Virus record (IMG/VR): IMGVR_UViG_3300033233_000001
Coordinates: 1 to 64,000 of that record
Direction: 5' to 3' (one strand)
Length of the DNA: 64,000 bases
Positions 1 to 64,000 of the stretch are shown here, piece after piece (positions within the stretch are counted from its first letter, which is position 1; every line of letters starts with the position of its first letter). Made by a program: the position numbers and the translations under genes. A model generated the notes under the pieces. The model did not search any database, was not told the origin of the DNA, and saw nothing but the letters and a program-made list of their open reading frames with translations.

Positions 1-18
1 CTCTTTCCCTACAGACGG

Positions 19-3000
19 ATGCTGCCGACGGCTATTTCCACTCAGGCGGTATTCGATCTCAGTGCCTCGGACGGCGAAACGGACCCAAAAGGAGTGGGCG
101 TCCGTCGGACCGAATTTGGGGTCGCACTCGAAAATGAGCACGACGGACGCCCACTCATTTCCGTAGAAACCTCACATGTTTCGGACGAGCGGCCGGCGTC
201 TAGTGGCACAACGCAGAGAGAAAGCTCACTGATTTCGGACGACTGGATGATTTCGTCGGCGCTCGGCCCGGCGTCGGTAGCTGTCGGCGATGTCCCGGAC
301 ATGTCTGGGCTACTGGACATGTCTGGGCTACTGGATCGGGTTGACCTTGAGGTCGGTCTTGGGCGAGCGAAACAGATCGCCAGCGACGGATATCGCTCGC
401 TCGCAGGACGATCCGGATGGAAACCGCTCGACGTCGTCGTCGCTGAGGTCGAAGCCGAACTGGCGGCAGCCAAGACCGAGGACGACATCATCGAGGGGAT
501 GAGCGGAGAAGGGGCTCGTCTTGCCGCGCTCCGGCAGCGGGCCGCTCTTCCGATCCCGACCCGAGACCCCCAGGACTGGGCCACGACCGCACGCCTCGTT
601 GCGGAGGAAACACGGCAACTCGTTGAACGCTACCGAAACGAGCGCGGAAAGCTCGCTCTGCTCTGTCCAAGCCCATCGGTCGGAAAAACATTCGCGATGG
701 TTGCAGCCGCCTGCGACGAACAGAGGTCCGGTCGACGCGTGGGCTACGCGGTTTTGTCCAGAGCGATGCTCGCCGAAACCGAGGCGCGTATCCGCGCCGC
801 AAACACCAAAGTCCATCTCTACGTGATCGAGGGTCGACATGAGGGGAATTGCTCAGAATTTGAGTCGGTCCAGATCGCGGAGAAGCTCGGCTATTTTCCC
901 GGGACCAACGTCTGCCCAGAGTGTCCCAAGGTGCCGCCCAGGCCGTTTATCTTGAACGGCCGAAAGAACATGGCTCCCGTCTATGCGAAGCTAGACGCTG
1001 GCGGACTCTGCGAATACTACGCGTCTAGGGTGCGTGCCATTAGAGATGTCGGGAAAGCCGCTGCCACCCCCGCCATCCATCAATACCCGATCATCCTGAG
1101 CACCCATGCCGGGCTCATGATCGGCACCTCGCTCTTCAACCACTTCGGCAAAATGGTTCCGATGTGGGAACGAAATAATCAAGAGTTTTGGGAGTTTGAC
1201 ACGATCTTCGTCGACGAAGATCCGTCGAGCGCGGTCGAGACGGTCTCGACGGTCGACGAGCGGCAACTCACCTATGCGCCCATCGACGACGAGACAGGTC
1301 TGCCGACGTCAGACGCGTACACAGAGGCGACGAAGCTCTTCAAATTGGCCTTTAGGATCGCGGCTTCGGAGCGTGCCGCCGCACGAGCGGACGGCTTTCT
1401 TGACCAGGCAACCGATGCGCCGAGCCAGATCCACAAGCGCAAGCACGGAAGCGACTATGCCGGAGAAGACCTGCTGACCCTGCTAGAGCGCGCAGCGTTG
1501 ACGATGGGTTCGGTGGGGATCGAGACGATACTCGCCGCAGTCGGGTCCTACGTACAGCCAAGCCCAAAGACAACGAAGTCCGGCGAAGACGATGACGTGG
1601 AAGTCGTCGACGTTGCTCCTTGCCCACAGGGAGATCTGTTTTCGTCTGAAACGGCCGAACAGCCTAGGCAGAAGGCCACCAAGAAGAAAAAGACGGCCAA
1701 GAGGTCCAACAGCGGAGGAGAGTTCCTCAAGCGCCGCCTGACGCTAGAAACAGCAGCGAAGCTCTTTCCGCACAGGCACCTCCAGGCGATCTGTGCCCGA
1801 CTCCACGACGAGTATTGGGATCGACGTCAAGCGCACGCGGCCAAGCGGGCCGACATCGACCTGGCCTACCGCGTCTACCTCAGACTGGACACCGAGGAAG
1901 ACCCGAAAACAGGAGCCGAGGTCACCCATGGGTCTATTTCCGTACGGAGTTCCGTTACGTTCGGCGCCAAGAACGCCAACGTCGTCTGTGGCGACGCCTA
2001 CGGCGGCGTTGCGGACTACGAACGAATCTTTCAGAGATTTCTCCGCGACGGCAACGTCGACGTCATCAATCACCGGGCCAAGTGGCCGAAAACCTCGACT
2101 CTCATCCGAATCGCCGCGCGCTCTAGGGCATCCGATCTGTCGGTTCGCGGCGATTTCATCGGGCACTGCAACTGGCACATCCGCAGCATACTGGGACTCG
2201 AACCAGGTCGAAAAGTTCTTTTTTACGTCCACTTGGGGCTCAAGCCGTGGCTCGAAGAGTGGCTGGATCGCGAACCGCTCGCGGCTGCGCTCGACGGCTA
2301 CGCCATCGATCACTGGGGATCAGGGCGCGGCAAGGACATCTACCGCGACTTCGACTCCTTTATCGCGGTCAGCGAGTACATCCCGAACATCGGCGGGATG
2401 ATTCACGAGGCCAACGCACGGGTCGCTCCACTGACAATTTACGCTCCCAATCTGGAGCGCCATGTGACTCTAAGACCAAGAGTCAGAATCGCGCATGAAG
2501 GCTCCGGAAAGTCGTTCACGAACACGATCCAGGAAGGACCGTTGGGCTCGATCTTTCAGCGCACCGCGATTGACGAGCTAGCGCAGGCGGTACACCGCAT
2601 CCGGCCGGCGATGACGGGCACACGACCGAAGCGATGCTGGATCCTAGGCTTCCACGTACCGCTCTCAGACGAGCTTCTAGCCGCGACAAACGCGAGCGTA
2701 GTTCGCGAGCAGAACCGGGAGCACATCGCGACGGAGATGGGCATCGACCGCGACCGCGCTGCACGATTCCAAGCGGATCTTGGAGTCCTGGGGTTCGTGT
2801 CGCGCTACGAAGCGGCAGCGGCGATGGGCGAAGTCTACCGAACGCTCGGGTGTTGGAGCCCGATCTTCGCCCACGCACTTCTTGCTGTGCCAGAGTGCGG
2901 CGGCCTGAGCCGTGTCCTTGTCGAGGCGACCGAGGATCGAATCCTCGATGAGGAGGGCGAACCCCTAGAGAGATACTCTCAGGGGTTCGCCCCGTTCATC

Positions 3001-3267
3001 GACCTGGAACGGCGTCCGTTCGTGGATCGTGTTCTCGCGCCACCATCGGGCTGGTCCGCGATTGCGGACAGAGTCCGTCAGCACTCGCTGTATCGGGATG
3101 CGGTCGAACTCTTCCGGGAGTCGCTGCCGGATCCTGTCGATTCGGGCCGTGTCGTTCGTGACTGGATGCCGCGCGGCAGTCACGGGGTCACGTGCATCGG
3201 GAATCCCCTGCGCATGGAGCGCGTGATCGACTACTACGCGCCCGGCGCTACGCCGCCGCCGTTCTGA
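19..3267 (+). CDS. Large helicase-like (SF2-related) replication protein; may extend upstream of the window
   Basis: 1082 aa; Walker A SPSVGKT, STH motif, Walker B IFVDEDP, HWGSGRGKDIY and ELAQAVHRIRP motifs; Cys cluster; frame open back to base 1. Confidence 0.6.
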   Translation: MLPTAISTQAVFDLSASDGETDPKGVGVRRTEFGVALENEHDGRPLISVETSHVSDERPASSGTTQRESSLISDDWMISSALGPASVAVGDVPDMSGLLDMSGLLDRVDLEVGLGRAKQIASDGYRSLAGRSGWKPLDVVVAEVEAELAAAKTEDDIIEGMSGEGARLAALRQRAALPIPTRDPQDWATTARLVAEETRQLVERYRNERGKLALLCPSPSVGKTFAMVAAACDEQRSGRRVGYAVLSRAMLAETEARIRAANTKVHLYVIEGRHEGNCSEFESVQIAEKLGYFPGTNVCPECPKVPPRPFILNGRKNMAPVYAKLDAGGLCEYYASRVRAIRDVGKAAATPAIHQYPIILSTHAGLMIGTSLFNHFGKMVPMWERNNQEFWEFDTIFVDEDPSSAVETVSTVDERQLTYAPIDDETGLPTSDAYTEATKLFKLAFRIAASERAAARADGFLDQATDAPSQIHKRKHGSDYAGEDLLTLLERAALTMGSVGIETILAAVGSYVQPSPKTTKSGEDDDVEVVDVAPCPQGDLFSSETAEQPRQKATKKKKTAKRSNSGGEFLKRRLTLETAAKLFPHRHLQAICARLHDEYWDRRQAHAAKRADIDLAYRVYLRLDTEEDPKTGAEVTHGSISVRSSVTFGAKNANVVCGDAYGGVADYERIFQRFLRDGNVDVINHRAKWPKTSTLIRIAARSRASDLSVRGDFIGHCNWHIRSILGLEPGRKVLFYVHLGLKPWLEEWLDREPLAAALDGYAIDHWGSGRGKDIYRDFDSFIAVSEYIPNIGGMIHEANARVAPLTIYAPNLERHVTLRPRVRIAHEGSGKSFTNTIQEGPLGSIFQRTAIDELAQAVHRIRPAMTGTRPKRCWILGFHVPLSDELLAATNASVVREQNREHIATEMGIDRDRAARFQADLGVLGFVSRYEAAAAMGEVYRTLGCWSPIFAHALLAVPECGGLSRVLVEATEDRILDEEGEPLERYSQGFAPFIDLERRPFVDRVLAPPSGWSAIADRVRQHSLYRDAVELFRESLPDPVDSGRVVRDWMPRGSHGVTCIGNPLRMERVIDYYAPGATPPPF
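297..335 (+). repeat. 18-bp tandem duplication (DMSGLL x2)
   Basis: GGACATGTCTGGGCTACT at 297-314 and 315-332, plus GGA. Confidence 0.9.
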
Positions 3268-3279
3268 ATCGAGGTCCCG

Positions 3280-4038
3280 ATGCTTCCGAATCGTTCGTCG
3301 AATCGTTCGTCGCGCTTCCAGCGCAAACCAGCCGCCGAGCCGCCGCCTAAGGCCGTCTCGACCCTCGCGGTACCGGATGCCCTCCTCGAATGGGGACGCG
3401 ATCCGTCTCGCGTTGTCGGCTGGTCTCGCGATTGGGCCCAGGAGGTCGCGGAGCTTGCCGCCGCGTCCGCGGTCGCTCCACTGACCGAAAGTGCCACCCA
3501 GCGCTTCCTGGCTCGACTGGAAGCCCTTGTCGCGGAGGCCGTCGCCGCCGGCCGCTCGGACCTGCTCGTCGGGCTCGACATCCAGACCGCTGAATGGCTG
3601 GGACTCAAGTACAGCGCGACTGTAAACGGTCGGTCGGTCGAGTTCGGCAAGGGCGGCGACTTCGAGTGGTCAGAGGTCCGCGTGCTGACGGTCGCGTACC
3701 AGGACGCGGTCGAGGCGAAGCGACTTCAGGTGGAGAGCGACGTCCAGACCGAGGACGCATCGGTCGAGTCCGAGGAGCCGGACCCGGAGAAGCTCGGGCC
3801 GTCCGCGCTCAATGCGATGGACCTCGTGCGTGGCGTGTTCCCGTCGGCGAAGGTCGCGGCTGCGCATCCGACGCAGCCGCTCGCGTGTTGTGCTTGCGGT
3901 GACACGTCGGGGTCGGCTAGAGTCGAGGCGGATCTAGGGTCCCTGTACTGCTGGACGTGCTGGTCGCAGAAGACCGGGGCGTACGTGTTGAGCGCGCCGC
4001 TCAAGGGGCGCGTGCCCTCGAATCGAGGTCGATCGTGA
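3280..4038 (+). CDS. Hypothetical protein with C-terminal Zn-finger-like motif
   Basis: 252 aa; CCACG...CWTC; GTGA overlap with next gene. Confidence 0.7.
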   Translation: MLPNRSSNRSSRFQRKPAAEPPPKAVSTLAVPDALLEWGRDPSRVVGWSRDWAQEVAELAAASAVAPLTESATQRFLARLEALVAEAVAAGRSDLLVGLDIQTAEWLGLKYSATVNGRSVEFGKGGDFEWSEVRVLTVAYQDAVEAKRLQVESDVQTEDASVESEEPDPEKLGPSALNAMDLVRGVFPSAKVAAAHPTQPLACCACGDTSGSARVEADLGSLYCWTCWSQKTGAYVLSAPLKGRVPSNRGRS

Positions 4039-4736
4039 AGCCAGTTGTCGCCGCAGAGATGAGTCGGGTTTACCCGCGTATACGGGACAGTCTGATCCGC
4101 GCGTCGCAGGGGACGGCGGGAAACGCGCCGATCGACTTGGGTTCGACTGCGAACACGCTCGAAAACGGGACAATCGTTCGTGTGTCCGACTACGACGCGT
4201 TTCGGCCTGGTCAGCAGATCTACTTCTACTTGACGGTCTACAACGGCGCGACTCCGGTGAACCCGCAAGATCCGTACATCTCGCGCGTACGCCTGAAGCC
4301 GTGGTGGCTCCGCACCAGCGACGACTTCCGGGCTCCCGGTGGTCCGGTTCCGCCGCTCGGGGCTCCGACGTGGACCAGCAACGACCAGCTTCAGTTCGGC
4401 GGCGGTACGGACGTGAACAACCGCGCGTGCTGGTTCCCGCACCCGAAGATGATCGACGTCAGCGAGTGGCAGTCGGTGAACCCGCCGCCGGCCGCGCCGG
4501 CCCGGCATTCGGACTCGATCATCGTCGACGAGGTCTTCGCGCTCGACCTCCAGCCCCCGACCGACGCGGGGTACCAGGCGACCTTGCTTGCCGGACAGAC
4601 CCTTCTCGGCCGCAGCACGGTCTTCCAGCTGCTTTCGCACGGCTGGGCGCTAGGGTTCACGCACCAATTCGACGTGGTCGGGCAGCCGGGGCCGCATCTA
4701 CTGATCGACCTGACCTGGCAGACCGGGACCCTCTAA
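4035..4736 (+). CDS. Putative virion structural protein
   Basis: GTG start overlapping the upstream stop; beta-rich composition; heads the tail gene block. Confidence 0.55.
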   Translation: MKPVVAAEMSRVYPRIRDSLIRASQGTAGNAPIDLGSTANTLENGTIVRVSDYDAFRPGQQIYFYLTVYNGATPVNPQDPYISRVRLKPWWLRTSDDFRAPGGPVPPLGAPTWTSNDQLQFGGGTDVNNRACWFPHPKMIDVSEWQSVNPPPAAPARHSDSIIVDEVFALDLQPPTDAGYQATLLAGQTLLGRSTVFQLLSHGWALGFTHQFDVVGQPGPHLLIDLTWQTGTL

Positions 4737-4889
4737 GGTCGGGCTTGCGTCGAGATCCTCTCGCGTGCGAGACTGCGTCCGGGCGTCTCGGGCGCGGTTG
4801 AATATGCCGATGTCCTGCGCCAGCACTAACCGTGAGCCCGCTCTGCTCGGTCGTCGACCGAAGCGGCTGCGTGCGTCGAGGGCTAGGTA

Positions 4890-6371
4890 GTGCCGGCTCG
4901 CCCCGAAGTACACTTTCCTCTGACGAGCGCGACGGGCACGGCGCCGTTGCCTGGTGGCGACCATTTCGCGCCGCGCTACTTGATCGGGAACATTCCTGCG
5001 GGCGATCCGGCTGTCGCTCAGGCGGGCGCATTCCGGTACATTCCAGATCCTGGTGACGGCACTGGTGTCCAGACGGCATTGGCCGAAGCGGCTGTGACCC
5101 TCGGCGATCTCTGGATTCGACCTGGCAGTTGGACATGGACTGTCGGCCCCCTCTCCATTCCGGCTGGTGTTCGTGTCTACTGTGCTGGCAAGGGAGCGAC
5201 GACGTTCAACGCTCCGGCGGCTGGCGACCAGGGGATGTTCATTCTCGGCTCGCAGTCGGAACTGCACGATTGTACCGTGCTCGTCCCCGTCGGCGCCGAT
5301 GCGGGGATCTCGCTTGCGCCGGTGATCGTCCGCGGTCGCGACACTCTGCTTCGGCGCATTGGCGTCCAGATCGCACCGTCCGCGACCAACGTGCTGCGCT
5401 CGTGCGTGAGGTACGAGTCCGCTGGCGATCCGACCGGCACCGAGGCTGGGTATATCGAGGACATCCAGCTTGTGTCGCAGACGCAGCGCAACACGCTTGC
5501 AGACCCGATTACTTTGCTGCACACGGCGACCACGGCCTCACCTGCCAGCGTTGAGGTGTACGGCGGCGGCGTGCGGTGCGAGGGCGGTGACATCTCGATT
5601 CGGGCAGCGGCAGATGTCGGGGTCGTCGATCTGAACCAGTGCGTGCTCAACAGCTGGAAGCTGCGCGGCGCGCTTTGTTCGGGGGCCGCGTCTACGGCTC
5701 CCACTCTGCGTCTCGATGACGTCGACATGCAGTCCGACCCGGCGCCGAACGCGGCTGCGATCGGGATCGACATCGTCAGCGACAGCGACAACACGGACCT
5801 GCGTCGGATTCGCCTGGTCGCACTCGGTACGTGTGCGACGGGCGTGCGGTTCGCTGCGTCGACCGGCGGGCTCGTGGCTCGTCCGGTCCTCGACAACGTT
5901 GCGGTGTCGGGGGTATGGACGACCGCCTATATTTCCTTCGTCGCGTCCCCAACCAGGCGCATCGACGTCGTGAACTGCCGCGTGATGATGTCAGCGACTG
6001 GCGTTGCATCGATTGGAATCGACCTTGGGGTCAACTATCGAGTGGCGCGCGTCCTCAACAACGACGTGTTCATGTCGACAGGCGGCGCCGGCTCAATCGG
6101 CATCCGCACGCAAGCGAACGCGGAACGTACGACCATCGAGGCAAATCATGTGTCGGGTTTGACGGGAACAACGGCGATCCAAGCTGGCGCAGCCACTACG
6201 ATCGTAAGCGGCAACGAGATCGCTACAGCAGGAACCGGCGTAGGCATCGATCTGACGAACTGCAACAACGGCATGGTCATTGGCAACGTCATCGACACCG
6301 GCGGAACGCCACTGAACGGGATCATCAACGCTCCGGTCACGTGCGAAGTCGCGCACAACGTGGTCATCTGA
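4890..6371 (+). CDS. Right-handed beta-helix (pectate-lyase-like) tailspike/depolymerase
   Basis: 493 aa; VQTALAEAA...GDLWIRPGSW...V.vyCAGKGAT start of beta-helix; repeated I.GN.I ladders. Confidence 0.7.
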   Translation: MPARPEVHFPLTSATGTAPLPGGDHFAPRYLIGNIPAGDPAVAQAGAFRYIPDPGDGTGVQTALAEAAVTLGDLWIRPGSWTWTVGPLSIPAGVRVYCAGKGATTFNAPAAGDQGMFILGSQSELHDCTVLVPVGADAGISLAPVIVRGRDTLLRRIGVQIAPSATNVLRSCVRYESAGDPTGTEAGYIEDIQLVSQTQRNTLADPITLLHTATTASPASVEVYGGGVRCEGGDISIRAAADVGVVDLNQCVLNSWKLRGALCSGAASTAPTLRLDDVDMQSDPAPNAAAIGIDIVSDSDNTDLRRIRLVALGTCATGVRFAASTGGLVARPVLDNVAVSGVWTTAYISFVASPTRRIDVVNCRVMMSATGVASIGIDLGVNYRVARVLNNDVFMSTGGAGSIGIRTQANAERTTIEANHVSGLTGTTAIQAGAATTIVSGNEIATAGTGVGIDLTNCNNGMVIGNVIDTGGTPLNGIINAPVTCEVAHNVVI

Positions 6372-6374
6372 ATC

Positions 6375-7697
6375 ATGGCGAATCGAAGCCCAATCTACAC
6401 GGTGGATTTTGCAGTTGCGCCTGACTCGCCGCAGGCGCTTGAGGGTCACCAGTTCTGGGGTCGATTTCCGTACGACGCTGGAGCCGTGAACACGGGCTCG
6501 TCGACCGGCGCGCGTCAGCTACCGAACGAAAAGGGAAATGCGCTGGCGAACCCGACGTTCGCGAGGCTTCAGGTCGGCGACTACGCTTGTACGAGCGACG
6601 CGACGCTGACAAACATCGGCTTCTATCAGTGCCGATCTGTCGGGACGGCTGGTGGTGCCGACGCTGTGTGGTGGCGTCTGGACGGTGTTAGGGAACAGTT
6701 TTTTGCTACGTCTACTTCGACGACCTTCACCGTCCCGGCGAACATCACGCAGGTGGATGTTTACCTTAGGCCAGGATCTGGCGGTGGCTCATCCGGCGCC
6801 GGTGGCGGCGCTGGCTTCGGGGGTGCGCCTGGCGGTGGCGGAGGCGGCGGCAAGGGCGGCGGTGCCGGTGGCGCGTGTTCGTTGCAAGGTCCATTTGGGA
6901 TCTCCACTACACCCGGAGAAGTGCTGACTCTAACGGTGGGAGCGGCTGGTACGGCGGGGGCGGCCGTGGCGGCGGGTGCCAATGGTCTTGCTGGCGGCGC
7001 TGGTGGCAACTCGGAGATCTTGCGCGGCGCAACGCGGTTGGTGCGGGCGGCTGAAGGTTCCAACATCGGTGGTGGTGCAGGTGCAGGCGCGGCGCTCGCC
7101 GGCACTGCGGGCACTGCGGGCGCAGTTGGTGTCGGCGGTACGACTGGCGCGGCCGGCGGCGTGGCCTGGCCTGGTGGTCCACTCAGCGGCGCGTCGTCCG
7201 CCGCGGTTACGGCCGGCGCCAACGGTGGCAACGGTGGCGCGGTCGCGGGCGGCGCGGGAGTGGCTGGCACCTCGATCAGCGCGGGCTCGCCGTTGACCTG
7301 GGGTATCAGCACGACCACGACGAACTCAACCGGCGGCGCTGCCGGTGCGACCGGCGGCACGAACGGCGGCGGCGGTGGCGGGGGCGCCGGTGGCTGCACA
7401 GGCAATGGCGACGAACGCGCGCTCTTTGGCCTCGCAATCCCCGCGCAGTCAGGCGCCGGTTCCGGCAAGGGCGCTGACGGCGGCGCTGGCGGTGCGGGCG
7501 CGGGCGCCGGGACCGGCGTCACGGGCACCGGAGGCGGGACGGGCTCCACTGGTTCGGGCGGTCGTGGCGGCGGCGGCGGCGGTGGCGGCGGCGGCGGCGG
7601 GGCCGGCGCGACGGCTGGCGGCGCTGGCGGCGGCGGCGGCGCTGGCGGCGTAGGCGACACCGGGTTTATTGTCATCGTCTGGGTGGGGACGACATGA
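6375..7697 (+). CDS. Glycine-rich tail fibre protein
   Basis: TFTVPANITQVDVYLRPGSGGG and GEVLTLTVGAAG motifs, long G/A tracts, ends GDTGFIVIVW. Confidence 0.8.
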   Translation: MANRSPIYTVDFAVAPDSPQALEGHQFWGRFPYDAGAVNTGSSTGARQLPNEKGNALANPTFARLQVGDYACTSDATLTNIGFYQCRSVGTAGGADAVWWRLDGVREQFFATSTSTTFTVPANITQVDVYLRPGSGGGSSGAGGGAGFGGAPGGGGGGGKGGGAGGACSLQGPFGISTTPGEVLTLTVGAAGTAGAAVAAGANGLAGGAGGNSEILRGATRLVRAAEGSNIGGGAGAGAALAGTAGTAGAVGVGGTTGAAGGVAWPGGPLSGASSAAVTAGANGGNGGAVAGGAGVAGTSISAGSPLTWGISTTTTNSTGGAAGATGGTNGGGGGGGAGGCTGNGDERALFGLAIPAQSGAGSGKGADGGAGGAGAGAGTGVTGTGGGTGSTGSGGRGGGGGGGGGGGGAGATAGGAGGGGGAGGVGDTGFIVIVWVGTT

Positions 7698-8245
7698 GGT
7701 ACGCGCTGATCAAGGACGGGACCGTGGAGACCGTGGCGGAAGCCGCTTCGTCCGACGTGTTCGTGCCGCTGGCTGACGAGGACGGGCAGGTCCCGGAGCA
7801 CTACTACGACGAAGCCGTGTTGCTTGCCGAAGGGTTTCGGGTCGAGTGCGGGGATCGGTGGGACGGCAAGTCCTTCGGTCCGCCGGTGCTCACGATCTCC
7901 GTCGACGATGCGAAGCAGATGCAGTACGCGCGAATCGATCAGCGGACGCGCGGGCTCATCTCGATCGGCTTCGAGCACCGAGGGATGAGGTTCTCGCTGT
8001 CGACAGAAGCGCAGGCGAATCTTTCACGTCTGCATCAGTTCGCCGACACGCTTGTGAGTGTTCGCTATCCGACGATCGACAACAGCGCTGAGCTTGTGCT
8101 TGCCGATGCCGACGAGATTCGCGCGTTCGTGCTGGATGCGGTGAGCGTTGTCAGCGACGCACTCCGGTCTGGAGTGGAGCAGAAAGCGGCCGTTCGTGCG
8201 TACACGACCGCCGCTGAAGTGCTCGCGTTTGCCGATCTGAGATAG
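7694..8245 (+). CDS. Tail fibre assembly/chaperone-like protein (DUF4376-like C-terminus)
   Basis: MRYALIKDGTVE start, GDRWDG, IRAYTTAAEV-type end; ATGA overlap with the fibre gene. Confidence 0.65.
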   Translation: MRYALIKDGTVETVAEAASSDVFVPLADEDGQVPEHYYDEAVLLAEGFRVECGDRWDGKSFGPPVLTISVDDAKQMQYARIDQRTRGLISIGFEHRGMRFSLSTEAQANLSRLHQFADTLVSVRYPTIDNSAELVLADADEIRAFVLDAVSVVSDALRSGVEQKAAVRAYTTAAEVLAFADLR

Positions 8246-8247
8246 GC

Positions 8248-9384
8248 ATGCCGCGCAGGTTCGGCAACCCGCATCAGCCGGTGACGTTCCCGGCCACGCC
8301 GCTGCTCGGCGGGCCGTTGCGGGCGGGCGCGACTCTCGTCATCGATCCCGCGGTCGACGGAACGCTTACTCGTGTTACGCAGAAGTCGGCGCGCCTTTGG
8401 ACTGACGATCATCTGATCACGCTCGCCGCTCCCGACGTCCGGGTTATCGAGGACTGGGGCGATGGTATCGGCGCGAGGCTGTTCCTGTCGTCGATCTACT
8501 CGGGCATCATGCGCGGGAGCGAGGGCGGCTCTGGCTGGGTAGGCGCGCCGTTGACGGTCGTGCCGGGGCAGGCTCCGAACGCGTCGCGTTCTGGATATAC
8601 GCAGGCAAGCGGTCAGGCGCGACGAGCCCTGGAGATCGCGACCGGGCGAACATGCGCTACCGTCTACTACCGTCAGGACGGTGCAAGTCCGAGTGCGAAC
8701 TGCTCGCTTTTGCTCGTGGACGCGGCTACTCACGCTGAGCTAGCGCGAGTGGACATGGTGGCCGACGCGTACTGGCGACGTGCGTTCGTCCAGGCGCTGG
8801 CGACAGCACAGCCAGCAGTCGCGTTGGAGACAGACCGTTCTGTGCAGTGGGCGCTGCCTTGGGCAACGTATCGGTCGGATCAGCTTGTTGGCTGGCCCGG
8901 GCCCTGGGCGCCGCAGTCGAGTAGCGTTCAGTATCTCACGTGTTATCCGGATATGTGGCTCCATCCTGCAATTCCTGAGGCGATACGGCATGGTCCGTTT
9001 GGCTTCTGGGTCAGCTTTGACTGGACCGGACCGCTTCACGACGACACCGACTTCGTCTCGATGGGGATCTTGAATACGATGGTCAGTCGGTGGTCCAACG
9101 GCGTGAATCCGTCGTTCTTCGGCATCAGAGCTAACTCTGCGTCGGTATACAAGGTGCGGATCGACGGGTGGCAGCCTGTTCGCCACGAGCCGTGTTGGAT
9201 TGAGGCGTATCCGGACGCGGGAACCCTATCTGTCAACAGCCCAAGTCAGGGCGTGTTGTCGGCGACTGGGACGCCATGGCTGTGGCCGACCGGTCAGTGG
9301 CAACTCGGAGCACGACTCAACGACTCCGTGGGGGTCGGAGCCCACGGTGCCGACGCACGCTTTGGGCCGATCTACACGTGGTGA
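8248..9384 (+). CDS. Putative tail/receptor-binding protein
   Basis: 378 aa, Trp-rich and beta-type; follows the fibre chaperone. Confidence 0.5.
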   Translation: MPRRFGNPHQPVTFPATPLLGGPLRAGATLVIDPAVDGTLTRVTQKSARLWTDDHLITLAAPDVRVIEDWGDGIGARLFLSSIYSGIMRGSEGGSGWVGAPLTVVPGQAPNASRSGYTQASGQARRALEIATGRTCATVYYRQDGASPSANCSLLLVDAATHAELARVDMVADAYWRRAFVQALATAQPAVALETDRSVQWALPWATYRSDQLVGWPGPWAPQSSSVQYLTCYPDMWLHPAIPEAIRHGPFGFWVSFDWTGPLHDDTDFVSMGILNTMVSRWSNGVNPSFFGIRANSASVYKVRIDGWQPVRHEPCWIEAYPDAGTLSVNSPSQGVLSATGTPWLWPTGQWQLGARLNDSVGVGAHGADARFGPIYTW

Positions 9385-9424
9385 ACGGCACGGTCTTCGC
9401 GGTAGCAAGCTACGGGCCACGGGG

Positions 9425-9439
9425 AGCTTGCGACACACT
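9425..9439 (-). promoter_or_regulatory. Conserved 15-bp intergenic motif AGTGTGTCGNAAGCT, copy 1
   Basis: + strand AGCTTGCGACACACT; same motif at 15077, 24031, 29910. Confidence 0.6.
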
Positions 9440-9491
9440 TTTTGTGGTCGGCACTTGCGCTGAACGCGCGGCTCGTCTAAGACGGGCGGCT

Positions 9492-10256
9492 ATGCGAAAT
9501 GCAACGATGGGTACCGGTCTGCTCCTCTCCATCATGTCGCTCGTGCTCTGCGCGGCCGGCATGCTGGAAGCGCAGGACGGCGAGGCAGGGGCACATCAGG
9601 CGGAGGATTCGGCGGTAGCAGTGGCAGCGGGAACGATCTCGGTCGACATGGGCTCGCAGCACGAGGGCGTGATGGAAGGCACAGGGGCGGAAGCTCCGGT
9701 AGCCGCGGAAGCTCTGGTAGCCAGTGCGCCTCGTCGACTTCCTGGCGTGACTCGTGATGATGCGTTGCTGGAGGCGAGGGCGTGTGCCCACGAAAGCACC
9801 TTCCGCGGCGGACGTGGCGGGACCTTCGATTGCGGAGCGCAAACACAAGTCATCCAGACACGTCGACGCGAGGGCGAGACCTTCTCTCACGCTCTTCTTC
9901 GTACGATGCCGCGGTTCGCGGCGCACACGACGTCGCGGGCTTGGGTGCACGCGTTGCCTGCTGGCCCTCTGCATGACGATCCTCCTGGCTGGCCATACGA
10001 GTATCCGGCGCGACATGACTCGGACGCCTGGCACTCGGTCTATCTGCGCGTGAGCGATTTCATGCTCGGCCGCGAGCCGCTGCCGTGCGCTGCGCCGCCG
10101 GAGCACTGGTTCGGCCGTCGTGCAGATCACGACCAACTCGCGGCGCGCCTCGCCTCTGGCCGTTGGGTCGAGGCCGATTGCAACCCCGGCGGCGCGCCAC
10201 AAACGCAGACGCTGAACGCGTATCTGACGCGCGTGAGCGCCCCGGTCTCGCCGTGA
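9492..10256 (+). CDS. Secreted/membrane protein, possible SleB-like cell-wall hydrolase
   Basis: N-terminal hydrophobic signal; DDALLEARACAHES resembles the hydrolase_2 D..LLAR.I..E motif. Confidence 0.4.
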   Translation: MRNATMGTGLLLSIMSLVLCAAGMLEAQDGEAGAHQAEDSAVAVAAGTISVDMGSQHEGVMEGTGAEAPVAAEALVASAPRRLPGVTRDDALLEARACAHESTFRGGRGGTFDCGAQTQVIQTRRREGETFSHALLRTMPRFAAHTTSRAWVHALPAGPLHDDPPGWPYEYPARHDSDAWHSVYLRVSDFMLGREPLPCAAPPEHWFGRRADHDQLAARLASGRWVEADCNPGGAPQTQTLNAYLTRVSAPVSP

Positions 10257-10336
10257 AGAAGGCCAGAGCACTGTCGAAGCCGCTTCCGAGGCCCTGGCCG
10301 GACGACATCGAGGTCGGCCAGGCAGTCTCGTTCGAC

Positions 10337-11678
10337 TTGAAATCCTCCGCTCCCTAGCCCGGAGGCTGAGGAAGCGGATTCCCAGGCTCACGCCCAAGAT
10401 CTTCCTGCTTCAACCCCGACCGCACCGGATTCCGAAGAACACGATGTCTTACACCAGGTCCACAGGCAGTCACCGCGAGACCCGCGGCCAGTTGTCGCAG
10501 TCCAGCTGCGAGAACGTTACGTGCAGCATTCACGTCGCGGTCGTGCTCAGCGCCACACTCTGGGCACTGCCATTCGCGCACGCTCAGCGGCAGGTCATCG
10601 AGAAGATACCCGCAGCAGCTGCATGTCTTGGAACTCGGAAACCAACGGTCGACCTTGATCAGGGTACGACCGTACCACTCGCACTTGTACTCCAACTGCC
10701 TCACCAACTCGCCCCAGCCGACATCGCTGATGGCCCGTGCCAGGCTCCGGTTCTTGATCATCCCACTGACGTTGAGACCTTCAACCGCGATCACTTGGGT
10801 TTCGCGAACGAGGTTGGTCGTCAACTTGTGGAGATTGTCCAGACGCCGGTCTGCTACGCGAGCGTTCAACTTGCCGAGCTTGATGCGAGCCTTGTCCCGA
10901 TTCTTCGAGCCTTTCTTTTTGCGCGCGAGACTGCGCGACAGGAACCTCTTGCGCCCGAGTTCACGGTCGTCGTGACGCGGGTTCGCGACCTTTTCACCCG
11001 TCGAGAACGTAACCAGCGACGTGATGCCCAGGTCAAGGCCGACGGCGCTCTCGATGGGCAGCGGCTTCAAGCGCTCGACTTTGTCCTCGCAGAGCAGCGA
11101 GACGTGCCAGCGGCCGGCAGCGTCGAGACCGACGGTCACGGTCGAGGGGTCGACGTTCTCCGGAAGCGGACGACTCCAACGGATGCCGAGCGGCGTGTCC
11201 ATCTTCGCGAGGGTCAGCTTGCCGTCGCGCCAGGTGAACGCGCTACGCGTGAACTCTGCGGAGCCACCGTCACCCTTCTTCTTGAACCTCGGGAACCTCG
11301 CTTGTTTCTTGAAGAACCTCTGCCGAGCACCGTGCATGTGCCGCAAGGCCTGTTGGAGCGGGACACACGAAACCGTGTTCAGCCAAGCGAATTCCGGCAG
11401 CTTCTTCCACGCCGTCAGGTGGGCACTCTGCTTGTTGTACGTCGGCGACTTCTTGGTCGCCGCGTACGAATTGTTGCATTCGCCCAGGCTATGGTTGTAG
11501 ACCCAGCGTGCACAGCCGATTGTCCGACGCAGCAGGGGCTCCTGCTCGGGCGTCGGGTAGAACCGGTAGCGGAAGCCGCGGAGGACCACGCGCAGAGCGT
11601 AGGGCACTTCGGCGACGAGATCAAGAACCGTTTCCTCCCCTGCCTGCAAAGCCGAGGCAGGGGTTTCCACGGAGGATC
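10337..11678 (-). mobile_element. IS200/IS605-family tnpB-only element 1 (IS1341-like)
   Basis: Right end GAAT + CCGCTTCC/GGGAGCGG hairpin ending TCAA; left-end hairpin CCCCTGCC/GGCAGGGG; inferred target TCAG (11679-11682); in-frame empty-site reconstruction. Confidence 0.85.
10354..11670 (-). CDS. tnpB: TnpB RNA-guided nuclease (true start possibly GTG 11589)
   Basis: FRYRFYPTPEQ HTH, RuvC VGLDLG / IAVEGL / DRDVNAA, Zn finger CSCCG...CPECG. Confidence 0.95.
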   Translation of the reverse strand: METPASALQAGEETVLDLVAEVPYALRVVLRGFRYRFYPTPEQEPLLRRTIGCARWVYNHSLGECNNSYAATKKSPTYNKQSAHLTAWKKLPEFAWLNTVSCVPLQQALRHMHGARQRFFKKQARFPRFKKKGDGGSAEFTRSAFTWRDGKLTLAKMDTPLGIRWSRPLPENVDPSTVTVGLDAAGRWHVSLLCEDKVERLKPLPIESAVGLDLGITSLVTFSTGEKVANPRHDDRELGRKRFLSRSLARKKKGSKNRDKARIKLGKLNARVADRRLDNLHKLTTNLVRETQVIAVEGLNVSGMIKNRSLARAISDVGWGELVRQLEYKCEWYGRTLIKVDRWFPSSKTCSCCGYLLDDLPLSVREWQCPECGAEHDRDVNAARNVLAAGLRQLAAGLAVTACGPGVRHRVLRNPVRSGLKQEDLGREPGNPLPQPPG

Positions 11679-12028
11679 CTGATGATAGTCGCCGGACTCG
11701 CCCTTGGCGTCTGCCGACTGTTCGGCATGGACATGGGCGATGTTATTGAGCGTGGCCTCCCGCAACACGAGTCGTCGCTGCTTGGCGTGCTGGAGTCTGA
11801 GCGCAAGCGTTCTGGCGATTAGCGTTGCTCGTTGCTCCCGCACGAGCACCTCGCTCGGAAGTCCGGGATCGAGTCGCCGCGCGCGGTTCTCGGCGTGGTA
11901 GTAGACCACGACGGGTGGCTTCGGCACGGCGGCCATCGGCATCGAGTGTCGGGCCGTTTCCGGCCTCGGTCAACTCGGATCCGAGTCCCCCTTGTTTCCT
12001 TGCGAGGTCGAGGTTACCGTCGTCGTTC

Positions 12029-12436
12029 ATGAACAACGGGAACCCGCGGAACACCTGGACCGAGGACAAGGGGATCGTCCTCGACGCCACGCAGTCCATC
12101 GAGGGCGGCCAGTACCTTCATCCCGACGACGAGAAGGTTGGCGAACACGTCGTGAAGAACGGCGCGCTGCTCGTGCACAACTGCCCGTACTGCCCGTCGC
12201 AGATCAAGCACATCGTCGTCTGGGGCGAGGTCGCGTGCTTCGTGCTCGGGACGCAGCTGCCGAACACGCAGGCGACGACCAGCGGCGTCTACTACCCGGT
12301 CCGCTGCGGCAGCTGCCAGAAGCAGACCAAGATCTTGGTCACCTGGCCGGAAATCACGCGCTACGTCGAGGACGGCGTGCGTCGGCAGGCACTGAAGCGA
12401 GACATCCTCGACGTGATGTACGGGCGCACGAAGTAA
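12029..12436 (+). CDS. Hypothetical Zn-ribbon protein
   Basis: CPYC and CGSC pairs. Confidence 0.65.
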   Translation: MNNGNPRNTWTEDKGIVLDATQSIEGGQYLHPDDEKVGEHVVKNGALLVHNCPYCPSQIKHIVVWGEVACFVLGTQLPNTQATTSGVYYPVRCGSCQKQTKILVTWPEITRYVEDGVRRQALKRDILDVMYGRTK

Positions 12437-12446
12437 GGAGATCCTC

Positions 12447-13409
12447 ATGGGCGACATGGACGAGCGAGAGCGGATGATCTTGGAGAACGAGCTTCTTCTC
12501 AAGCGCGAGCAAGAAAAGCGCGCCTGGTACGACAGACGAACGCAGCACCGCGAAGTCCTCGAAGCGGCGTACCAGCGGGAAGCCGCTGAAGCCGCTTCGT
12601 GCGGTCGCGCAGAAGCCGCCGCGGAGATGGCGGCGGAGCGAGAGGACGGCGCTCAAGCCTACGCACGCATGCTGCTGCTCGGGCGTCGCCAGGCGGCGGC
12701 GCTCACGACGTGTGTCGAAGCTCTCGAAGCTCTCGGGCGCGAGAGTGACGTCGCGGACGCGGAGAAGGTCGACCAGTCGCGCGACCACGTCCTGCGTGCG
12801 CTACGCGCGAACTTCTTCCAGCCGCCGGAGACGGCGTGGGAGCGCCTGGAACCGCTCTTCAAGGACATGCTGCCGATGATCGCGCCGATCATCGCGAAGG
12901 CGCAGACGCCACCGATCGTCGGGGGCATGGGACCGCTGTACCCGCCGCCAGCGCCATGCGTGCGGCCCGCCGCTCTGGAGGCGCCGTTTCTCTTGCCCGG
13001 TCAGATGGTGCGCACGCCGCTGGGTCTGATGCGCCTCGTGATGACCGGGGACGGACGGCTGATGTGCGAACGGCTTCAGTACGAGCGGACGCCGGGCTGG
13101 GGCGAGGTCAGGCAGACACCCGGCCCGTCGGTCGGCGACAACGAGTTCGACTGCAACGTGCCCGACTACGAGCCGCTCGTGACGCCCGCGCCCGCGCCAG
13201 ACGTGCAGGACGCGCCATGGGGAGAGGCGAGCGTCCCCCTCGTGCGGTACTGGGCCTCGATTCGTGACAGCCTCTCGGACGCTGATCTCGAAGAGGCGAT
13301 CCGCTTGGCGAACATCGAGCGCATGGACCGCATGGCCAAGCGCGTCGGCGCGGCCGCGACGGCCGATCCCCGCGCCGTCGTCGGCGACATCTACAGCGTC
13401 GCGGGCTGA
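12447..13409 (+). CDS. Hypothetical protein with N-terminal coiled coil
   Basis: 320 aa, AAGGAG RBS, helical E/R/A-rich N-terminus. Confidence 0.7.
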   Translation: MGDMDERERMILENELLLKREQEKRAWYDRRTQHREVLEAAYQREAAEAASCGRAEAAAEMAAEREDGAQAYARMLLLGRRQAAALTTCVEALEALGRESDVADAEKVDQSRDHVLRALRANFFQPPETAWERLEPLFKDMLPMIAPIIAKAQTPPIVGGMGPLYPPPAPCVRPAALEAPFLLPGQMVRTPLGLMRLVMTGDGRLMCERLQYERTPGWGEVRQTPGPSVGDNEFDCNVPDYEPLVTPAPAPDVQDAPWGEASVPLVRYWASIRDSLSDADLEEAIRLANIERMDRMAKRVGAAATADPRAVVGDIYSVAG

Positions 13410-13909
13410 GTTTTCTTCTTCGTCTTTTCATTCCTCGTCACCGGTGGCCACCGGCCGCCGAGCTTCTTCAGCCGCTTCTCCGCGACCTCGCGGTAGCCGT
13501 CGACGGCTGCGCGAAAGCGGACGAGCGACGCACGGTCGGCGAGCGTGAAGCCGGCGTCGATCATCGCGACGTCCATCGCATCGAGCCGGAAGAGCCAGCC
13601 GATGAAGAACGGCACGTCACCGATTGCCATCGCGCGGAGCGCGGTGCTCTCACTCGTGTCCCAGAGAAGGCGCAGGTACTTCTCGACGTACTTCGGCAGC
13701 TTCCGGTAGGGCACGTGCTGCTGCATGAACAGTAGCTCGCGCATCGCCTTCCAGGCGGCCATGAACGGCGCTGCGAGCGTGCCTTTCCGTGTCGTCCTTG
13801 GTGGCGGCAAGCTCGGGCCGCGCTGCGGCATCGGCGGTTCGTGGTCGACGAACGTCTCCGCCTCGTCGAGCAGGGCCTCGCGCTCAGTCTCGATCGTGGA
13901 CTTGTTCAA
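13391..13909 (-). CDS. Hypothetical protein
   Basis: 172 aa; ATGA overlap with the phosphatase gene. Confidence 0.6.
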   Translation of the reverse strand: MNKSTIETEREALLDEAETFVDHEPPMPQRGPSLPPPRTTRKGTLAAPFMAAWKAMRELLFMQQHVPYRKLPKYVEKYLRLLWDTSESTALRAMAIGDVPFFIGWLFRLDAMDVAMIDAGFTLADRASLVRFRAAVDGYREVAEKRLKKLGGRWPPVTRNEKTKKKTQPATL

Positions 13910-14361
13910 GGGCGCAGCACGTACGATCCGCGGAGGAACTGCTCGAACATCGGGTTCGAGAGTGCCTCCTGGTCGCCGCTCCGACGTCGAGCCTTGATGA
14001 GGTCGACGGCATTGTTGCCGCTCATGCCGTTGAGCCGCATGAGGGTGAGCCCCATGAGCAGGCCGCTGCGGTTAGCGCCCATGGCGCACGTGATGAGGCA
14101 GCGATGCCCGCGACGCGCGTGATCGGCGATCTTGCCGGCAAGCCCCCAGAGCAACTTGCCGACCTCGCGCGGGACTGGCCGGTAGATGTCGTCGTCGAGC
14201 GGGCAGTAGTAGACGTACTTGCCATTCGGCATGGTCGAGAACTTCGGCTGCATCTCCTCGGCGCAGTACACGACGACGTCCCAGTGCTGGAACATCGCCG
14301 GGTCCTTGCCGGGGTAGGCGCCTTGAGCGAGACGTTGGGGCACGATATAGTCGAAGTTCAC
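13906..14361 (-). CDS. Dual-specificity/tyrosine phosphatase family protein
   Basis: CX5R loop ITCAMGANRSG, general acid region PLDDD, NPMFEQFL end; AAGGAG RBS before GTG. Confidence 0.85.
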   Translation of the reverse strand: MNFDYIVPQRLAQGAYPGKDPAMFQHWDVVVYCAEEMQPKFSTMPNGKYVYYCPLDDDIYRPVPREVGKLLWGLAGKIADHARRGHRCLITCAMGANRSGLLMGLTLMRLNGMSGNNAVDLIKARRRSGDQEALSNPMFEQFLRGSYVLRP

Positions 14362-14487
14362 GACCGTCGTCTCCTTCGTCGTGTTCGATTTCGTTGCGGC
14401 TTCTGCCGCATTACCAGCCACGCCGCGCCGCCAAGAAGCATCAGTCCGGCCGCTCCTGCTACGGCCACGCCAACCCAGCCGAATGGG

Positions 14488-15033
14488 TTATGCGTGGCCA
14501 GAACGAAGAGGGTTGGTTAGTCTCCGCTGCACCTCATCGGCCATGGCCGAGCCCCACGGCTCTGCCCCGGCCGGCGTGAAATGCGGGTTCGGGTTGAAGT
14601 TCGCCGTCGGCGCCTGGTGCGGCAGCGACGTGCTCGTAAACGGGTAGGCGTCGATGAAGTCAGAGCCGAAGACGTTCGAGTGGATGGCCTTCACGCGGTC
14701 GCCGATCGCCTGCTGCGTCGGGTCCGCGTACTGCGGTGGCCCGGACAAGATGACCTTCGGACGTACCGCCTGCTTCAGCCTGACGAGCGCGTCGTGCAGG
14801 TTCTGGTTCGGCGCGTCGTTGTGGCCGAAGATCAGGAGAATCATGTCCGGGCGGAACGACGCGACCGTGTTCGTGTACTCGCTCCAGAGGTCGGGCATCC
14901 GCACGTAGTCGTACGGCCCCTTCCCGTCGTGCTCGATCTTCTGGACCGTGTGCCCGAGGGTCAGGAGCTTCCTCTGCGCGGCCGCTCCGGGGGTTCCGCT
15001 CTGGCTGTCGCCGACGATTAGGATCCTAGACAT
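14488..15033 (-). CDS. SGNH/GDSL hydrolase
   Basis: Block I ILIVGDSQS, block III FGHND, terminal PHFTPAG histidine. Confidence 0.8.
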   Translation of the reverse strand: MSRILIVGDSQSGTPGAAAQRKLLTLGHTVQKIEHDGKGPYDYVRMPDLWSEYTNTVASFRPDMILLIFGHNDAPNQNLHDALVRLKQAVRPKVILSGPPQYADPTQQAIGDRVKAIHSNVFGSDFIDAYPFTSTSLPHQAPTANFNPNPHFTPAGAEPWGSAMADEVQRRLTNPLRSGHA

Positions 15034-15076
15034 GGCGCGAGAATATCAGGCTGGACGGCTCGGCGCGAGTCGTGTT

Positions 15077-15091
15077 AGCTTGCGACACACT
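15077..15091 (-). promoter_or_regulatory. 15-bp motif, copy 2
   Basis: AGCTTGCGACACACT between divergent genes. Confidence 0.6.
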
Positions 15092-15092
15092 C

Positions 15093-15614
15093 GTGAGGAC
15101 CACGCCCAAAGATCGCGCAGAATCCGGCCGTTTCCTTCCGACGCGCCCCGTGCTGGCTGGCGACGTCTTCGCGCGCTGGACGGTCGTCGAGCCCTACGCA
15201 GGCGGTCGCCTGGCGTTCTGCCGCTGCGCTTGCGGGGCCGAGCGTCTGGTCTCGCGGAACAATCTCTTGAGCGGCCGCAGCGGGGGCTGTCGCGCGTGCA
15301 AGGGCGTGCGTCAGCGCGTCAGGCGCGACGTGACCGGCGAGGTCTGCGGTACGTGGCGCATCGTGTGCGATGACGAGCCGAGCATGAAGGCCTGGCGACA
15401 GGTCACCGCCGAGTGCCTGCGGTGCGGCGCGGAGTCATCGAAGAGCCTGCGCTGGCTGCGGTACAAGGGCGGCCTGCGGTGCGCCGCGTGCGACCGGCCT
15501 GCCGTCACGTACCAGGGCGTCCAGAAACGGCTGGCTCGTGGCTGGACGAGCGAGGAAGCGCGGACGCTGCCGGCGCGGACGGTCCCGGCGCGCTTGATTT
15601 CCGCGGGCGTCTAG
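15093..15614 (+). CDS. HNH-endonuclease-associated Cys-rich DNA-binding protein, no nuclease motif seen
   Basis: RWTVVE...CRCACG...L.SG.SGGC..C; C-terminal RLARGWTSEEA. Confidence 0.65.
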   Translation: MRTTPKDRAESGRFLPTRPVLAGDVFARWTVVEPYAGGRLAFCRCACGAERLVSRNNLLSGRSGGCRACKGVRQRVRRDVTGEVCGTWRIVCDDEPSMKAWRQVTAECLRCGAESSKSLRWLRYKGGLRCAACDRPAVTYQGVQKRLARGWTSEEARTLPARTVPARLISAGV

Positions 15615-15628
15615 CCTACGAGGACGGG

Positions 15629-16540
15629 ATGCCGAAGATCCGCTGGTTCGAGTTCAAGGCCTACTCGGGGATTGCCATCACCGGCGACGAGCCGGTGACG
15701 ATCATGGACCGCGGGCTCCACATGGACCGCGCTGTCTGGCTGACCTCGCAGCTGGAGGCGCCGAAGTACGGCAGCGTTCAGGGCTACGACGGGGCAGGCA
15801 TCTCGGGCGGGCTACTCCACAACGTCGCGGTGCTGCCGAAGACGATGGAACAGGGCGACCTCTGGAAGCTCGTCCGTCGTGCTCTCGATGCTGTCGCCCT
15901 GGTGAAGGGTGACCCGCCTGCGATCTCCGCGCTGCTCGCCGCGAACTTCTGGACGATCACGCCCGACGGCATCCTGCGGACGACCGCTGGCGTGAAGGTA
16001 TCGGGTCAGGCAATCCGCGATGTCGTGTCGCCGCCGAACGGTCGGGTCCCGAAGTCTGGCGCACAGTACAGCCAGGCTCTTGCGTGGGCGGGAGCGCTGT
16101 CCGCTCTTTTCTCGTCGAGGCCCGAGGCCAAGCTGGCGCAGAAGGTCTACGCGGCCGAGTGGCTTGCGCAGGGCCGGTCCGTCGTCGAGCTTCCTGTCTA
16201 CTGGGCGTTCACTGGAAACTTGGCAGTCGACTCTCCGATCGGCCTGCCAGCAGCGTCGCTGCCGGCCGAGGTGGACCTCGCGATGTGCGTTTACCACAGC
16301 TTCTCCGTGAACGCGCCGGCCCCGGCTGCGAAGGCGCTCGAAGGCGTGACCGTCAATCCTGCGAACCCGGTGAGCTTCGGTACGACGCTGATTCGCCGCC
16401 TCGGCAAGACCGCTTTCGGGCGCTGGACCGACGAGCCCGGCGACGGCAACAATCGCTATGACCGCACGCGTCGCGCGGTCTGGAAGAGCGATCTCTGGGA
16501 TAGCGCGATGGTGCGGCGACTGATGCCGCGTGACCTGTAA
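15629..16540 (+). CDS. Putative lysozyme-like peptidoglycan hydrolase
   Basis: LEAPKYGSVQGYDGAGISGGLLH resembles the E...avn.YD...S.G endolysin motif. Confidence 0.45.
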   Translation: MPKIRWFEFKAYSGIAITGDEPVTIMDRGLHMDRAVWLTSQLEAPKYGSVQGYDGAGISGGLLHNVAVLPKTMEQGDLWKLVRRALDAVALVKGDPPAISALLAANFWTITPDGILRTTAGVKVSGQAIRDVVSPPNGRVPKSGAQYSQALAWAGALSALFSSRPEAKLAQKVYAAEWLAQGRSVVELPVYWAFTGNLAVDSPIGLPAASLPAEVDLAMCVYHSFSVNAPAPAAKALEGVTVNPANPVSFGTTLIRRLGKTAFGRWTDEPGDGNNRYDRTRRAVWKSDLWDSAMVRRLMPRDL

Positions 16541-16552
16541 CGGAGGAAGAAG

Positions 16553-16924
16553 ATGCCGAAGATCTCTGGGTACAATTCGTTCCACGACCACGTCCACCAT
16601 GCGCTCGTCTTCAGGAAGACCGGCGCGGAGATCCGAGAGAAGGCCCTGTGCCTTCTGGAAGAGGTCGAGAGGTTGATCGCCGAGGGCGAAGCGCGCGTCC
16701 AAGACCTCTCGAAAGAGACGAACGCCGCCGACGCCGTGTCGGCCGTGCAGAGTTATGGTCGTCGGTCCGATCCGGACAGAGAGAATGAGCGTTTCCGTCA
16801 GGCGGTCGCCGACCTCCAGAGCAAGCGCGTCGATGCGGCTCGGCTTCGTACGGTTGCGAAGAACATCGAGTCCGATCGCGAGTTCGATCTCACGTTCGCA
16901 GAACTCGAATACTACGAGTTCTAG
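16553..16924 (+). CDS. Hypothetical coiled-coil protein
   Basis: 123 aa, GGAGG RBS. Confidence 0.7.
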   Translation: MPKISGYNSFHDHVHHALVFRKTGAEIREKALCLLEEVERLIAEGEARVQDLSKETNAADAVSAVQSYGRRSDPDRENERFRQAVADLQSKRVDAARLRTVAKNIESDREFDLTFAELEYYEF

Positions 16925-16927
16925 CGC

Positions 16928-17554
16928 GTGGCCGGCGACGTCGACATCTGCGAGTACTGCGGCCGGGAGATCCCCCCGATCGCCGACTGGTGTCTCTGCA
17001 TCTCGCACGAGGACAACGGCATCGCCGATCCGGAACGCCGCGAGTACCAGAAGAGGCTGCACGCGAAGTACGCGGCGCTGCGCGCGGCCCTTGCGGTGCG
17101 CATCGAGTGCTGGCAGTCGCCGGACGGAGGCGAGCTTACGTGTGCGCCAAAGTGGAACTGCGACGAGATGCGCGCGCGCGACATCATCGAGTCGGACGCA
17201 AGGCTGCTGTACGCGTACGACGTTGTGACCTGGCGCGAGGCGATGGACGAGCATCACCGGCGTCAGGGATGGGATCCGTACGTGCCGCCTGCCATGGAGC
17301 CTATTCCGCTGCTTCCGCCGCTACCTGGTCCGCATGCGGTCGACGAGCCACTGGTCTTCCAGCATCGACGACTCGACGAGCCGGAGTTCGACGCGACGGA
17401 CGGCGCGCATCCGGCTTGGTGGCGCGGCGAAGAGTACGGGGTCGCCCGTGTGATCGACATCATTCGCGAGGCCCTCGACGGCGAAAAGCCGGACAAGGGG
17501 GCCGCGTCCGACCTCGATCAACTCGTGCGCGACGTGCGAGCACTGGTGTCGTAG
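16928..17554 (+). CDS. Hypothetical protein
   Basis: 208 aa in a tightly packed operon. Confidence 0.65.
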   Translation: MAGDVDICEYCGREIPPIADWCLCISHEDNGIADPERREYQKRLHAKYAALRAALAVRIECWQSPDGGELTCAPKWNCDEMRARDIIESDARLLYAYDVVTWREAMDEHHRRQGWDPYVPPAMEPIPLLPPLPGPHAVDEPLVFQHRRLDEPEFDATDGAHPAWWRGEEYGVARVIDIIREALDGEKPDKGAASDLDQLVRDVRALVS

Positions 17555-17563
17555 GAGGAAAAA

Positions 17564-17809
17564 ATGTCGGAGAAGATCGCCAAGCTTCAGGGACTCGTGC
17601 TCGGGGTTGTCCGCGCGAAGAAGGCGTATGGCGCGACCGACGAAGAGATCGAGAAGGCGTTGTCGCTGCGGCACCAAAGCGCTAGCGCTCGTCGTCGTGA
17701 ACTCGTGCTCAAGAACCTCGTGGTCGACTCTGGTGGCACACGTATCGGTGGCGGTGGCCGTCGCGTCACCGTGTGGGTAGCCCGGCAAGAGCCGAAGAAA
17801 AAGCCGTGA
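17564..17809 (+). CDS. Winged-helix DNA-binding protein
   Basis: GATDEEIEKAL..HQSASARRRELV...VVDSG.TR; GGAGG RBS. Confidence 0.75.
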   Translation: MSEKIAKLQGLVLGVVRAKKAYGATDEEIEKALSLRHQSASARRRELVLKNLVVDSGGTRIGGGGRRVTVWVARQEPKKKP

Positions 17810-18024
17810 TCGGCACGCTCTACAAGGACGACGGTGCCGCGGTCGGCTGCACCGATACCCACTACGTCCGCTCGTATGACTACGGCGCCGCTGGTTTTTG
17901 GGTCGCCGACAAGGTTGGCTTCAAGACCTGGGCGCTCGACGGCCGGCCTGTCACACGCGCCGAGGCGGCGGCGGCGGTCGGCGTGCCGGAGGAGGCGCTG
18001 GCGCGCTGGGCGGCGACGATCTGA
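17806..18024 (+). CDS. Hypothetical protein
   Basis: GTGA overlap with the upstream gene. Confidence 0.55.
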   Translation: MIGTLYKDDGAAVGCTDTHYVRSYDYGAAGFWVADKVGFKTWALDGRPVTRAEAAAAVGVPEEALARWAATI

Positions 18025-18292
18025 CCGGCGGCTCTGCCTCGCGGACGAACACGTCTGGCACATCGCCGGTGCGGATGACGATCGCGACGTCGGCGATCGG
18101 ACGGTCGAGTACGTCTGTCGCGGTCTCGATGGCGTCGGCGACTTCGCCGGCCGCGAGCGAGCGCCGGACCTCGGCGACCGTGTGCTCGTGGAGATCAACG
18201 CGCGACCATCCGTCGGTCTCGGCGAGGAGCATCGAGGTCGAGTACGTGCAGGTCGCGAGCACTTCGGGTTGTGCGTAGAGCTTCTTCGTCAT
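17951..18292 (-). CDS. Hypothetical protein
   Basis: ATGA overlap with the upstream metallopeptidase gene. Confidence 0.5.
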   Translation of the reverse strand: MTKKLYAQPEVLATCTYSTSMLLAETDGWSRVDLHEHTVAEVRRSLAAGEVADAIETATDVLDRPIADVAIVIRTGDVPDVFVREAEPPVRSSPPSAPAPPPARRPPPPPRRV

Positions 18293-18726
18293 CGGGCGAG
18301 CCTCCTCGGTCGCGTCTTCTTCCCCTGGCACTTCACGCACTGGATGTCCAGGTCGCCGTATCGGACGGCGTTGCCGAAGACGTACTCCGCGATCTTGTCC
18401 GCCCGGCGCTCGACGCTCTCCGGCAGGCGCTTGCCCAGCCGCTTCGGTAGCTCGGCACCGTAACGGTGGTCGAGGGCGTGTCCCATCTCGTGGGCCATCA
18501 GCCCTTCGATGTACTCGCTCGGCAGCGCCTCGATCTTCTGGGCGAAGCTGATACGGAACGGCGGCTTCACCGTGCAGAAGCCGAACTGCCGCTCGGCGCC
18601 AGCACCGTTGTCGCTGCCGGCGTTCTCGTCGTGGTGGAGTTCGAGAGTGCCGAAGTCCGGGAACTGCTTTTCGAGGTCGTCGAAGAGACGGTCGAAGCAG
18701 GCCTGAGCGCGCGGCAGGCGAGGCAT
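18289..18726 (-). CDS. Zn metallopeptidase-like protein
   Basis: LMAHEMGHALD (HExxH). Confidence 0.7.
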   Translation of the reverse strand: MPRLPRAQACFDRLFDDLEKQFPDFGTLELHHDENAGSDNGAGAERQFGFCTVKPPFRISFAQKIEALPSEYIEGLMAHEMGHALDHRYGAELPKRLGKRLPESVERRADKIAEYVFGNAVRYGDLDIQCVKCQGKKTRPRRLAR

Positions 18727-18729
18727 GAC

Positions 18730-19251
18730 TTACGGCACCGTCTGTTCGGCGAGTTCGACGAGGGGGCCTACGCGCAGGTCTTCGTCGATTTCGCGCCAGT
18801 GGATTCCGTAGCCGTCGGCGCCGAGCGTCCACTTCGAGCGCTGCTTCGCGGTCGCATCGCGCAGACGTGGGAACTGGTCCCAGCGAACGGAGATCGTACG
18901 GTCATCGGCGAGGAAGACGAGCATCGTTGGACCGCGGAACGCGACGCGAACGGCAAGCGGCTCGGGCTCGAAGTCGAAGAGGAGTCTCCTGCCGCGCGAT
19001 GAGCGCTCGACCGAAAAGACTTGGTCTCCGGCTTTGAGGCCAATGTTTTCGACTTGGTACCGCGGAACGGGGAGGAAGAGTGTATTGCCGATCTGAACGA
19101 TCGTGTGACGGCGCGCGCGACTGATCTTTCGCAGGACGGCTTCAAGAGCGCGCCGGAACTGCCTGTCGCTCATGGTACTCTCGTCCAGATCAATCAGGAC
19201 GCGCTCTCCGGTTGGTGCCCGTCGCTCGATGATCCGACGTGGCTTACTCAC
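18730..19251 (-). CDS. AbrB-like + DUF2442 antitoxin-type fusion
   Basis: IVQIGNTLFLPVP...GLKAGDQV (AbrB); WDQFPRLRDATAKQRSKW...GYGIHWREIDEDL (DUF2442). Confidence 0.75.
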   Translation of the reverse strand: MSKPRRIIERRAPTGERVLIDLDESTMSDRQFRRALEAVLRKISRARRHTIVQIGNTLFLPVPRYQVENIGLKAGDQVFSVERSSRGRRLLFDFEPEPLAVRVAFRGPTMLVFLADDRTISVRWDQFPRLRDATAKQRSKWTLGADGYGIHWREIDEDLRVGPLVELAEQTVP

Positions 19252-20174
19252 GTCCGCACCCCCGCGAACTTCCCCTCTGCATCTACGATCACGCCGCCGC
19301 CGGGGAAGATGTTGGGCAGGCCGCACTGATCGAGCACGGCGCGGCCCTGCTCGCCGCCTAGCTGGAGGTCGAGGAAGGAGGCGTCGATCTGCATCGACGT
19401 CATCAGCCGCAGGATCACGTCCGGCCACGTCTTCGGCTCCCAGCCGTTCTTCTGCTCCTGCTGGATCTGCGTCCGGATGCGATCGAGCAGGTCTGGGCTT
19501 TCGACGCTGCCCATGTCGCTGTCCGGCGCAGCCGCTTCATCGACGCGTGCGGCAAGCTCGTCCCGGTCTTCCTCTGCGTGGTCACTGATGTCGATCGTCT
19601 TGCCGATCTGGACGACCATGTCCTCCGGCAGGCCGAAACCGTCCTCCTCGATCCGAGCCGGCGACCATTCCCGCTTGACCGCGTCGACCGCCTCGTTTGA
19701 CGGCGCGTTGTTGTGTTCGAGCGCCTCTACCAGCGCGCGTTTTCGAGCGCTCATCTGTTCTGGCGTCGCTCGGCGCTGCTGCGTCTCTGGCGCCGCCTCC
19801 AGCGTCGGACCGTAGGCGGCGAGGGCCTCGGCGAGCGTCTGCGGCGGGAACTCGACTGGCAGGGCTACGAGCCACGGATGGTCCTCGCGTTTCTTCGGGA
19901 GCATCTTCTCTTCGACGCGTACGAGTGGCGTCTGCGCGTCCCCGTAGAAGTCCGCGTGCGCCACGATCGGCGGCATCACCTCAGCGTCTGCACTCGACGC
20001 AGCGACGACCATCCCCTGCTTGATTCCCTCGCCGTAGGCCATCGCCTCCATCTTGCCGAGGTTCCGCATGACCTCGACGAGCGTCTGCTGCGGCAGGTGC
20101 GGCAGGAGCCGGAGGTAGACCTCTGACCTGAGCGTCAGGTACCGACGCTCGTCTTCGCCGAGACGGAAACGCAT
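19248..20174 (-). CDS. Hypothetical protein
   Basis: 308 aa, overlap-coupled to its neighbours. Confidence 0.65.
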   Translation of the reverse strand: MRFRLGEDERRYLTLRSEVYLRLLPHLPQQTLVEVMRNLGKMEAMAYGEGIKQGMVVAASSADAEVMPPIVAHADFYGDAQTPLVRVEEKMLPKKREDHPWLVALPVEFPPQTLAEALAAYGPTLEAAPETQQRRATPEQMSARKRALVEALEHNNAPSNEAVDAVKREWSPARIEEDGFGLPEDMVVQIGKTIDISDHAEEDRDELAARVDEAAAPDSDMGSVESPDLLDRIRTQIQQEQKNGWEPKTWPDVILRLMTSMQIDASFLDLQLGGEQGRAVLDQCGLPNIFPGGGVIVDAEGKFAGVRT

Positions 20175-20177
20175 GAT

Positions 20178-20426
20178 CTAGTCGTCGGCGTCCGAGAAGA
20201 GGTCGGGGATGTCGCCTTCCTCGTTCCCGAAGGCGCCGTCGATCCCCTCGTCGTCTTCGTGACCGTGATCTTCGGCCGTGATCGCCGTCGCCTTCGCGAA
20301 CGCGACGATCCACGCGCCGAGACTGCGCGGTCGCTGGTCGAGGCGATCCATGATCTCCTCGCGATGCGCGTCGAGCCACTCCTCGAACTCGTCGCGGATG
20401 ATCGTACCGGTTTTCGTGTTGGCCAT
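20178..20426 (-). CDS. Small acidic-tailed hypothetical protein
   Basis: 82 aa, D/E-rich C-terminus. Confidence 0.6.
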   Translation of the reverse strand: MANTKTGTIIRDEFEEWLDAHREEIMDRLDQRPRSLGAWIVAFAKATAITAEDHGHEDDEGIDGAFGNEEGDIPDLFSDADD

Positions 20427-20654
20427 GCGGCGAGGATGAGCACGAACTGGGCGGTCTTGCAAGGGGGTCCCAGAAGAGGTAGAACACTCTCGGAACGACG
20501 GAGACCTGGGCGTCCTCGGCAGTCGTTTCTGCTGTCCTGATCAGACGGCGACCTCTCCTCCCTAGCCCCGGCTCCGACGCGCTCTCCTCGTCGTCTGCGC
20601 GGCGGGGGGGGATCGACACGCGATCGCTGGACGGATACGATCCGTCGCGTAGCC

Positions 20655-21092
20655 ATGAGCGAGAACGTCACCGGATACGAAGAGGTCGCAGCCGCAATCG
20701 CCGATGCCTGCCGTGGGCCCTCGGGCACGCCCCACGAACGGCAGGCCAGCGCGGCACTGCTGGCGGCAGCGATTCACCGTGAGATGGCCGCGCTGGTCCG
20801 CGCACTCCACCGCGAGGAACTTGTCGACGCCAACCTGTTCGAGAACGGCGCCACCGTCACCCTCCGCCAGAACGGTGTGTCGGTCGAGGTCCAGCGCCTC
20901 TCCGGCCAGCACCGTCTGCGGGTCGAGATGTACGGGTTCGACGCGAGTCTCGTTCCACCTGGTCAGCGGGTTACCCAGGGCGACGTCGCGGCGCGCACCG
21001 TCGAAGAGTGCGGCGTTCTTGCACGAGCGTTCGTGCAAGCGATCGGCAATCTGATCCGCCAGGAGAGCATCCGGCGAGGGCGGTCCCAGTGA
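20655..21092 (+). CDS. Hypothetical protein
   Basis: 145 aa after a ~230 bp divergent intergenic region. Confidence 0.6.
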   Translation: MSENVTGYEEVAAAIADACRGPSGTPHERQASAALLAAAIHREMAALVRALHREELVDANLFENGATVTLRQNGVSVEVQRLSGQHRLRVEMYGFDASLVPPGQRVTQGDVAARTVEECGVLARAFVQAIGNLIRQESIRRGRSQ

Positions 21093-21233
21093 ATGTGGGC
21101 AGCGGCTCTACTTCATGGGCACGCGGGCGTTGCTAGGCAAAGCCGTGCGTAGTGCGTGGCATCGGGGTACGCCTCGATGATCGTCCACGAGCCAAAGCGC
21201 ATGCCGTCTGCATATGTCCTCGTGCGCGACACG

Positions 21234-21689
21234 CTACGACGGCCTGTCCTTCTTCTTCCGCTTCTCCGCTAGCTCGTCGGGCGGCGGAGGAGCGGCGTCG
21301 CGGTAGCCGGGACCTGGTTCTTCCGGAGGGCGCGTCAGGGCATCGACGGGTATGTGCCAGATTTTGCCGTCATTCGCCTCGCTATCGCCCGGCAACTGCA
21401 AGAACTGCAAGACCGCCTTGTTCTTCTTCTCTTTTGGTTCGTGCGTGAACCCGATGAGCGTTCCGATGGTTTTCGTCGGACCATCGCCCAGTGTCACCAG
21501 TACTCTGTCGCCTGGCTTCCAGATGACGGGCGGCTTCTTCGGAGGCGGTGGTTCCTTTTCCTTCGGAGGCGGCGACTCCTTCGGTTTCTGAGAGTCCTTC
21601 GGACGCTGTCCGATCGTGCGGCCAATCGCGACCCCGCATCCGAGACCGGTCATCACGCCGCTAGCGATCAGTAGGATGGTCGTGAACAT
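21234..21689 (-). CDS. Membrane-anchored protein with KOW/SH3-like domain
   Basis: N-terminal TM segment; WKPGDRVLV motif; Pro/Lys linker. Confidence 0.6.
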   Translation of the reverse strand: MFTTILLIASGVMTGLGCGVAIGRTIGQRPKDSQKPKESPPPKEKEPPPPKKPPVIWKPGDRVLVTLGDGPTKTIGTLIGFTHEPKEKKNKAVLQFLQLPGDSEANDGKIWHIPVDALTRPPEEPGPGYRDAAPPPPDELAEKRKKKDRPS

Positions 21690-22312
21690 CACGTGACTCT
21701 CCGCGATCCGCCTCGTGGTCGCATTCCGATACCGGTTAGCGATTGTTGATGTGCCTGGCACTCCTCTTTGGTGGCGAACGGCTCGTTGGTCCGGCTTCTC
21801 AGTTCGGGCGAAAGTACGAATCGCGCCGGCTTCTGCCCCTTCGGGATGGTCTGCGCCTCTTCGGTCGTCCAGCCGTGTGCGAGACGGGCGAAGATCGCCT
21901 GGCGAGAGATCCCAGTGCGGATCTGCGCGGCCTGCCCGGCGGTCACGTCGCAGTGCACGCATCGAAGGCTGTAGCGTTTCGCGTTACTACGGATGTAGTG
22001 CAAGCCGCGCACGGTGCGTCGATCGCAACGTGTGCAGGTCAGGATGACCATCTCGTCCTCGATCTCGGTGATGACGAAGTCTTGAAGTCGCTTGCCCAGC
22101 AGCCTCTCTCGCCACCCGGTCCAGCACGCAAGGCAGCTCTTGGTGGCGCCGGAAGCGAGGTGGCCTCGCACGATGTTCTTGATCGTGCCGCAGTCGCAGC
22201 GACAGCGTGCATAGCCGTGCTTACCATCAGCGAGCGCCTTCGACAGATACGCCTCGATGATCGTCCAGCGATTGAAACGCATGCCGTTCTTGTAGTTTTT
22301 CTTGCTAGGCAT
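21689..22312 (-). CDS. Cys-rich HNH-associated paralog 2
   Basis: RWTII...CRCDCG...LASGATKSC..C; RLAHGWTTEEA. Confidence 0.65.
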   Translation of the reverse strand: MPSKKNYKNGMRFNRWTIIEAYLSKALADGKHGYARCRCDCGTIKNIVRGHLASGATKSCLACWTGWRERLLGKRLQDFVITEIEDEMVILTCTRCDRRTVRGLHYIRSNAKRYSLRCVHCDVTAGQAAQIRTGISRQAIFARLAHGWTTEEAQTIPKGQKPARFVLSPELRSRTNEPFATKEECQAHQQSLTGIGMRPRGGSRRVT

Positions 22313-23030
22313 CGCGCGGCGCCCCTCGTCGCGGTCGTCCGCGCGGACGGACGCCGTCGCCGGTCAGCGCCTGCTCGTGCGTGTATCCGAGCCGGCGCCG
22401 CGAGTGATATGTGCCTGGAGAAACACCGGCTGCGCGCGACTGTGCGGCCGCCAAGCCCCAGTTCTCGGGACGTTTCGCGCTGGTCGCGGCACGCGGCCGT
22501 GGACCGGCACGGAAACGTTCCGGCATCTGTCCTCTAGAGAGCGTCGTTGCCTCTTCCCGCGTCCAGCCGTGTGCGATGCGCGACATGATGGCTTGGCGCG
22601 AGACGCCCGTGGCAGTGATGGCGGCAGCGCTCGCGATGACCGAGCAGTGCGAGCAGGATCCGTGCGTCTTGGTGCGCCGCATCGTCATGACGGTGAGCCG
22701 GTCAAGGATCGACGCGTGAGTACACACGGAGCACCGCAGCACGACCATCGTGCCATCGACCTCGATGACCGTGCGTGGTCCGAAGGAGAGTCCAAGGAGG
22801 GCTATTGGCTGCCTCTTTGCTGACGAGCAGACCTGACAGCGCGGCGTGTGACGCTGTCGTCCGCTGCGGACAATGTATCCGTGCCGGAGGAACGGACGAA
22901 AGATACTTCTGAGCGCGCCGCAATCGCACCGGCAACGCGCGTATTGCGACTTGCCGTCCACCGGGTAGGCGTCGAGGATGGTCCAGGTGCCGAAGCGCAT
23001 GCCATCGGCGTATTGACGCGGACTGCCCAT
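22305..23030 (-). CDS. Cys-rich HNH-associated paralog 3
   Basis: TWTIL...CRCDCG; RIAHGWTREEA; second RRRLGYTHEQA motif. Confidence 0.65.
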   Translation of the reverse strand: MGSPRQYADGMRFGTWTILDAYPVDGKSQYARCRCDCGALRSIFRPFLRHGYIVRSGRQRHTPRCQVCSSAKRQPIALLGLSFGPRTVIEVDGTMVVLRCSVCTHASILDRLTVMTMRRTKTHGSCSHCSVIASAAAITATGVSRQAIMSRIAHGWTREEATTLSRGQMPERFRAGPRPRAATSAKRPENWGLAAAQSRAAGVSPGTYHSRRRLGYTHEQALTGDGVRPRGRPRRGAPRDA

Positions 23031-23037
23031 GGCGTGC

Positions 23038-23394
23038 TCAGCGACTCCCAGGCCGGTCAAGGCTCACGCCGAACGAGTAGCCGCTGCCGGGACCGGCGCG
23101 CAGCATCACGGAGCGGCCGTTCGACCAGTGATTGATCTTGTCGGAGGCGAACTCCAGGTTCCACGGGATGCCGCCGCGCAGAACAGTCTGCGAGACGTCG
23201 ATGGTGCGTGCGACCATCGCGTCCATTTCGATGTGTTCGGGGGCATCGTACGGCCGGGACCCGAACCACTTCTTGTAGAAGTCCCAGTCGTACGAGAACG
23301 GCTTGCTCGCTGCGACCCAGCCGCTGAGCAGGTCGATAAGTTCCTCGCGGTTCAGCGGTGCGTGCGAGAAGTCGAGCTTGAGGCGTGCGGTCAC
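23038..23394 (-). CDS. Hypothetical protein
   Basis: GTGA overlap; coding-like composition. Confidence 0.55.
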   Translation of the reverse strand: MTARLKLDFSHAPLNREELIDLLSGWVAASKPFSYDWDFYKKWFGSRPYDAPEHIEMDAMVARTIDVSQTVLRGGIPWNLEFASDKINHWSNGRSVMLRAGPGSGYSFGVSLDRPGSR

Positions 23395-24029
23395 TGGTCG
23401 TCTTCCGTCAAGGCCGAAAACCCCGCGGCTCGTAGCGCGTCGACTTCGTTGTAGTCCAGGGGGATGGCGAACGCGTGTTTCCAGCGTCCCCGGGCCGCCG
23501 GGTCGTCGAGGTGCATCGCGTGTCGTGCCCAGTGACGAACGACGATCAGTGCTGGGAGTGCGAACGTCAGCCAGAGTGCTTCGTCGCCGCACAGTGCCAT
23601 GGCGGGCACTGTGAGGAGGAGGAAACCGAGTAGGACCGAAAAGAGGGCTTCGGAGGTAAAGACGAGGGCAGGCACGTCCTTGCTCTCCTCCATGCCGAAC
23701 AGCGTTGTTTGCAGCAAGAAGCGAGGCAGCAGGCGTAGGCCGCGCGGTAGCCATCGGACGCCGCCCGGCAAAGCGCGAACGACGGCCAGAAGCGCGCGCG
23801 GTACGGCGCGCGTCGCGCGGAAGGCTCCGGTCGCCACCGTCGCGATCAGCCAGGCGAGTCCGATGGCGACGTTCGCAAACAGCCCGAACACGAAGACAGG
23901 CGCCGCGATCAGCGCGCGCCCTACGAAGCGGGCCGCGATCGAGAGCGGCCTCATCGGCGAAAACGGCAGCGGAATGTGCCGGGGCGCACACGGTACGGCA
24001 GGCGATCGGTACGGGGTTTCTGGCGGCAT
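23391..24029 (-). CDS. Multi-pass membrane protein
   Basis: Several hydrophobic segments. Confidence 0.6.
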   Translation of the reverse strand: MPPETPYRSPAVPCAPRHIPLPFSPMRPLSIAARFVGRALIAAPVFVFGLFANVAIGLAWLIATVATGAFRATRAVPRALLAVVRALPGGVRWLPRGLRLLPRFLLQTTLFGMEESKDVPALVFTSEALFSVLLGFLLLTVPAMALCGDEALWLTFALPALIVVRHWARHAMHLDDPAARGRWKHAFAIPLDYNEVDALRAAGFSALTEDDQ

Positions 24030-24030
24030 G

Positions 24031-24045
24031 AGCTTACGACACACT
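24031..24045 (-). promoter_or_regulatory. 15-bp motif, copy 3, with adjacent TGTCGGACA palindrome (24054-24062)
   Basis: AGCTTACGACACACT in the divergent gap. Confidence 0.6.
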
Positions 24046-24099
24046 AACACAAGTGTCGGACAGTGGCAAGCCCGCCCGTGGATGCAGTAAGCTCCGGGC

Positions 24100-24909
24100 A
24101 TGACCTACCGAGCGGGCGTGCCGCTGTATGACCTTGACCTGCGTCGGGGCTCGTCGTTTTACACCGTGAACGCCGTGCCGATCCCTTCCTGGCGCTCGGT
24201 GCGAGCGCTGTACGGGCTCGGGGAGTCGCCGGCCCCGGCGCAGTTGGGTCGGATCAAGACGGCGGACGGCTGGTCGTACCAGATCACGCCGGAGGACGCG
24301 CTCTGGATCGCACGCTCGATCCAGTACGAGGGCGGGAACAGGATCGCAACGCTCTGGACCTACGCGCAGAGGCTCGCGCAGCGCCGCGGCACGAATCTCG
24401 CGACGCTCGTGCGCGGGCACAGCCAGCCGGTGAACCCGATGTGGGCGTCGGCGACGGCTTCAGGCTGCGTCGCGCATCCGGACCGGTGCACGCCGGCACA
24501 GCTTGCGCGCCGGCAGGAGGCAGCGACCCGACAGTGGGATGACCTGTCGTCTGCTTCGACAGTGCTGCGCTGGGCGCAGGCATACACGCCGAACGTCGTG
24601 CCGCGCGCGACGGACTTCGCCGACGCGACCGTCTCGCGGCACTTCTTGAGTCAGAACCCGCAGGCACGGGTCGTGATGCGCGACGGCAACTGGTATCTCG
24701 CGGAGGGCGCTGATAGCGCGCCGCGCGGTGGATCGATCGGGTGGCCGGAGAACTACGTCACGATCGAGTATGAGAGCCGGGTCGCTCGCCGAAGCCTCTT
24801 GGCCGGCGTGCCAAGCTGGGTTCCGTTTGCGGTGGCCGGGGGCGGTGGGCTGCTCGTGCTCGGCGGCGTCGCGGTCTGGGCCGCACGACAGCCGAAGGCG
24901 AAGATCTAA
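24100..24909 (+). CDS. SleB/hydrolase_2-like protein with C-terminal TM anchor
   Basis: EDALWIARSIQYEGG motif; hydrophobic C-terminus followed by basic tail. Confidence 0.45.
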   Translation: MTYRAGVPLYDLDLRRGSSFYTVNAVPIPSWRSVRALYGLGESPAPAQLGRIKTADGWSYQITPEDALWIARSIQYEGGNRIATLWTYAQRLAQRRGTNLATLVRGHSQPVNPMWASATASGCVAHPDRCTPAQLARRQEAATRQWDDLSSASTVLRWAQAYTPNVVPRATDFADATVSRHFLSQNPQARVVMRDGNWYLAEGADSAPRGGSIGWPENYVTIEYESRVARRSLLAGVPSWVPFAVAGGGGLLVLGGVAVWAARQPKAKI

Positions 24910-24925
24910 GGCAAGGAGCGCTGTC

Positions 24926-25903
24926 GTGAACTTCAAAAGCTACATCGTGTTGTTGCTGCTCGTCCTGTTTCCGTCGTGCGGGCCTCGTCCGCCTGATTCG
25001 GACGCTGGTCCGCCGGATTCTGGTCCGCCCGAGTTGACGCGCCTGCGCATCATCAACGGTTCGACCGGGACGCTCTGGATCTTCTATCAGATCGGCTCCG
25101 GCGGCGGCTCGATGTCAACGGCGCATCAGGTGCAACTCGCAGCAGGCGGACACATCGACTATCCGATCCCTGACGAAGGCCTCGCGGCCACTCGCTTCTG
25201 GGCAGGGTCTGGATGCGACGACACGGGGAACAACTGTGCGATCGGTCAGAGCGGTGGTCCCACGAGCGAGGGCTTCAACTGCCCGACGTACGGCTGTGCT
25301 CCGCCCGTCGACAGCAAGTTCGAGGGCACCTTCGGCTGTCTGCCGTCGGTGCCGACTGCCGACTGTCAGATCAACCCGTCGAGCCCGACGAGCGCGCCGC
25401 TTCCTACTACCGACTCCTGGGACACCAGCATGGTCGACGGCTTCACGCTGCCGTTCCGCGTCGACGTCATCGGCGACTGTCCGGGCGGCCCGACGAGCAA
25501 CGCGATCGACTGCTCGATGTTGCCGATGAGTATGTGTCCGACGGCCGAAGACCTCTCGACCGGCGGCATGTTCCCGGCGCTGGCCGCTGAGGACATGGAC
25601 GTCACGAACCCGTCGACGATGGCGATTGCCGGCTGCTACGCCGACTGTGCGCGCCTCACGTTCTCTCAGTGGGGCGGCCTCTCGTACGCGCCGGCTTCTC
25701 CCGAGGCGCAGATGTACTGCTGCCCGACGCCGCCGATCTCGCCCGATGCGTGTCGCACCGGGCCTGTCGCGAGCACGGGCTACACGGATCTTGTGCATCG
25801 GACCTGTCCGCAGGTCTATGCCTACTCGTACGACGACGGGACGGGGCTGTTCTCCTGTCCGGCCGGCGTGCGGTACGAGGTCACGTTCTACGCGGCGCAG
25901 TAG
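24926..25903 (+). CDS. Thaumatin-like (PR-5 family) secreted/lipoprotein
   Basis: RFWAGSGCD, KFEGTF, WDTSMVDGFTLP, CPQVYAYSYDD, FSC...YEVTF; 16 Cys after the signal Cys18; AAGGAG RBS. Confidence 0.85.
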   Translation: MNFKSYIVLLLLVLFPSCGPRPPDSDAGPPDSGPPELTRLRIINGSTGTLWIFYQIGSGGGSMSTAHQVQLAAGGHIDYPIPDEGLAATRFWAGSGCDDTGNNCAIGQSGGPTSEGFNCPTYGCAPPVDSKFEGTFGCLPSVPTADCQINPSSPTSAPLPTTDSWDTSMVDGFTLPFRVDVIGDCPGGPTSNAIDCSMLPMSMCPTAEDLSTGGMFPALAAEDMDVTNPSTMAIAGCYADCARLTFSQWGGLSYAPASPEAQMYCCPTPPISPDACRTGPVASTGYTDLVHRTCPQVYAYSYDDGTGLFSCPAGVRYEVTFYAAQ

Positions 25904-25911
25904 GCAGCCGC

Positions 25912-26196
25912 TTACGACGCTCGGGCTGCCCGGCTGGTCGCGCGCCGCCGCGCCGGTGGTTTTCGGAAGCGGATGACACGCCCCGGCATTTCCCACAGAG
26001 CCAGTGCGCTGACATCGCGACCGTCTCCGAGTGCGAGGCCCATGCCCTCGTCGACGACGCGCACGTTTTTCGCGCTGCGCACCCATGGGAGTTTCATTTT
26101 GACTACGGTGATCGAACCGTTGACGCCGAAAAAGAGACGCACCTCGTTCTTCGTGAGCCACTCGGCCATGCGCAGCAGCGGGTATGACTTGGACAT
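25912..26196 (-). CDS. DUF2442-like protein
   Basis: VRVVDEGMGL..GDGRDVSALALW; downstream partner of the DUF4160 gene. Confidence 0.5.
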   Translation of the reverse strand: MSKSYPLLRMAEWLTKNEVRLFFGVNGSITVVKMKLPWVRSAKNVRVVDEGMGLALGDGRDVSALALWEMPGRVIRFRKPPARRRATSRAARAS

Positions 26197-26201
26197 TTCG
26201 G

Positions 26202-26477
26202 TCACCTCACCTTCGGCGGCGGGATCTTGAGCGGCGTTGTGCCAGCCTGCGCAGCGTCCCATGCGGCCTGTAGCTCGTCGCGTCGCAGTTCGATGAACGC
26301 CTTGATGAGCTTCTTCCCGGACGGGTGCATCTTTCCAACGATCATCGAGCCGTCATCGAGCGCGAACGATGCGGCATATTCCGCTGCGAAGGCGTGAATA
26401 TGTGGTCGATGATGCTGTGCGTTCTTCTCAAAGAAGACCGCGATAACGATCCCGTAAAACCTGCACAACTCGGCCAC
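26202..26477 (-). CDS. DUF4160 family protein
   Basis: ELCRFYGIVI.VF...HHRPHIHA...ELRRDELQAAW...IPP. Confidence 0.85.
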   Translation of the reverse strand: MAELCRFYGIVIAVFFEKNAQHHRPHIHAFAAEYAASFALDDGSMIVGKMHPSGKKLIKAFIELRRDELQAAWDAAQAGTTPLKIPPPKVR

Positions 26478-26748
26478 AGCGGGAAACTAGCACGCCGCCT
26501 GGTTCAGGTCGACAGCCGCACCATCGGCACGGTTTCACGCTCGCCGCTCGGCTCGTCCTCGGTGCGCTCGAATCCTCAAGACGTTCTGGGTCCTGATCCT
26601 GGTCCGGCGCCGATGCCGGTCTCGTCGAGCCCGCCGAGCGCCGCTTCGAGCAGCCGGTCTCCGACGACGCGCCCTCGGGAGACAGCTTCGATCCAGATGA
26701 GGTACGCGATGTTTTCGTCGCCCGTTCGCGTGCGCATGTCCTCTGCGA

Positions 26749-26916
26749 TCAGTCCGTGGCAACGAGCGACTCGATCGGGATCTCGAACCTCGCGTGCAGC
26801 GCGCGAATCATCGCGAGCGTGAGCGGTCGCTTGCCGTTCATGATCTCTCGAACGCGCCGCCTGTTCCCGAGGAGTCCTTCGAGGTCGCGTTCGGTCAGGC
26901 CACCGGCTTCAAGATG
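26749..26916 (-). pseudogene. HigA-type antitoxin HTH fragment with no start codon
   Basis: Manual translation: GLTERDLEGLLGNRRRVREIMNGKRPLTLAMIRALHARFEIPIESL. Confidence 0.75.
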
Positions 26917-26948
26917 ACTTCTTGGTCGTGGTTCGCATCGGCGGCATT

Positions 26949-27977
26949 CTAGCCGATGATCGGCCCTGCCATCGTCACAGCCGCTTCGCGCACGCGCCGC
27001 AGGCTGTTGACGAGCGACGGCGGCGGAGCGCGTAGCTGGCCGAGGTAAAGGCGCGTCGCGTTAGGCCACGCGAGATCGAGGAGCCGCTGCGCGTCGTGCA
27101 GACGCACATCGTCTCTCTCGTCGCCGTCGCGGTCGGCGAGTCGCCGAAGACCACGCAGTACCTTGACCTTCGCCGGGTCGAGACCCGCGCGCACGGCGGC
27201 ACGTTTGACGATCGTCCAGATGACGTCGTTGTGCAGCGGACGTTCGGGGTCGAGGCCGGGCGCGATCGGACACGCTTTGGCCTCGCCGAAGACGCCGCTG
27301 TCGGGTCCCAGCCGCTTCAGTCGTCCGGCGCTGAGCCAGTGCGCCTGGATCGCGGTGTACGCCTCGTCGGGTAGCTTGAAGTTTTTCGGACCTCTCTTGC
27401 CAGTGACGCGATAGGTACGAGGTGACGTCGAGAGGCTGAGGTCGCGGATTCGCAGGTCGGCGACTTCGGATCGTCGCCGCCCGGTGTAGGCGAGAAAAAT
27501 AAGGACCGCGCGATCACGCATGCCGATCGGATCTGTCGGGAGTGCGTCGACCATCTTCTGGAAGTCGGCCCACTCGACGCCGGTCGCAGTGGTCGTCTCG
27601 TCGTCTGGGAGCACGTCCTTACGCCCGAGGAGATCGAACGGGTTCCGAGAGATGGTCTTCTTGTGTGCGAGGAACGTGAAGAACGCGTCGACGGCCGCGA
27701 GGCGCGTGCAGATCGTACTTTTCGAGTAGCCGTAGTTGACGAGGTAGCGCTTGTACTCCTCGGCGTCTTCGGCCGAGACCGAGCACAGGTCTTTCCACTG
27801 GACCAGGTCGAGGAACTGTCGGACACCATGTCGATACGTGCGCCGCGTGTTCTTCGGCTTGTTGACCAAGAATGCGTACATGGCGGCCACGATCGCACGC
27901 GTACGGTCGGGGTCGTCGCCGCCGATGGGCACGACATCGGATTCCGCTACGGACGAACGAGCTAGATTTTCGGCCAT
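26949..27977 (-). CDS. Tyrosine recombinase/integrase (XerC/D-like), divergent active site
   Basis: SAM-like N-domain (NTRRTY...STICTRLAAV), RDRAVLIFLAYTGRRRSEV, TGKRG, RGLRR, TRLY. Confidence 0.85.
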   Translation of the reverse strand: MAENLARSSVAESDVVPIGGDDPDRTRAIVAAMYAFLVNKPKNTRRTYRHGVRQFLDLVQWKDLCSVSAEDAEEYKRYLVNYGYSKSTICTRLAAVDAFFTFLAHKKTISRNPFDLLGRKDVLPDDETTTATGVEWADFQKMVDALPTDPIGMRDRAVLIFLAYTGRRRSEVADLRIRDLSLSTSPRTYRVTGKRGPKNFKLPDEAYTAIQAHWLSAGRLKRLGPDSGVFGEAKACPIAPGLDPERPLHNDVIWTIVKRAAVRAGLDPAKVKVLRGLRRLADRDGDERDDVRLHDAQRLLDLAWPNATRLYLGQLRAPPPSLVNSLRRVREAAVTMAGPIIG

Positions 27978-28057
27978 CGCGACGGATTCTAGTCCGGCTG
28001 TTGACAGAATCAAAAGTGTCGGACAATCTGTGCCTCTGCATGCAAATCAAGGACTTC

Positions 28058-28240
28058 ATGGCTGAGGGCGCGCCGCGCGTTGGGCTCCGGGTCAAGGTCA
28101 AGGGCAAGGACGGCGAGGACGACGTCGTCGGCGAGTTCCGCCGTTTCAAGGCCGAGGGCCGGAAGGTCATGCTCGTCCTGAAAGTTGGTCGTCGGCTCGT
28201 GGAAGTCAGGCCGCAGGACGCGATCGCCGCGCTCGTGTAA
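28058..28240 (+). CDS. Small SH3-like hypothetical protein
   Basis: 60 aa; PRVGLRVKV. Confidence 0.55.
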   Translation: MAEGAPRVGLRVKVKGKDGEDDVVGEFRRFKAEGRKVMLVLKVGRRLVEVRPQDAIAALV

Positions 28241-28250
28241 GGTGTCCGAC

Positions 28251-28598
28251 ATGTCCGACGCCGACTGGAAGTGCATCGACGCCGACTGGAATGCGTGGTG
28301 GTACGGCAACAAGTACCTCGTGCGTGTGGCGCGGCATCGTGGTCCGCCGCACTGGATGCACGGGATGCACTGGATGGTCGAGGTGTGCGTGCTCGTGTAC
28401 TCCGGCGAGGCGCCGATCACCCTCCGGTCGCGGCCGGTCTTCGAGGAGCACGACGAGGCGCTCGCGGTGGGCCGCGCGTGGTGTATGGCTGACGAGGCGC
28501 AGCGCGCGGCGCTGGAGCATTTCGTGGACCGGGGCTACGATGCGCCGGTCGATGTGATCGGCCGGCTGGTCGGGAAGATTCTGGGCGAGACGGTCTGA
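28251..28598 (+). CDS. Hypothetical protein
   Basis: Trp-rich; 9-bp triplet repeat encoding HWMHGMHWM. Confidence 0.55.
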   Translation: MSDADWKCIDADWNAWWYGNKYLVRVARHRGPPHWMHGMHWMVEVCVLVYSGEAPITLRSRPVFEEHDEALAVGRAWCMADEAQRAALEHFVDRGYDAPVDVIGRLVGKILGETV

Positions 28599-28631
28599 GT
28601 CGGCGCGGGCTGGGCGCTCGCCGGAGGCGAT

Positions 28632-29348
28632 ATGGGACGCGGGAATCACTTCGACGGCATCGGCGGGATCTTCTCGACGAGCATCTTCGGGCACACCGAC
28701 CGACTTCTGCCGGAGTGGGACGGTGACGACGAGCTTGATGCGCTCGTCGATGATGACGACAACGGTCGGCATCGGAGAGAGGAAGCCGTGTGGCCGGAGT
28801 CGATGAAGCTTGTGGAAGCGTCTCCGTCGTCGACGCTTCACGAGGAGAAGCCTTTCGAGTTCAAGTTTCCGCGTGTGGAGTCCGTGCCGCTGCCGCCGGG
28901 CGACTGGTACCTGTGGCTCGACGACGAACGCGACCCGCGCGTCGTGCTCGCGCCTGACAACGGCCCGAACTGCCTCGGCCTACGCTACGCGCAGTACGCG
29001 ACGACCGGGCTCGCCGCCGTCGACTGGAAGTGGGCGAAGTCGGTCACCGAGGCAATCGCTCTCTGCGAAGAGCACGGCGCGCCGAAGGTCATGGCTCTCG
29101 ATCATGACCTCGGCCTCGGTCCCGATCTCTCGACGCCGCAGACGGTCATGCCGTTCCTGCGCTGGCTCAGCGAGCGCGCCGATGTCACGACGTGGTTCGT
29201 GCACTCGGCGAACCCGGTCGGGCGCGACAACATCGCGAGCTACATGCGCTCGTGGGAGAGCGTGGCCGAGATCGTCGCTGCCAGCGAGAAGCGCATCGCC
29301 GTCGACTTCGACGAGGACGCGCCGCTCTCCCGCCCATCGCGCGCCTGA
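28632..29348 (+). CDS. Cyclic-phosphate-processing receiver-like domain protein
   Basis: LWLDDERDP, MALDHDLG, VHSANPVG motifs. Confidence 0.75.
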   Translation: MGRGNHFDGIGGIFSTSIFGHTDRLLPEWDGDDELDALVDDDDNGRHRREEAVWPESMKLVEASPSSTLHEEKPFEFKFPRVESVPLPPGDWYLWLDDERDPRVVLAPDNGPNCLGLRYAQYATTGLAAVDWKWAKSVTEAIALCEEHGAPKVMALDHDLGLGPDLSTPQTVMPFLRWLSERADVTTWFVHSANPVGRDNIASYMRSWESVAEIVAASEKRIAVDFDEDAPLSRPSRA

Positions 29349-29623
29349 TGTCTTTCGTCGTCCACTGCAAGAAGGCGCCGTATGACGTCTACATCGGGCG
29401 CCCGTCGCCCTGGGGCAACCCGTTCAGCCACAAGGCCGGCACGCTCGCCGAACACCGAGCCGCGACGCGCGAAGAGGCGGTCTCGAAGTACGAGGCGTGG
29501 CTGCTCGCGCAGCCAGCGCTGGTAGAGCGCGCAAAGCGCGAGCTACGCGGGAAGGTGCTGGCGTGCTGGTGCAGTCCGCTTGCCTGTCACGGAGACGTTC
29601 TTGCGCGTCTTGCGAACGAGTGA
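29348..29623 (+). CDS. DUF4326 family protein
   Basis: DVYIGRPSPWGNPF, LRGKVLACWCSPLACHGDVL. Confidence 0.9.
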   Translation: MSFVVHCKKAPYDVYIGRPSPWGNPFSHKAGTLAEHRAATREEAVSKYEAWLLAQPALVERAKRELRGKVLACWCSPLACHGDVLARLANE

Positions 29624-29625
29624 GC

Positions 29626-29868
29626 TTAGCCGCGCGTGCTCGTCACGAGCTTGCCGTCGTGCCGCTCGCACGGGACGACCACGACTTCGTAGCCGTCGAG
29701 CGGAATGCCGCCGCTCACGTAGTCGTCCAGAAGCTGCTGGCCGTTTTCCGTGTCGAACCAGACCGGACTGTCCGTGAGGTCGGTCGCGACGCGCATCGCG
29801 TCGGCACGGCTGCCTTCGACGATTTCGATGAGGCCACGGCTGCGGTGGACGACGGCGTAGATAGACAT
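29626..29868 (-). CDS. Hypothetical protein
   Basis: 80 aa. Confidence 0.5.
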   Translation of the reverse strand: MSIYAVVHRSRGLIEIVEGSRADAMRVATDLTDSPVWFDTENGQQLLDDYVSGGIPLDGYEVVVVPCERHDGKLVTSTRG

Positions 29869-29909
29869 GGGAGCCGAGCCTAGCGCAGACCGGCGCCGGC
29901 CGGAAGTGT

Positions 29910-29924
29910 AGTGTGTCGGAAGCT
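29910..29924 (+). promoter_or_regulatory. 15-bp motif, copy 4, with TGTCGGACA at 29934-29942
   Basis: AGTGTGTCGGAAGCT in the divergent gap. Confidence 0.6.
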
Positions 29925-30001
29925 CTTGACGGCTGTCGGACAGTCGTGCGAGCGTCATCATCGTGACGACTCGTCGGAGGCCAGGCGACACGGCGGAGCA
30001 G

Positions 30002-30667
30002 ATGCGCGTGCTCAGTCAGTACCGCGTGGTCGAGGGCGGTCCGCTGCCGGCGCTGCCGGCGAAGAGCTTTCTGGAAATCCTGGACGAGACGTTCCGCGAT
30101 GCAGAGACCAACTTCCTGAAGGAGAGCGACATGGTGATTCACATCGGCGACGAGTCCGGCACGCACAAGGTGATCAGCGCCGACGCTTTGGAGCACGAGA
30201 CGCGTGCGGGCTGGCGGCTCGTCCGCGTCATCACGTGCGACGGGCCGATCCGGTACATGGTGAAGCCCGCCGAGCAAGGCACGCAGGCGAACAACTGGCA
30301 GCACTCTTTCGATCAGTACGCCGAGGAGGTCGGAACCGTGACGCGGTTTCTTGTCGCGAAGGGCCGCGCGACTGAGGCGGCGGAGCTTGATGAGCAGATC
30401 GCGGCTCTGCGCGCGGAGAAGAATACGGCCGAGGAGCGGTGCGTCGTGCTCACGAAGGACTCGGAGAAGATGGCCGACACGCTCGGGAAGACCGAGAAGG
30501 CGCTCGACTCCGAGAAGGCGCTGACCACCAGGCTGCGTACAGATCTCGCGGAGCAGGCCACTCGTCTCGCGGAGCAGGCCACTCGGTTCCGAAAGATGGA
30601 AGCGGACGTCGCCAAGCTGCGTACGGCTATCGGAGCACTGGGCATGAAGGAAATCCTCGGCGGTTGA
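30002..30667 (+). CDS. Coiled-coil protein
   Basis: Heptad C-terminal half; 21-bp duplication 30544-30585 (LAEQATR x2). Confidence 0.7.
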   Translation: MRVLSQYRVVEGGPLPALPAKSFLEILDETFRDAETNFLKESDMVIHIGDESGTHKVISADALEHETRAGWRLVRVITCDGPIRYMVKPAEQGTQANNWQHSFDQYAEEVGTVTRFLVAKGRATEAAELDEQIAALRAEKNTAEERCVVLTKDSEKMADTLGKTEKALDSEKALTTRLRTDLAEQATRLAEQATRFRKMEADVAKLRTAIGALGMKEILGG

Positions 30668-30749
30668 GTCGCTGCTTGCATATCCCGACAGACGCGTTAC
30701 TGTCCGTCGAATCGTGCGAGTCGCGCGATACGAAAGAGAGAAGAGCACC

Positions 30750-31304
30750 ATGAGCGTTTCCGATCAGATCCGATCCGAGATCGAGTCCTTCGCATCCAAG
30801 ATGACCGCCCTCGTTCGACAAGAGGCTCTCAACGCCGCGATGTCGGCGCTGGGTGGTCCGGCCAGCGCGCCGCGTGTGCGAGTCGAGGTCGAGGCTCCCG
30901 GCGAGTATCGGCGTCCGGCCGTGACGCGTCAGCGTGCGGCGACGGTCAACAAGCGTGCGGTGACCGGCAAGAGCGGTCAGAAGCGCGATCCGGAGGCGCT
31001 TGCGGCTCTGGTGAAGGCGGCCGGCGGGTACATCCTGGCGCATCCCGGTCAGGGCGTGGAGCAGATCGGCGCGGCGCTGAAGTACGCGACGGCGGAACTC
31101 GCGCTGCCGATCCGCAAGCTGCTCGCGGCGAAGGTGATCACGCGCAAGGGCCAGAAGCGCGCGACGAAGTACTTCCCGGCAGCCGCGAAGGCCGCGCCAA
31201 AGGCAAAGGCCGCGGCGACCAAGAAGGCGCCGAAGGCCAAGGCCAGCAAGGCGGTTGCGAACGGCAAGGCCGCGACGCCGCCGAGCGAGCCCGCCGCCGA
31301 GTGA
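30750..31304 (+). CDS. Myxobacterial-type DNA-binding protein with K/A-rich tail
   Basis: KRDPEALAAL...HPGQGVEQI...LALPIRKL...GQKRATKYF plus histone-H1-like AKKAPKAK tail. Confidence 0.75.
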   Translation: MSVSDQIRSEIESFASKMTALVRQEALNAAMSALGGPASAPRVRVEVEAPGEYRRPAVTRQRAATVNKRAVTGKSGQKRDPEALAALVKAAGGYILAHPGQGVEQIGAALKYATAELALPIRKLLAAKVITRKGQKRATKYFPAAAKAAPKAKAAATKKAPKAKASKAVANGKAATPPSEPAAE

Positions 31305-31400
31305 GCGCATGACGCTCGCCGAGACGGACGAGCGGGTCTCGTCGCTCCGAGCGAGGCTCGTGAGCGGTGAGGCCCAGATCGTTCCGTAGCCGAGATCCCG

Positions 31401-32228
31401 ATGGCCGATCCCATCCACCTCTTCGACATCGCGGCGTACCTGCACCGGGCCATGTACGTCGTGTACGGGGACAACGCGTCGACCACGCCGTCGACGGACG
31501 AGACGTTCATCGTGCACGCGTGCGGCATGCTCGCGAACACGATGGAGAAGCTCGGTGTGCGTCGCATGGCGGTTGTGCGTGACTCGGTCGTGCCGTCGAA
31601 GCGATGCGAGGAGTACCCGGCGTACAAGGCCGACCGCAAGCCGCACACGCCCGTGTTCGCGGCGCAGTCGCCGCGCTTCTTCAGCGCGCTCCGCGACGTG
31701 AGCGTCGCGGTCGTCGAGGCCGAGGCGTACGAGGCCGACGATCTGATCGCGACGCTCGTCGGCCAGGAGCGCGGCACGCAGTACGTCGTCGTCTCGTCGG
31801 ACAAAGATCTGCTCGCATGCCTCGCGACGGAGCGCACGAGCTTCTACGATCCGATGAAGAACGTCGAGGTGACGCGCGAGATGTTCGTCGCGCGCTTCGG
31901 TATCCAGCCGAGCCAGATGTACGACTACACCGGCCTCGTCGGCGACACCGCCGACGGCATCCCTGGCGTGCCTGGCATCGGTCCGAAGACGGCTGCGAAT
32001 CTGCTGCGGGATTTCGGTACGCTCGACGAGGTGTACGACGAGAGTCGAGCACAGGCGCTCGCCGAGGCTGTGCCAGGCGCGAAGACGCTCGACAAGCTCC
32101 TGGCGCACAAGGAGGACGCGCTGCTCTCGCGGCGGCTCGCTCGTCCGTGGATCTGCAAGGGCCTGACGCTGACGGGTGACGCGTTCGCTGCGCCGCCGTC
32201 GAGCGTCGTGCGGAGGGCATGCGGATGA
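31401..32228 (+). CDS. 5'-3' exonuclease / flap endonuclease (PolA N-domain-like)
   Basis: YKADR, YEADDLIATL, SSDKDL, GDTADGIPGVPGIGPKTA. Confidence 0.95.
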   Translation: MADPIHLFDIAAYLHRAMYVVYGDNASTTPSTDETFIVHACGMLANTMEKLGVRRMAVVRDSVVPSKRCEEYPAYKADRKPHTPVFAAQSPRFFSALRDVSVAVVEAEAYEADDLIATLVGQERGTQYVVVSSDKDLLACLATERTSFYDPMKNVEVTREMFVARFGIQPSQMYDYTGLVGDTADGIPGVPGIGPKTAANLLRDFGTLDEVYDESRAQALAEAVPGAKTLDKLLAHKEDALLSRRLARPWICKGLTLTGDAFAAPPSSVVRRACG

Positions 32229-32560
32229 GCACGAAGAAGAAGGTCGCCGACTTCGACTGGCTTGCGTGGATCGAGTACGGTGCAGTCAAGGTCCAGCCCG
32301 TGATCTCGCGTCGGGGCGTCGAGTTCTGGTCCGCCGGCTTCACGACGCTGTCCGCTGGCGGCTGGCAGAACGTCATGGCGACCTACGCTGTCGGCGCGTC
32401 GGCGTTGGAGGCGCTGAGCAATCTCCGCGACGGCATCGTGCTCTACAAGGACGGGTCGCGCGTCGGACCTCACGTGCTCAAGCGCGAAGACCTGCCGGCC
32501 GCGACACGGAAGCTCGTCGCGCTGAGGAAGCGGCGACGCGGGAAGGGCAACCTCTCGTGA
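32225..32560 (+). CDS. Hypothetical protein
   Basis: ATGA overlap. Confidence 0.6.
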   Translation: MSTKKKVADFDWLAWIEYGAVKVQPVISRRGVEFWSAGFTTLSAGGWQNVMATYAVGASALEALSNLRDGIVLYKDGSRVGPHVLKREDLPAATRKLVALRKRRRGKGNLS

Positions 32561-32783
32561 AGATGCGACACGGAAGCGACGCACGCGATCGACTCTTGAT
32601 CCGCCGGACGGCTCTGTCGTGGATCAGTTGGATAAACGGTAGGGCTCCACTGGCTTGTCCACGCGGCTCGATGCTCGATCGCATGTTCCGCGAGACGGAG
32701 GATCTGATCATCGCCGAGGTGAACCGCACGCATCCGCCGGACGACATCGATCTCGTCACCGAGTTCAGTACGGAGAAGCGCCC

Positions 32784-33176
32784 ATGAAGAAGTTTCTCGT
32801 CGTCGAGCGGCAGGTTGGCGGCTGCGACTACACGATCGGCTGTGGCGTCCGCGTCTACACCGAAGAAGCCGAGTCGATGGCCGCGCTCGTCGCCAAGTTC
32901 AAGCGCGGCTGCGTGCTCACGGAGGACGAGTGCTACGGCACGGACGCGCCGCATCCTGATGAGTCCGACCTGTGGGACCGGTGCAGCGGCTGGCTCGAAG
33001 GGGAACAGGCGCGCGAGTCGGTCGCGGTCTACGAGATCGGCGAGAGCGTCGCGCTGTCGCTGGTTGTGTGGCGGAAGGAAGCTCGCGTGACCGAAGCCGC
33101 TCGGGCAGCGGCGGACGCCGAGAAGAACGAGCGCGACACGCTGAAGAAGCTCCAGCAGAAGTACGGTGCGCCGTAA
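32784..33176 (+). CDS. Hypothetical protein; stop codon supplied by the IS right end
   Basis: TAA at 33174-33176 lies inside the element terminus GTAA. Confidence 0.7.
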   Translation: MKKFLVVERQVGGCDYTIGCGVRVYTEEAESMAALVAKFKRGCVLTEDECYGTDAPHPDESDLWDRCSGWLEGEQARESVAVYEIGESVALSLVVWRKEARVTEAARAAADAEKNERDTLKKLQQKYGAP

Positions 33177-34475
33177 ACCTAACCCCGGCCTAAAGGCCGA
33201 GGCTTTGCACCTGAGTGACAACATGGAGATGCCCGTAGGTACCCCCAACACTCGACGCGTCCGGCCGGGTTACAGCGGCCAGGCTCATGGCACTGTACGT
33301 CGCGAGACCGCGACGGCTGATGTTCTGAGCCGCGATGGTATCGGCATGACCAGCGTGGCCACACCATACGCATTCAAAGACTGCCTGGCTCTTCCGGTTC
33401 GCCTTGCTGACGAAGCCGCACGCCGGACACGTCCTCGACGTGTTCCGGGGGTCGACCACCATCAGCGCGACGCCCGCCAAGCACGCCTTGTAGGTCACGA
33501 AGCCACGCAGCTGAGCAAAAGACCACGAGGAGCGCACCCGACGCTGTGCCTTCCGAACCGTTGTCCGCTCGCGGATGCCCGTCAGGTCTTCCAGGGCAAT
33601 CCCACGTCCGGTGTCTTTGGCACGGGTGACGATCTTCTTGCTCACGCGATGGTTCGTGTCTCTAGCGAATCTCATCTCCTTCCTGCGACGCTTCTTCAGA
33701 AGCCGCTTCGCACTCTTGGTACCAACAGACTGGAGCTTCGAGCGGGTGTTAGCGTACCGCTCGCGGACGACATTCAGGTGGTCTCCCGCGAAGACCGTAC
33801 CGTCCGAGTCGGTCGTGATGTTCACGACGCCGAGGTCTACGCCGAGAAAGTCGACGGGCTCTGCGGGCTTCTCGTACGGGATGCTGACGCTGACGAGCAG
33901 GTAGAACTCGTTGTCGCGGAAGACCAAGTCGGCCTCGCCGTACTTCGAGGAGAGCAGGCGTTCTCGGTCAGCGTCGCGGAAGAGGATGGGACAGCGGATG
34001 CGACCGTCGAGTGTCGTGAGCGTGATTTCCGTCGACTCCTTCTTGAACGAGTACAGTCTCGTGTCGTAGGCGACGCTGCCGCGCGGGCGGAAGGTCGGGC
34101 AGATACTGCGGTCGCGGACGTAGGCGTCGCAGACCTTTGCAATCGTCCGAATGGCCATCTGCGACGGGAGGCCGAAATCGGCTCGCATGTCGTAGTAGAA
34201 CAGCCGCTGGAGCCGGCGCTTGTCGGCGAGCTTGTGCTCGAAGGCTCGGGGCGCGAGCCAGTTGGCCGCAGCGTTCATGCGCTCCATGGTCGAGAGCAGC
34301 GAGTCGCGCGGCGCCTCGTCGAGCACGAGCTTGCCCTGGACAACCAGAACGGTCGGCGCGTCGGGCTTCTTCGGCTTGCACTTGCGAACCACGGGCGGAT
34401 GGTACCACAGATCTGGAGCACGGAGCAGCGCTTCCTCCCCGCCCTGAAGGACGGGGCTTCCGCGCTGGAGATGTG
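33173..34475 (-). mobile_element. IS200/IS605-family tnpB-only element 2
   Basis: Right end AAAG-CCTCGGCC/GGCCGGGG...GGTTTAC; left-end hairpin CCCCGTCC..GGGCGGGG; target TCAC (34476-34479); TnpA-tail remnant RFLPALKDGASA on + strand. Confidence 0.9.
33190..34392 (-). CDS. tnpB: TnpB RNA-guided nuclease, different clade from elements 1 and 3
   Basis: RuvC FLGVDLG / IALEDL / HADTIAA; CPACG...CVWCG. Confidence 0.95.
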   Translation of the reverse strand: MVRKCKPKKPDAPTVLVVQGKLVLDEAPRDSLLSTMERMNAAANWLAPRAFEHKLADKRRLQRLFYYDMRADFGLPSQMAIRTIAKVCDAYVRDRSICPTFRPRGSVAYDTRLYSFKKESTEITLTTLDGRIRCPILFRDADRERLLSSKYGEADLVFRDNEFYLLVSVSIPYEKPAEPVDFLGVDLGVVNITTDSDGTVFAGDHLNVVRERYANTRSKLQSVGTKSAKRLLKKRRRKEMRFARDTNHRVSKKIVTRAKDTGRGIALEDLTGIRERTTVRKAQRRVRSSWSFAQLRGFVTYKACLAGVALMVVDPRNTSRTCPACGFVSKANRKSQAVFECVWCGHAGHADTIAAQNISRRGLATYSAMSLAAVTRPDASSVGGTYGHLHVVTQVQSLGL

Positions 34476-34838
34476 GTGAACCGCATGGCCGCGATCAACG
34501 GCGCGTTCAAGGAGCTACGCGCACTCGGTCTCGCTGCTCACCAGGACTGGCAGTGCTGCCAGACGTGCGGCCTCGACGAGATCATGACTGAAGTGGACTC
34601 GGCGGATAAGCGTCCGCGCGGCTACGTCTTCTATCACGAGCAGGACGCCGACATGCTCATCAAGTACGGCTCGTGCTGCGTGGCCTACGGCTCGACGTCG
34701 GACGACGCGACCGACGCAGACGCCGAATGTATCGGCCGCGAGGTCGCGGAGACCTTGCAACGCCACGGCTGTCGAGTGGAATGGGACGGCACATGTTCGC
34801 AGCGGATTGCGGTCTGGTGCGACGTGGTGCAGGCGTGA
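34476..34838 (+). CDS. DUF6891-like hypothetical protein
   Basis: AFKELRALG..AHQDWQCCQTCG, GYVFYHEQD, V.WDG...RI. Confidence 0.65.
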   Translation: MNRMAAINGAFKELRALGLAAHQDWQCCQTCGLDEIMTEVDSADKRPRGYVFYHEQDADMLIKYGSCCVAYGSTSDDATDADAECIGREVAETLQRHGCRVEWDGTCSQRIAVWCDVVQA

Positions 34839-34848
34839 GGAGACGACG

Positions 34849-35253
34849 ATGAAGCGACGACTGCGAAAGAAGAAGAAGCTCGGCGAGTTTCGCGAGTACG
34901 GGTTCCAGCTGGTGGCTCGCTATCCGGCGGAGATCACGGAAGAACAGCTGGACTCGCTGCTGATGGAACTGTTCAACTTCGTCGAACACAGGAACCTCGG
35001 CGTTGGCGGCGGCTGCGGCCGCGATGTCGAGATGTTCGTCTGTCGACTGTGTCGTCGACATCGATGCTGTAGCTGCATCAGAAAGTACGGTCGTGACCGT
35101 AATCTCGGCCCCGTAACCGAGATGGACAGATCGGCTGTCGTCGAGTGGTTCCGCGCGCACGGTGCGCTTGCTGAGGCCGGTCCACTCATCGACGCGAACC
35201 ATCACAGCGAGGCCGAGTTCGAGTCGTCGATCCCGAAGTTGGACGCTGCGTGA
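34849..35253 (+). CDS. yggL: YggL (DUF469) 50S-ribosome-binding family protein
   Basis: RRLRKKKKLGEFREYGF, GGG...FV, TE.DRSAVVEW; Cys-rich insert. Confidence 0.75.
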   Translation: MKRRLRKKKKLGEFREYGFQLVARYPAEITEEQLDSLLMELFNFVEHRNLGVGGGCGRDVEMFVCRLCRRHRCCSCIRKYGRDRNLGPVTEMDRSAVVEWFRAHGALAEAGPLIDANHHSEAEFESSIPKLDAA

Positions 35254-35443
35254 CCCTCGACGACGCGGTCAAACACGCTGCTGGGATGCAGCTGACTGGC
35301 CGCGATGCCATTGCGGTGCACGTGCTCGTCGAGGCCGGTAAGCGCGTCTTGAAGGTGAAGCGACCGATTCGCGAGCTTGCGGAAGCCGTGTCGCCCGAGG
35401 GGCATCTGAATCAGGTTGACCTGCTCGGAGAGGATGGAGAGCC

Positions 35444-35605
35444 ATGAGCGAGCCGGAGAAGAAGCCGCCCGGCCCGAAGCCGCGCCCCGGTGAACACTGC
35501 TCCTTCTGCGGCGAGAAGGCGAGGGTCGTCTCAGGTCCGTGCGTGTACATCTGCGAGGAGTGCGCGAAGCTGGTCTGCGAGATCTTCGCGGAGAACCCGA
35601 CGTGA
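35444..35605 (+). CDS. Stand-alone ClpX C4-type zinc finger
   Basis: Manual translation HCSFCGEKARVVSGPCVYICEECAKLVCEI (53 aa, below the ORF-track cutoff). Confidence 0.8.
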   Translation: MSEPEKKPPGPKPRPGEHCSFCGEKARVVSGPCVYICEECAKLVCEIFAENPT

Positions 35606-36006
35606 GCGAGTGGCCGAAAGAATTCCGATGCGAGGGACACGCCTGTTGCGGGGCACTTCTGCGCGTCGAGCAGGCGGACGTGTTCACCCACCTTCACCGT
35701 GGCCCCAAGCGTTGGGCCTTCAAGTGCCCATGCGGCGTTCAGACGGACCTGCCGAGTCCGGTGCTGTTCAGCGCGCCGCCGTACGACGAGTGGCTGAAGG
35801 CCCACGGTTTCGCCGTCATGAGCGGCCACGAACACAAGCCGGTGTTCGACACGTACGCGACTCTGGAAGAGGCCGAGCGCGAGGCACTGGCGTACTCTCG
35901 CGCTCGTCGCCGATGGGGCGACCACGTCTACTGCGGGATCGACATCCAGGACGCCAAGGGCGCCGTGGTCAAGCACGTGAACTACTACAAGCGGAAGCGG
36001 TCATGA
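35602..36006 (+). CDS. Hypothetical Cys-containing protein
   Basis: GTGA overlap. Confidence 0.55.
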   Translation: MSEWPKEFRCEGHACCGALLRVEQADVFTHLHRGPKRWAFKCPCGVQTDLPSPVLFSAPPYDEWLKAHGFAVMSGHEHKPVFDTYATLEEAEREALAYSRARRRWGDHVYCGIDIQDAKGAVVKHVNYYKRKRS

Positions 36007-36085
36007 GAAAGAAGCGCACCGATGCTACGATGGCCGAGCGCGTCGGCCTGCCGAAGGACGCTGACATCGCAGAGGAAGGCCGCTG

Positions 36086-36529
36086 ATGCCGCAGATTTAC
36101 GGCGGCTCACCCGAACGAGCGAGCATTCGTGAGGAAGAGATCGCAGAAGCACAGTTCGTGCTTCAGGACTCTTGGGGGTCACACTCGAAGTCCAGTTCGC
36201 TACGCGTTGGAACGCGGCGCGTTGACGTTCGCCGTGAGCCACGGGGCTGGGTCGGAGTCGTCCACGACATGGACACGCACGAAGGGCCAGGCCGTGAGGT
36301 TTGGCGCGACACCGCGGTGTGGGTCGAGAAGTACGATGCAGCCTGGCGAGCAGAGGTGTGGCTGTGGGATCACGGTGGCGTTTGGGCAGCGGGCAAGATC
36401 CGGTACTGGTACGTCGGAGACCTGGACGGTTCGTTCACGAAGTATCGCGATGAAGACAACGGCAGCAGCACGGTCGTCGGCAAATGGGCAAGCTGGGCCG
36501 AGATGGCCGAGATGGAGCATGACGAGTGA
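36086..36529 (+). CDS. Hypothetical protein
   Basis: 147 aa, Trp-rich. Confidence 0.55.
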   Translation: MPQIYGGSPERASIREEEIAEAQFVLQDSWGSHSKSSSLRVGTRRVDVRREPRGWVGVVHDMDTHEGPGREVWRDTAVWVEKYDAAWRAEVWLWDHGGVWAAGKIRYWYVGDLDGSFTKYRDEDNGSSTVVGKWASWAEMAEMEHDE

Positions 36530-37287
36530 ACCACCACTACTGGCTCCACCAGGGCGACGCGACCGAGTGGCTGAAGTCGCTTCCGGCCGCGAGCGTCGAC
36601 CTCGTCGTCACAGATCCGGCATATTCCTCTCTGGAGAAACACCGCAAGGTTGGAACGACCACGCGTCTCAAGGTCAGCGAGGGGTCGAGTAACGAGTGGT
36701 TTCAGGTCGTCGAGAACAGCTACTTCCCGAGCTTCTTCGCCGAGGCGGCCCGCGTCCTGAAGAAGAATCGCCACCTGTACGTCATGTGCGATGAAGAGAC
36801 AGCGGATATCATCAAGCCGATGGGGCGCGCTGCCGGCTTCACGTTCTGGAAGTCGCTTGTCTGGGTCAAGGTCGGCTCTAAGAACCGATGCAAGATCGAT
36901 GCGGGAATGGGCTACCATTACCGTGCTTCTAAGGAATTCATCCTGTTCTTCGAGGTCGGGAAGCGAAAGCTGAACGATCTGGCCCGTTGCGACGTATTGC
37001 CCGTCCCGAAGGTTCGCCGGGCGTTTCCGACCGAGAAGCCGGTCGAGTTGAACCGCATCCTGATCGAGCAGAGCACGCAGCCCGGCGAGGTCGTGATTGA
37101 CGCGTTCATGGGCTCGGGCAGCGCAGGAGAAGCCGCGTTGCAGTGTGGGCGGTCGTTCTGGGGGAACGACCTGTCCGACGAGGCGATGGTGGTTGCACGC
37201 GCCCGGCTTTCGGGTTACGACGGCGTGAAGTGTCTGACAGGTCTACCGCCGCCGCTTCCGACGTCGCAGACGCTTCTCGCGCTCTGA
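36526..37287 (+). CDS. N6/N4 DNA methyltransferase (beta class)
   Basis: LVVTDPAY, FPTEKPVEL, VIDAFMGSGSAG. Confidence 0.9.
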   Translation: MNHHYWLHQGDATEWLKSLPAASVDLVVTDPAYSSLEKHRKVGTTTRLKVSEGSSNEWFQVVENSYFPSFFAEAARVLKKNRHLYVMCDEETADIIKPMGRAAGFTFWKSLVWVKVGSKNRCKIDAGMGYHYRASKEFILFFEVGKRKLNDLARCDVLPVPKVRRAFPTEKPVELNRILIEQSTQPGEVVIDAFMGSGSAGEAALQCGRSFWGNDLSDEAMVVARARLSGYDGVKCLTGLPPPLPTSQTLLAL

Positions 37288-37949
37288 GTGGCGCGCCGTC
37301 GGCTGGAAAAACGCACCTCGGCGAGGTCGCGTTCGACGACGTCTTCCCGTTCATCACGTTCGAGAAGAGCCGGCGCGAGTACGTGGTCAACGGCGTGGCG
37401 TATTCGGTCAAGATGGACAGCGAGCGGTACCACTTGTTCAAGGAGAGTCGGGCGTGTTCAGCGTGCGGGCTCGTGGGGACGCGGCTGATGCTCGACATCA
37501 TCCGCGGCGCGAACAGTCCGCACTTCAATCTCTACGCCGAGGAGAACGGCGCACTCGTGTTGATGACGAAGGACCACATCATTCCACGGAGTGCGGGCGG
37601 GACGAACGCTCTCGACAACCTTCGGACGATGTGCGCGCCGTGCAACGAGGTGCGCGGGAGCTACGATAGCTTGACGCTGGAACAGATCTGCGAGCTTCGG
37701 CGATTGCGCACGGAAGTGCTGGCTCGTGAAGCAGAGTGCAAGGTCGCGCACGACGCGGTGATGGCGGCGGCGGCGGTCAGCAACGAGAGCGCAGAGTACG
37801 CCGCGGCGCTGGCGCACCTTCGCGATCTGGAACAGGCGCTGCTTGCGGTGTTGCGCCGAGGGCGCGAGGTGCATCCGCGCGTGGATCTCGCGTCAACACG
37901 GCGCCTTTCCCGCGAGATCGAGAAGCTGCTTCTGGAGAAGACGACGTGA
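37143..37949 (+). CDS. HNH endonuclease (start uncertain)
   Basis: TKDHIIPRSAGGTNALDNLRTMCAPCN. Confidence 0.85.
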   Translation: MWAVVLGERPVRRGDGGCTRPAFGLRRREVSDRSTAAASDVADASRALSGAPSAGKTHLGEVAFDDVFPFITFEKSRREYVVNGVAYSVKMDSERYHLFKESRACSACGLVGTRLMLDIIRGANSPHFNLYAEENGALVLMTKDHIIPRSAGGTNALDNLRTMCAPCNEVRGSYDSLTLEQICELRRLRTEVLAREAECKVAHDAVMAAAAVSNESAEYAAALAHLRDLEQALLAVLRRGREVHPRVDLASTRRLSREIEKLLLEKTT

Positions 37950-38154
37950 CCCCTCGCAGACTCGCCGATGCCACGCGGTTCCTATCCGAGCGCTGCACGA
38001 CCTGCGGCGACCTTCTCTTCGAGGTCGCGCACGTCGTCAAGGATGGCGCGCTTTTCTGCAACGACGACTGCGCACGTCGGCTGCACAAGATGAAGCGGCG
38101 GGTGTTCTGGGAGACGCACGGAGTCTCGTGCGTCTGCGTGGAGTGCTGCGGATA

Positions 38155-39066
38155 ATGGGCGACACCTGGCAATACCGAGTGCGCGTGAGCGGGCCGGACC
38201 GCGCGAAGTGGCTGAGGAAGGCCACCAAGGACACGCTCGGTACCGGAAAAACCGCGCACTACTCCTGGTCAATGCTCGGTCGCTTCGCTGATGGAAAGAC
38301 GTTTCCTGCCGGCGGTACCTGGTACAACGTCGTCTTGCGAAAAGCCGAGGAGTACGTCGAGCTACTCGGCAACTTCAGCGGCGCGCCAGGCATCTACTTC
38401 GAGAAGAAGAGCAAGTACACGGATCGATTCAGGCATGGGCCTGCGCTCTTCGCCGGCTTGAACATCACCGCCGAGGTCGTCGGTCACACCTGGCATGCCG
38501 ACGGTCCGACCGGCATCCACAGCTACCGCGACGTCTACAAGCGTGGTCGCCGAACGAAGATCGAGAAGAGCGATAGCGTCGAGATCGCCGAACGGTACGC
38601 GCCGGAACTGCTCAAGGAGTTCCCGGACGACTACACGCCGCAAGAGCGATCCGAGATGGCTCGCGAAGCCGCCGAGTGGAGGGCGCGAAAGGCGCGTGAG
38701 GAGGCGGAGAAGGCGGCCGCGAAGCGCGCCACGTGGGATGCCCTGCGACCCGGCGCGTTCGTCGAGATCCGCCACGCGGGCAAGGACTGGATGGACGCAG
38801 GCGTGCATCGCTGTCTCGTCGTCGAGTCGGTGACGGCCGAGAGCGGCATCTTCCGCGAGACGCTCGCTGGTGAGACGTACGGTGGTGATCGCCTCGTCGT
38901 GAAGTTCTCCGAGAAGTTCTCGATTCAGCGTATGCAGGTGTATTGCGGGCATGGGCGCGATCGTCGTACGTCAGCGCCGTGCGCCGACTGCGAGCATGAT
39001 CGCGAGGAATCCGCGCGCATGGTCAAGTACATGTTGCACGGGCTTCGTGCTCGTGTGGTTCTCTGA
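38155..39066 (+). CDS. Hypothetical protein
   Basis: 303 aa; TAATG coupling. Confidence 0.65.
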   Translation: MGDTWQYRVRVSGPDRAKWLRKATKDTLGTGKTAHYSWSMLGRFADGKTFPAGGTWYNVVLRKAEEYVELLGNFSGAPGIYFEKKSKYTDRFRHGPALFAGLNITAEVVGHTWHADGPTGIHSYRDVYKRGRRTKIEKSDSVEIAERYAPELLKEFPDDYTPQERSEMAREAAEWRARKAREEAEKAAAKRATWDALRPGAFVEIRHAGKDWMDAGVHRCLVVESVTAESGIFRETLAGETYGGDRLVVKFSEKFSIQRMQVYCGHGRDRRTSAPCADCEHDREESARMVKYMLHGLRARVVL

Positions 39067-39085
39067 GGAGGCAACGAGACGCTCC

Positions 39086-39550
39086 ATGGCGAAGGGCAAG
39101 CTCAAGAAGGCATCGCAGTCGCGACCAGCGGCTCGGCTACGGCAGGCGGTCGGCGCGGGCCCAGACGAAGAGGTCGAGGTCTCGACGCCGCGATTCGAGC
39201 GGCCGGCAGGCGAGTCTGGACCGACGGCGGCGCCGCGGACGATCGTCGAGTACAACGCGCTTCGATCGACGTCGGACGCGCAGCGTCAGGTCATGGGCAT
39301 GCGCAGGTGGGGCCGGCCGGAGCCGCATGACCTGACGGCGGGGGCCCGAGAACGCGGTACCAAGCGTGCCGATCTGACCGGGTCGCCGATGCTCTGGCTG
39401 TTCCCCGGCGAGTGGTACAAGCACATCCCCGCTGGCTACGAGGTCGTTTCGATCACCTACTGCGTCGAGAAGTTCAGGCCGGGCAAGACCGACAACGACA
39501 TCCGGTTCGGGTGCTTGGCGTACGGCATTCTCGTGAGGGACGCGTCATGA
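39086..39550 (+). CDS. Phage-type hypothetical protein
   Basis: LWLFPGEWY...DNDIRFGCLAYG; GGAGG RBS. Confidence 0.65.
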   Translation: MAKGKLKKASQSRPAARLRQAVGAGPDEEVEVSTPRFERPAGESGPTAAPRTIVEYNALRSTSDAQRQVMGMRRWGRPEPHDLTAGARERGTKRADLTGSPMLWLFPGEWYKHIPAGYEVVSITYCVEKFRPGKTDNDIRFGCLAYGILVRDAS

Positions 39551-39825
39551 AGGTCTACTACGTCACGAAGTGGGCTCTTACGGCCGGCATTCTTCGGGTG
39601 CGCGCCGACCAGGCTGAGGTCACCGACGACGGCAGGCATCTGCGGACGAGCAACCTGGGCAGCCGCACAACTGTCGGCTCGTTCTTCGTCGACAAGAAGG
39701 ACTGGTTCGAGTCGTTCCCGGAGGCAGAAGCGCGTGTCGAGCATCTGAAGAAGGCGCGGTATACGGCGCTGAACAAGGCACTTGCCAAGCTCTCCCAGGC
39801 GGTTCCGATCAAGGATTTCGAGTAG
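39547..39825 (+). CDS. Hypothetical protein
   Basis: YYVTKWALTAGI; ATGA overlap. Confidence 0.65.
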   Translation: MKVYYVTKWALTAGILRVRADQAEVTDDGRHLRTSNLGSRTTVGSFFVDKKDWFESFPEAEARVEHLKKARYTALNKALAKLSQAVPIKDFE

Positions 39826-39834
39826 GAGGCGAAT

Positions 39835-40131
39835 ATGGCTCTGTTTTTTCCGATGATGATCGCGGGCGTAGCGAGCGAGTCAGGTATCAAGACGCCGAAT
39901 TTCGCGACAAAGCGCTCGGGCTCGGGCGATCCGAACGACTTCGACGCCAACGAGTACCCGCACTTCCACGTCTTTTGCGAGGTCACGCTCGGCAAGCCGA
40001 TCAACGCGAGTTCCTGGGACATGTGGGCCACGCACAACGCGAAGGTCATCGCGGCGCTCAGCGAAGAGCGCGTGAAGGCCGTGACCTACGGCGACCTCGT
40101 GGACATGGGTCTCGAACCGTCCTGCCGCTGA
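39835..40131 (+). CDS. Hypothetical protein
   Basis: GGAGG RBS. Confidence 0.6.
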   Translation: MALFFPMMIAGVASESGIKTPNFATKRSGSGDPNDFDANEYPHFHVFCEVTLGKPINASSWDMWATHNAKVIAALSEERVKAVTYGDLVDMGLEPSCR

Positions 40132-40142
40132 GCGTGAGCGTT

Positions 40143-40871
40143 ATGGAACAGATCTACGGCGTCAACGGGCTGTTGTTCTGGTCGGAGCGTGAGATCCGCC
40201 TCCGCCAGATGATGCGCGAGCACTTCGCCGCCGAAATGACGGTGGCGCTACGACAGGTGAACGCGGCGTGGCAGGTGACGGAAATCGAAGCGCCACTTCT
40301 GACCCCGCGCGCAGCGATCAATCCGAACTACACAGACGACGATGTGTGGACGCAGGTGGGGCGTGACCTTGTTCTGCGTCCAGAGACGACGCCGGGCTCA
40401 TACGCGTACGCGTGCCACATGATCCAGCACGAGGTCTTCCGACCGCCGACGTGCGTGTGGCAGGCAGGCAAGAGCTTTCGTCACGAGCAGGACCAGGTGA
40501 CGAAGAACATGCGGCTCAAGGAGTTCCACCAGCAAGAGTTCCAGTGCATCTACGCCGCGGACACGGCGAACGACTACATGGAGGCGTTGGCGCCGCGGGT
40601 GAAGAGCATGATCGCTGAGATCGTCGGTCTGCCGTCGCGGCTCGCGGAGAGCGACCGGCTGCCCAGTTACAGCCGAAGGACGGTGGATGTCGAGGTCGAC
40701 AACGGCGACAAGTGGATGGAAGTCTGCTCGATGAGCACGCGGCTCGACTTCCCGATGAAGGCGCAGATCTTCACCAAGAAGGGCGTGATCAAGAAAGACC
40801 TGCTGGTGTTTGAGGTCGCGATCGGCTTGGACCGGTGCGTCTACAACTTCGAGCAGCGAGCGGCGAGGTAG
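40143..40871 (+). CDS. Class II aminoacyl-tRNA-synthetase-like catalytic core (Gly/Pro-type), no anticodon domain
   Basis: 242 aa; LRPETT, motif 2 QAGKSFRHE...MRLKEFHQQEFQ, RLPSYSRRTVDVE, EVCSMSTRLDF, motif 3 EVAIGLDR. Confidence 0.8.
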   Translation: MEQIYGVNGLLFWSEREIRLRQMMREHFAAEMTVALRQVNAAWQVTEIEAPLLTPRAAINPNYTDDDVWTQVGRDLVLRPETTPGSYAYACHMIQHEVFRPPTCVWQAGKSFRHEQDQVTKNMRLKEFHQQEFQCIYAADTANDYMEALAPRVKSMIAEIVGLPSRLAESDRLPSYSRRTVDVEVDNGDKWMEVCSMSTRLDFPMKAQIFTKKGVIKKDLLVFEVAIGLDRCVYNFEQRAAR

Positions 40872-40876
40872 TAGTC

Positions 40877-41749
40877 ATGTCGTATGCGCATTTGCCCAAC
40901 CTCTACAAGGACCAGACCGTCCTTCTCTTTCGCGAGTGTTACGCGATGGAGAAGCTGGACGGCACGAGCGCTCACGTCTCATGGCGTCACGGCAAGGTCT
41001 GGTTCTCGCCCGGTGGCGAGTCGGCGGTGCGCTTTCAGGCGTGCTTTGACGAGTCGACGCTGACTGCTGCGTTCGAGAAGCTCGGCCACGAGACGGTCAT
41101 CGTGTACGGCGAGGCCTACGGCGGCAGCTGCCAGAAGCAGACATGGCGGTACGGACCGAGCCTGCGGTTCTGCGCGTTCGAGGTGCAGATCGGCGACCTC
41201 TGGCTGTCCGTTCCCGAGGCGCACGAGTTCGTGAAGAAGCTCGGCCTCGACTTCGTGCATTACGTCAAGTGTTCAACCGACCTCGCGGTGCTCGATGCGC
41301 AGCGCGATGCACCGAGCGAGCAGGCGCGCCGTAACGGTGTCGAGGGCGACCAGCCACGGGAGGGCATCGTCATCCGTCCGCTCGTCGAGATGCGCATCGG
41401 CACCGATCGCATCGTCGCCAAGCACAAGCGCGACGACGAGCGTGAGACGGCGACGCCGCGCAAGGTCGTCGACCCCGCGCAGCAGGAGGTGCTGACGAAG
41501 GCCTCGGCGATTGCCGTCGAGTGGGTCACCTCGACTCGTCTTCAGCACGTGCTCGACAAGATGCCGCAGGGCATCGGGATCGAGAAGACCGGCGACGTCA
41601 TCCGCGCGATGACCGAGGACGTCGTGCGCGAAGGCGCTGGCGAGTTCGTCGACAGCAAAGAAGCGCGGCAGGCCATCGGTAAGCGCGCCGGGGAACTCTT
41701 CCGCGCGCACATCAAGAAGGCTGCGTTCGAGCCGAAGGAGACGACATGA
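40877..41749 (+). CDS. ATP-dependent RNA ligase (Rnl2-like)
   Basis: Motif I EKLDGT, VYGEAYG, FCAFEV, EGIVIRP, AKHK. Confidence 0.8.
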   Translation: MSYAHLPNLYKDQTVLLFRECYAMEKLDGTSAHVSWRHGKVWFSPGGESAVRFQACFDESTLTAAFEKLGHETVIVYGEAYGGSCQKQTWRYGPSLRFCAFEVQIGDLWLSVPEAHEFVKKLGLDFVHYVKCSTDLAVLDAQRDAPSEQARRNGVEGDQPREGIVIRPLVEMRIGTDRIVAKHKRDDERETATPRKVVDPAQQEVLTKASAIAVEWVTSTRLQHVLDKMPQGIGIEKTGDVIRAMTEDVVREGAGEFVDSKEARQAIGKRAGELFRAHIKKAAFEPKETT

Positions 41750-42057
41750 CCCCGTTGCGAGTACTGGTCGCGTGGGATGCGCACGCGTGGATTGCCGTCT
41801 GTTTGGAGCGGTATGTGATGGCTCAGGGAAGTGACGAGGAAGACGCGCTCGACGGACTGTCTGCGGTTTGGCGAGCGCAGTCGGACCTCAATCAACGTGA
41901 AAGTCGGCTGTGGGAGGACATCATGGCCGCGCCGGCATGGGCTCACGCGCAGTATCTAGCGCTGCCTGCTGGCTACGAGTGGCACTGCGCCGAATACGGT
42001 GCCGATCGTACGATCCAAGATCGCGTGTTCGAGGTCCGAAAAGAGCCCAAGCGATGA
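41746..42057 (+). CDS. Hypothetical protein (HicB-like N-terminus possible)
   Basis: WIAVCLE..VMAQG..EEDAL. Confidence 0.5.
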   Translation: MTPLRVLVAWDAHAWIAVCLERYVMAQGSDEEDALDGLSAVWRAQSDLNQRESRLWEDIMAAPAWAHAQYLALPAGYEWHCAEYGADRTIQDRVFEVRKEPKR

Positions 42058-42438
42058 GCACAGGCGTCCACTGGACCTGTCGCAAGTCCGGGCACTGGCT
42101 CGGGACCACTCCGAGGTGTGCTTTCGAGGCACGGAAGTTCGCAGCTGGATGGCGCTTGCGTGTGGGCTCACTGCCGTGGGAAGAGAGGGCGTACAAGACG
42201 TTTTCTGAACTCGCACATGCCGCCGATCGGCTGTTGCCTGCGAATGAGCAGTTGTGGGGGACCCGATCTGGGACTGGTGCGGAGCGGCCGTCATGAAGAA
42301 GAAAAAGAAGCCGAGTGCGACAGAGGAACGTGAGAGCCGCCGCGAAAAAGAAAGACGCTTGCAAAGGAGAGCCCTCTACATCATGCGGGACCTGGGGCTG
42401 GTGCGGGGAGACACGAAGCTGGCGCGAGCGCGGCCGTC

Positions 42439-43023
42439 ATGAAGAAACCGAAGAAGAAGCTAGCCAAGCGCTCGCCGAAAAAGAAGAGTCTGCCGGAGCC
42501 CGGCGTGCTGGCGCTGGGCGTGGCCAAGAACGGCGAGATCACGGTCACCGACAGCAAGGGCAAGACAGAGCCGCTCTTCCCTGGCGGCGAGGCCGGACGC
42601 AAGGCGCTCAACGAGCAGCTGGACGAGATGCGCTGGTCGATTCACGAGGGCGGCGTCGAGATCGACGTGGGTGGCGCCTGTCCTGTCCAGGGCGAGGGCA
42701 CGGTCGACGGCTGCGAGGTGTACTTTCGGTCACGAGGCGAGTTCTGGTCGCTGGAGATCACGGCCGACCATGACGATCCGTTCGCCGTCGGTGCCGGGCC
42801 GGGTGGCAAGCCGGGCTGGTTCTTCGAGGTCGGCTACGGCGCCTGGCCGGACGCTGGCTGGATGAGCGGCAAGCACAGCAAGCAGTGCTTCCTCTCGGCC
42901 GTCAATGCGTGGCGTAAGGCGGGCGGACCGAAGGCGACGCAGGGACAGCTGAAGCTGTACCGTCGGTGGCCGGTGCCGGCCGGGCCCGGCGATGAGCCCA
43001 AGGCCTGGCGAGCCCGCCGATAA
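42439..43023 (+). CDS. Hypothetical protein
   Basis: 194 aa. Confidence 0.6.
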   Translation: MKKPKKKLAKRSPKKKSLPEPGVLALGVAKNGEITVTDSKGKTEPLFPGGEAGRKALNEQLDEMRWSIHEGGVEIDVGGACPVQGEGTVDGCEVYFRSRGEFWSLEITADHDDPFAVGAGPGGKPGWFFEVGYGAWPDAGWMSGKHSKQCFLSAVNAWRKAGGPKATQGQLKLYRRWPVPAGPGDEPKAWRARR

Positions 43024-43092
43024 CGTCGGACAACGCTGCGTTTTGTAGTTGCATGCCGCGCGACACGCGCTACTAAGAGGGCGAGGGTACGC

Positions 43093-43389
43093 ATGCCGCT
43101 ACTTCGCACAGATCTGGATCGTCGCTTCTTCCTCGACGTGACCGCCGACGGTGCCGTCTTCATTCGCGAGCGGGGACATCCGAAGATGTCCGGCGCACTG
43201 CCGACGTTCACGACCGACACGCACGACCAGGCGCTGATGCTTCAGCAGCGGCACTGCCGTCGAGCCCGAGACGGCTCGGGCATCTACCGGCTCAACGAGC
43301 CGCCGACCGATCTCGATGCTCTGGGGGGCATCACCGATCTGTTCCGGCTCACCTACGAGGCGATGCTCGCGCGGGAGCAGCGCGCATGA
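43093..43389 (+). CDS. Hypothetical protein
   Basis: 98 aa; first gene after a short intergenic gap. Confidence 0.6.
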   Translation: MPLLRTDLDRRFFLDVTADGAVFIRERGHPKMSGALPTFTTDTHDQALMLQQRHCRRARDGSGIYRLNEPPTDLDALGGITDLFRLTYEAMLAREQRA

Positions 43390-44300
43390 CGCACTCAGGC
43401 ATCGGCGTGGTCATCGCACGCTTCCAGACGACGGAGCTTCACGCGGGGCACCGTGCGCTCCTCGACGAGGTCACGGCGCGGCATCGGCATGTGCTGATCG
43501 TGCTCGGCGTCGCGCGCACGTACGTGCCGACGTTCCAGAACCCGCTGGACGTGGCGCGCCGTGAGCAGATGGTGCTCCACCGGTATCCGAACGCGAAGAT
43601 CGTGAGTCACCGCGACTGCCGCTCGAACGTGCGCTGGTCGGACGGGCTCGACAAGCTCATCGCGAGTGCGATCCCCGGCCAGACAGAAGCCACGCTCTAC
43701 GGGTCGCGCGCGAGCTTCATCGGCAGCTACACGGGCAAGTATCCGTACGTCGAGCTTCCGGAGATCGCGGACATCTCGGGGACCGAGCTTCGACAGGAAG
43801 CAGTCGACCGCCCCGCGCTGTCGCGCGAGTTTCGGGCGGGCGTCGTCTACACGGCGACGACGCGCCCGCCGCTGGTGTTCCAGACCGTCGACATCGCGAT
43901 CGTGAACGGCGATCGGACGCAGGTGCTGCTCGGCAGCAAGCTGGAGGACGACGGCGGCCTGCGCTTCATCGGCGGCTTCGTCGATCCGAAGGACGCGAGC
44001 CTCGAAGCGGCTGCCAAGCGCGAGGCGTTCGAGGAGACCGGAGGCATCGAGCTAGCGGACTTCCGGTACATCGGGTCGTCGAAGATCGACGACTGGCGGT
44101 ACCGGGACACGCGCGACGCGATCATGACGAGCTTCTTCGTCGCGACCCACGTCTTCGGCGCGCCAAAGGCATCGGACGATCTGGACGGGTCGGCGAAGTG
44201 GTATCCGATCTTCGAGATCCGAGACAAGCTCGTCGAGGAGCATCGCGTGCTCGAATCGATGCTGCGGGCGCACGGAGATGGCGCGCGGTGGTGGCGATGA
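43386..44300 (+). CDS. nadM: Bifunctional NMN adenylyltransferase / Nudix ADP-ribose pyrophosphatase (NadM-Nudix)
   Basis: ARFQ...HAGH, NPL...R; Nudix box GGFVDPKDASLEAAAKREAFEETG. Confidence 0.9.
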   Translation: MTHSGIGVVIARFQTTELHAGHRALLDEVTARHRHVLIVLGVARTYVPTFQNPLDVARREQMVLHRYPNAKIVSHRDCRSNVRWSDGLDKLIASAIPGQTEATLYGSRASFIGSYTGKYPYVELPEIADISGTELRQEAVDRPALSREFRAGVVYTATTRPPLVFQTVDIAIVNGDRTQVLLGSKLEDDGGLRFIGGFVDPKDASLEAAAKREAFEETGGIELADFRYIGSSKIDDWRYRDTRDAIMTSFFVATHVFGAPKASDDLDGSAKWYPIFEIRDKLVEEHRVLESMLRAHGDGARWWR

Positions 44301-44722
44301 GTGACGACGAGCGGCTTCGGCTCAAGAAGTTCCTTCTCCGCCTTCACTGGGTCCTGAACCATCCGAGTGCAGGCGGCATGGCGACCATGGCCTATGTACA
44401 TGGCTACGAGTACAAGGGGCCGGTGCTCGACCAGGGCGAGATCAGGACGATGGCCGGTCTGCCGGTGGAGCTTCCGAAGCCGGAGTATCCGGAAACCGAG
44501 TTCTGCGTCGAGCGCAGCCCGCCGCGGCACAACGAGTACCGTGAGATGGGCAGGCCGGTGGAGGCGAACATCGCGTTTCGCGGGACAGCCGAAGCGTGCC
44601 ACGCGTGGATCAAGAAGGAGCGTGCCGACAAACGCTACGACGTGAACACGACTGGCCGCATGCTCCGTACGGAAGAGGAGTGCGAGCGCGCGTTCTGCGC
44701 GCTGTACTGCGTCGAGATCTAA
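44297..44722 (+). CDS. Hypothetical protein
   Basis: Overlap-coupled. Confidence 0.55.
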   Translation: MSDDERLRLKKFLLRLHWVLNHPSAGGMATMAYVHGYEYKGPVLDQGEIRTMAGLPVELPKPEYPETEFCVERSPPRHNEYREMGRPVEANIAFRGTAEACHAWIKKERADKRYDVNTTGRMLRTEEECERAFCALYCVEI

Positions 44723-45546
44723 TGGAGCCCTGGCTAGAAGCTTTCATGATTGGCGACGCGTACGGAAGTGGCTTTGAAATGAAGCCGCCGGAGTACGTCG
44801 CGGAGTTCAACGACGGTCTGACGTACCGGCAGCACGGACTCGATCCGACGCATCGGCCTGGCATGCCGACCGACGACACACAGATGACGATGGCTGTGCA
44901 GGACGTCATGCAGGACGGCTGGGCGAGCGCTCTGCCAATCTCGTACGCCCGTGCCTTCTGCAAAGCATACGCGGCGGCGCCTGCTCCTGGGTACGGCAGG
45001 AGGATGCGCGAGAACCTGGAGGCGGCGATCCGCGCCGAAGCGCCTGGGGCGGCACTGATGCTCGCATGCCAGGGCGGGCTTGCGAGCGGCGTGTTCGATA
45101 CGTGCGGGGCCGCGATGCGTGCGCTTCCGTGCGCTGTCAGCCGGTCGAGCGGCGATAATAGTGATGTCGCCTGTTCGGCGGTCGTGCAGGCGCGATCGAC
45201 GCACCATCATCCGGACTCGATCGACGCGGCTATCGCGGTGGCGCTCGCCGCATGGGTTCCTCTCAGGCTCGACGTCGCGACCGATTTTGTCGAGTGGCCG
45301 TCGCCGTCCAAGTGGACGCCAGGTCAGTGGGAGCGCGGCACCACGCGCGGCAAGGACATCGTGCAGGCGGCGCTCGGGCTGCTCGTACGTCACGACTCGC
45401 TCCATCGGCTGCTGATCGAGTCGGTCGCGCTCGGCGGCGACGTCGACACGCTCGCGGCGCTCTGTCTCGGCATCGGCGCGCTCGCGCCGAAGCGGTGGAA
45501 GAACGATCTGCCGCAGGCGCTGCGGGATGGGCTGGTGCGGCCGTGA
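44722..45546 (+). CDS. ADP-ribosylglycohydrolase (ARH/DraG family)
   Basis: IGDAYG, TDDTQMT, GAAMRALP, GGDVDTLAA. Confidence 0.9.
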   Translation: MEPWLEAFMIGDAYGSGFEMKPPEYVAEFNDGLTYRQHGLDPTHRPGMPTDDTQMTMAVQDVMQDGWASALPISYARAFCKAYAAAPAPGYGRRMRENLEAAIRAEAPGAALMLACQGGLASGVFDTCGAAMRALPCAVSRSSGDNSDVACSAVVQARSTHHHPDSIDAAIAVALAAWVPLRLDVATDFVEWPSPSKWTPGQWERGTTRGKDIVQAALGLLVRHDSLHRLLIESVALGGDVDTLAALCLGIGALAPKRWKNDLPQALRDGLVRP

Positions 45547-46013
45547 TCGGCCAGCCAGGGGACGATGACGCTGCGGAGCGGTTCTATCGCGTCGTGCTCG
45601 CTGACGTGAGCGGGACCGCGACGGACGAAGAGAGCGACATGCTTCGCGCCGATCTCGACTCGGCGCAGGAATGGCGCGCGGTACTCGTGCGCATCTTGCA
45701 AGACACAGAGGCTGCTCTCACGCGGATTCGTGCGGACGTGCAGAGGAAGCACACCGACTGCTTCAAGCGTGGTTCGCGCGGCAAGCAGGAGTACCATGAC
45801 TACGCGGCGGCGAAGGAGCGCGAGCGCGCTGGGCTGGTGAAGCAAAAGGCCGCGGTCGTCGAGGCTCTGAAAGAAGCTAAGTCTGTCTTTGTGTCGCTCC
45901 ACGAGGAGAAGGAAACCCGGGACGGAGGCCAGTGGAATCGCATCGAGAAGAAGGTGGACGCGCTGACCGTGAAGCTCGACGCCCTTCTCGCGAAGATGGA
46001 CATGCGGCCGTGA
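45543..46013 (+). CDS. Coiled-coil hypothetical protein
   Basis: GTGA overlap. Confidence 0.6.
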   Translation: MIGQPGDDDAAERFYRVVLADVSGTATDEESDMLRADLDSAQEWRAVLVRILQDTEAALTRIRADVQRKHTDCFKRGSRGKQEYHDYAAAKERERAGLVKQKAAVVEALKEAKSVFVSLHEEKETRDGGQWNRIEKKVDALTVKLDALLAKMDMRP

Positions 46014-46070
46014 CGCTCGCTCGCAAGAAGTTGTCCGTGCTGCGCGACCACGTGGGCGACGAGCGCTTCC

Positions 46071-46223
46071 ATGACGGACGACGCGTGGTTGGAGATCGCC
46101 TCGGCGCTCAGCGTCGGCAAGCCGACCGTCAGTCGTTGGAAGAACGGAGTGATCGCGCCTCCGCCGACGGTGCGTCGGTGTCTTCGTCAGTGGTTGCTGA
46201 AGCGCATGGAGGAGAGCACATGA
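46071..46223 (+). CDS. Small XRE-type HTH protein
   Basis: Manual translation EIASALSVGKPTVSRWKNGVIAP. Confidence 0.6.
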   Translation: MTDDAWLEIASALSVGKPTVSRWKNGVIAPPPTVRRCLRQWLLKRMEEST

Positions 46224-46585
46224 CGATCATGGACTACGCGACGGAGATCCACGAGGCGTGTACGCGCGCCGCCGCCGACTTCTTCATCGACATCGAGCCT
46301 GGCCGTCGCATCATGCTCTCGCTCGACAACGACATGGCGGATGACGGCAGCTGCTTCGTGCTGCACCGCGAGCGTGTGGAAGAGGGGCCGCCGACGTGGG
46401 GCGTGTACTTCTGGCGGCCCTGGATCGGCGGTGGCGGTCGCGCGATGGTGCCACTCTCCGATGCGCCTCTGACGGCGAGACTCGACTTCATCGAGAGCGC
46501 CGGCCGGCTGCGAGAGGCCTACCTCAAGCAGATCGCGTGGTACGAGATGCGGGCATCGGCAAGATTCGGGAAGGCAAGCCCGTGA
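46220..46585 (+). CDS. Hypothetical protein
   Basis: GGAG RBS; ATGA overlap. Confidence 0.6.
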   Translation: MTIMDYATEIHEACTRAAADFFIDIEPGRRIMLSLDNDMADDGSCFVLHRERVEEGPPTWGVYFWRPWIGGGGRAMVPLSDAPLTARLDFIESAGRLREAYLKQIAWYEMRASARFGKASP

Positions 46586-46830
46586 GTGAGCACGAGTTCG
46601 ATCCGAAGTGTCCGGACTGTCGACCGGTACTGCTGGACCCGACGACCGGTCGCATGCTGGGGCCGAAAGACCCGGCGATGGTTGCAGCCAGCAAGGCCTG
46701 GGACGAGCAGCTGACGCGCGAACAGCAGGAGGCGTGTCATCGGGTCTGGGTGAAGAACAGCCGAGATCCCGCCGACCTGGAAGCGCTGGAGTGCTTCGCG
46801 GCCATGATGCAGAAGATGGCTGGGAACTGA
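46582..46830 (+). CDS. Hypothetical protein
   Basis: CPDC; GTGA overlap. Confidence 0.6.
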   Translation: MSEHEFDPKCPDCRPVLLDPTTGRMLGPKDPAMVAASKAWDEQLTREQQEACHRVWVKNSRDPADLEALECFAAMMQKMAGN

Positions 46831-46844
46831 GAGGAGACACCAAG

Positions 46845-48215
46845 ATGGGTAGCGGCGAGAACATTTTGCTAGCCAGCGACAGTTACAAGATTTCTCACTG
46901 GCGGCAATATCCGAAGGGCACGCAGCGCGTGTATTCCTTCATGGAGTCTCGCGGTGGCGTCCACGCCGACGTGACCTTCTTCGGCCTCCAGTACCTGCTG
47001 ACGCGGTACCTCGAAGGGCCGGTGGTTACGGCCGAAGATCTGGCCGAAGCCACTGACTTCTACCGCGCGCACTTCGGCGCAGATCTGCTGAACGTCGACG
47101 GCTGGCAGCACATCATCGACAAGCACGGCGGCCGTCTACCGGTCGAGATCTGCGCCGTTCCGGAGGGCACGGTCGTGCCCGTGCGCAACGTGCTCATGAC
47201 GATCGAGAACACGGACCCGAAGGTCCCGTGGCTGACGAATTTTCTAGAGACGTTGCTGTGCCAGGTGTGGTACCCGGTCACGGTTGCCACGCAATCGCGC
47301 GCGATGCGCAAGCTGATCCTCGACGCGCTGGAGCATACCGGCGACCCGTCTCTCGTGGATTTCAAGCTCCACGACTTCGGCTTCCGCGGCAGCACGTCGG
47401 TCGAGTCCGCTGGCATCGGCGCGGCGGCGCACCTCGTGAACTTCAAGGGCACTGACACCGTCGCTGGCCTCGTGCTCGCGCGCGACTACTACAGCGAGCC
47501 GATGGCCGGTTTTAGCGTGCCTGCCAGCGAACACAGCACCATCACGTCCTGGGGCCGCGAGCACGAGGTCGACGCGTACCGCAACATGCTCGACCAGTTC
47601 CCGACCGGGCTCGTGGCCTGCGTGTCGGACAGCTACGACATCTACGCGGCCTGTCGCGATCTCTGGGGTACCGAGCTTCGAGACCGCGTGCTCTCGCGCG
47701 ACGGCTGTCTCGTCGTGCGGCCGGACAGCGGCGATCCGCCGACCGTCGTCGTCACGGTGCTCGACATCCTCGGCGAGAAGTTCGGGTTCACCATCAACGA
47801 GAAGGGCTACCGCGTGCTCGACCCGCACGTCCGCGTCATCCAGGGAGACGGCATCGACTACGAGATGCTTGGGAAGATCCTCTCTGCGATGGAGCGTGCC
47901 CGCTGGTCGGCCGATAACGTCGCGTTCGGCTCTGGCGGGGGCCTTCTCCAGAAGGTGAACCGCGACACGCAGAAGTTTGCGATCAAGTGCTCGGCCGTGC
48001 AGATCAACGGTGAATGGCGTGACGTGCTCAAGGACCCGGTAACCGACCCTGGGAAGAAGTCGAAAGCCGGGCGCCTGCGTCTCGTCCGCGAGGACGGCGT
48101 GTACAAGACAGTGACCGGCGAGGGCCCGACGCTGCTGGAGCCGGTGTTCCGTGATGGCGTCGTGTTGCGGCGACAGACGTTCGCTGACGTGCGCCGCCGG
48201 GCTGTTGCCACATGA
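46845..48215 (+). CDS. nadV: Nicotinamide phosphoribosyltransferase (NAMPT)
   Basis: SDSYKISH, HDFGFRG, PASEHS, VSDSYD, RPDSGDP, IQGDGI, FGSGGGLLQ, RDTQKFAIKCS. Confidence 0.97.
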   Translation: MGSGENILLASDSYKISHWRQYPKGTQRVYSFMESRGGVHADVTFFGLQYLLTRYLEGPVVTAEDLAEATDFYRAHFGADLLNVDGWQHIIDKHGGRLPVEICAVPEGTVVPVRNVLMTIENTDPKVPWLTNFLETLLCQVWYPVTVATQSRAMRKLILDALEHTGDPSLVDFKLHDFGFRGSTSVESAGIGAAAHLVNFKGTDTVAGLVLARDYYSEPMAGFSVPASEHSTITSWGREHEVDAYRNMLDQFPTGLVACVSDSYDIYAACRDLWGTELRDRVLSRDGCLVVRPDSGDPPTVVVTVLDILGEKFGFTINEKGYRVLDPHVRVIQGDGIDYEMLGKILSAMERARWSADNVAFGSGGGLLQKVNRDTQKFAIKCSAVQINGEWRDVLKDPVTDPGKKSKAGRLRLVREDGVYKTVTGEGPTLLEPVFRDGVVLRRQTFADVRRRAVAT

Positions 48216-48478
48216 AGCCGCTAGAGTTCAAGGAGAAGATGTACGCGCTGCTCATGCGAGCGGCACAGAACGAGCTTGAGCCTAGCGTGGTCCTTTCCGA
48301 GCTTGGTGATGCGTACGCGTGTCTGGCTCACTGCGGGGGCGTATCGAAGGAAGACGCGTTGAAAGAGATAGCCGACCTCTACGACGACAACGTTGTCATT
48401 GGACACGAGATGGAACGTGAACGCGGCGTACACGGTAGAAACGGATGCTCCGATCCATCCCTTCGGAGACGGCGCTGA
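48212..48478 (+). CDS. Hypothetical protein whose 3' end runs into the first CRISPR repeat
   Basis: ATGA overlap with nadV; last codons encoded by repeat 1. Confidence 0.55.
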   Translation: MKPLEFKEKMYALLMRAAQNELEPSVVLSELGDAYACLAHCGGVSKEDALKEIADLYDDNVVIGHEMERERGVHGRNGCSDPSLRRRR

Positions 48479-48532
48479 CGGGGGGAAGACGATGCCGAGC
48501 AAGACGACTGTAGAAACGGATGCTCCGATCCA

Positions 48533-48994
48533 TCACTGTTCCTCGGCGCGGGAACCCCGTCCTTCAGGACGAGGAGGAGCGCCGCTCCGGTTTTGGTTCT
48601 GGACGTAGCGCGCGACGACTTCTAGCGGCGCGCCGCCGCACGACACGGCGCAGTAGCTCGGCGACCAGAAGTGATCTCCCCAGAGCACGTTCGTGACCTC
48701 GCGAAAGTTCTGCGCCCGCAGCCGTCGCGCGGACACACCCTTGAGCGAGTTCACGAGCTTGGCGATCGCGACCTTCGGCGGGTAGTCGATGAGCAGATGC
48801 GCGTGGTCCGGCTCGAAGTTGGCCTCCCGAAGCTCGCTTCCGAAGTCGGCGCAGACCTCAACCCACGACGCTCGCAGAATCTCGAACGCTCGCTCCGAGA
48901 TCGCGCCTCGCCGGTACTTCGGCACGAAGACCAAGTGCACGGACAGCTTGTGCACGACGTGCCGCCCCTTGCGAAAGTTCTCGACCTGTGCCAT
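48533..48994 (-). CDS. tnpA: IS200-type Y1 HUH transposase
   Basis: HLVFVPKYRR, DHAHLLI (HUH), LVNSLKGVSAR, FWSPSY, RYVQNQ. Confidence 0.97.
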   Translation of the reverse strand: MAQVENFRKGRHVVHKLSVHLVFVPKYRRGAISERAFEILRASWVEVCADFGSELREANFEPDHAHLLIDYPPKVAIAKLVNSLKGVSARRLRAQNFREVTNVLWGDHFWSPSYCAVSCGGAPLEVVARYVQNQNRSGAPPRPEGRGSRAEEQ

Positions 48995-50305
48995 CCTGGC
49001 GTTTCTAGCATGTCGGACACCGACGGCAAGACCAAAAAGCTCAGGACGTCTCGGTACCGGGTCTATCCGACCGACGAGCAGGTCGCCCGCATCGAAGCGT
49101 GGCAGGATCCGCTGCGTCTGCTCTGGAATCTCGGCAACCAGCAGTACTTGTTCTCGCAGGAGCGTTGCCGTTACGGTCGGAAGTGGCCGCACCCGTTCGA
49201 GCAGGCGAACCAGTTGACCGAACTTCGCGCTGAACACGAGCGGCTGCGCGACGTCCCGTACGATCTTGCCGCGCGCGTCTTCGTCGAGTTGAACCTGTCC
49301 TGGCAGCGATGCTGGGCTGGGCTCGCCGAGCAGCCGCGGTTCAAGTCGAAGAATCGCGGCGACTGGACGGTCATGTGCGAGCCGAACCCGAAGGTGTTTC
49401 GGGCCGAGGATGATGCGATCGTCTTCCCGAAGCTCGGGCGGATCGAAGCGGTCGTCCACCGTCCTCTGCTCGGCAAGCCGAAGACCTGCACGATTACCCG
49501 TGACATAGATGAGTGGTACGTCTCGATCGCCTGCGAAGTCGTACGCGATCCTGATGCGTTGCCGCCGCCCGTGCCGGTCGGCGCGCCGGTCGGCATCGAC
49601 CGCGGCGTAGTGAACCTGTTGATGGACAGCAACGCGCGGCCGACGGCGAACGCGCGGTACGACGACCAGACACGTGTGCAGGTCGCTCGTGCGCAGCGCT
49701 CTGCGGCCAAGAAGAAAAAGGGAGGAAAGAACAGGAAGAAAGCAAACAAGGTTGTATCCCGTCTGCGAAGGAAGGCGCGCCGGCAGCGCGACGCCGTTCT
49801 GCATCGCGAGAGTCTTCACTACGCCAAAAATCACAGCGTGGTGGTCATCGAGAAGCTGAACCTCCCGAACATGACGAGGAGTGCGAGTGGCACGGTCGAG
49901 GAGCCCGGTACGAACGTCGCGCAGAAGCGCGGGTTGAACCGGAGCATCCTCGGCGCGGGCCTCGGCAAGTTCGGGACGTACTTGAAGTACAAGGCCAAGG
50001 ACCACGGGTCGACGGTTGTCGAGGTACCGGCGGCCTACACGTCTCAGACGTGCTCGTCGTGCGGACACGTCGCGGCCGAGTCCCGGAAGACACAGAGCGA
50101 GTTCGAGTGCGTCGCGTGCGGTTATTGCCTGCATGCTGACGTGAACGCTGCCAAGGTGATACTCAGCCGTGGAACCCACGGCGGTGCAGTCTGCGGAGGA
50201 TCCGGCGCCCTAGGCCGCCCGAAGAAGCAGAAACTCCGCGTCGTGAGGCGCGGATCTCGATCTGTGTCCGGGAAAGCCCCGGACTTCAGGCCGGGGTAGG
50301 TTTAT
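48537..50305 (+). mobile_element. Complete IS605-type element 3 (divergent tnpA and tnpB)
   Basis: Left-end hairpin CCCCGTCC-TTCA-GGACGAGG after TCAC; right end AAAG-CCCCGG/CCGGGG-TAGGTTTAT; both ends align to element 2. Confidence 0.9.
49010..50299 (+). CDS. tnpB: TnpB RNA-guided nuclease, 429 aa
   Basis: RYRVYPTDEQ; RuvC VGIDRG / VVIEKL / HADVNAA; CSSCG...CVACG. Confidence 0.97.
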   Translation: MSDTDGKTKKLRTSRYRVYPTDEQVARIEAWQDPLRLLWNLGNQQYLFSQERCRYGRKWPHPFEQANQLTELRAEHERLRDVPYDLAARVFVELNLSWQRCWAGLAEQPRFKSKNRGDWTVMCEPNPKVFRAEDDAIVFPKLGRIEAVVHRPLLGKPKTCTITRDIDEWYVSIACEVVRDPDALPPPVPVGAPVGIDRGVVNLLMDSNARPTANARYDDQTRVQVARAQRSAAKKKKGGKNRKKANKVVSRLRRKARRQRDAVLHRESLHYAKNHSVVVIEKLNLPNMTRSASGTVEEPGTNVAQKRGLNRSILGAGLGKFGTYLKYKAKDHGSTVVEVPAAYTSQTCSSCGHVAAESRKTQSEFECVACGYCLHADVNAAKVILSRGTHGGAVCGGSGALGRPKKQKLRVVRRGSRSVSGKAPDFRPG

Positions 50306-50576
50306 GAAGGTAACCCTGACCACGGTGGTAGAAACGGATGCTCCGATCCATCCCTTCGGAGACTCGTAGGCCATCTTGCTACGCTCCGTCGGGTCTCGTG
50401 TAGAAACGGATGCTCCGATCCATCCATTCGGAGACGACGCACAAGGCCACCTGCGAGATCTCTGCGGGTTCGCGAGTAGAAACGGATGCTCCGATCCGTC
50501 CCCTCGGAGACCTCACCGGCACGTGCAGCCGGGCGCGATACTCGACGGACGGTAGGGTTCAAGGTATCCTCGCGAG

Positions 50577-51095
50577 ATGGACACATCCTCCGAGAAGGAC
50601 ATCTGGTGGTTTTTACTCACTTTTTGGCCGTCGATCGTGGTCGCGCTCGCCGTCTACGGCGGCGGCGTGACGGCGAATCGCATCGCGGGGGTCTTCGTGC
50701 CGGCTGCGAAGGACTACTTGACCGGCAAGACGGCCGACGCCGATCCGAAGTGGCCGCTGACCTTCCGGCTCTGGGCCGCGACACGCACCGCGCACCCGTT
50801 CTTCGTCGGCGGGTCCTTCGCATTCGTGCCTGGCCTGCCGCATCCGGACTTCATCAGTAGCCAAGTTAGCGCGGTTCTCTGGTTCGCATTCGCTGGCATG
50901 ATGAACGGTCAAGTCCACATGCTCGTTGATGCTATGAGCAGTCAGGTCCAGAAGGTCGTTGGCAGTCTCGCGCCTGCGATCCGAACACGTCTCGGCCTGC
51001 GTCCGACGACAGTGCCCCCGGGACCGCCCGAGGCGGCGGCCCCAGCCGCTTCAGACAAGCCGCCGTCCGACCCGCCGCCACCGGAGGCCGCGTGA
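50577..51095 (+). CDS. Membrane protein (holin-like possible)
   Basis: 2-3 hydrophobic segments; Pro-rich tail. Confidence 0.55.
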   Translation: MDTSSEKDIWWFLLTFWPSIVVALAVYGGGVTANRIAGVFVPAAKDYLTGKTADADPKWPLTFRLWAATRTAHPFFVGGSFAFVPGLPHPDFISSQVSAVLWFAFAGMMNGQVHMLVDAMSSQVQKVVGSLAPAIRTRLGLRPTTVPPGPPEAAAPAASDKPPSDPPPPEAA

Positions 51096-51370
51096 ACCTC
51101 GTCGAGGCCGCGACGCCTGTCCGTTTCGTCCGGGAGGTCGTGGCCGGCGGCGTGCGTTTCGAGCGTGGGCACGAGACGGAAGCGAAGCTGCTGCCGCGCG
51201 GCGTTCTGCCGAAAGACGGCGACGTCACGATCTTCCACGAGTCGAAGTACTGGAATGTCGAGGAATGGAGACCACGCGGGTACTGTCTGGTCCGAACCAT
51301 GGTGCCGTGGATGCACGAAGTCGACGTTCCGCGCTCGGCGCTGAAACTCAACTGGTCCAGGAGGCGATGA
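51092..51370 (+). CDS. Hypothetical protein
   Basis: GTGA overlap. Confidence 0.55.
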   Translation: MNLVEAATPVRFVREVVAGGVRFERGHETEAKLLPRGVLPKDGDVTIFHESKYWNVEEWRPRGYCLVRTMVPWMHEVDVPRSALKLNWSRRR

Positions 51371-51449
51371 TGATGTTCGTCGAGTTTCTGCACTTCCTGT
51401 TCGTCGCGTTTGCCGTCTGGCTCGTCGACCTGTTCACGTGGCCGGCCAC

Positions 51450-51824
51450 ATGAGCAAGCAGTACACGGCGAAGATGCGTCCAGATGTGGGCATGTCTCGC
51501 GTCAATCTCGCCGGGCTCGTCCCCGACGAGATCATGTATGGCCCTGGTGGCTCATTGATCGTCGAAGTCGAGGTTGTTCGCGCAGTCACGTCGGAGTTCA
51601 TGCACGTGATGTTGCAGTTGCAGGAAGGGAGCCATCCAGAGGGGAACGTCGACATCATCTCAGGCTCGACGACTGTGTTCAGGATGTCGAGGAGAATCGA
51701 GGCCCGTCGTGGATGGGACCTAGTGGCGTGCTTTTACTACGGTGCGTGGTACTCGACGCCGGCCGTGCAGACCGCGGAGTCGGACAATTACGTCATCGTG
51801 CGCGTCTCGTCGAGACCGGCATGA
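51450..51824 (+). CDS. Hypothetical protein
   Basis: ATGA coupling. Confidence 0.55.
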   Translation: MSKQYTAKMRPDVGMSRVNLAGLVPDEIMYGPGGSLIVEVEVVRAVTSEFMHVMLQLQEGSHPEGNVDIISGSTTVFRMSRRIEARRGWDLVACFYYGAWYSTPAVQTAESDNYVIVRVSSRPA

Positions 51825-52174
51825 CGCTCACGCGTGCACAGCTGACGCTCGTGGCGCTTGCGGTCATGCTGCTGCTTGCGGTGACCTTCGCCGTCGGTCG
51901 CGGCTGCGGCTCGACACCGGGCGGCGTCGAGCCCGTCCACATGGGCATTGACGCCGGCCCTGGTGAGGCCGTGATCGCCGCGCGCCTCGACGCGGCGGTC
52001 CAGGCCGGCGAGGCCCACATGCAGCAGATCGAGGACAAGTTCGAGGATGATCTTGCGGCGTTCGACCAGCGGCAACGCGAGGAGTACGAGCGCCTGCGCG
52101 GCGGCGATGACCTAGAGGCCGCTGCCCGCATGCTTTCCGACTGGAATCGGAGTCGACGCGATGCCGGCGCCTAG
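51821..52174 (+). CDS. N-terminal TM + coiled-coil protein (spanin-like possible)
   Basis: LTLVALAVMLLLAVTFAVG followed by a helical domain. Confidence 0.5.
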   Translation: MTLTRAQLTLVALAVMLLLAVTFAVGRGCGSTPGGVEPVHMGIDAGPGEAVIAARLDAAVQAGEAHMQQIEDKFEDDLAAFDQRQREEYERLRGGDDLEAAARMLSDWNRSRRDAGA

Positions 52175-53045
52175 AAAGCAGAAGCTCCTCTACTACCGCG
52201 GCACCCGCAGCGTCGATCCGACGCAGACGCGGCTCAAGACGCTGTCGTTCACGCCGTGCCTCGGCGCCGCGCTGATCTACTCAGCGCAGCCGGGCGACAC
52301 CTGGGGCAAGCGAAAGACCGCGTTCGTTGATAGCTCGTCTGTCCACGCGGCCACGCTGGATGCAGACCCGAAACTCGTGCTCGGCGACGAGATCACCATC
52401 GGACTCGGCGAGGTGCTGCGCGAACTCCGCTATGGCAAAGAGAACGGCATTACGCACGAAGAGGTCTTGAAGGTCTATAACTACTTGCACAAGCGCGCGC
52501 TCGGACAGGTTGCTGCCGGTGAGTTCGTGTACCGATACCACGACGAAGACGGCGAAGAGATTGAGGACGCCGACATCCCGATCTCGTTCTCGAATCCGTA
52601 CACGATCATCAACTATCTCGCGAAGGAGGACTTCGACGGCGCGTCGGATGACGAGGAGGCGCTGGCCGCTGCTGACCGGCTCGTGGCCGACACGTTCGTC
52701 TTCGTGGACGTCCCGACCGTGCAGAAGGTCGCGACGCGTCTCGGCTTCCGGAGCATCTTCTACACGGACGTCTTCGGCGGCGGCGAGTCGGCGGCAGAGG
52801 AGCTTCTCGACGCGGCGATTGACGACATCGACTGCGTGTCGATGTGCACCGACCTCGACGGCCGCGATGTGCCCTGTCATGAGACCGTGCGACCGCTACC
52901 GGGTGCGGTCATCGAGTACGAGTGGACGCGCCCGTCGAAAGAGATCGTGGATATGGCGCTCGGGCGAGAGCAGGCGGCGAGCGCGAACCGTCGGCGAAAA
53001 AGCCGGTCGCCGAGCGCGCGGTCTCGTGCTAAGCGTCGGGCGTGA
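52161..53045 (+). CDS. Putative ADP-ribosyltransferase-fold protein
   Basis: LLYYRGT...LSFT...AALIYS resembles ART strand 1-2 motifs; acidic C-terminal half. Confidence 0.4.
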   Translation: MPAPRKQKLLYYRGTRSVDPTQTRLKTLSFTPCLGAALIYSAQPGDTWGKRKTAFVDSSSVHAATLDADPKLVLGDEITIGLGEVLRELRYGKENGITHEEVLKVYNYLHKRALGQVAAGEFVYRYHDEDGEEIEDADIPISFSNPYTIINYLAKEDFDGASDDEEALAAADRLVADTFVFVDVPTVQKVATRLGFRSIFYTDVFGGGESAAEELLDAAIDDIDCVSMCTDLDGRDVPCHETVRPLPGAVIEYEWTRPSKEIVDMALGREQAASANRRRKSRSPSARSRAKRRA

Positions 53046-53605
53046 GCACGCGTCGCGGCAGCAAACGGACGAGTCGGGGGAAGAAGTTTCTCTCGTACGC
53101 GGTGCTTTCTAAGGCCGCGAAGGCTGTCGCGAAGATCGATCCGACAGCGGCTATTGCCGGAGGCTACGGGCTCACGGCGTTCGGATCGCGCCGTCTCACC
53201 GGCGACCTCGACGTCCTGTCTTCCGAGGTGCCGGACGGCGTGAAGCCGCTTCGGTCTCTTTCGTTCGGCGGCGTTCGGACGAACATCGGCGGTGTGCCGA
53301 CGGACTTCATCGTGCGAAACGACGAGGTTGCAGCACTGTACGAGGCAGCGCGTGCGTCGGCCGTCAAGGTGCCTGGGTATCCACTGCGTGTTGTGCAGCC
53401 CGAGTACATGGTGTCGCTCAAGCTCTACGCGGGGCGCCCGAAAGACCACGGCGACATCGAGACGATCTTCGGCTGGGACATTGATCGCAAGAAGACTCTC
53501 GCTATTGCCGGGAGGTATCTCGGCATCATGGCGATCAAAGATCTGGAACAGATGATGGCCATCAGCGACTGGAAGAGGTCGCGCAACCTCGACGAGGATG
53601 AATGA
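53042..53605 (+). CDS. Nucleotidyltransferase (AbiEii/DUF6036-like)
   Basis: IAGGYGL...RLTGDLDVL; LKLYAGRPKDHGDI. Confidence 0.75.
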   Translation: MSTRRGSKRTSRGKKFLSYAVLSKAAKAVAKIDPTAAIAGGYGLTAFGSRRLTGDLDVLSSEVPDGVKPLRSLSFGGVRTNIGGVPTDFIVRNDEVAALYEAARASAVKVPGYPLRVVQPEYMVSLKLYAGRPKDHGDIETIFGWDIDRKKTLAIAGRYLGIMAIKDLEQMMAISDWKRSRNLDEDE

Positions 53606-54090
53606 AGTACCTCTACGCCGCCGCGCTCGCCGCGCTCGTTCTCTCGCCGGCCGTAGTCTCCGGACAGGAAGCGCCTGGCACGCCCGACCAGTTCCAGCTG
53701 CCGACCCCGGCCTCGGACATCTTGCCGCTGCATCGCGGCACTGCCGCGCCGCGCGACGGGCTCCTGATCGACGCGGCCGACCTTCTTCAGATCCAGCAGT
53801 CCTACGAGCGCATGCGCTACCTGCTAACGCGTACGGCCGAGCGCGACACGGAACTCTGCGACGTGCGCGTACAGATCGAGCACGCTCACACGCTGGCCGC
53901 CGAGGAGCGGCTGACGCTGCGAGATGACCTATGGGGCGCGCGGCAGGTCGAGCTTGTCGCACAGGTCCAGGCGACGCAGGAGCAGGTCAGGCGCGCGGCG
54001 GAACGCGGCTGGTACGAGCAGCCAATCCTGTTCGTGGTCATCGGGGCCGCGATCGTGGGGGCCATCTGGATCGCGACGGCGGTGCGGTGA
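53602..54090 (+). CDS. Signal peptide + coiled coil + C-terminal TM protein
   Basis: MKYLYAAALAALVL...; ILFVVIGAAIVGAIWIA. Confidence 0.6.
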   Translation: MKYLYAAALAALVLSPAVVSGQEAPGTPDQFQLPTPASDILPLHRGTAAPRDGLLIDAADLLQIQQSYERMRYLLTRTAERDTELCDVRVQIEHAHTLAAEERLTLRDDLWGARQVELVAQVQATQEQVRRAAERGWYEQPILFVVIGAAIVGAIWIATAVR

Positions 54091-54114
54091 CCCGCCCGAG
54101 CGCAGTGGCGCCGG

Positions 54115-54462
54115 TCATGCGGCTCGCTTGCGAGGTTTGCTGACGCGCTTGGCGCTCCGTTCGGCGTGGTTGCCGAGCCCGACGATGTGCCTCCGTCCGT
54201 CGAGAACCACGCAGAGTTCAAGCTCGCCCCCGAGCGCCTTCGCGTACTTCGCGACGGTTGAGACGAGACAGTCTTCTCGCTTCTCCGCTCGCGAGATCTC
54301 GCTCTGCGTGCTGTCGGCCTTCTCGGCGACCTGCTGCTGCGTGAGCCCCTGGCTGCGCCGTAGAACGTCGAGTCCGATTACGCTGCCTCGCCGATGATGA
54401 CCGCGGCCGATGATCTTGCAGCGCGCAAAGTCGATTTCAGGCATGTCATGAACCGTCATCAT
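54115..54462 (-). CDS. XRE-family HTH (HigA-like antitoxin/regulator)
   Basis: LRRSQGLTQQQVA...QSEISRAE...STVAKYAKALGGEL. Confidence 0.85.
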   Translation of the reverse strand: MMTVHDMPEIDFARCKIIGRGHHRRGSVIGLDVLRRSQGLTQQQVAEKADSTQSEISRAEKREDCLVSTVAKYAKALGGELELCVVLDGRRHIVGLGNHAERSAKRVSKPRKRAA

Positions 54463-54474
54463 GTACCACGAGCA

Positions 54475-54924
54475 CTATTCAGTCAAGGCTCTCCACCGCG
54501 TGCAGCATCCGCCCTCGTCGACCTCCGCCGGTCGCCAGCCGCCCCGCACGACCTCGCCGACCGCGAGGCAGGCTCCGGCCGTGCTGTGTCCTCCGGTCGG
54601 CCTGAAGGCCACGCAGTTCCCGCAGGCCGTCCCCGGCTCGCCGACGGTCACCAAGCCGCTGGTCGCAGGCTCCACCGGCTGGATGCCGGGTAGGTCGATC
54701 CAGTCCGGAAGCGGCTCGCCGTAGACGTGGTAGCCGCAGACCGCGGTCGCGGCCACACGCACGCTCTTGCGGTGGATGACGCAGCGTCGGCCACTCGAAT
54801 CCCAGGCGACGCAGTTTCGACAGAGCCTGCCCTCGCCGGTGCCGGTCGGCGCTACGTAGAGGACTTCGGCCGGCGTCGGAGGTGGCGGAAACTTGGCTAA
54901 AATCGGCAGCTTGAGTCTGGACAT
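54475..54924 (-). CDS. Protein with two Cys-rich (HiPIP-like) motifs
   Basis: CRNC..C..H..CGYH and CGNCVAF..C..GGCC..W. Confidence 0.55.
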   Translation of the reverse strand: MSRLKLPILAKFPPPPTPAEVLYVAPTGTGEGRLCRNCVAWDSSGRRCVIHRKSVRVAATAVCGYHVYGEPLPDWIDLPGIQPVEPATSGLVTVGEPGTACGNCVAFRPTGGHSTAGACLAVGEVVRGGWRPAEVDEGGCCTRWRALTE

Positions 54925-54980
54925 GTTGGCGAGCCTACGCCGATCTTGACCTCGCCGCGAGCGGCTTCTAGGATCGGCCG

Positions 54981-55244
54981 ATGGCGAACGTGCGTCGAAA
55001 GCGAACGACGGAAGAGCAGGCCCTCTACGACCAGATCCAGAACGCGAAGCGGCTTCGCGTGGAGCAGGCGGCTGAGATCGACCGTGCGGTCGACCTGCTC
55101 TTCGAGGTCCCGGCCGAAGAAGCGACCGACGCGGTGCTTGGCGTGCGCGCGCGCTTTGCGCTCTCGGCGCGTCGTCGGTTCGACGAGACGACGCAGCGGC
55201 TGGCACGGCTCGAAGAGCGCTACGAGGCGCTGCGTCCACTGTGA
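54981..55244 (+). CDS. Coiled-coil hypothetical protein
   Basis: 87 aa. Confidence 0.6.
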   Translation: MANVRRKRTTEEQALYDQIQNAKRLRVEQAAEIDRAVDLLFEVPAEEATDAVLGVRARFALSARRRFDETTQRLARLEERYEALRPL

Positions 55245-55522
55245 CGCGAGCCGAGCGACTCTTCCCGCTTGCCGAGCGGTACATCCAGCTGGTGCTCGAA
55301 CGGCGGCACATGGCGCTGCGGATGAACAAGCGCGATGTCTCGAAGCTCGACATCGACATCGACGAAGCACTGCGCGACTACGAGTCCGCTGAGGCGCGCG
55401 AGACGGTCGCGCAGATGGATTCCGATCTGCCGCCGCGATCTCCGGCACGACCACGACCTGGCGCTCGTCGATACGGACCGAGTCACCCGTGGAACAGTCG
55501 GGCGGTGCCGCCGAAGCGATGA
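55241..55522 (+). CDS. Hypothetical protein
   Basis: GTGA overlap. Confidence 0.5.
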   Translation: MTRAERLFPLAERYIQLVLERRHMALRMNKRDVSKLDIDIDEALRDYESAEARETVAQMDSDLPPRSPARPRPGARRYGPSHPWNSRAVPPKR

Positions 55523-55686
55523 GCTATCCGGGTTCGCCTTGTGCCAGCCAGTTCAGATACTGGTCGACGAGGTAGTCGGGGTCGGCCGTGTTCGCGTCGA
55601 AGAGTTCTGGTCGCAGAGCCGACTGCCGTGCGTAGCGCATGAACTTCATGAAGCGCCGCAGATGCTCTCGCTGTGATCCGGAAAGC

Positions 55687-56052
55687 TCAGCCCGCATCGG
55701 GGCCCCGTGCCACTCGAAGCGCGGCCGTCATGAGTGCGAGGTCGTCCTTGCCGGCCGCGTCCGGCCGGATGGCGTCGACCGCGGCCCTGGCCTCGGCCTT
55801 CTTGAACCCGAGGCTCACGAGCGTCTTCTCTGTGCCGGCGAGCTTCTTCTCGCGGTTCTCGATCTCGCCGCGCGCGACGATGTCGGCGGCGATCCGCGCC
55901 TTCGTGTTGCGATCGCTGGCCGGATGCGCGACGGCCACGAGCGCACGCCGGACGATAGCGCGGGCGCCGTCGAAGATCTCGTCGAGCGGCAGGCTCAGGC
56001 TGATCCAGCGGTTGATGTGCACGTGGGCGCGGCTGCGGAGTTTTCCTGCCAT
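55687..56052 (-). CDS. Protein with RuvA C-terminal-like domain
   Basis: TLVSLGFKKAEARAAVDAI...LMTAALR. Confidence 0.6.
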   Translation of the reverse strand: MAGKLRSRAHVHINRWISLSLPLDEIFDGARAIVRRALVAVAHPASDRNTKARIAADIVARGEIENREKKLAGTEKTLVSLGFKKAEARAAVDAIRPDAAGKDDLALMTAALRVARGPDAG

Positions 56053-56111
56053 GACGTCCTGCTTGTGACACACTCTAGACGATGCGGCGTCGCTTGTCGA
56101 GAGCGCCGCGA

Positions 56112-56599
56112 CTACGTCGTCGGCGGCACGAACGAAGCGCACGGCTTGTCCTCGGCACGCCAGCGCCGCAAGAGGCCCGCGAGCAGCCATCCGCGGTCGG
56201 TGAGCTTGAAGACCGGCATCAGGCCCGTGCCGTTCCACTCCAGCAGCCCCTCGTGCTCCATGTCGGACGCCTGATCCCAGTCGTCGTGTCCGAAGAGATC
56301 GACGTCCTTGAGCCGTGTCGGGTAGCGCTTGACGATCGGATTGTGGCCGAGTGTCTCCTCGCCGTCTGCGCCGCGTCAAAGTGACCACGACGCGGGCGTC
56401 CTGGCTCTGAGCGCATGTTGTCTGCGTTCGGCTTGCCGTCGTAGTCGACGCACCTCGTCTCGATGTATAGCAGTGTCGACCAGTGATCCTTGCTCCAGCG
56501 AGCCATCGCGATGGGCTTGCCATCCCACTCGGCGACGAGGCGTAGGCTGGGCGCTTCCGCCGCGGGTATCGTTTTCGTAGCTGCCGTCTTCGTTGCCAT
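56112..56599 (-). pseudogene. Frameshifted hypothetical gene
   Basis: HWSTLLYIETR..NMR in one frame; KRYPTRLK..HDDWD..FKLTDRGW in the -1 frame; shift near 56366-56375. Confidence 0.65.
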
Positions 56600-57309
56600 C
56601 AGTCCTCCTCGCACCGCAGCTTGAAGCGGCGGTCGACCATCTTCCAGTTGTCTATTGGAATCATCGCGCGACACCCGGCCTTGCAGAGCGCCTCGTAGAC
56701 CTCGGCGACGATGAACCAGCCGATGACGGCGGGGTCGGTGGTCGCGAGCCAGTGGGCGTCGACGCGGCTCAGGTAGGGGTCCTCGGCAGAGTAGTTGGTG
56801 AGCCGCCCCATCTTGCAGATCTGTGCGACGTGCGTGTACGACTCTTCGGACGACTCTTCGGAGAGGAGGTCGACGAGCACGGAGTCATGTTCACCGTCGT
56901 CTTCGGGCGGTTCGTGTCCGCGCGTCGCCATGCGGAACTTGTTGCCGCCTTCGTCGTATGTGCCGTCGTTTTTGCCGCGCCAGATGTACGGCTTCTTGGC
57001 CTCGAAGGACCAGCGCGTCGGGTCGACGATCGTCTCGCAGTTGACGCCGTACTTGCCGCGCTCGTTGGGCAGCACGATCCAGCCGTGGTTACAGAACGCC
57101 TGTCCGGCTCGTCCCTCCCAGTAGCCCTTCGGGCTGATCTCGCCGAGCCAGTGGCCGTAGACTGCGACGCCGCCGAAGTACGACGCGAGCTTACTGGCGA
57201 CCGCGAAGCAGTTGCCTTCCCAGTCCGCGACCGGCAGCCCGACGAGCTTCTCGGCGCCGCGCATCGTGAGCTTGGCCTTGACGGGACCGTCGATGACGTG
57301 GACGGTCAC
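56599..57309 (-). CDS. Hypothetical protein
   Basis: GNCF...HGW..IVDPTRW motifs. Confidence 0.65.
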   Translation of the reverse strand: MTVHVIDGPVKAKLTMRGAEKLVGLPVADWEGNCFAVASKLASYFGGVAVYGHWLGEISPKGYWEGRAGQAFCNHGWIVLPNERGKYGVNCETIVDPTRWSFEAKKPYIWRGKNDGTYDEGGNKFRMATRGHEPPEDDGEHDSVLVDLLSEESSEESYTHVAQICKMGRLTNYSAEDPYLSRVDAHWLATTDPAVIGWFIVAEVYEALCKAGCRAMIPIDNWKMVDRRFKLRCEED

Positions 57310-57310
57310 G

Positions 57311-57820
57311 TCACCACCCGTTGGTGAGGTAAGCCTCGCGCACCGCGTCGTCGTCGCACTCCAGCGCAGCGTCGAAGATCAGCAGAAACTTGTTGTCATC
57401 GGTCTCCGTGTCGTAGCAGACCATGACGTGCGTCTTTGTGCGGTAGACCCACTTCGGCAGGAAGCGCTGTGTGTAGATGGGCCCGCCGAAGAACTCTGGA
57501 TAGTTGGCCTTGGTGTCCTTGCCGGACGCGATGTCGGCTTCCAGGTGGGCGCGGGCGTCCTCGAAGGTGCGCGCTGCGAGCGGCTCGTCCGAGTAGACCA
57601 GCTTGGCGCCGGCCCCTTCTCCGCCCACCAGCATCCAGCGCTGTCCGCGGCAGTCGTCGAGCGGGATCTCAACATAATCTGGCTTGTAGCAGAACGCCTT
57701 GTGGACGGCGGCCTTCGCCGAGAAGTACGCGTCGATCTGCGTGTCCAGTGGTGTGAGCTTCTTCTTCTTCATCGGAGCGAGCTTCTTCTTCTTCATCGGA
57801 GCGAGCTTCTTCTTCTTCAT
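57311..57820 (-). CDS. Hypothetical protein with triplicated N-terminal MKKKKLAP
   Basis: In-frame ATGs at 57820, 57796 and 57772. Confidence 0.7.
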   Translation of the reverse strand: MKKKKLAPMKKKKLAPMKKKKLTPLDTQIDAYFSAKAAVHKAFCYKPDYVEIPLDDCRGQRWMLVGGEGAGAKLVYSDEPLAARTFEDARAHLEADIASGKDTKANYPEFFGGPIYTQRFLPKWVYRTKTHVMVCYDTETDDNKFLLIFDAALECDDDAVREAYLTNGW

Positions 57821-57826
57821 CGGAGC
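57755..57826. repeat. Perfect 3 x 24-bp tandem repeat
   Basis: GAGCTTCTTCTTCTTCATCGGAGC x3. Confidence 0.95.
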
Positions 57827-58089
57827 GACTTTCGCTTGCGCTTCACGCGCCGGCCGCGAGCGAAGAGGCACTTGATCGCCGCCTGCTTCGCGGCGTACAT
57901 GATGTCCTGCATCTCGTCGTTGGTGAAGTCCGGCGGCCTCTCCAGGCCGAGGTCCGCACTCACGCGGCCGATTGGTCGCATGTGCGGGTGTTGGTCGTCC
58001 TTCGTCCACCGCGAATGTTCGGTGGTGAAGACGTGGAGGTGCAGCAGCACCTCTTCCGCGAATGCCGGGCCCTGGTCCTTTGCGCTCAT
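57817..58089 (-). CDS. Hypothetical protein
   Basis: ATGA-coupled. Confidence 0.55.
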   Translation of the reverse strand: MSAKDQGPAFAEEVLLHLHVFTTEHSRWTKDDQHPHMRPIGRVSADLGLERPPDFTNDEMQDIMYAAKQAAIKCLFARGRRVKRKRKSLR

Positions 58090-58406
58090 TGTTCGTAGCC
58101 CTCGGCAAGTGGCAGCGGACACCAATCTGGCGGCGGCCAGTACTCTGGAAACCCGCCCTTGCCCGGCGGTCCCGGCGGCAGCGGACGGAAGCAACGAAAC
58201 GGCTGGCCTGATCCGTCAGTGAACGGAGGACGCCCGTCTTGGTCCAGCCGACCCTCGGTCTTAGGGTGGTAGCAAGCCGAAGATGCTCGGCTGTGCACGC
58301 AGTCGCAGCACGCGCTGATCACCAGCAGCCGCTGGCCCGGCTGCGGCTTCGCTCGCTCGCTCGCTGTGGCCGCTTCGCGAGCAGCGCGCGCTTTCGTCAT
58401 GGTCAT
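58086..58406 (-). CDS. Cys-containing hypothetical protein
   Basis: CCDC..CYHP..WCPL. Confidence 0.55.
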   Translation of the reverse strand: MTMTKARAAREAATASERAKPQPGQRLLVISACCDCVHSRASSACYHPKTEGRLDQDGRPPFTDGSGQPFRCFRPLPPGPPGKGGFPEYWPPPDWCPLPLAEGYEQ

Positions 58407-58810
58407 CGTTTGGCCTTTGCCTCTGCGGCGACGTCCATGGCCTCCATGACAAGCCGGATGGCCACGGTGCGTGCGTCGTACGTTAGCGGACATGGCTCCG
58501 TCTCGTAATCGTAGATGGCAACGCCAAGCGTTTCCACCGCCTCCGTGAGCACGGCGAGCGCGGCCTCTGCGACGCCCCTGGCGCGCATCTCCCTGAAGAG
58601 CGCGCGACCGTCCGCGTCGTGCAGATCGACGCGGCGTGTCAGCGCTGCCTTCGTCTCGTAGAGGACGACGGTCAACCGCTCGACCTCGTGGAGAAGTTCC
58701 CACCGCTCGTCCACGGCGGCGGGCCACGGGCGCTCGAAGCCCTTCGAGCGGATCTCCGCGAGGCGCTCCGGCGTCACGACGACCTCGGAACGCGTTGCGA
58801 GCCGAAGCAT
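58403..58810 (-). CDS. Hypothetical protein
   Basis: ATGA-coupled. Confidence 0.5.
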   Translation of the reverse strand: MLRLATRSEVVVTPERLAEIRSKGFERPWPAAVDERWELLHEVERLTVVLYETKAALTRRVDLHDADGRALFREMRARGVAEAALAVLTEAVETLGVAIYDYETEPCPLTYDARTVAIRLVMEAMDVAAEAKAKR

Positions 58811-59082
58811 GTGTTGCACGTTTGCCACCCGTGCCCCCACCCGACGAACACGCTGCCGGCGACGTGGTTCCTGGCGTCCGGCGGACGCTTGCACTTCTGG
58901 CACTCGTCGTCGTCGGTGCGGAACCACCCGCGCGCGCGCAGCCAGCTTGCAGTCACGTTCGCGTCGGGCTTCATCACGAGGCCGGTCGGGAACGGCCGCC
59001 GGTCGATCACTTCGATCACCTCGAACGCGTCGCCGTGCGGACCCTCCCATACGTCGCCGACCTGATGGCGCTCGTCGCTCAC
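58774..59082 (-). CDS. Zn-finger hypothetical protein
   Basis: CQKC...CNTC; GTGA overlap. Confidence 0.5.
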   Translation of the reverse strand: MSDERHQVGDVWEGPHGDAFEVIEVIDRRPFPTGLVMKPDANVTASWLRARGWFRTDDDECQKCKRPPDARNHVAGSVFVGWGHGWQTCNTCFGSQRVPRSS

Positions 59083-60542
59083 GGCGTCCTCCAGCGGTCG
59101 AAGAACGAGGGCTCGCGGAGTGCGAGGAGGCCGAGGCGCGCGCCGAGCTTGCAGAGCGCCTCGTGGTAGGCCTCGCTCAGATGATCTGACTCGAAGGAAT
59201 GACCGAACTCGTGAACGAGTAGCTGAAGCACGTCCTCGTCGAGCGGGCTCTTGTCGAACCAAGCCTTGCCGAGGCGCGCGACGTTGAAGTGCAGCACGCC
59301 GTCGCCGAAGCACGCGGCGTAGCGGCCCTGGAAGTCGTTGAGGATCGCGACGTAGACGCGACCGCGCAGTAGCCGCTCGCCGAGCGCCTTGCTGAACTCG
59401 ACGATGCGCTCCATGCCGGGCGTCCACTTGTCGCGCGGGTAGTCGCAGTCGCGGCCGCCCGCGGCGAAGATGACCTTGGGGCTCGGCGTGACCTGCCCCG
59501 CCGGGAGCGCCGCGCCCGAGCGTCGGATCGATTCCCAGGCCGAGCCCGAGAAGCTGCCGGCCTCGATGATGCTGTAGCCCTTGCTCATCGCGAGTTTGGT
59601 GCCCTCGGGGTCGCTCGGGTCGCGCACGACGCGCTTCTCGCCGTAGCGCTCGGTGATGACGGCCGTGACCGCCTCGTCGGTGACGAGCTTGCTCTCGATG
59701 GCGTCATCGACCCATGCCTCTCGCGCGTGTGCGCCGAGCCGGTCGTGCATCTCGTTGACCACGAGCGCGCGGAGCTTGCGCGCGTAGGCCGGCGTGACGT
59801 TGTCGCGGTCGCTGTTCAGCGGAGTCTTCTGCGCGACGTCGCAGTGCCACGCTCCGTCGAGCACGACGACGGGGATGCCCATCTCGTAGAGCGTGGGGCT
59901 CTCGCCTTCGCGCACGTCGTAGAGGCAGACCTTCGTGAAGCGCTCGGTCGGGCGCAGGTAGCCCTCGTCGTCTGCGATCTCCGTCGGCAGCTGGGCCTCG
60001 AACTCGCGGACGATCTCGCGCGACGGCAGGCGCACACCGTTGAGCGTGACGATCACGCTGGGCGGCACGAGCACGCTGTGGACGGCCCGCTCGGTGCGTG
60101 CTGCGTCCTCCTTCGTCATCCGCAGGTGCACGGTGACGACGCTGCCGCCGCCGGTGCGAGCCTTGCTGTGGTGCCGGCCGCGCTCGTCGAAGACGACGGT
60201 GCCGGTCGTCGTCGCGATCGAAGCGTACGTGCTCGCGGCGATCACGAGCTTCTCGCCGAGGTTGAAGCGCCCGCGCTGCTCGGGGTTGGCCTTCTTGGCC
60301 GACTCGGCGAAGAGCGTGTACGCGTGCCGCAGGTCGGTGAAACCCTCGGGGTTGTCGTCGGCCACGACGAGGACCCACGTGCCGCGCTTGTTCTCGTCGG
60401 GCGCGAGCGTGACGCCCACACGCATCGACTTCTCGTCGAGGCTGTTCTGGATCAACTCCAGCGCTGCGAACTCGATGCCGCGCCGGGCGAGGAGCTTGCG
60501 GAGGCCGACGCGGTCGACCTCGAAGTGCTGAGCAGTGGTCAC
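59079..60542 (-). CDS. GHKL (HSP90-like) ATPase with C-terminal HExxH motif
   Basis: ELIQNSLDE, VADDNPEGF, GRFNLGEK; LLVHEFGH. Confidence 0.8.
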   Translation of the reverse strand: MTTAQHFEVDRVGLRKLLARRGIEFAALELIQNSLDEKSMRVGVTLAPDENKRGTWVLVVADDNPEGFTDLRHAYTLFAESAKKANPEQRGRFNLGEKLVIAASTYASIATTTGTVVFDERGRHHSKARTGGGSVVTVHLRMTKEDAARTERAVHSVLVPPSVIVTLNGVRLPSREIVREFEAQLPTEIADDEGYLRPTERFTKVCLYDVREGESPTLYEMGIPVVVLDGAWHCDVAQKTPLNSDRDNVTPAYARKLRALVVNEMHDRLGAHAREAWVDDAIESKLVTDEAVTAVITERYGEKRVVRDPSDPEGTKLAMSKGYSIIEAGSFSGSAWESIRRSGAALPAGQVTPSPKVIFAAGGRDCDYPRDKWTPGMERIVEFSKALGERLLRGRVYVAILNDFQGRYAACFGDGVLHFNVARLGKAWFDKSPLDEDVLQLLVHEFGHSFESDHLSEAYHEALCKLGARLGLLALREPSFFDRWRTP

Positions 60543-60829
60543 CAGCCACCGCCTTCCGCGCGGTCTGCGCAGCGGTCGCACTGGTAGCCGCGCGCTACGT
60601 CGGCCGGCGTCAGCACGTTAGGCGCACAGCACGTTGGGCACGAGTGGATGCGTGGGTTCGAGCGCGTCGCGGCGCGCAGCGCCGAGCGGCCGCCCGGATC
60701 GGCGAAGCGCGTGCCGTCTGCCAGTGGCGCGCTCGGATCGTCCGAGTCGTCGTCCCCGCGCTCGACCTCCGAGTCGTCGACCTCCGAGTCGTCGTCCTCG
60801 TACGGATCGATGTAGTTGTCCTCGTCCAT
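60539..60829 (-). CDS. Acidic N-terminus + Zn-finger protein
   Basis: DDSEV x2 (15-bp duplication); CPTC...CDRC. Confidence 0.7.
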   Translation of the reverse strand: MDEDNYIDPYEDDDSEVDDSEVERGDDDSDDPSAPLADGTRFADPGGRSALRAATRSNPRIHSCPTCCAPNVLTPADVARGYQCDRCADRAEGGGW

Positions 60830-60874
60830 CTCGGCTCCTCCTGTCCGCCATGTTCGGCGGCTCACCTGGAAATG

Positions 60875-60902
60875 AATCTAGCACGTCGTTCGCGGTGCGC
60901 AA
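60875..60902 (-). promoter_or_regulatory. sigma70-like promoter with extended -10
   Basis: TTGCGC-N16-TAGATT with TGC directly upstream of -10. Confidence 0.55.
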
Positions 60903-61167
60903 GTGCCTATCGCAACAAAACACAGCGCTGTCGGACCGTCACCAAGCGCCCGGCCCGCGCTTGCCGCGTCGCGCGGTGCCCTCTCCCATGTTCGAGCGCC
61001 CGACGTGCGTGGGTGTGCCCTTCTGCTTCTTCGTCTGCTTGTGCGGGACGATCTGGCTGCGGTCCGGTCCGTGTTCTTTCCGGTAGCCAGTCGCGCCGCA
61101 GTTGCAGGTGAAGCGGCCCATCTCCATGGGCATCGGAGTCCACTCGTGCGTGTGGTCGTCCACCGCC

Positions 61168-61647
61168 TTACGCTGTCCCGAGCTTCTGCTTGAGCGCTTC
61201 GAGTTGACGCAGGTCGCGGGCCCGCTCTTCCGACGCGTCGGCGGCCTTCTTGCGTTCTTCCTCGGCCGTGTCCTTCGCCTTCTTTTCGGCGAGCCGCTTG
61301 TCGGCCACCTCGTGCGCCTCGGCGGCGATGGACCGGGCTTCGGCGGACAGCGCGCGAAGCTCCGCGTACTCCTCTTGCAGATCGTCCGTACCGGCGTCGG
61401 AGTCGATGCCAGCGCTGTTGACGAAGACGTGGCTCTGTCGATCGCCGTAGGGCGTCCGATACGTGCGTACCTCGGTGCCCCCCAGGAAGTACGCGTGTGC
61501 AAGCGCGGCGACCGCGTGCTCGCGCGTCTCTTCTAGGGAGATCTCGAAGGCGCTGTGCGTGCGATAGTCGAGATGTGACCCGCTGTGGGAAGCCCCGTCT
61601 GCGCGGTAGGTCACCACGGTGTACAGTCTCAGCGCGTTGTTGCTCAC
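61168..61647 (-). CDS. Hypothetical protein
   Basis: GGAGG RBS; coiled-coil tail. Confidence 0.65.
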   Translation of the reverse strand: MSNNALRLYTVVTYRADGASHSGSHLDYRTHSAFEISLEETREHAVAALAHAYFLGGTEVRTYRTPYGDRQSHVFVNSAGIDSDAGTDDLQEEYAELRALSAEARSIAAEAHEVADKRLAEKKAKDTAEEERKKAADASEERARDLRQLEALKQKLGTA

Positions 61648-61949
61648 GTTTCCTCCTTGCCCGTGTCCACGGGCAGTGTGATCTGCACGTCGGCCTGTAG
61701 GCCCAGGTCGCGCATCGCGCGATAGACTTGGTGCTCCAACTCGTTCAGCGTCGAGTTGATGGGCCCCCAGGCGAGTTCCGCGTCGCGGCCGGCCACCGTC
61801 ACCTCGATCGTGTACTTGTGCTTCTTCACGTCGGTGGGCTCCGGCGCGTGATGGCTACCACGCGCGTGCGCGCCCAGCGCACGGCGAGGCCGATCCACGG
61901 CAGTGCGGCGAGGATCGCAAACAACTCGTCTTGGCAAAAATGCACCGGC

Positions 61950-62333
61950 TCAGCCCTTCGCACGCTTCGCGGCGGGCGTGGTCGATGAGGATCGTCGGTC
62001 GCGAAGGCGAAGTTGCCGCCACGTGCGTCTTGAGGTACCGTCTGCGCTGGATGCTCCGATCCATCCACTCGGAGACGCCAGACGCGCGAGCCGCGCCCAC
62101 GCTTGCTGCGCCGCGGCCCCGAAGACGGGGCGCGCCGCGCCGGGGAGCATGACGCCGACGTCCGCCGGCAGCAGGCCAGTGGCGATCCAGTACTCGCCGG
62201 TCGGCGTGCCGTAGACCGGCTCCGCCTCGTCGATCTCGCGCTCCTGGGCTTCGACGAGCACTTCCGAGCGGCCGTCGAAGATCCACAGGCCGCTGTCGCC
62301 GCCCTGGTCCCAGGTGAGGTCGAAGATGCGCAT
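61950..62333 (-). CDS. Hypothetical protein whose 3' part reads through the solitary repeat
   Basis: TGATG coupling to the upstream gene. Confidence 0.5.
   Translation of the reverse strand: MRIFDLTWDQGGDSGLWIFDGRSEVLVEAQEREIDEAEPVYGTPTGEYWIATGLLPADVGVMLPGAARPVFGAAAQQAWARLARLASPSGWIGASSADGTSRRTWRQLRLRDRRSSSTTPAAKRAKG
62049..62076. repeat. Solitary 28-nt CRISPR repeat unit
   Basis: GGATGCTCCGATCCATCCACTCGGAGAC = repeat positions 9-36 with 2 mismatches. Confidence 0.85.
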
Positions 62334-62671
62334 CAGAGGCACCAGAGCCCTTCGCCGCCGAAGTCGCCGTGGGTCTCGCCGTTCGGGAAGCGGACCTTGA
62401 CGGCGCAGCCGCGCGGGTCGCCGTTGAAGTCGATCTGCGTCACGCCGTACTCCTTGAGCGCGGCCGACACGCGCGCTTCGAGACGCGAGTCGCGCTTCTC
62501 TTCGCGCTCGGTGAGGCTGCGGTTGCAACCGGTCTCTGCCAGCGTGTGCAGGCTGTGCGCGTCGCGCAAGATCGCGATCGCTTCGCGCGCGATGATGTGC
62601 GCGGGCTTGGTCTTCGGCGCGTACCGCGCGAGGACCGCAACGAAACAGGCCGTGTCTTCGAGGTTGCTCAT
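62333..62671 (-). CDS. Hypothetical early protein
   Basis: FNGDPRGCAVKV motif. Confidence 0.7.
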   Translation of the reverse strand: MSNLEDTACFVAVLARYAPKTKPAHIIAREAIAILRDAHSLHTLAETGCNRSLTEREEKRDSRLEARVSAALKEYGVTQIDFNGDPRGCAVKVRFPNGETHGDFGGEGLWCL

Positions 62672-62719
62672 GATCTTCTTCTTCCTCTCGTCCGGCGTGT
62701 CTGCCGGCTCACGTCCATC

Positions 62720-62748
62720 TATCTAGCAATCGCCCCGTGCGCTGTCAA
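62720..62748 (-). promoter_or_regulatory. sigma70-like promoter
   Basis: TTGACA-N17-TAGATA with TGC extended -10. Confidence 0.7.
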
Positions 62749-62978
62749 GCGTCTGTCGCAACGTTTCGCAGCAGGGTCAGACCCGGCGAGTGAGCGCTTC
62801 TTGTCGGTCATCGTCTCCTCCTTCTCGTGCGTCGCGCGCTGCTCTCGGTACCGGCTTCTCCCCCGGCCTAGAATGGGGGCGTCTTTGACCGGTCGGTTGG
62901 CTTCTGGCCGTCGCCTCTGCCGCTTGGCCCTTTGCATGACCGAGCCCGCTCCGAGAGCAGCGCGCGACGCGCGCGCGT

Positions 62979-63398
62979 TCAGCCGTAAACGAGTTCTCCC
63001 AGAAGCGAAAGCTGCACCAGCACATCTCCAGTGATCGCGTCGTACTGGTCGGCGACGAAAGCCGCGAAGTGCTTCGGGTGCTTCGCGGCCATCAGGTCGA
63101 GACCGCGCTGGATGACCTTGCCGTTGAGCACGAGCGGCTCGTAGTCCTTGTCGCCCTCGTCCGTGCCCGTGTCGTCGTCGTCGACGCGGCAGACGACCGC
63201 GCCGCCCTGTACCGGGTAGTCGCAGTACTCGTGGATCATGCCGTCGCCGAGCAGCGGCTTCACCGCGCCGCGCGGCTTGCGGTACGTCATGATCCGGCAC
63301 CAGCTGCCGCAGCCGTAGCTGCCGCCCTCGAATGCCGAGCAGAGCAGGCCGGCGACCTTCTCCGCTGTGATCTCCGTCGTGACCGTGAACGCGCGCAT
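62979..63398 (-). CDS. Phage hypothetical protein
   Basis: SAFEGGSYG..W; DAITGDVLVQLSLLGELVYG. Confidence 0.7.
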   Translation of the reverse strand: MRAFTVTTEITAEKVAGLLCSAFEGGSYGCGSWCRIMTYRKPRGAVKPLLGDGMIHEYCDYPVQGGAVVCRVDDDDTGTDEGDKDYEPLVLNGKVIQRGLDLMAAKHPKHFAAFVADQYDAITGDVLVQLSLLGELVYG

Positions 63399-63445
63399 GG
63401 GTCTGTCTCTCTTTCAGGTCGCCGTGTTGGGCGACTCACAAGCGT

Positions 63446-63473
63446 ACTCCAGCAATGCTCGCAGCGGTGTCAA
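63446..63473 (-). promoter_or_regulatory. sigma70-like promoter
   Basis: TTGACA-N16-TGGAGT with the same ATTGC upstream as the 62720 promoter. Confidence 0.55.
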
Positions 63474-63477
63474 GCGC

Positions 63478-63723
63478 CTACAAGCCGATTGCCGCGATTG
63501 CGGTCGCGAGGTCCGCCCCGCGCCCGATGTACGTGAGCGGTGTCGGCGTGTAGCCGTGGTCGCAGCGCGATGCGTGTTCTGGCAGGAAGACGCCGGGGTA
63601 CAGCGTCGCGTCGGTGACGGCCACCGTGAAGCGCCCGCCGCGAGCGTAGGCTCGCACCTGACCGCCGCGAGCGCGGACGTCGCGCAGAAGCTCTAGGCCG
63701 TTCTCGACGGCGTGACGGCTCAT
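63478..63723 (-). CDS. Hypothetical protein
   Basis: 81 aa. Confidence 0.5.
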   Translation of the reverse strand: MSRHAVENGLELLRDVRARGGQVRAYARGGRFTVAVTDATLYPGVFLPEHASRCDHGYTPTPLTYIGRGADLATAIAAIGL

Positions 63724-63725
63724 GG

Positions 63726-64000
63726 TCAGACGCATCGATCCTCCATCGTGGGCGGCAGCGCGCGGTGGCACGCGCGGTACGTAGCCTCGAACGCCTCAAG
63801 CTCCGACCAGTCCTTGCGCCGGAGGTTGAGCACGGCCTTGACGTGGACGTGTGCCGCGTCGCGCGTTCGGAATGACGCTTCGTTGTAGAGGTACGCGGTC
63901 CCGCCGACGCCGATGAAGAGGTCGCACGGGTTGTACGAAGCTCCGTCCAACGGCAACCACAGCCAGACGGTCGTGCCCTGCGGGTTCGAGATCTTGTAGC
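63726..64000 (-). CDS. Hypothetical protein, 5' end outside the window
   Basis: Frame open to the window edge. Confidence 0.55.
   Translation of the reverse strand, partial: YKISNPQGTTVWLWLPLDGASYNPCDLFIGVGGTAYLYNEASFRTRDAAHVHVKAVLNLRRKDWSELEAFEATYRACHRALPPTMEDRCV

Follow-up and report, generated by a model that had tools for sequence, protein, structure and literature searches.

A solitary CRISPR repeat fragment at a gene breakpoint in a phage genome, possibly a recombination relic rather than a Cas6 decoy

What is a single piece of a CRISPR repeat doing inside a phage gene, away from the array that it matches? The piece in question occupies positions 62049-62076 of the window, the whole stretch of DNA analysed here, which covers the first 64 kb of an IMG/VR virus record of 297,749 bp (GC content about 65%, completeness rated at about 90%). 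The source sample is a sediment metagenome, and the genome shows the hallmarks of a giant phage together with many mobile elements. The region is present in one source DNA run only, and in the reads that were checked the contig was identical and no variant form was seen. An original prediction took the piece for a solitary repeat ending exactly at the Cas6 cut site, and thus for a Cas6 decoy or processing site in an early transcript, or else for the relic of an integrated processed crRNA.

The match itself, described as 28 nt of the array repeat with two mismatches, was confirmed. A search of the window with 62049-62076 returned five matches as against 0.00 expected from 100 shuffles, and an nhmmer profile built from all copies scored the 28-mer at E 4e-9, with 26-27 of 28 bases matching, which together rule out a chance match; nothing else in the 297,749-bp genome scored better than E 0.5 with this profile. 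Two mismatches separate the unit from the consensus copies at 48443-48470 and 50336-50363 and one from the copy at 50408-50435, and both mismatches fall in the hairpin loop. On the + strand the unit corresponds to positions 9-36 of a 36-nt repeat, which we call family 1, and lacks the first 8 nt. The similarity does stop as sharply as had been noticed at this 8-nt segment: when the complete 36-nt frame (62041-62076) is compared, seven of the eight upstream bases differ and only two of the nine substitutions lie within the 28-nt part. A profile scan of both flanks gave no degenerate second repeat, and the unit is therefore truly solitary; a loose BLAST match about 110 nt upstream (61930-61965), considered as a second degenerate repeat, was unsupported by the profile scan. 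The solitary status claimed earlier thus holds near 62 kb, where nothing else was found, but a full solitary copy at 204952-204987 of the genome and a partial copy at 48510-48534 had been missed.

Seven family-1 copies were found in all, every one on the + strand. Full 36-nt repeats start at 48435, 50328, 50400 and 50476, and the array that they form spans 48.4-50.5 kb with unique spacers of 36-40 nt. The first repeat (48435-48470, +) is preceded by an ORF (48212-48478) that runs into it, and a partial repeat consisting of the 5′ 25 nt (48510-48534, +) is cut at the left end of an IS200/IS605 element, while the last three repeats (50328-50511, +) are separated by two unique spacers of 36 and 40 nt. 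The IS200/IS605 element inside the array (48537-50304, +), whose ends were set by homology to a second element at 33174-34465, carries tnpA for a Y1 transposase (about 48533-48994, −; E 8e-36) and tnpB (49010-50299, +; guided_TnpB, E 7e-66). Since the ends of the element are 87-88% identical to those of the second copy, the TnpB between the array halves is an insertion and was excluded as the array effector. The insertion and a second truncated repeat make family 1 appear to be a decaying CRISPR family, and variant repeats are found within it; repeats of a second family in the same genome, family 2, are identical except for one base in one terminal copy. Resemblance of the array spacers to each other, or to the sequences behind the solitary units, was considered and is not significant.

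Family 2 also has 36-nt repeats and forms two arrays, one of five repeats at genome 87309-87643 (−) and one of three repeats at 131193-131376 (+), both with the same leader of about 230 nt. This common leader and a variant last repeat fix the direction of family 2, which bears on the direction of family 1. The original prediction had read the family-1 array on the − strand; from four independent, indirect lines we infer that it lies on the + strand, the orientation that the prediction itself had named among those results that would refute it. First, it sits within a block of + strand genes (36.5-55.3 kb). Second, mismatches to the consensus rise from left to right (0, 1 and 2 in the repeats at 50328, 50400 and 50476), which is the usual decay towards the trailer end. 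Third, the + strand reading of family 1 agrees with family 2, taken in its fixed direction, at 20 of 36 positions, as against 7 of 36 for the flipped reading (P about 2e-4 by shuffling). Fourth, the family-1 stem (repeat positions 14-19/29-34) is invariant and ends 2 nt before the spacer, with changes confined to the loop, and families 1 and 2 share a predicted structure, a 5-6-bp G+C-rich hairpin in the 3′ half of the repeat, 2-4 nt from the spacer. Judged by comparison with known repeats, this conserved hairpin would suggest a type V-like layout with no Cas6-type 8-nt handle. In self-processing type V effectors such as Cas12a, the hairpin stays on the crRNA as its 5′ handle. This handle measures 19 nt in type V-A (bioRxiv 10.1101/2024.10.29.618823).

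How does a Cas6 decoy fare against this orientation? The model supposes an array of − sense and a repeat that has lost its 8-nt 3′ handle, by which an early transcript would decoy Cas6 or be processed by it. An alternative − strand stem of 5 bp (GGAUG/CAUCC) would end right at the fragment edge, and the statement that the surrounding genes lie on the − strand proved correct, which gives the local transcript the − sense that the model needs. However, besides the evidence that places the array on the + strand, this 5-bp stem is not the predicted fold and is not conserved: it is disrupted in the 204952 copy, has a mismatch (in − sense) in the repeat at 50476 and is lacking in family 2. On the − strand, the conserved stem would leave 13 nt where the model needs 8. 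A scan of about 175 phage ORFs (at least 160 aa each) gave no Cas6, and 185,579 species genomes gave no host array with this repeat, only 31 single matches to the repeat pattern, a number consistent with chance. The strong promoters said to drive the − transcript were not recovered either, no sigma-70-like site being present in 61500-62800 or near the unit in 55000-64000, as judged by a consensus that may not be the host's. We thus regard the Cas6 model as highly improbable.

The other side of the unit is a broken gene. The 62-kb unit lies inside a called 127-aa ORF and is antisense to its local gene block. This ORF, here gene X, starts at 62333 (−), where it overlaps the stop codon of the preceding gene, and continues with no stop codon to 61950. 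An exhaustive profile-free search yielded ten remote homologues of 92-202 aa, nine of which were used to build a family profile of 121 nodes; nodes 5-89 align with gene X (E 8e-31) as far as its codon 84, and the third base of this codon and the first of the repeat fragment are one and the same. Coding signal stops at the unit as well: third-position GC content (GC3) is 0.93-0.95 in the conserved part, codons 1-84 (62077-62333, −), and about 0.64 in the tail beyond the repeat (61950-62048, −), where the coding signal is gone. None of the three frames below 62048 resembles the C-terminal tails of the gene X family, hence the fragment marks a breakpoint rather than a clean insertion. A clean 28-nt insertion that merely shifted the frame of gene X was also considered and rejected, as taking out the 28 nt would join the frame starting at 62047, in which no coding signal and no significant resemblance to the family tails were seen. 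The extent of the loss can be given only loosely, since these C-terminal tails vary and one homologue stops only a few residues past the junction. Word searches with gene X and with the gene beside the other solitary copy (gene Y, see below) returned self matches only. Between the repeat region and the next gene lies a likely 39-codon hydrophobic ORF (61827-61946, −), whose stop overlaps the GTG start of that gene at 61829.

Because the unit points opposite to what the original prediction assumed and sits at a broken gene end, we read it as a recombination relic and not as a Cas6 decoy, a reading to which we give a probability of roughly 0.45. The 28 bases would then be a leftover piece of a family-1 repeat, in the + orientation of the array, joined to the broken 3′ end of gene X. 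A repeat-spacer unit, or the processed transcript of one, would have recombined with phage DNA, leaving a piece of the repeat where the two were joined, and gene X would thereby have lost its stop codon together with C-terminal residues, from a few to about 30. The unit would presumably have no dedicated function of its own, but a side effect is to be expected should both RNAs be made, since the gene X mRNA would then contain a 28-nt antisense match to every family-1 repeat transcript. What leads us to this reading is that breakpoints occur at two gene edges, that the unit is antisense, that neither a promoter nor a terminator was found and that family 1 appears to be decaying. The relic of an integrated processed crRNA suggested earlier comes close to it, except that the orientation is now the opposite one and Cas6 has no part. 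If the unit is indeed such a relic, it would be a marker that the CRISPR repeats in a giant phage can spread to the edges of genes and disrupt them, and one repeat family of this phage would be decaying while two others stay intact.

The second gene edge is provided by the full-length solitary family-1 repeat at genome 204952-204987 (+), which has four mismatches and the same loop variant as the 62-kb copy. It supplies, in frame, codons 5-16 of gene Y, an ORF of 76 aa which extends over 4941-5171 in the numbering where the repeat (204952-204987) is 4953-4988. Gene Y is a Q-like zinc-finger ORF with homology to PHROG 6060 (E 6e-6) that starts at its residue 19, equivalent to profile position 2; the repeat ends 2-3 codons earlier, GC3 rises to about 0.94 immediately past it, and gene Y lacks a start codon of its own. 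Both solitary units therefore abut genes exactly at the repeat/spacer border, antisense at 62 kb and sense at 204952, and an overlap with the end of an ORF (48212-48478) is seen at the first repeat of the array too. A more specific form of recombination, in which the solitary units are footprints of events between the array (or a processed crRNA) and matching protospacers in phage genes, seems rather unlikely to us. In that case the repeat would have been planted exactly where a type V PAM would lie, which could represent escape by PAM overwriting or gene capture by an array-bearing phage, and the 5′ processing site of the crRNA would be preserved in the 28-nt copy. In 2019 Varble and colleagues reportedly observed, in staphylococci, spacer-mediated recombination of phages with CRISPR loci and transduction of these loci, and that work is said not to describe stable solitary repeats inside a phage genome. 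Such recombination would yield a repeat abutting phage sequence at the repeat/spacer border, as seen here, but an illegitimate event would have to be invoked for the second junction at 62 kb, which falls at repeat position 8/9.

Several features count against a mere relic. The stem and both its flanks are intact in both solitary copies, with all changes of the hairpin region in the loop; on the + strand the 62-kb unit consists of 5 nt, a 6-bp stem with a 9-nt loop and a spacer-proximal AC. The break lies 5 nt upstream of the stem, like the 5′ handle of self-processing type V effectors. A weak TTGCCG-17-TACCGT element, seen by eye, would start + strand transcription at about 62049, and single pseudo-repeats are known to serve phages as decoys or guides. 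These features would suit a functional, crRNA-like unit on the + strand, antisense to gene X, that acts as a decoy (like Racr) or as a single guide (like CreR/Cracr) for a Cas12-type effector; the effector, of the host or of the phage, would bind the hairpin of a minimal pseudo-repeat. We consider such a unit possible, if on balance doubtful. The same scans that bear on the Cas6 model bear on it too, as no promoter-like site was found within 250 bp upstream in the + sense, no U-tract terminator was found after a spacer-length stretch behind the unit, and these promoter and terminator scans gave no defined small-RNA ends around it. What would serve as the spacer is coding sequence of the phage itself, read in antisense, and the rest of the genome offers it no target beyond 9-nt seeds; the scanned ORFs gave no effector for the family-1 repeat. 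The position of the unit inside a called ORF also speaks against this reading.

RNA anti-CRISPRs (Racr) derive from solitary repeat units, including some against type V-A (Camara-Wilpert et al. 2023, PMC10651486); candidates sit between genes, with a promoter at most 250 bp away, and imitate the repeats of the host (PMC10651486). The 62-kb unit resembles them in being a single repeat-like unit in a phage genome, away from cas genes and with its hairpin intact. It differs from them in that no promoter was detected and in that the repeat it mimics is the one in the phage's own array; it also lies in a called ORF at a gene breakpoint, although coding signal and family homology of this ORF end at the unit. 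CreR/Cracr RNAs, described for type V-A, consist of a pseudo-repeat, truncated but keeping the hairpin, followed by a guide (bioRxiv 10.1101/2024.10.29.618823); they carry a terminator, and the PAM-proximal part of the guide matches a cas or toxin promoter over at least 9 nt (bioRxiv 10.1101/2024.10.29.618823). Here too we see a partly degenerate pseudo-repeat with hairpin and a guide-like stretch directly behind it, but the unit has no terminator, coding sequence of the phage itself takes the place of the guide and no target was found in the phage. That said, the phage does hold a solitary repeat followed by a guide elsewhere, at about 172.6 kb behind one of its own tracr-like RNAs, which speaks for the functional unit.

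This second example belongs to the surroundings of the one core Cas protein found among the scanned ORFs, a Cas12f-like protein of 552 aa (genome 170288-171946, −), whose best PDB matches are Cas12f chains (E 5e-15) and which PADLOC assigns to Cas12u3 (E 2e-26). Alignment with four TnpB paralogues shows that its first RuvC aspartate is replaced by histidine, and from this sequence the protein may be a nuclease-dead, phage-encoded, RNA-guided DNA binder. The locus (genome 169725-171946, −) comprises the gene, then a tracr-like RNA, then the repeats of a third family, four plus one degenerate, with spacers of about 24-39 nt. One paralogue of the tracr-like RNA (genome about 172520-172830, −) is followed by the single family-3-like repeat and guide-like stretch mentioned above, and a second lies at 71568-71742 (−); the first 11 nt of the guide-like stretch recur at genome 71068, about 500 nt from this second paralogue. 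The leader of family 2 has a 43-nt block in common with the tracr-like RNA of the Cas12f-like locus.

The tracr-like RNA downstream of the Cas12f-like gene pairs with its repeat over a long anti-repeat (28 of 36 positions complementary, duplex −50.5 kcal/mol), and this raises a further possibility for 62 kb, namely that the unit works from the − strand. The tail of the gene X mRNA, with its 28 nt complementary to family-1 repeats, would then pair with the + strand pre-crRNA and either block the hairpin or create a substrate for RNase III, as a tracr-like or antisense regulator. Besides the precedent of the Cas12f-like locus, the − strand direction of the local genes is in favour of such pairing, as is a predicted duplex with the repeat of −54.9 kcal/mol, compared with −21 to −33 for unrelated stretches. 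Yet a tracrRNA would combine its anti-repeat with a conserved scaffold, and the region at 62 kb shows no similarity to any of the three tracr-like RNAs, which are paralogues of one another; relative to the genes around it, the sister copy at 204952 is oriented the other way; and defined ends of a small RNA were not found, as stated above. An anti-repeat function of the gene X mRNA is therefore quite improbable in our view. Whatever probability these four readings leave (relic, + strand unit, − strand anti-repeat and Cas6 decoy) belongs to something we have not considered. Activity on either strand would make the unit an RNA regulator or decoy derived from a repeat, in a type V-like setting and within a phage that has a Cas12f-like protein of its own.

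Among the same set of about 175 phage ORFs of at least 160 aa, Cas7, Cas10, Cas13 and a large Cas12 were not found, and no effector adjoins either family-2 array. A 1122-aa gene beside a family-2 array was examined as a candidate effector and turned out to be a UvrD helicase with an intein; this UvrD/PcrA-like gene extends over 3843-7211 (−) in the numbering where the family-2 array 87309-87643 is 3310-3644. Beyond the phage itself, no syntenic relatives were found in IMG/VR, and the family-1 repeat pattern was not found in other IMG/VR contigs. In JGI metagenomes the pattern matched only this contig and one bacterial-looking ORF, where 25 of 28 bases agree in frame (positions 977-1004 of a 2-kb metagenome contig); this is probably a chance match, about 0.1-0.2 such matches being expected by our own estimate. 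No Rfam family matched.

Virus-borne mini-arrays and solitary repeat units were reportedly described by Faure and colleagues in 2019. The present phage is similar in having short arrays with no adjacent adaptation genes, plus stray single repeats, but it differs in holding three repeat families, one of them with a Cas12f-like gene and tracr-like RNAs, and in that both stray units lie exactly on gene edges. We find the wider locus more interesting than the 28-nt unit alone, as three repeat families and solitary repeat-guide units occur there together with three tracr-like RNAs and a Cas12f-like protein that appears to be nuclease-dead.

Some further features of the genome were recorded along the way. 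Inteins are present both in the UvrD helicase and in an RtcB RNA ligase, and the phage also encodes a Ro60/TROVE protein. A NAMPT gene (nicotinamide phosphoribosyltransferase; 46608-48215, +) lies just 5′ of the family-1 array, with an 88-aa ORF (48212-48478) in between, and a perfect 24-nt tandem repeat of 3.1 copies occurs at 57755-57828 of the window. TnpB-like frames number six across the phage genome, those outside the array including 33174-34465 (−) and 10354-11670 (−); the element at 33174-34465 shares LE and RE hairpins with the IS element of the array but has no tnpA. Within the array IS, tnpA and tnpB are divergent, and its left junction falls within a repeat, straight after CAC. Each solitary copy has CCAC at the matching repeat position, and the second IS copy is likewise preceded by CCAC, which may be the target motif of the element.
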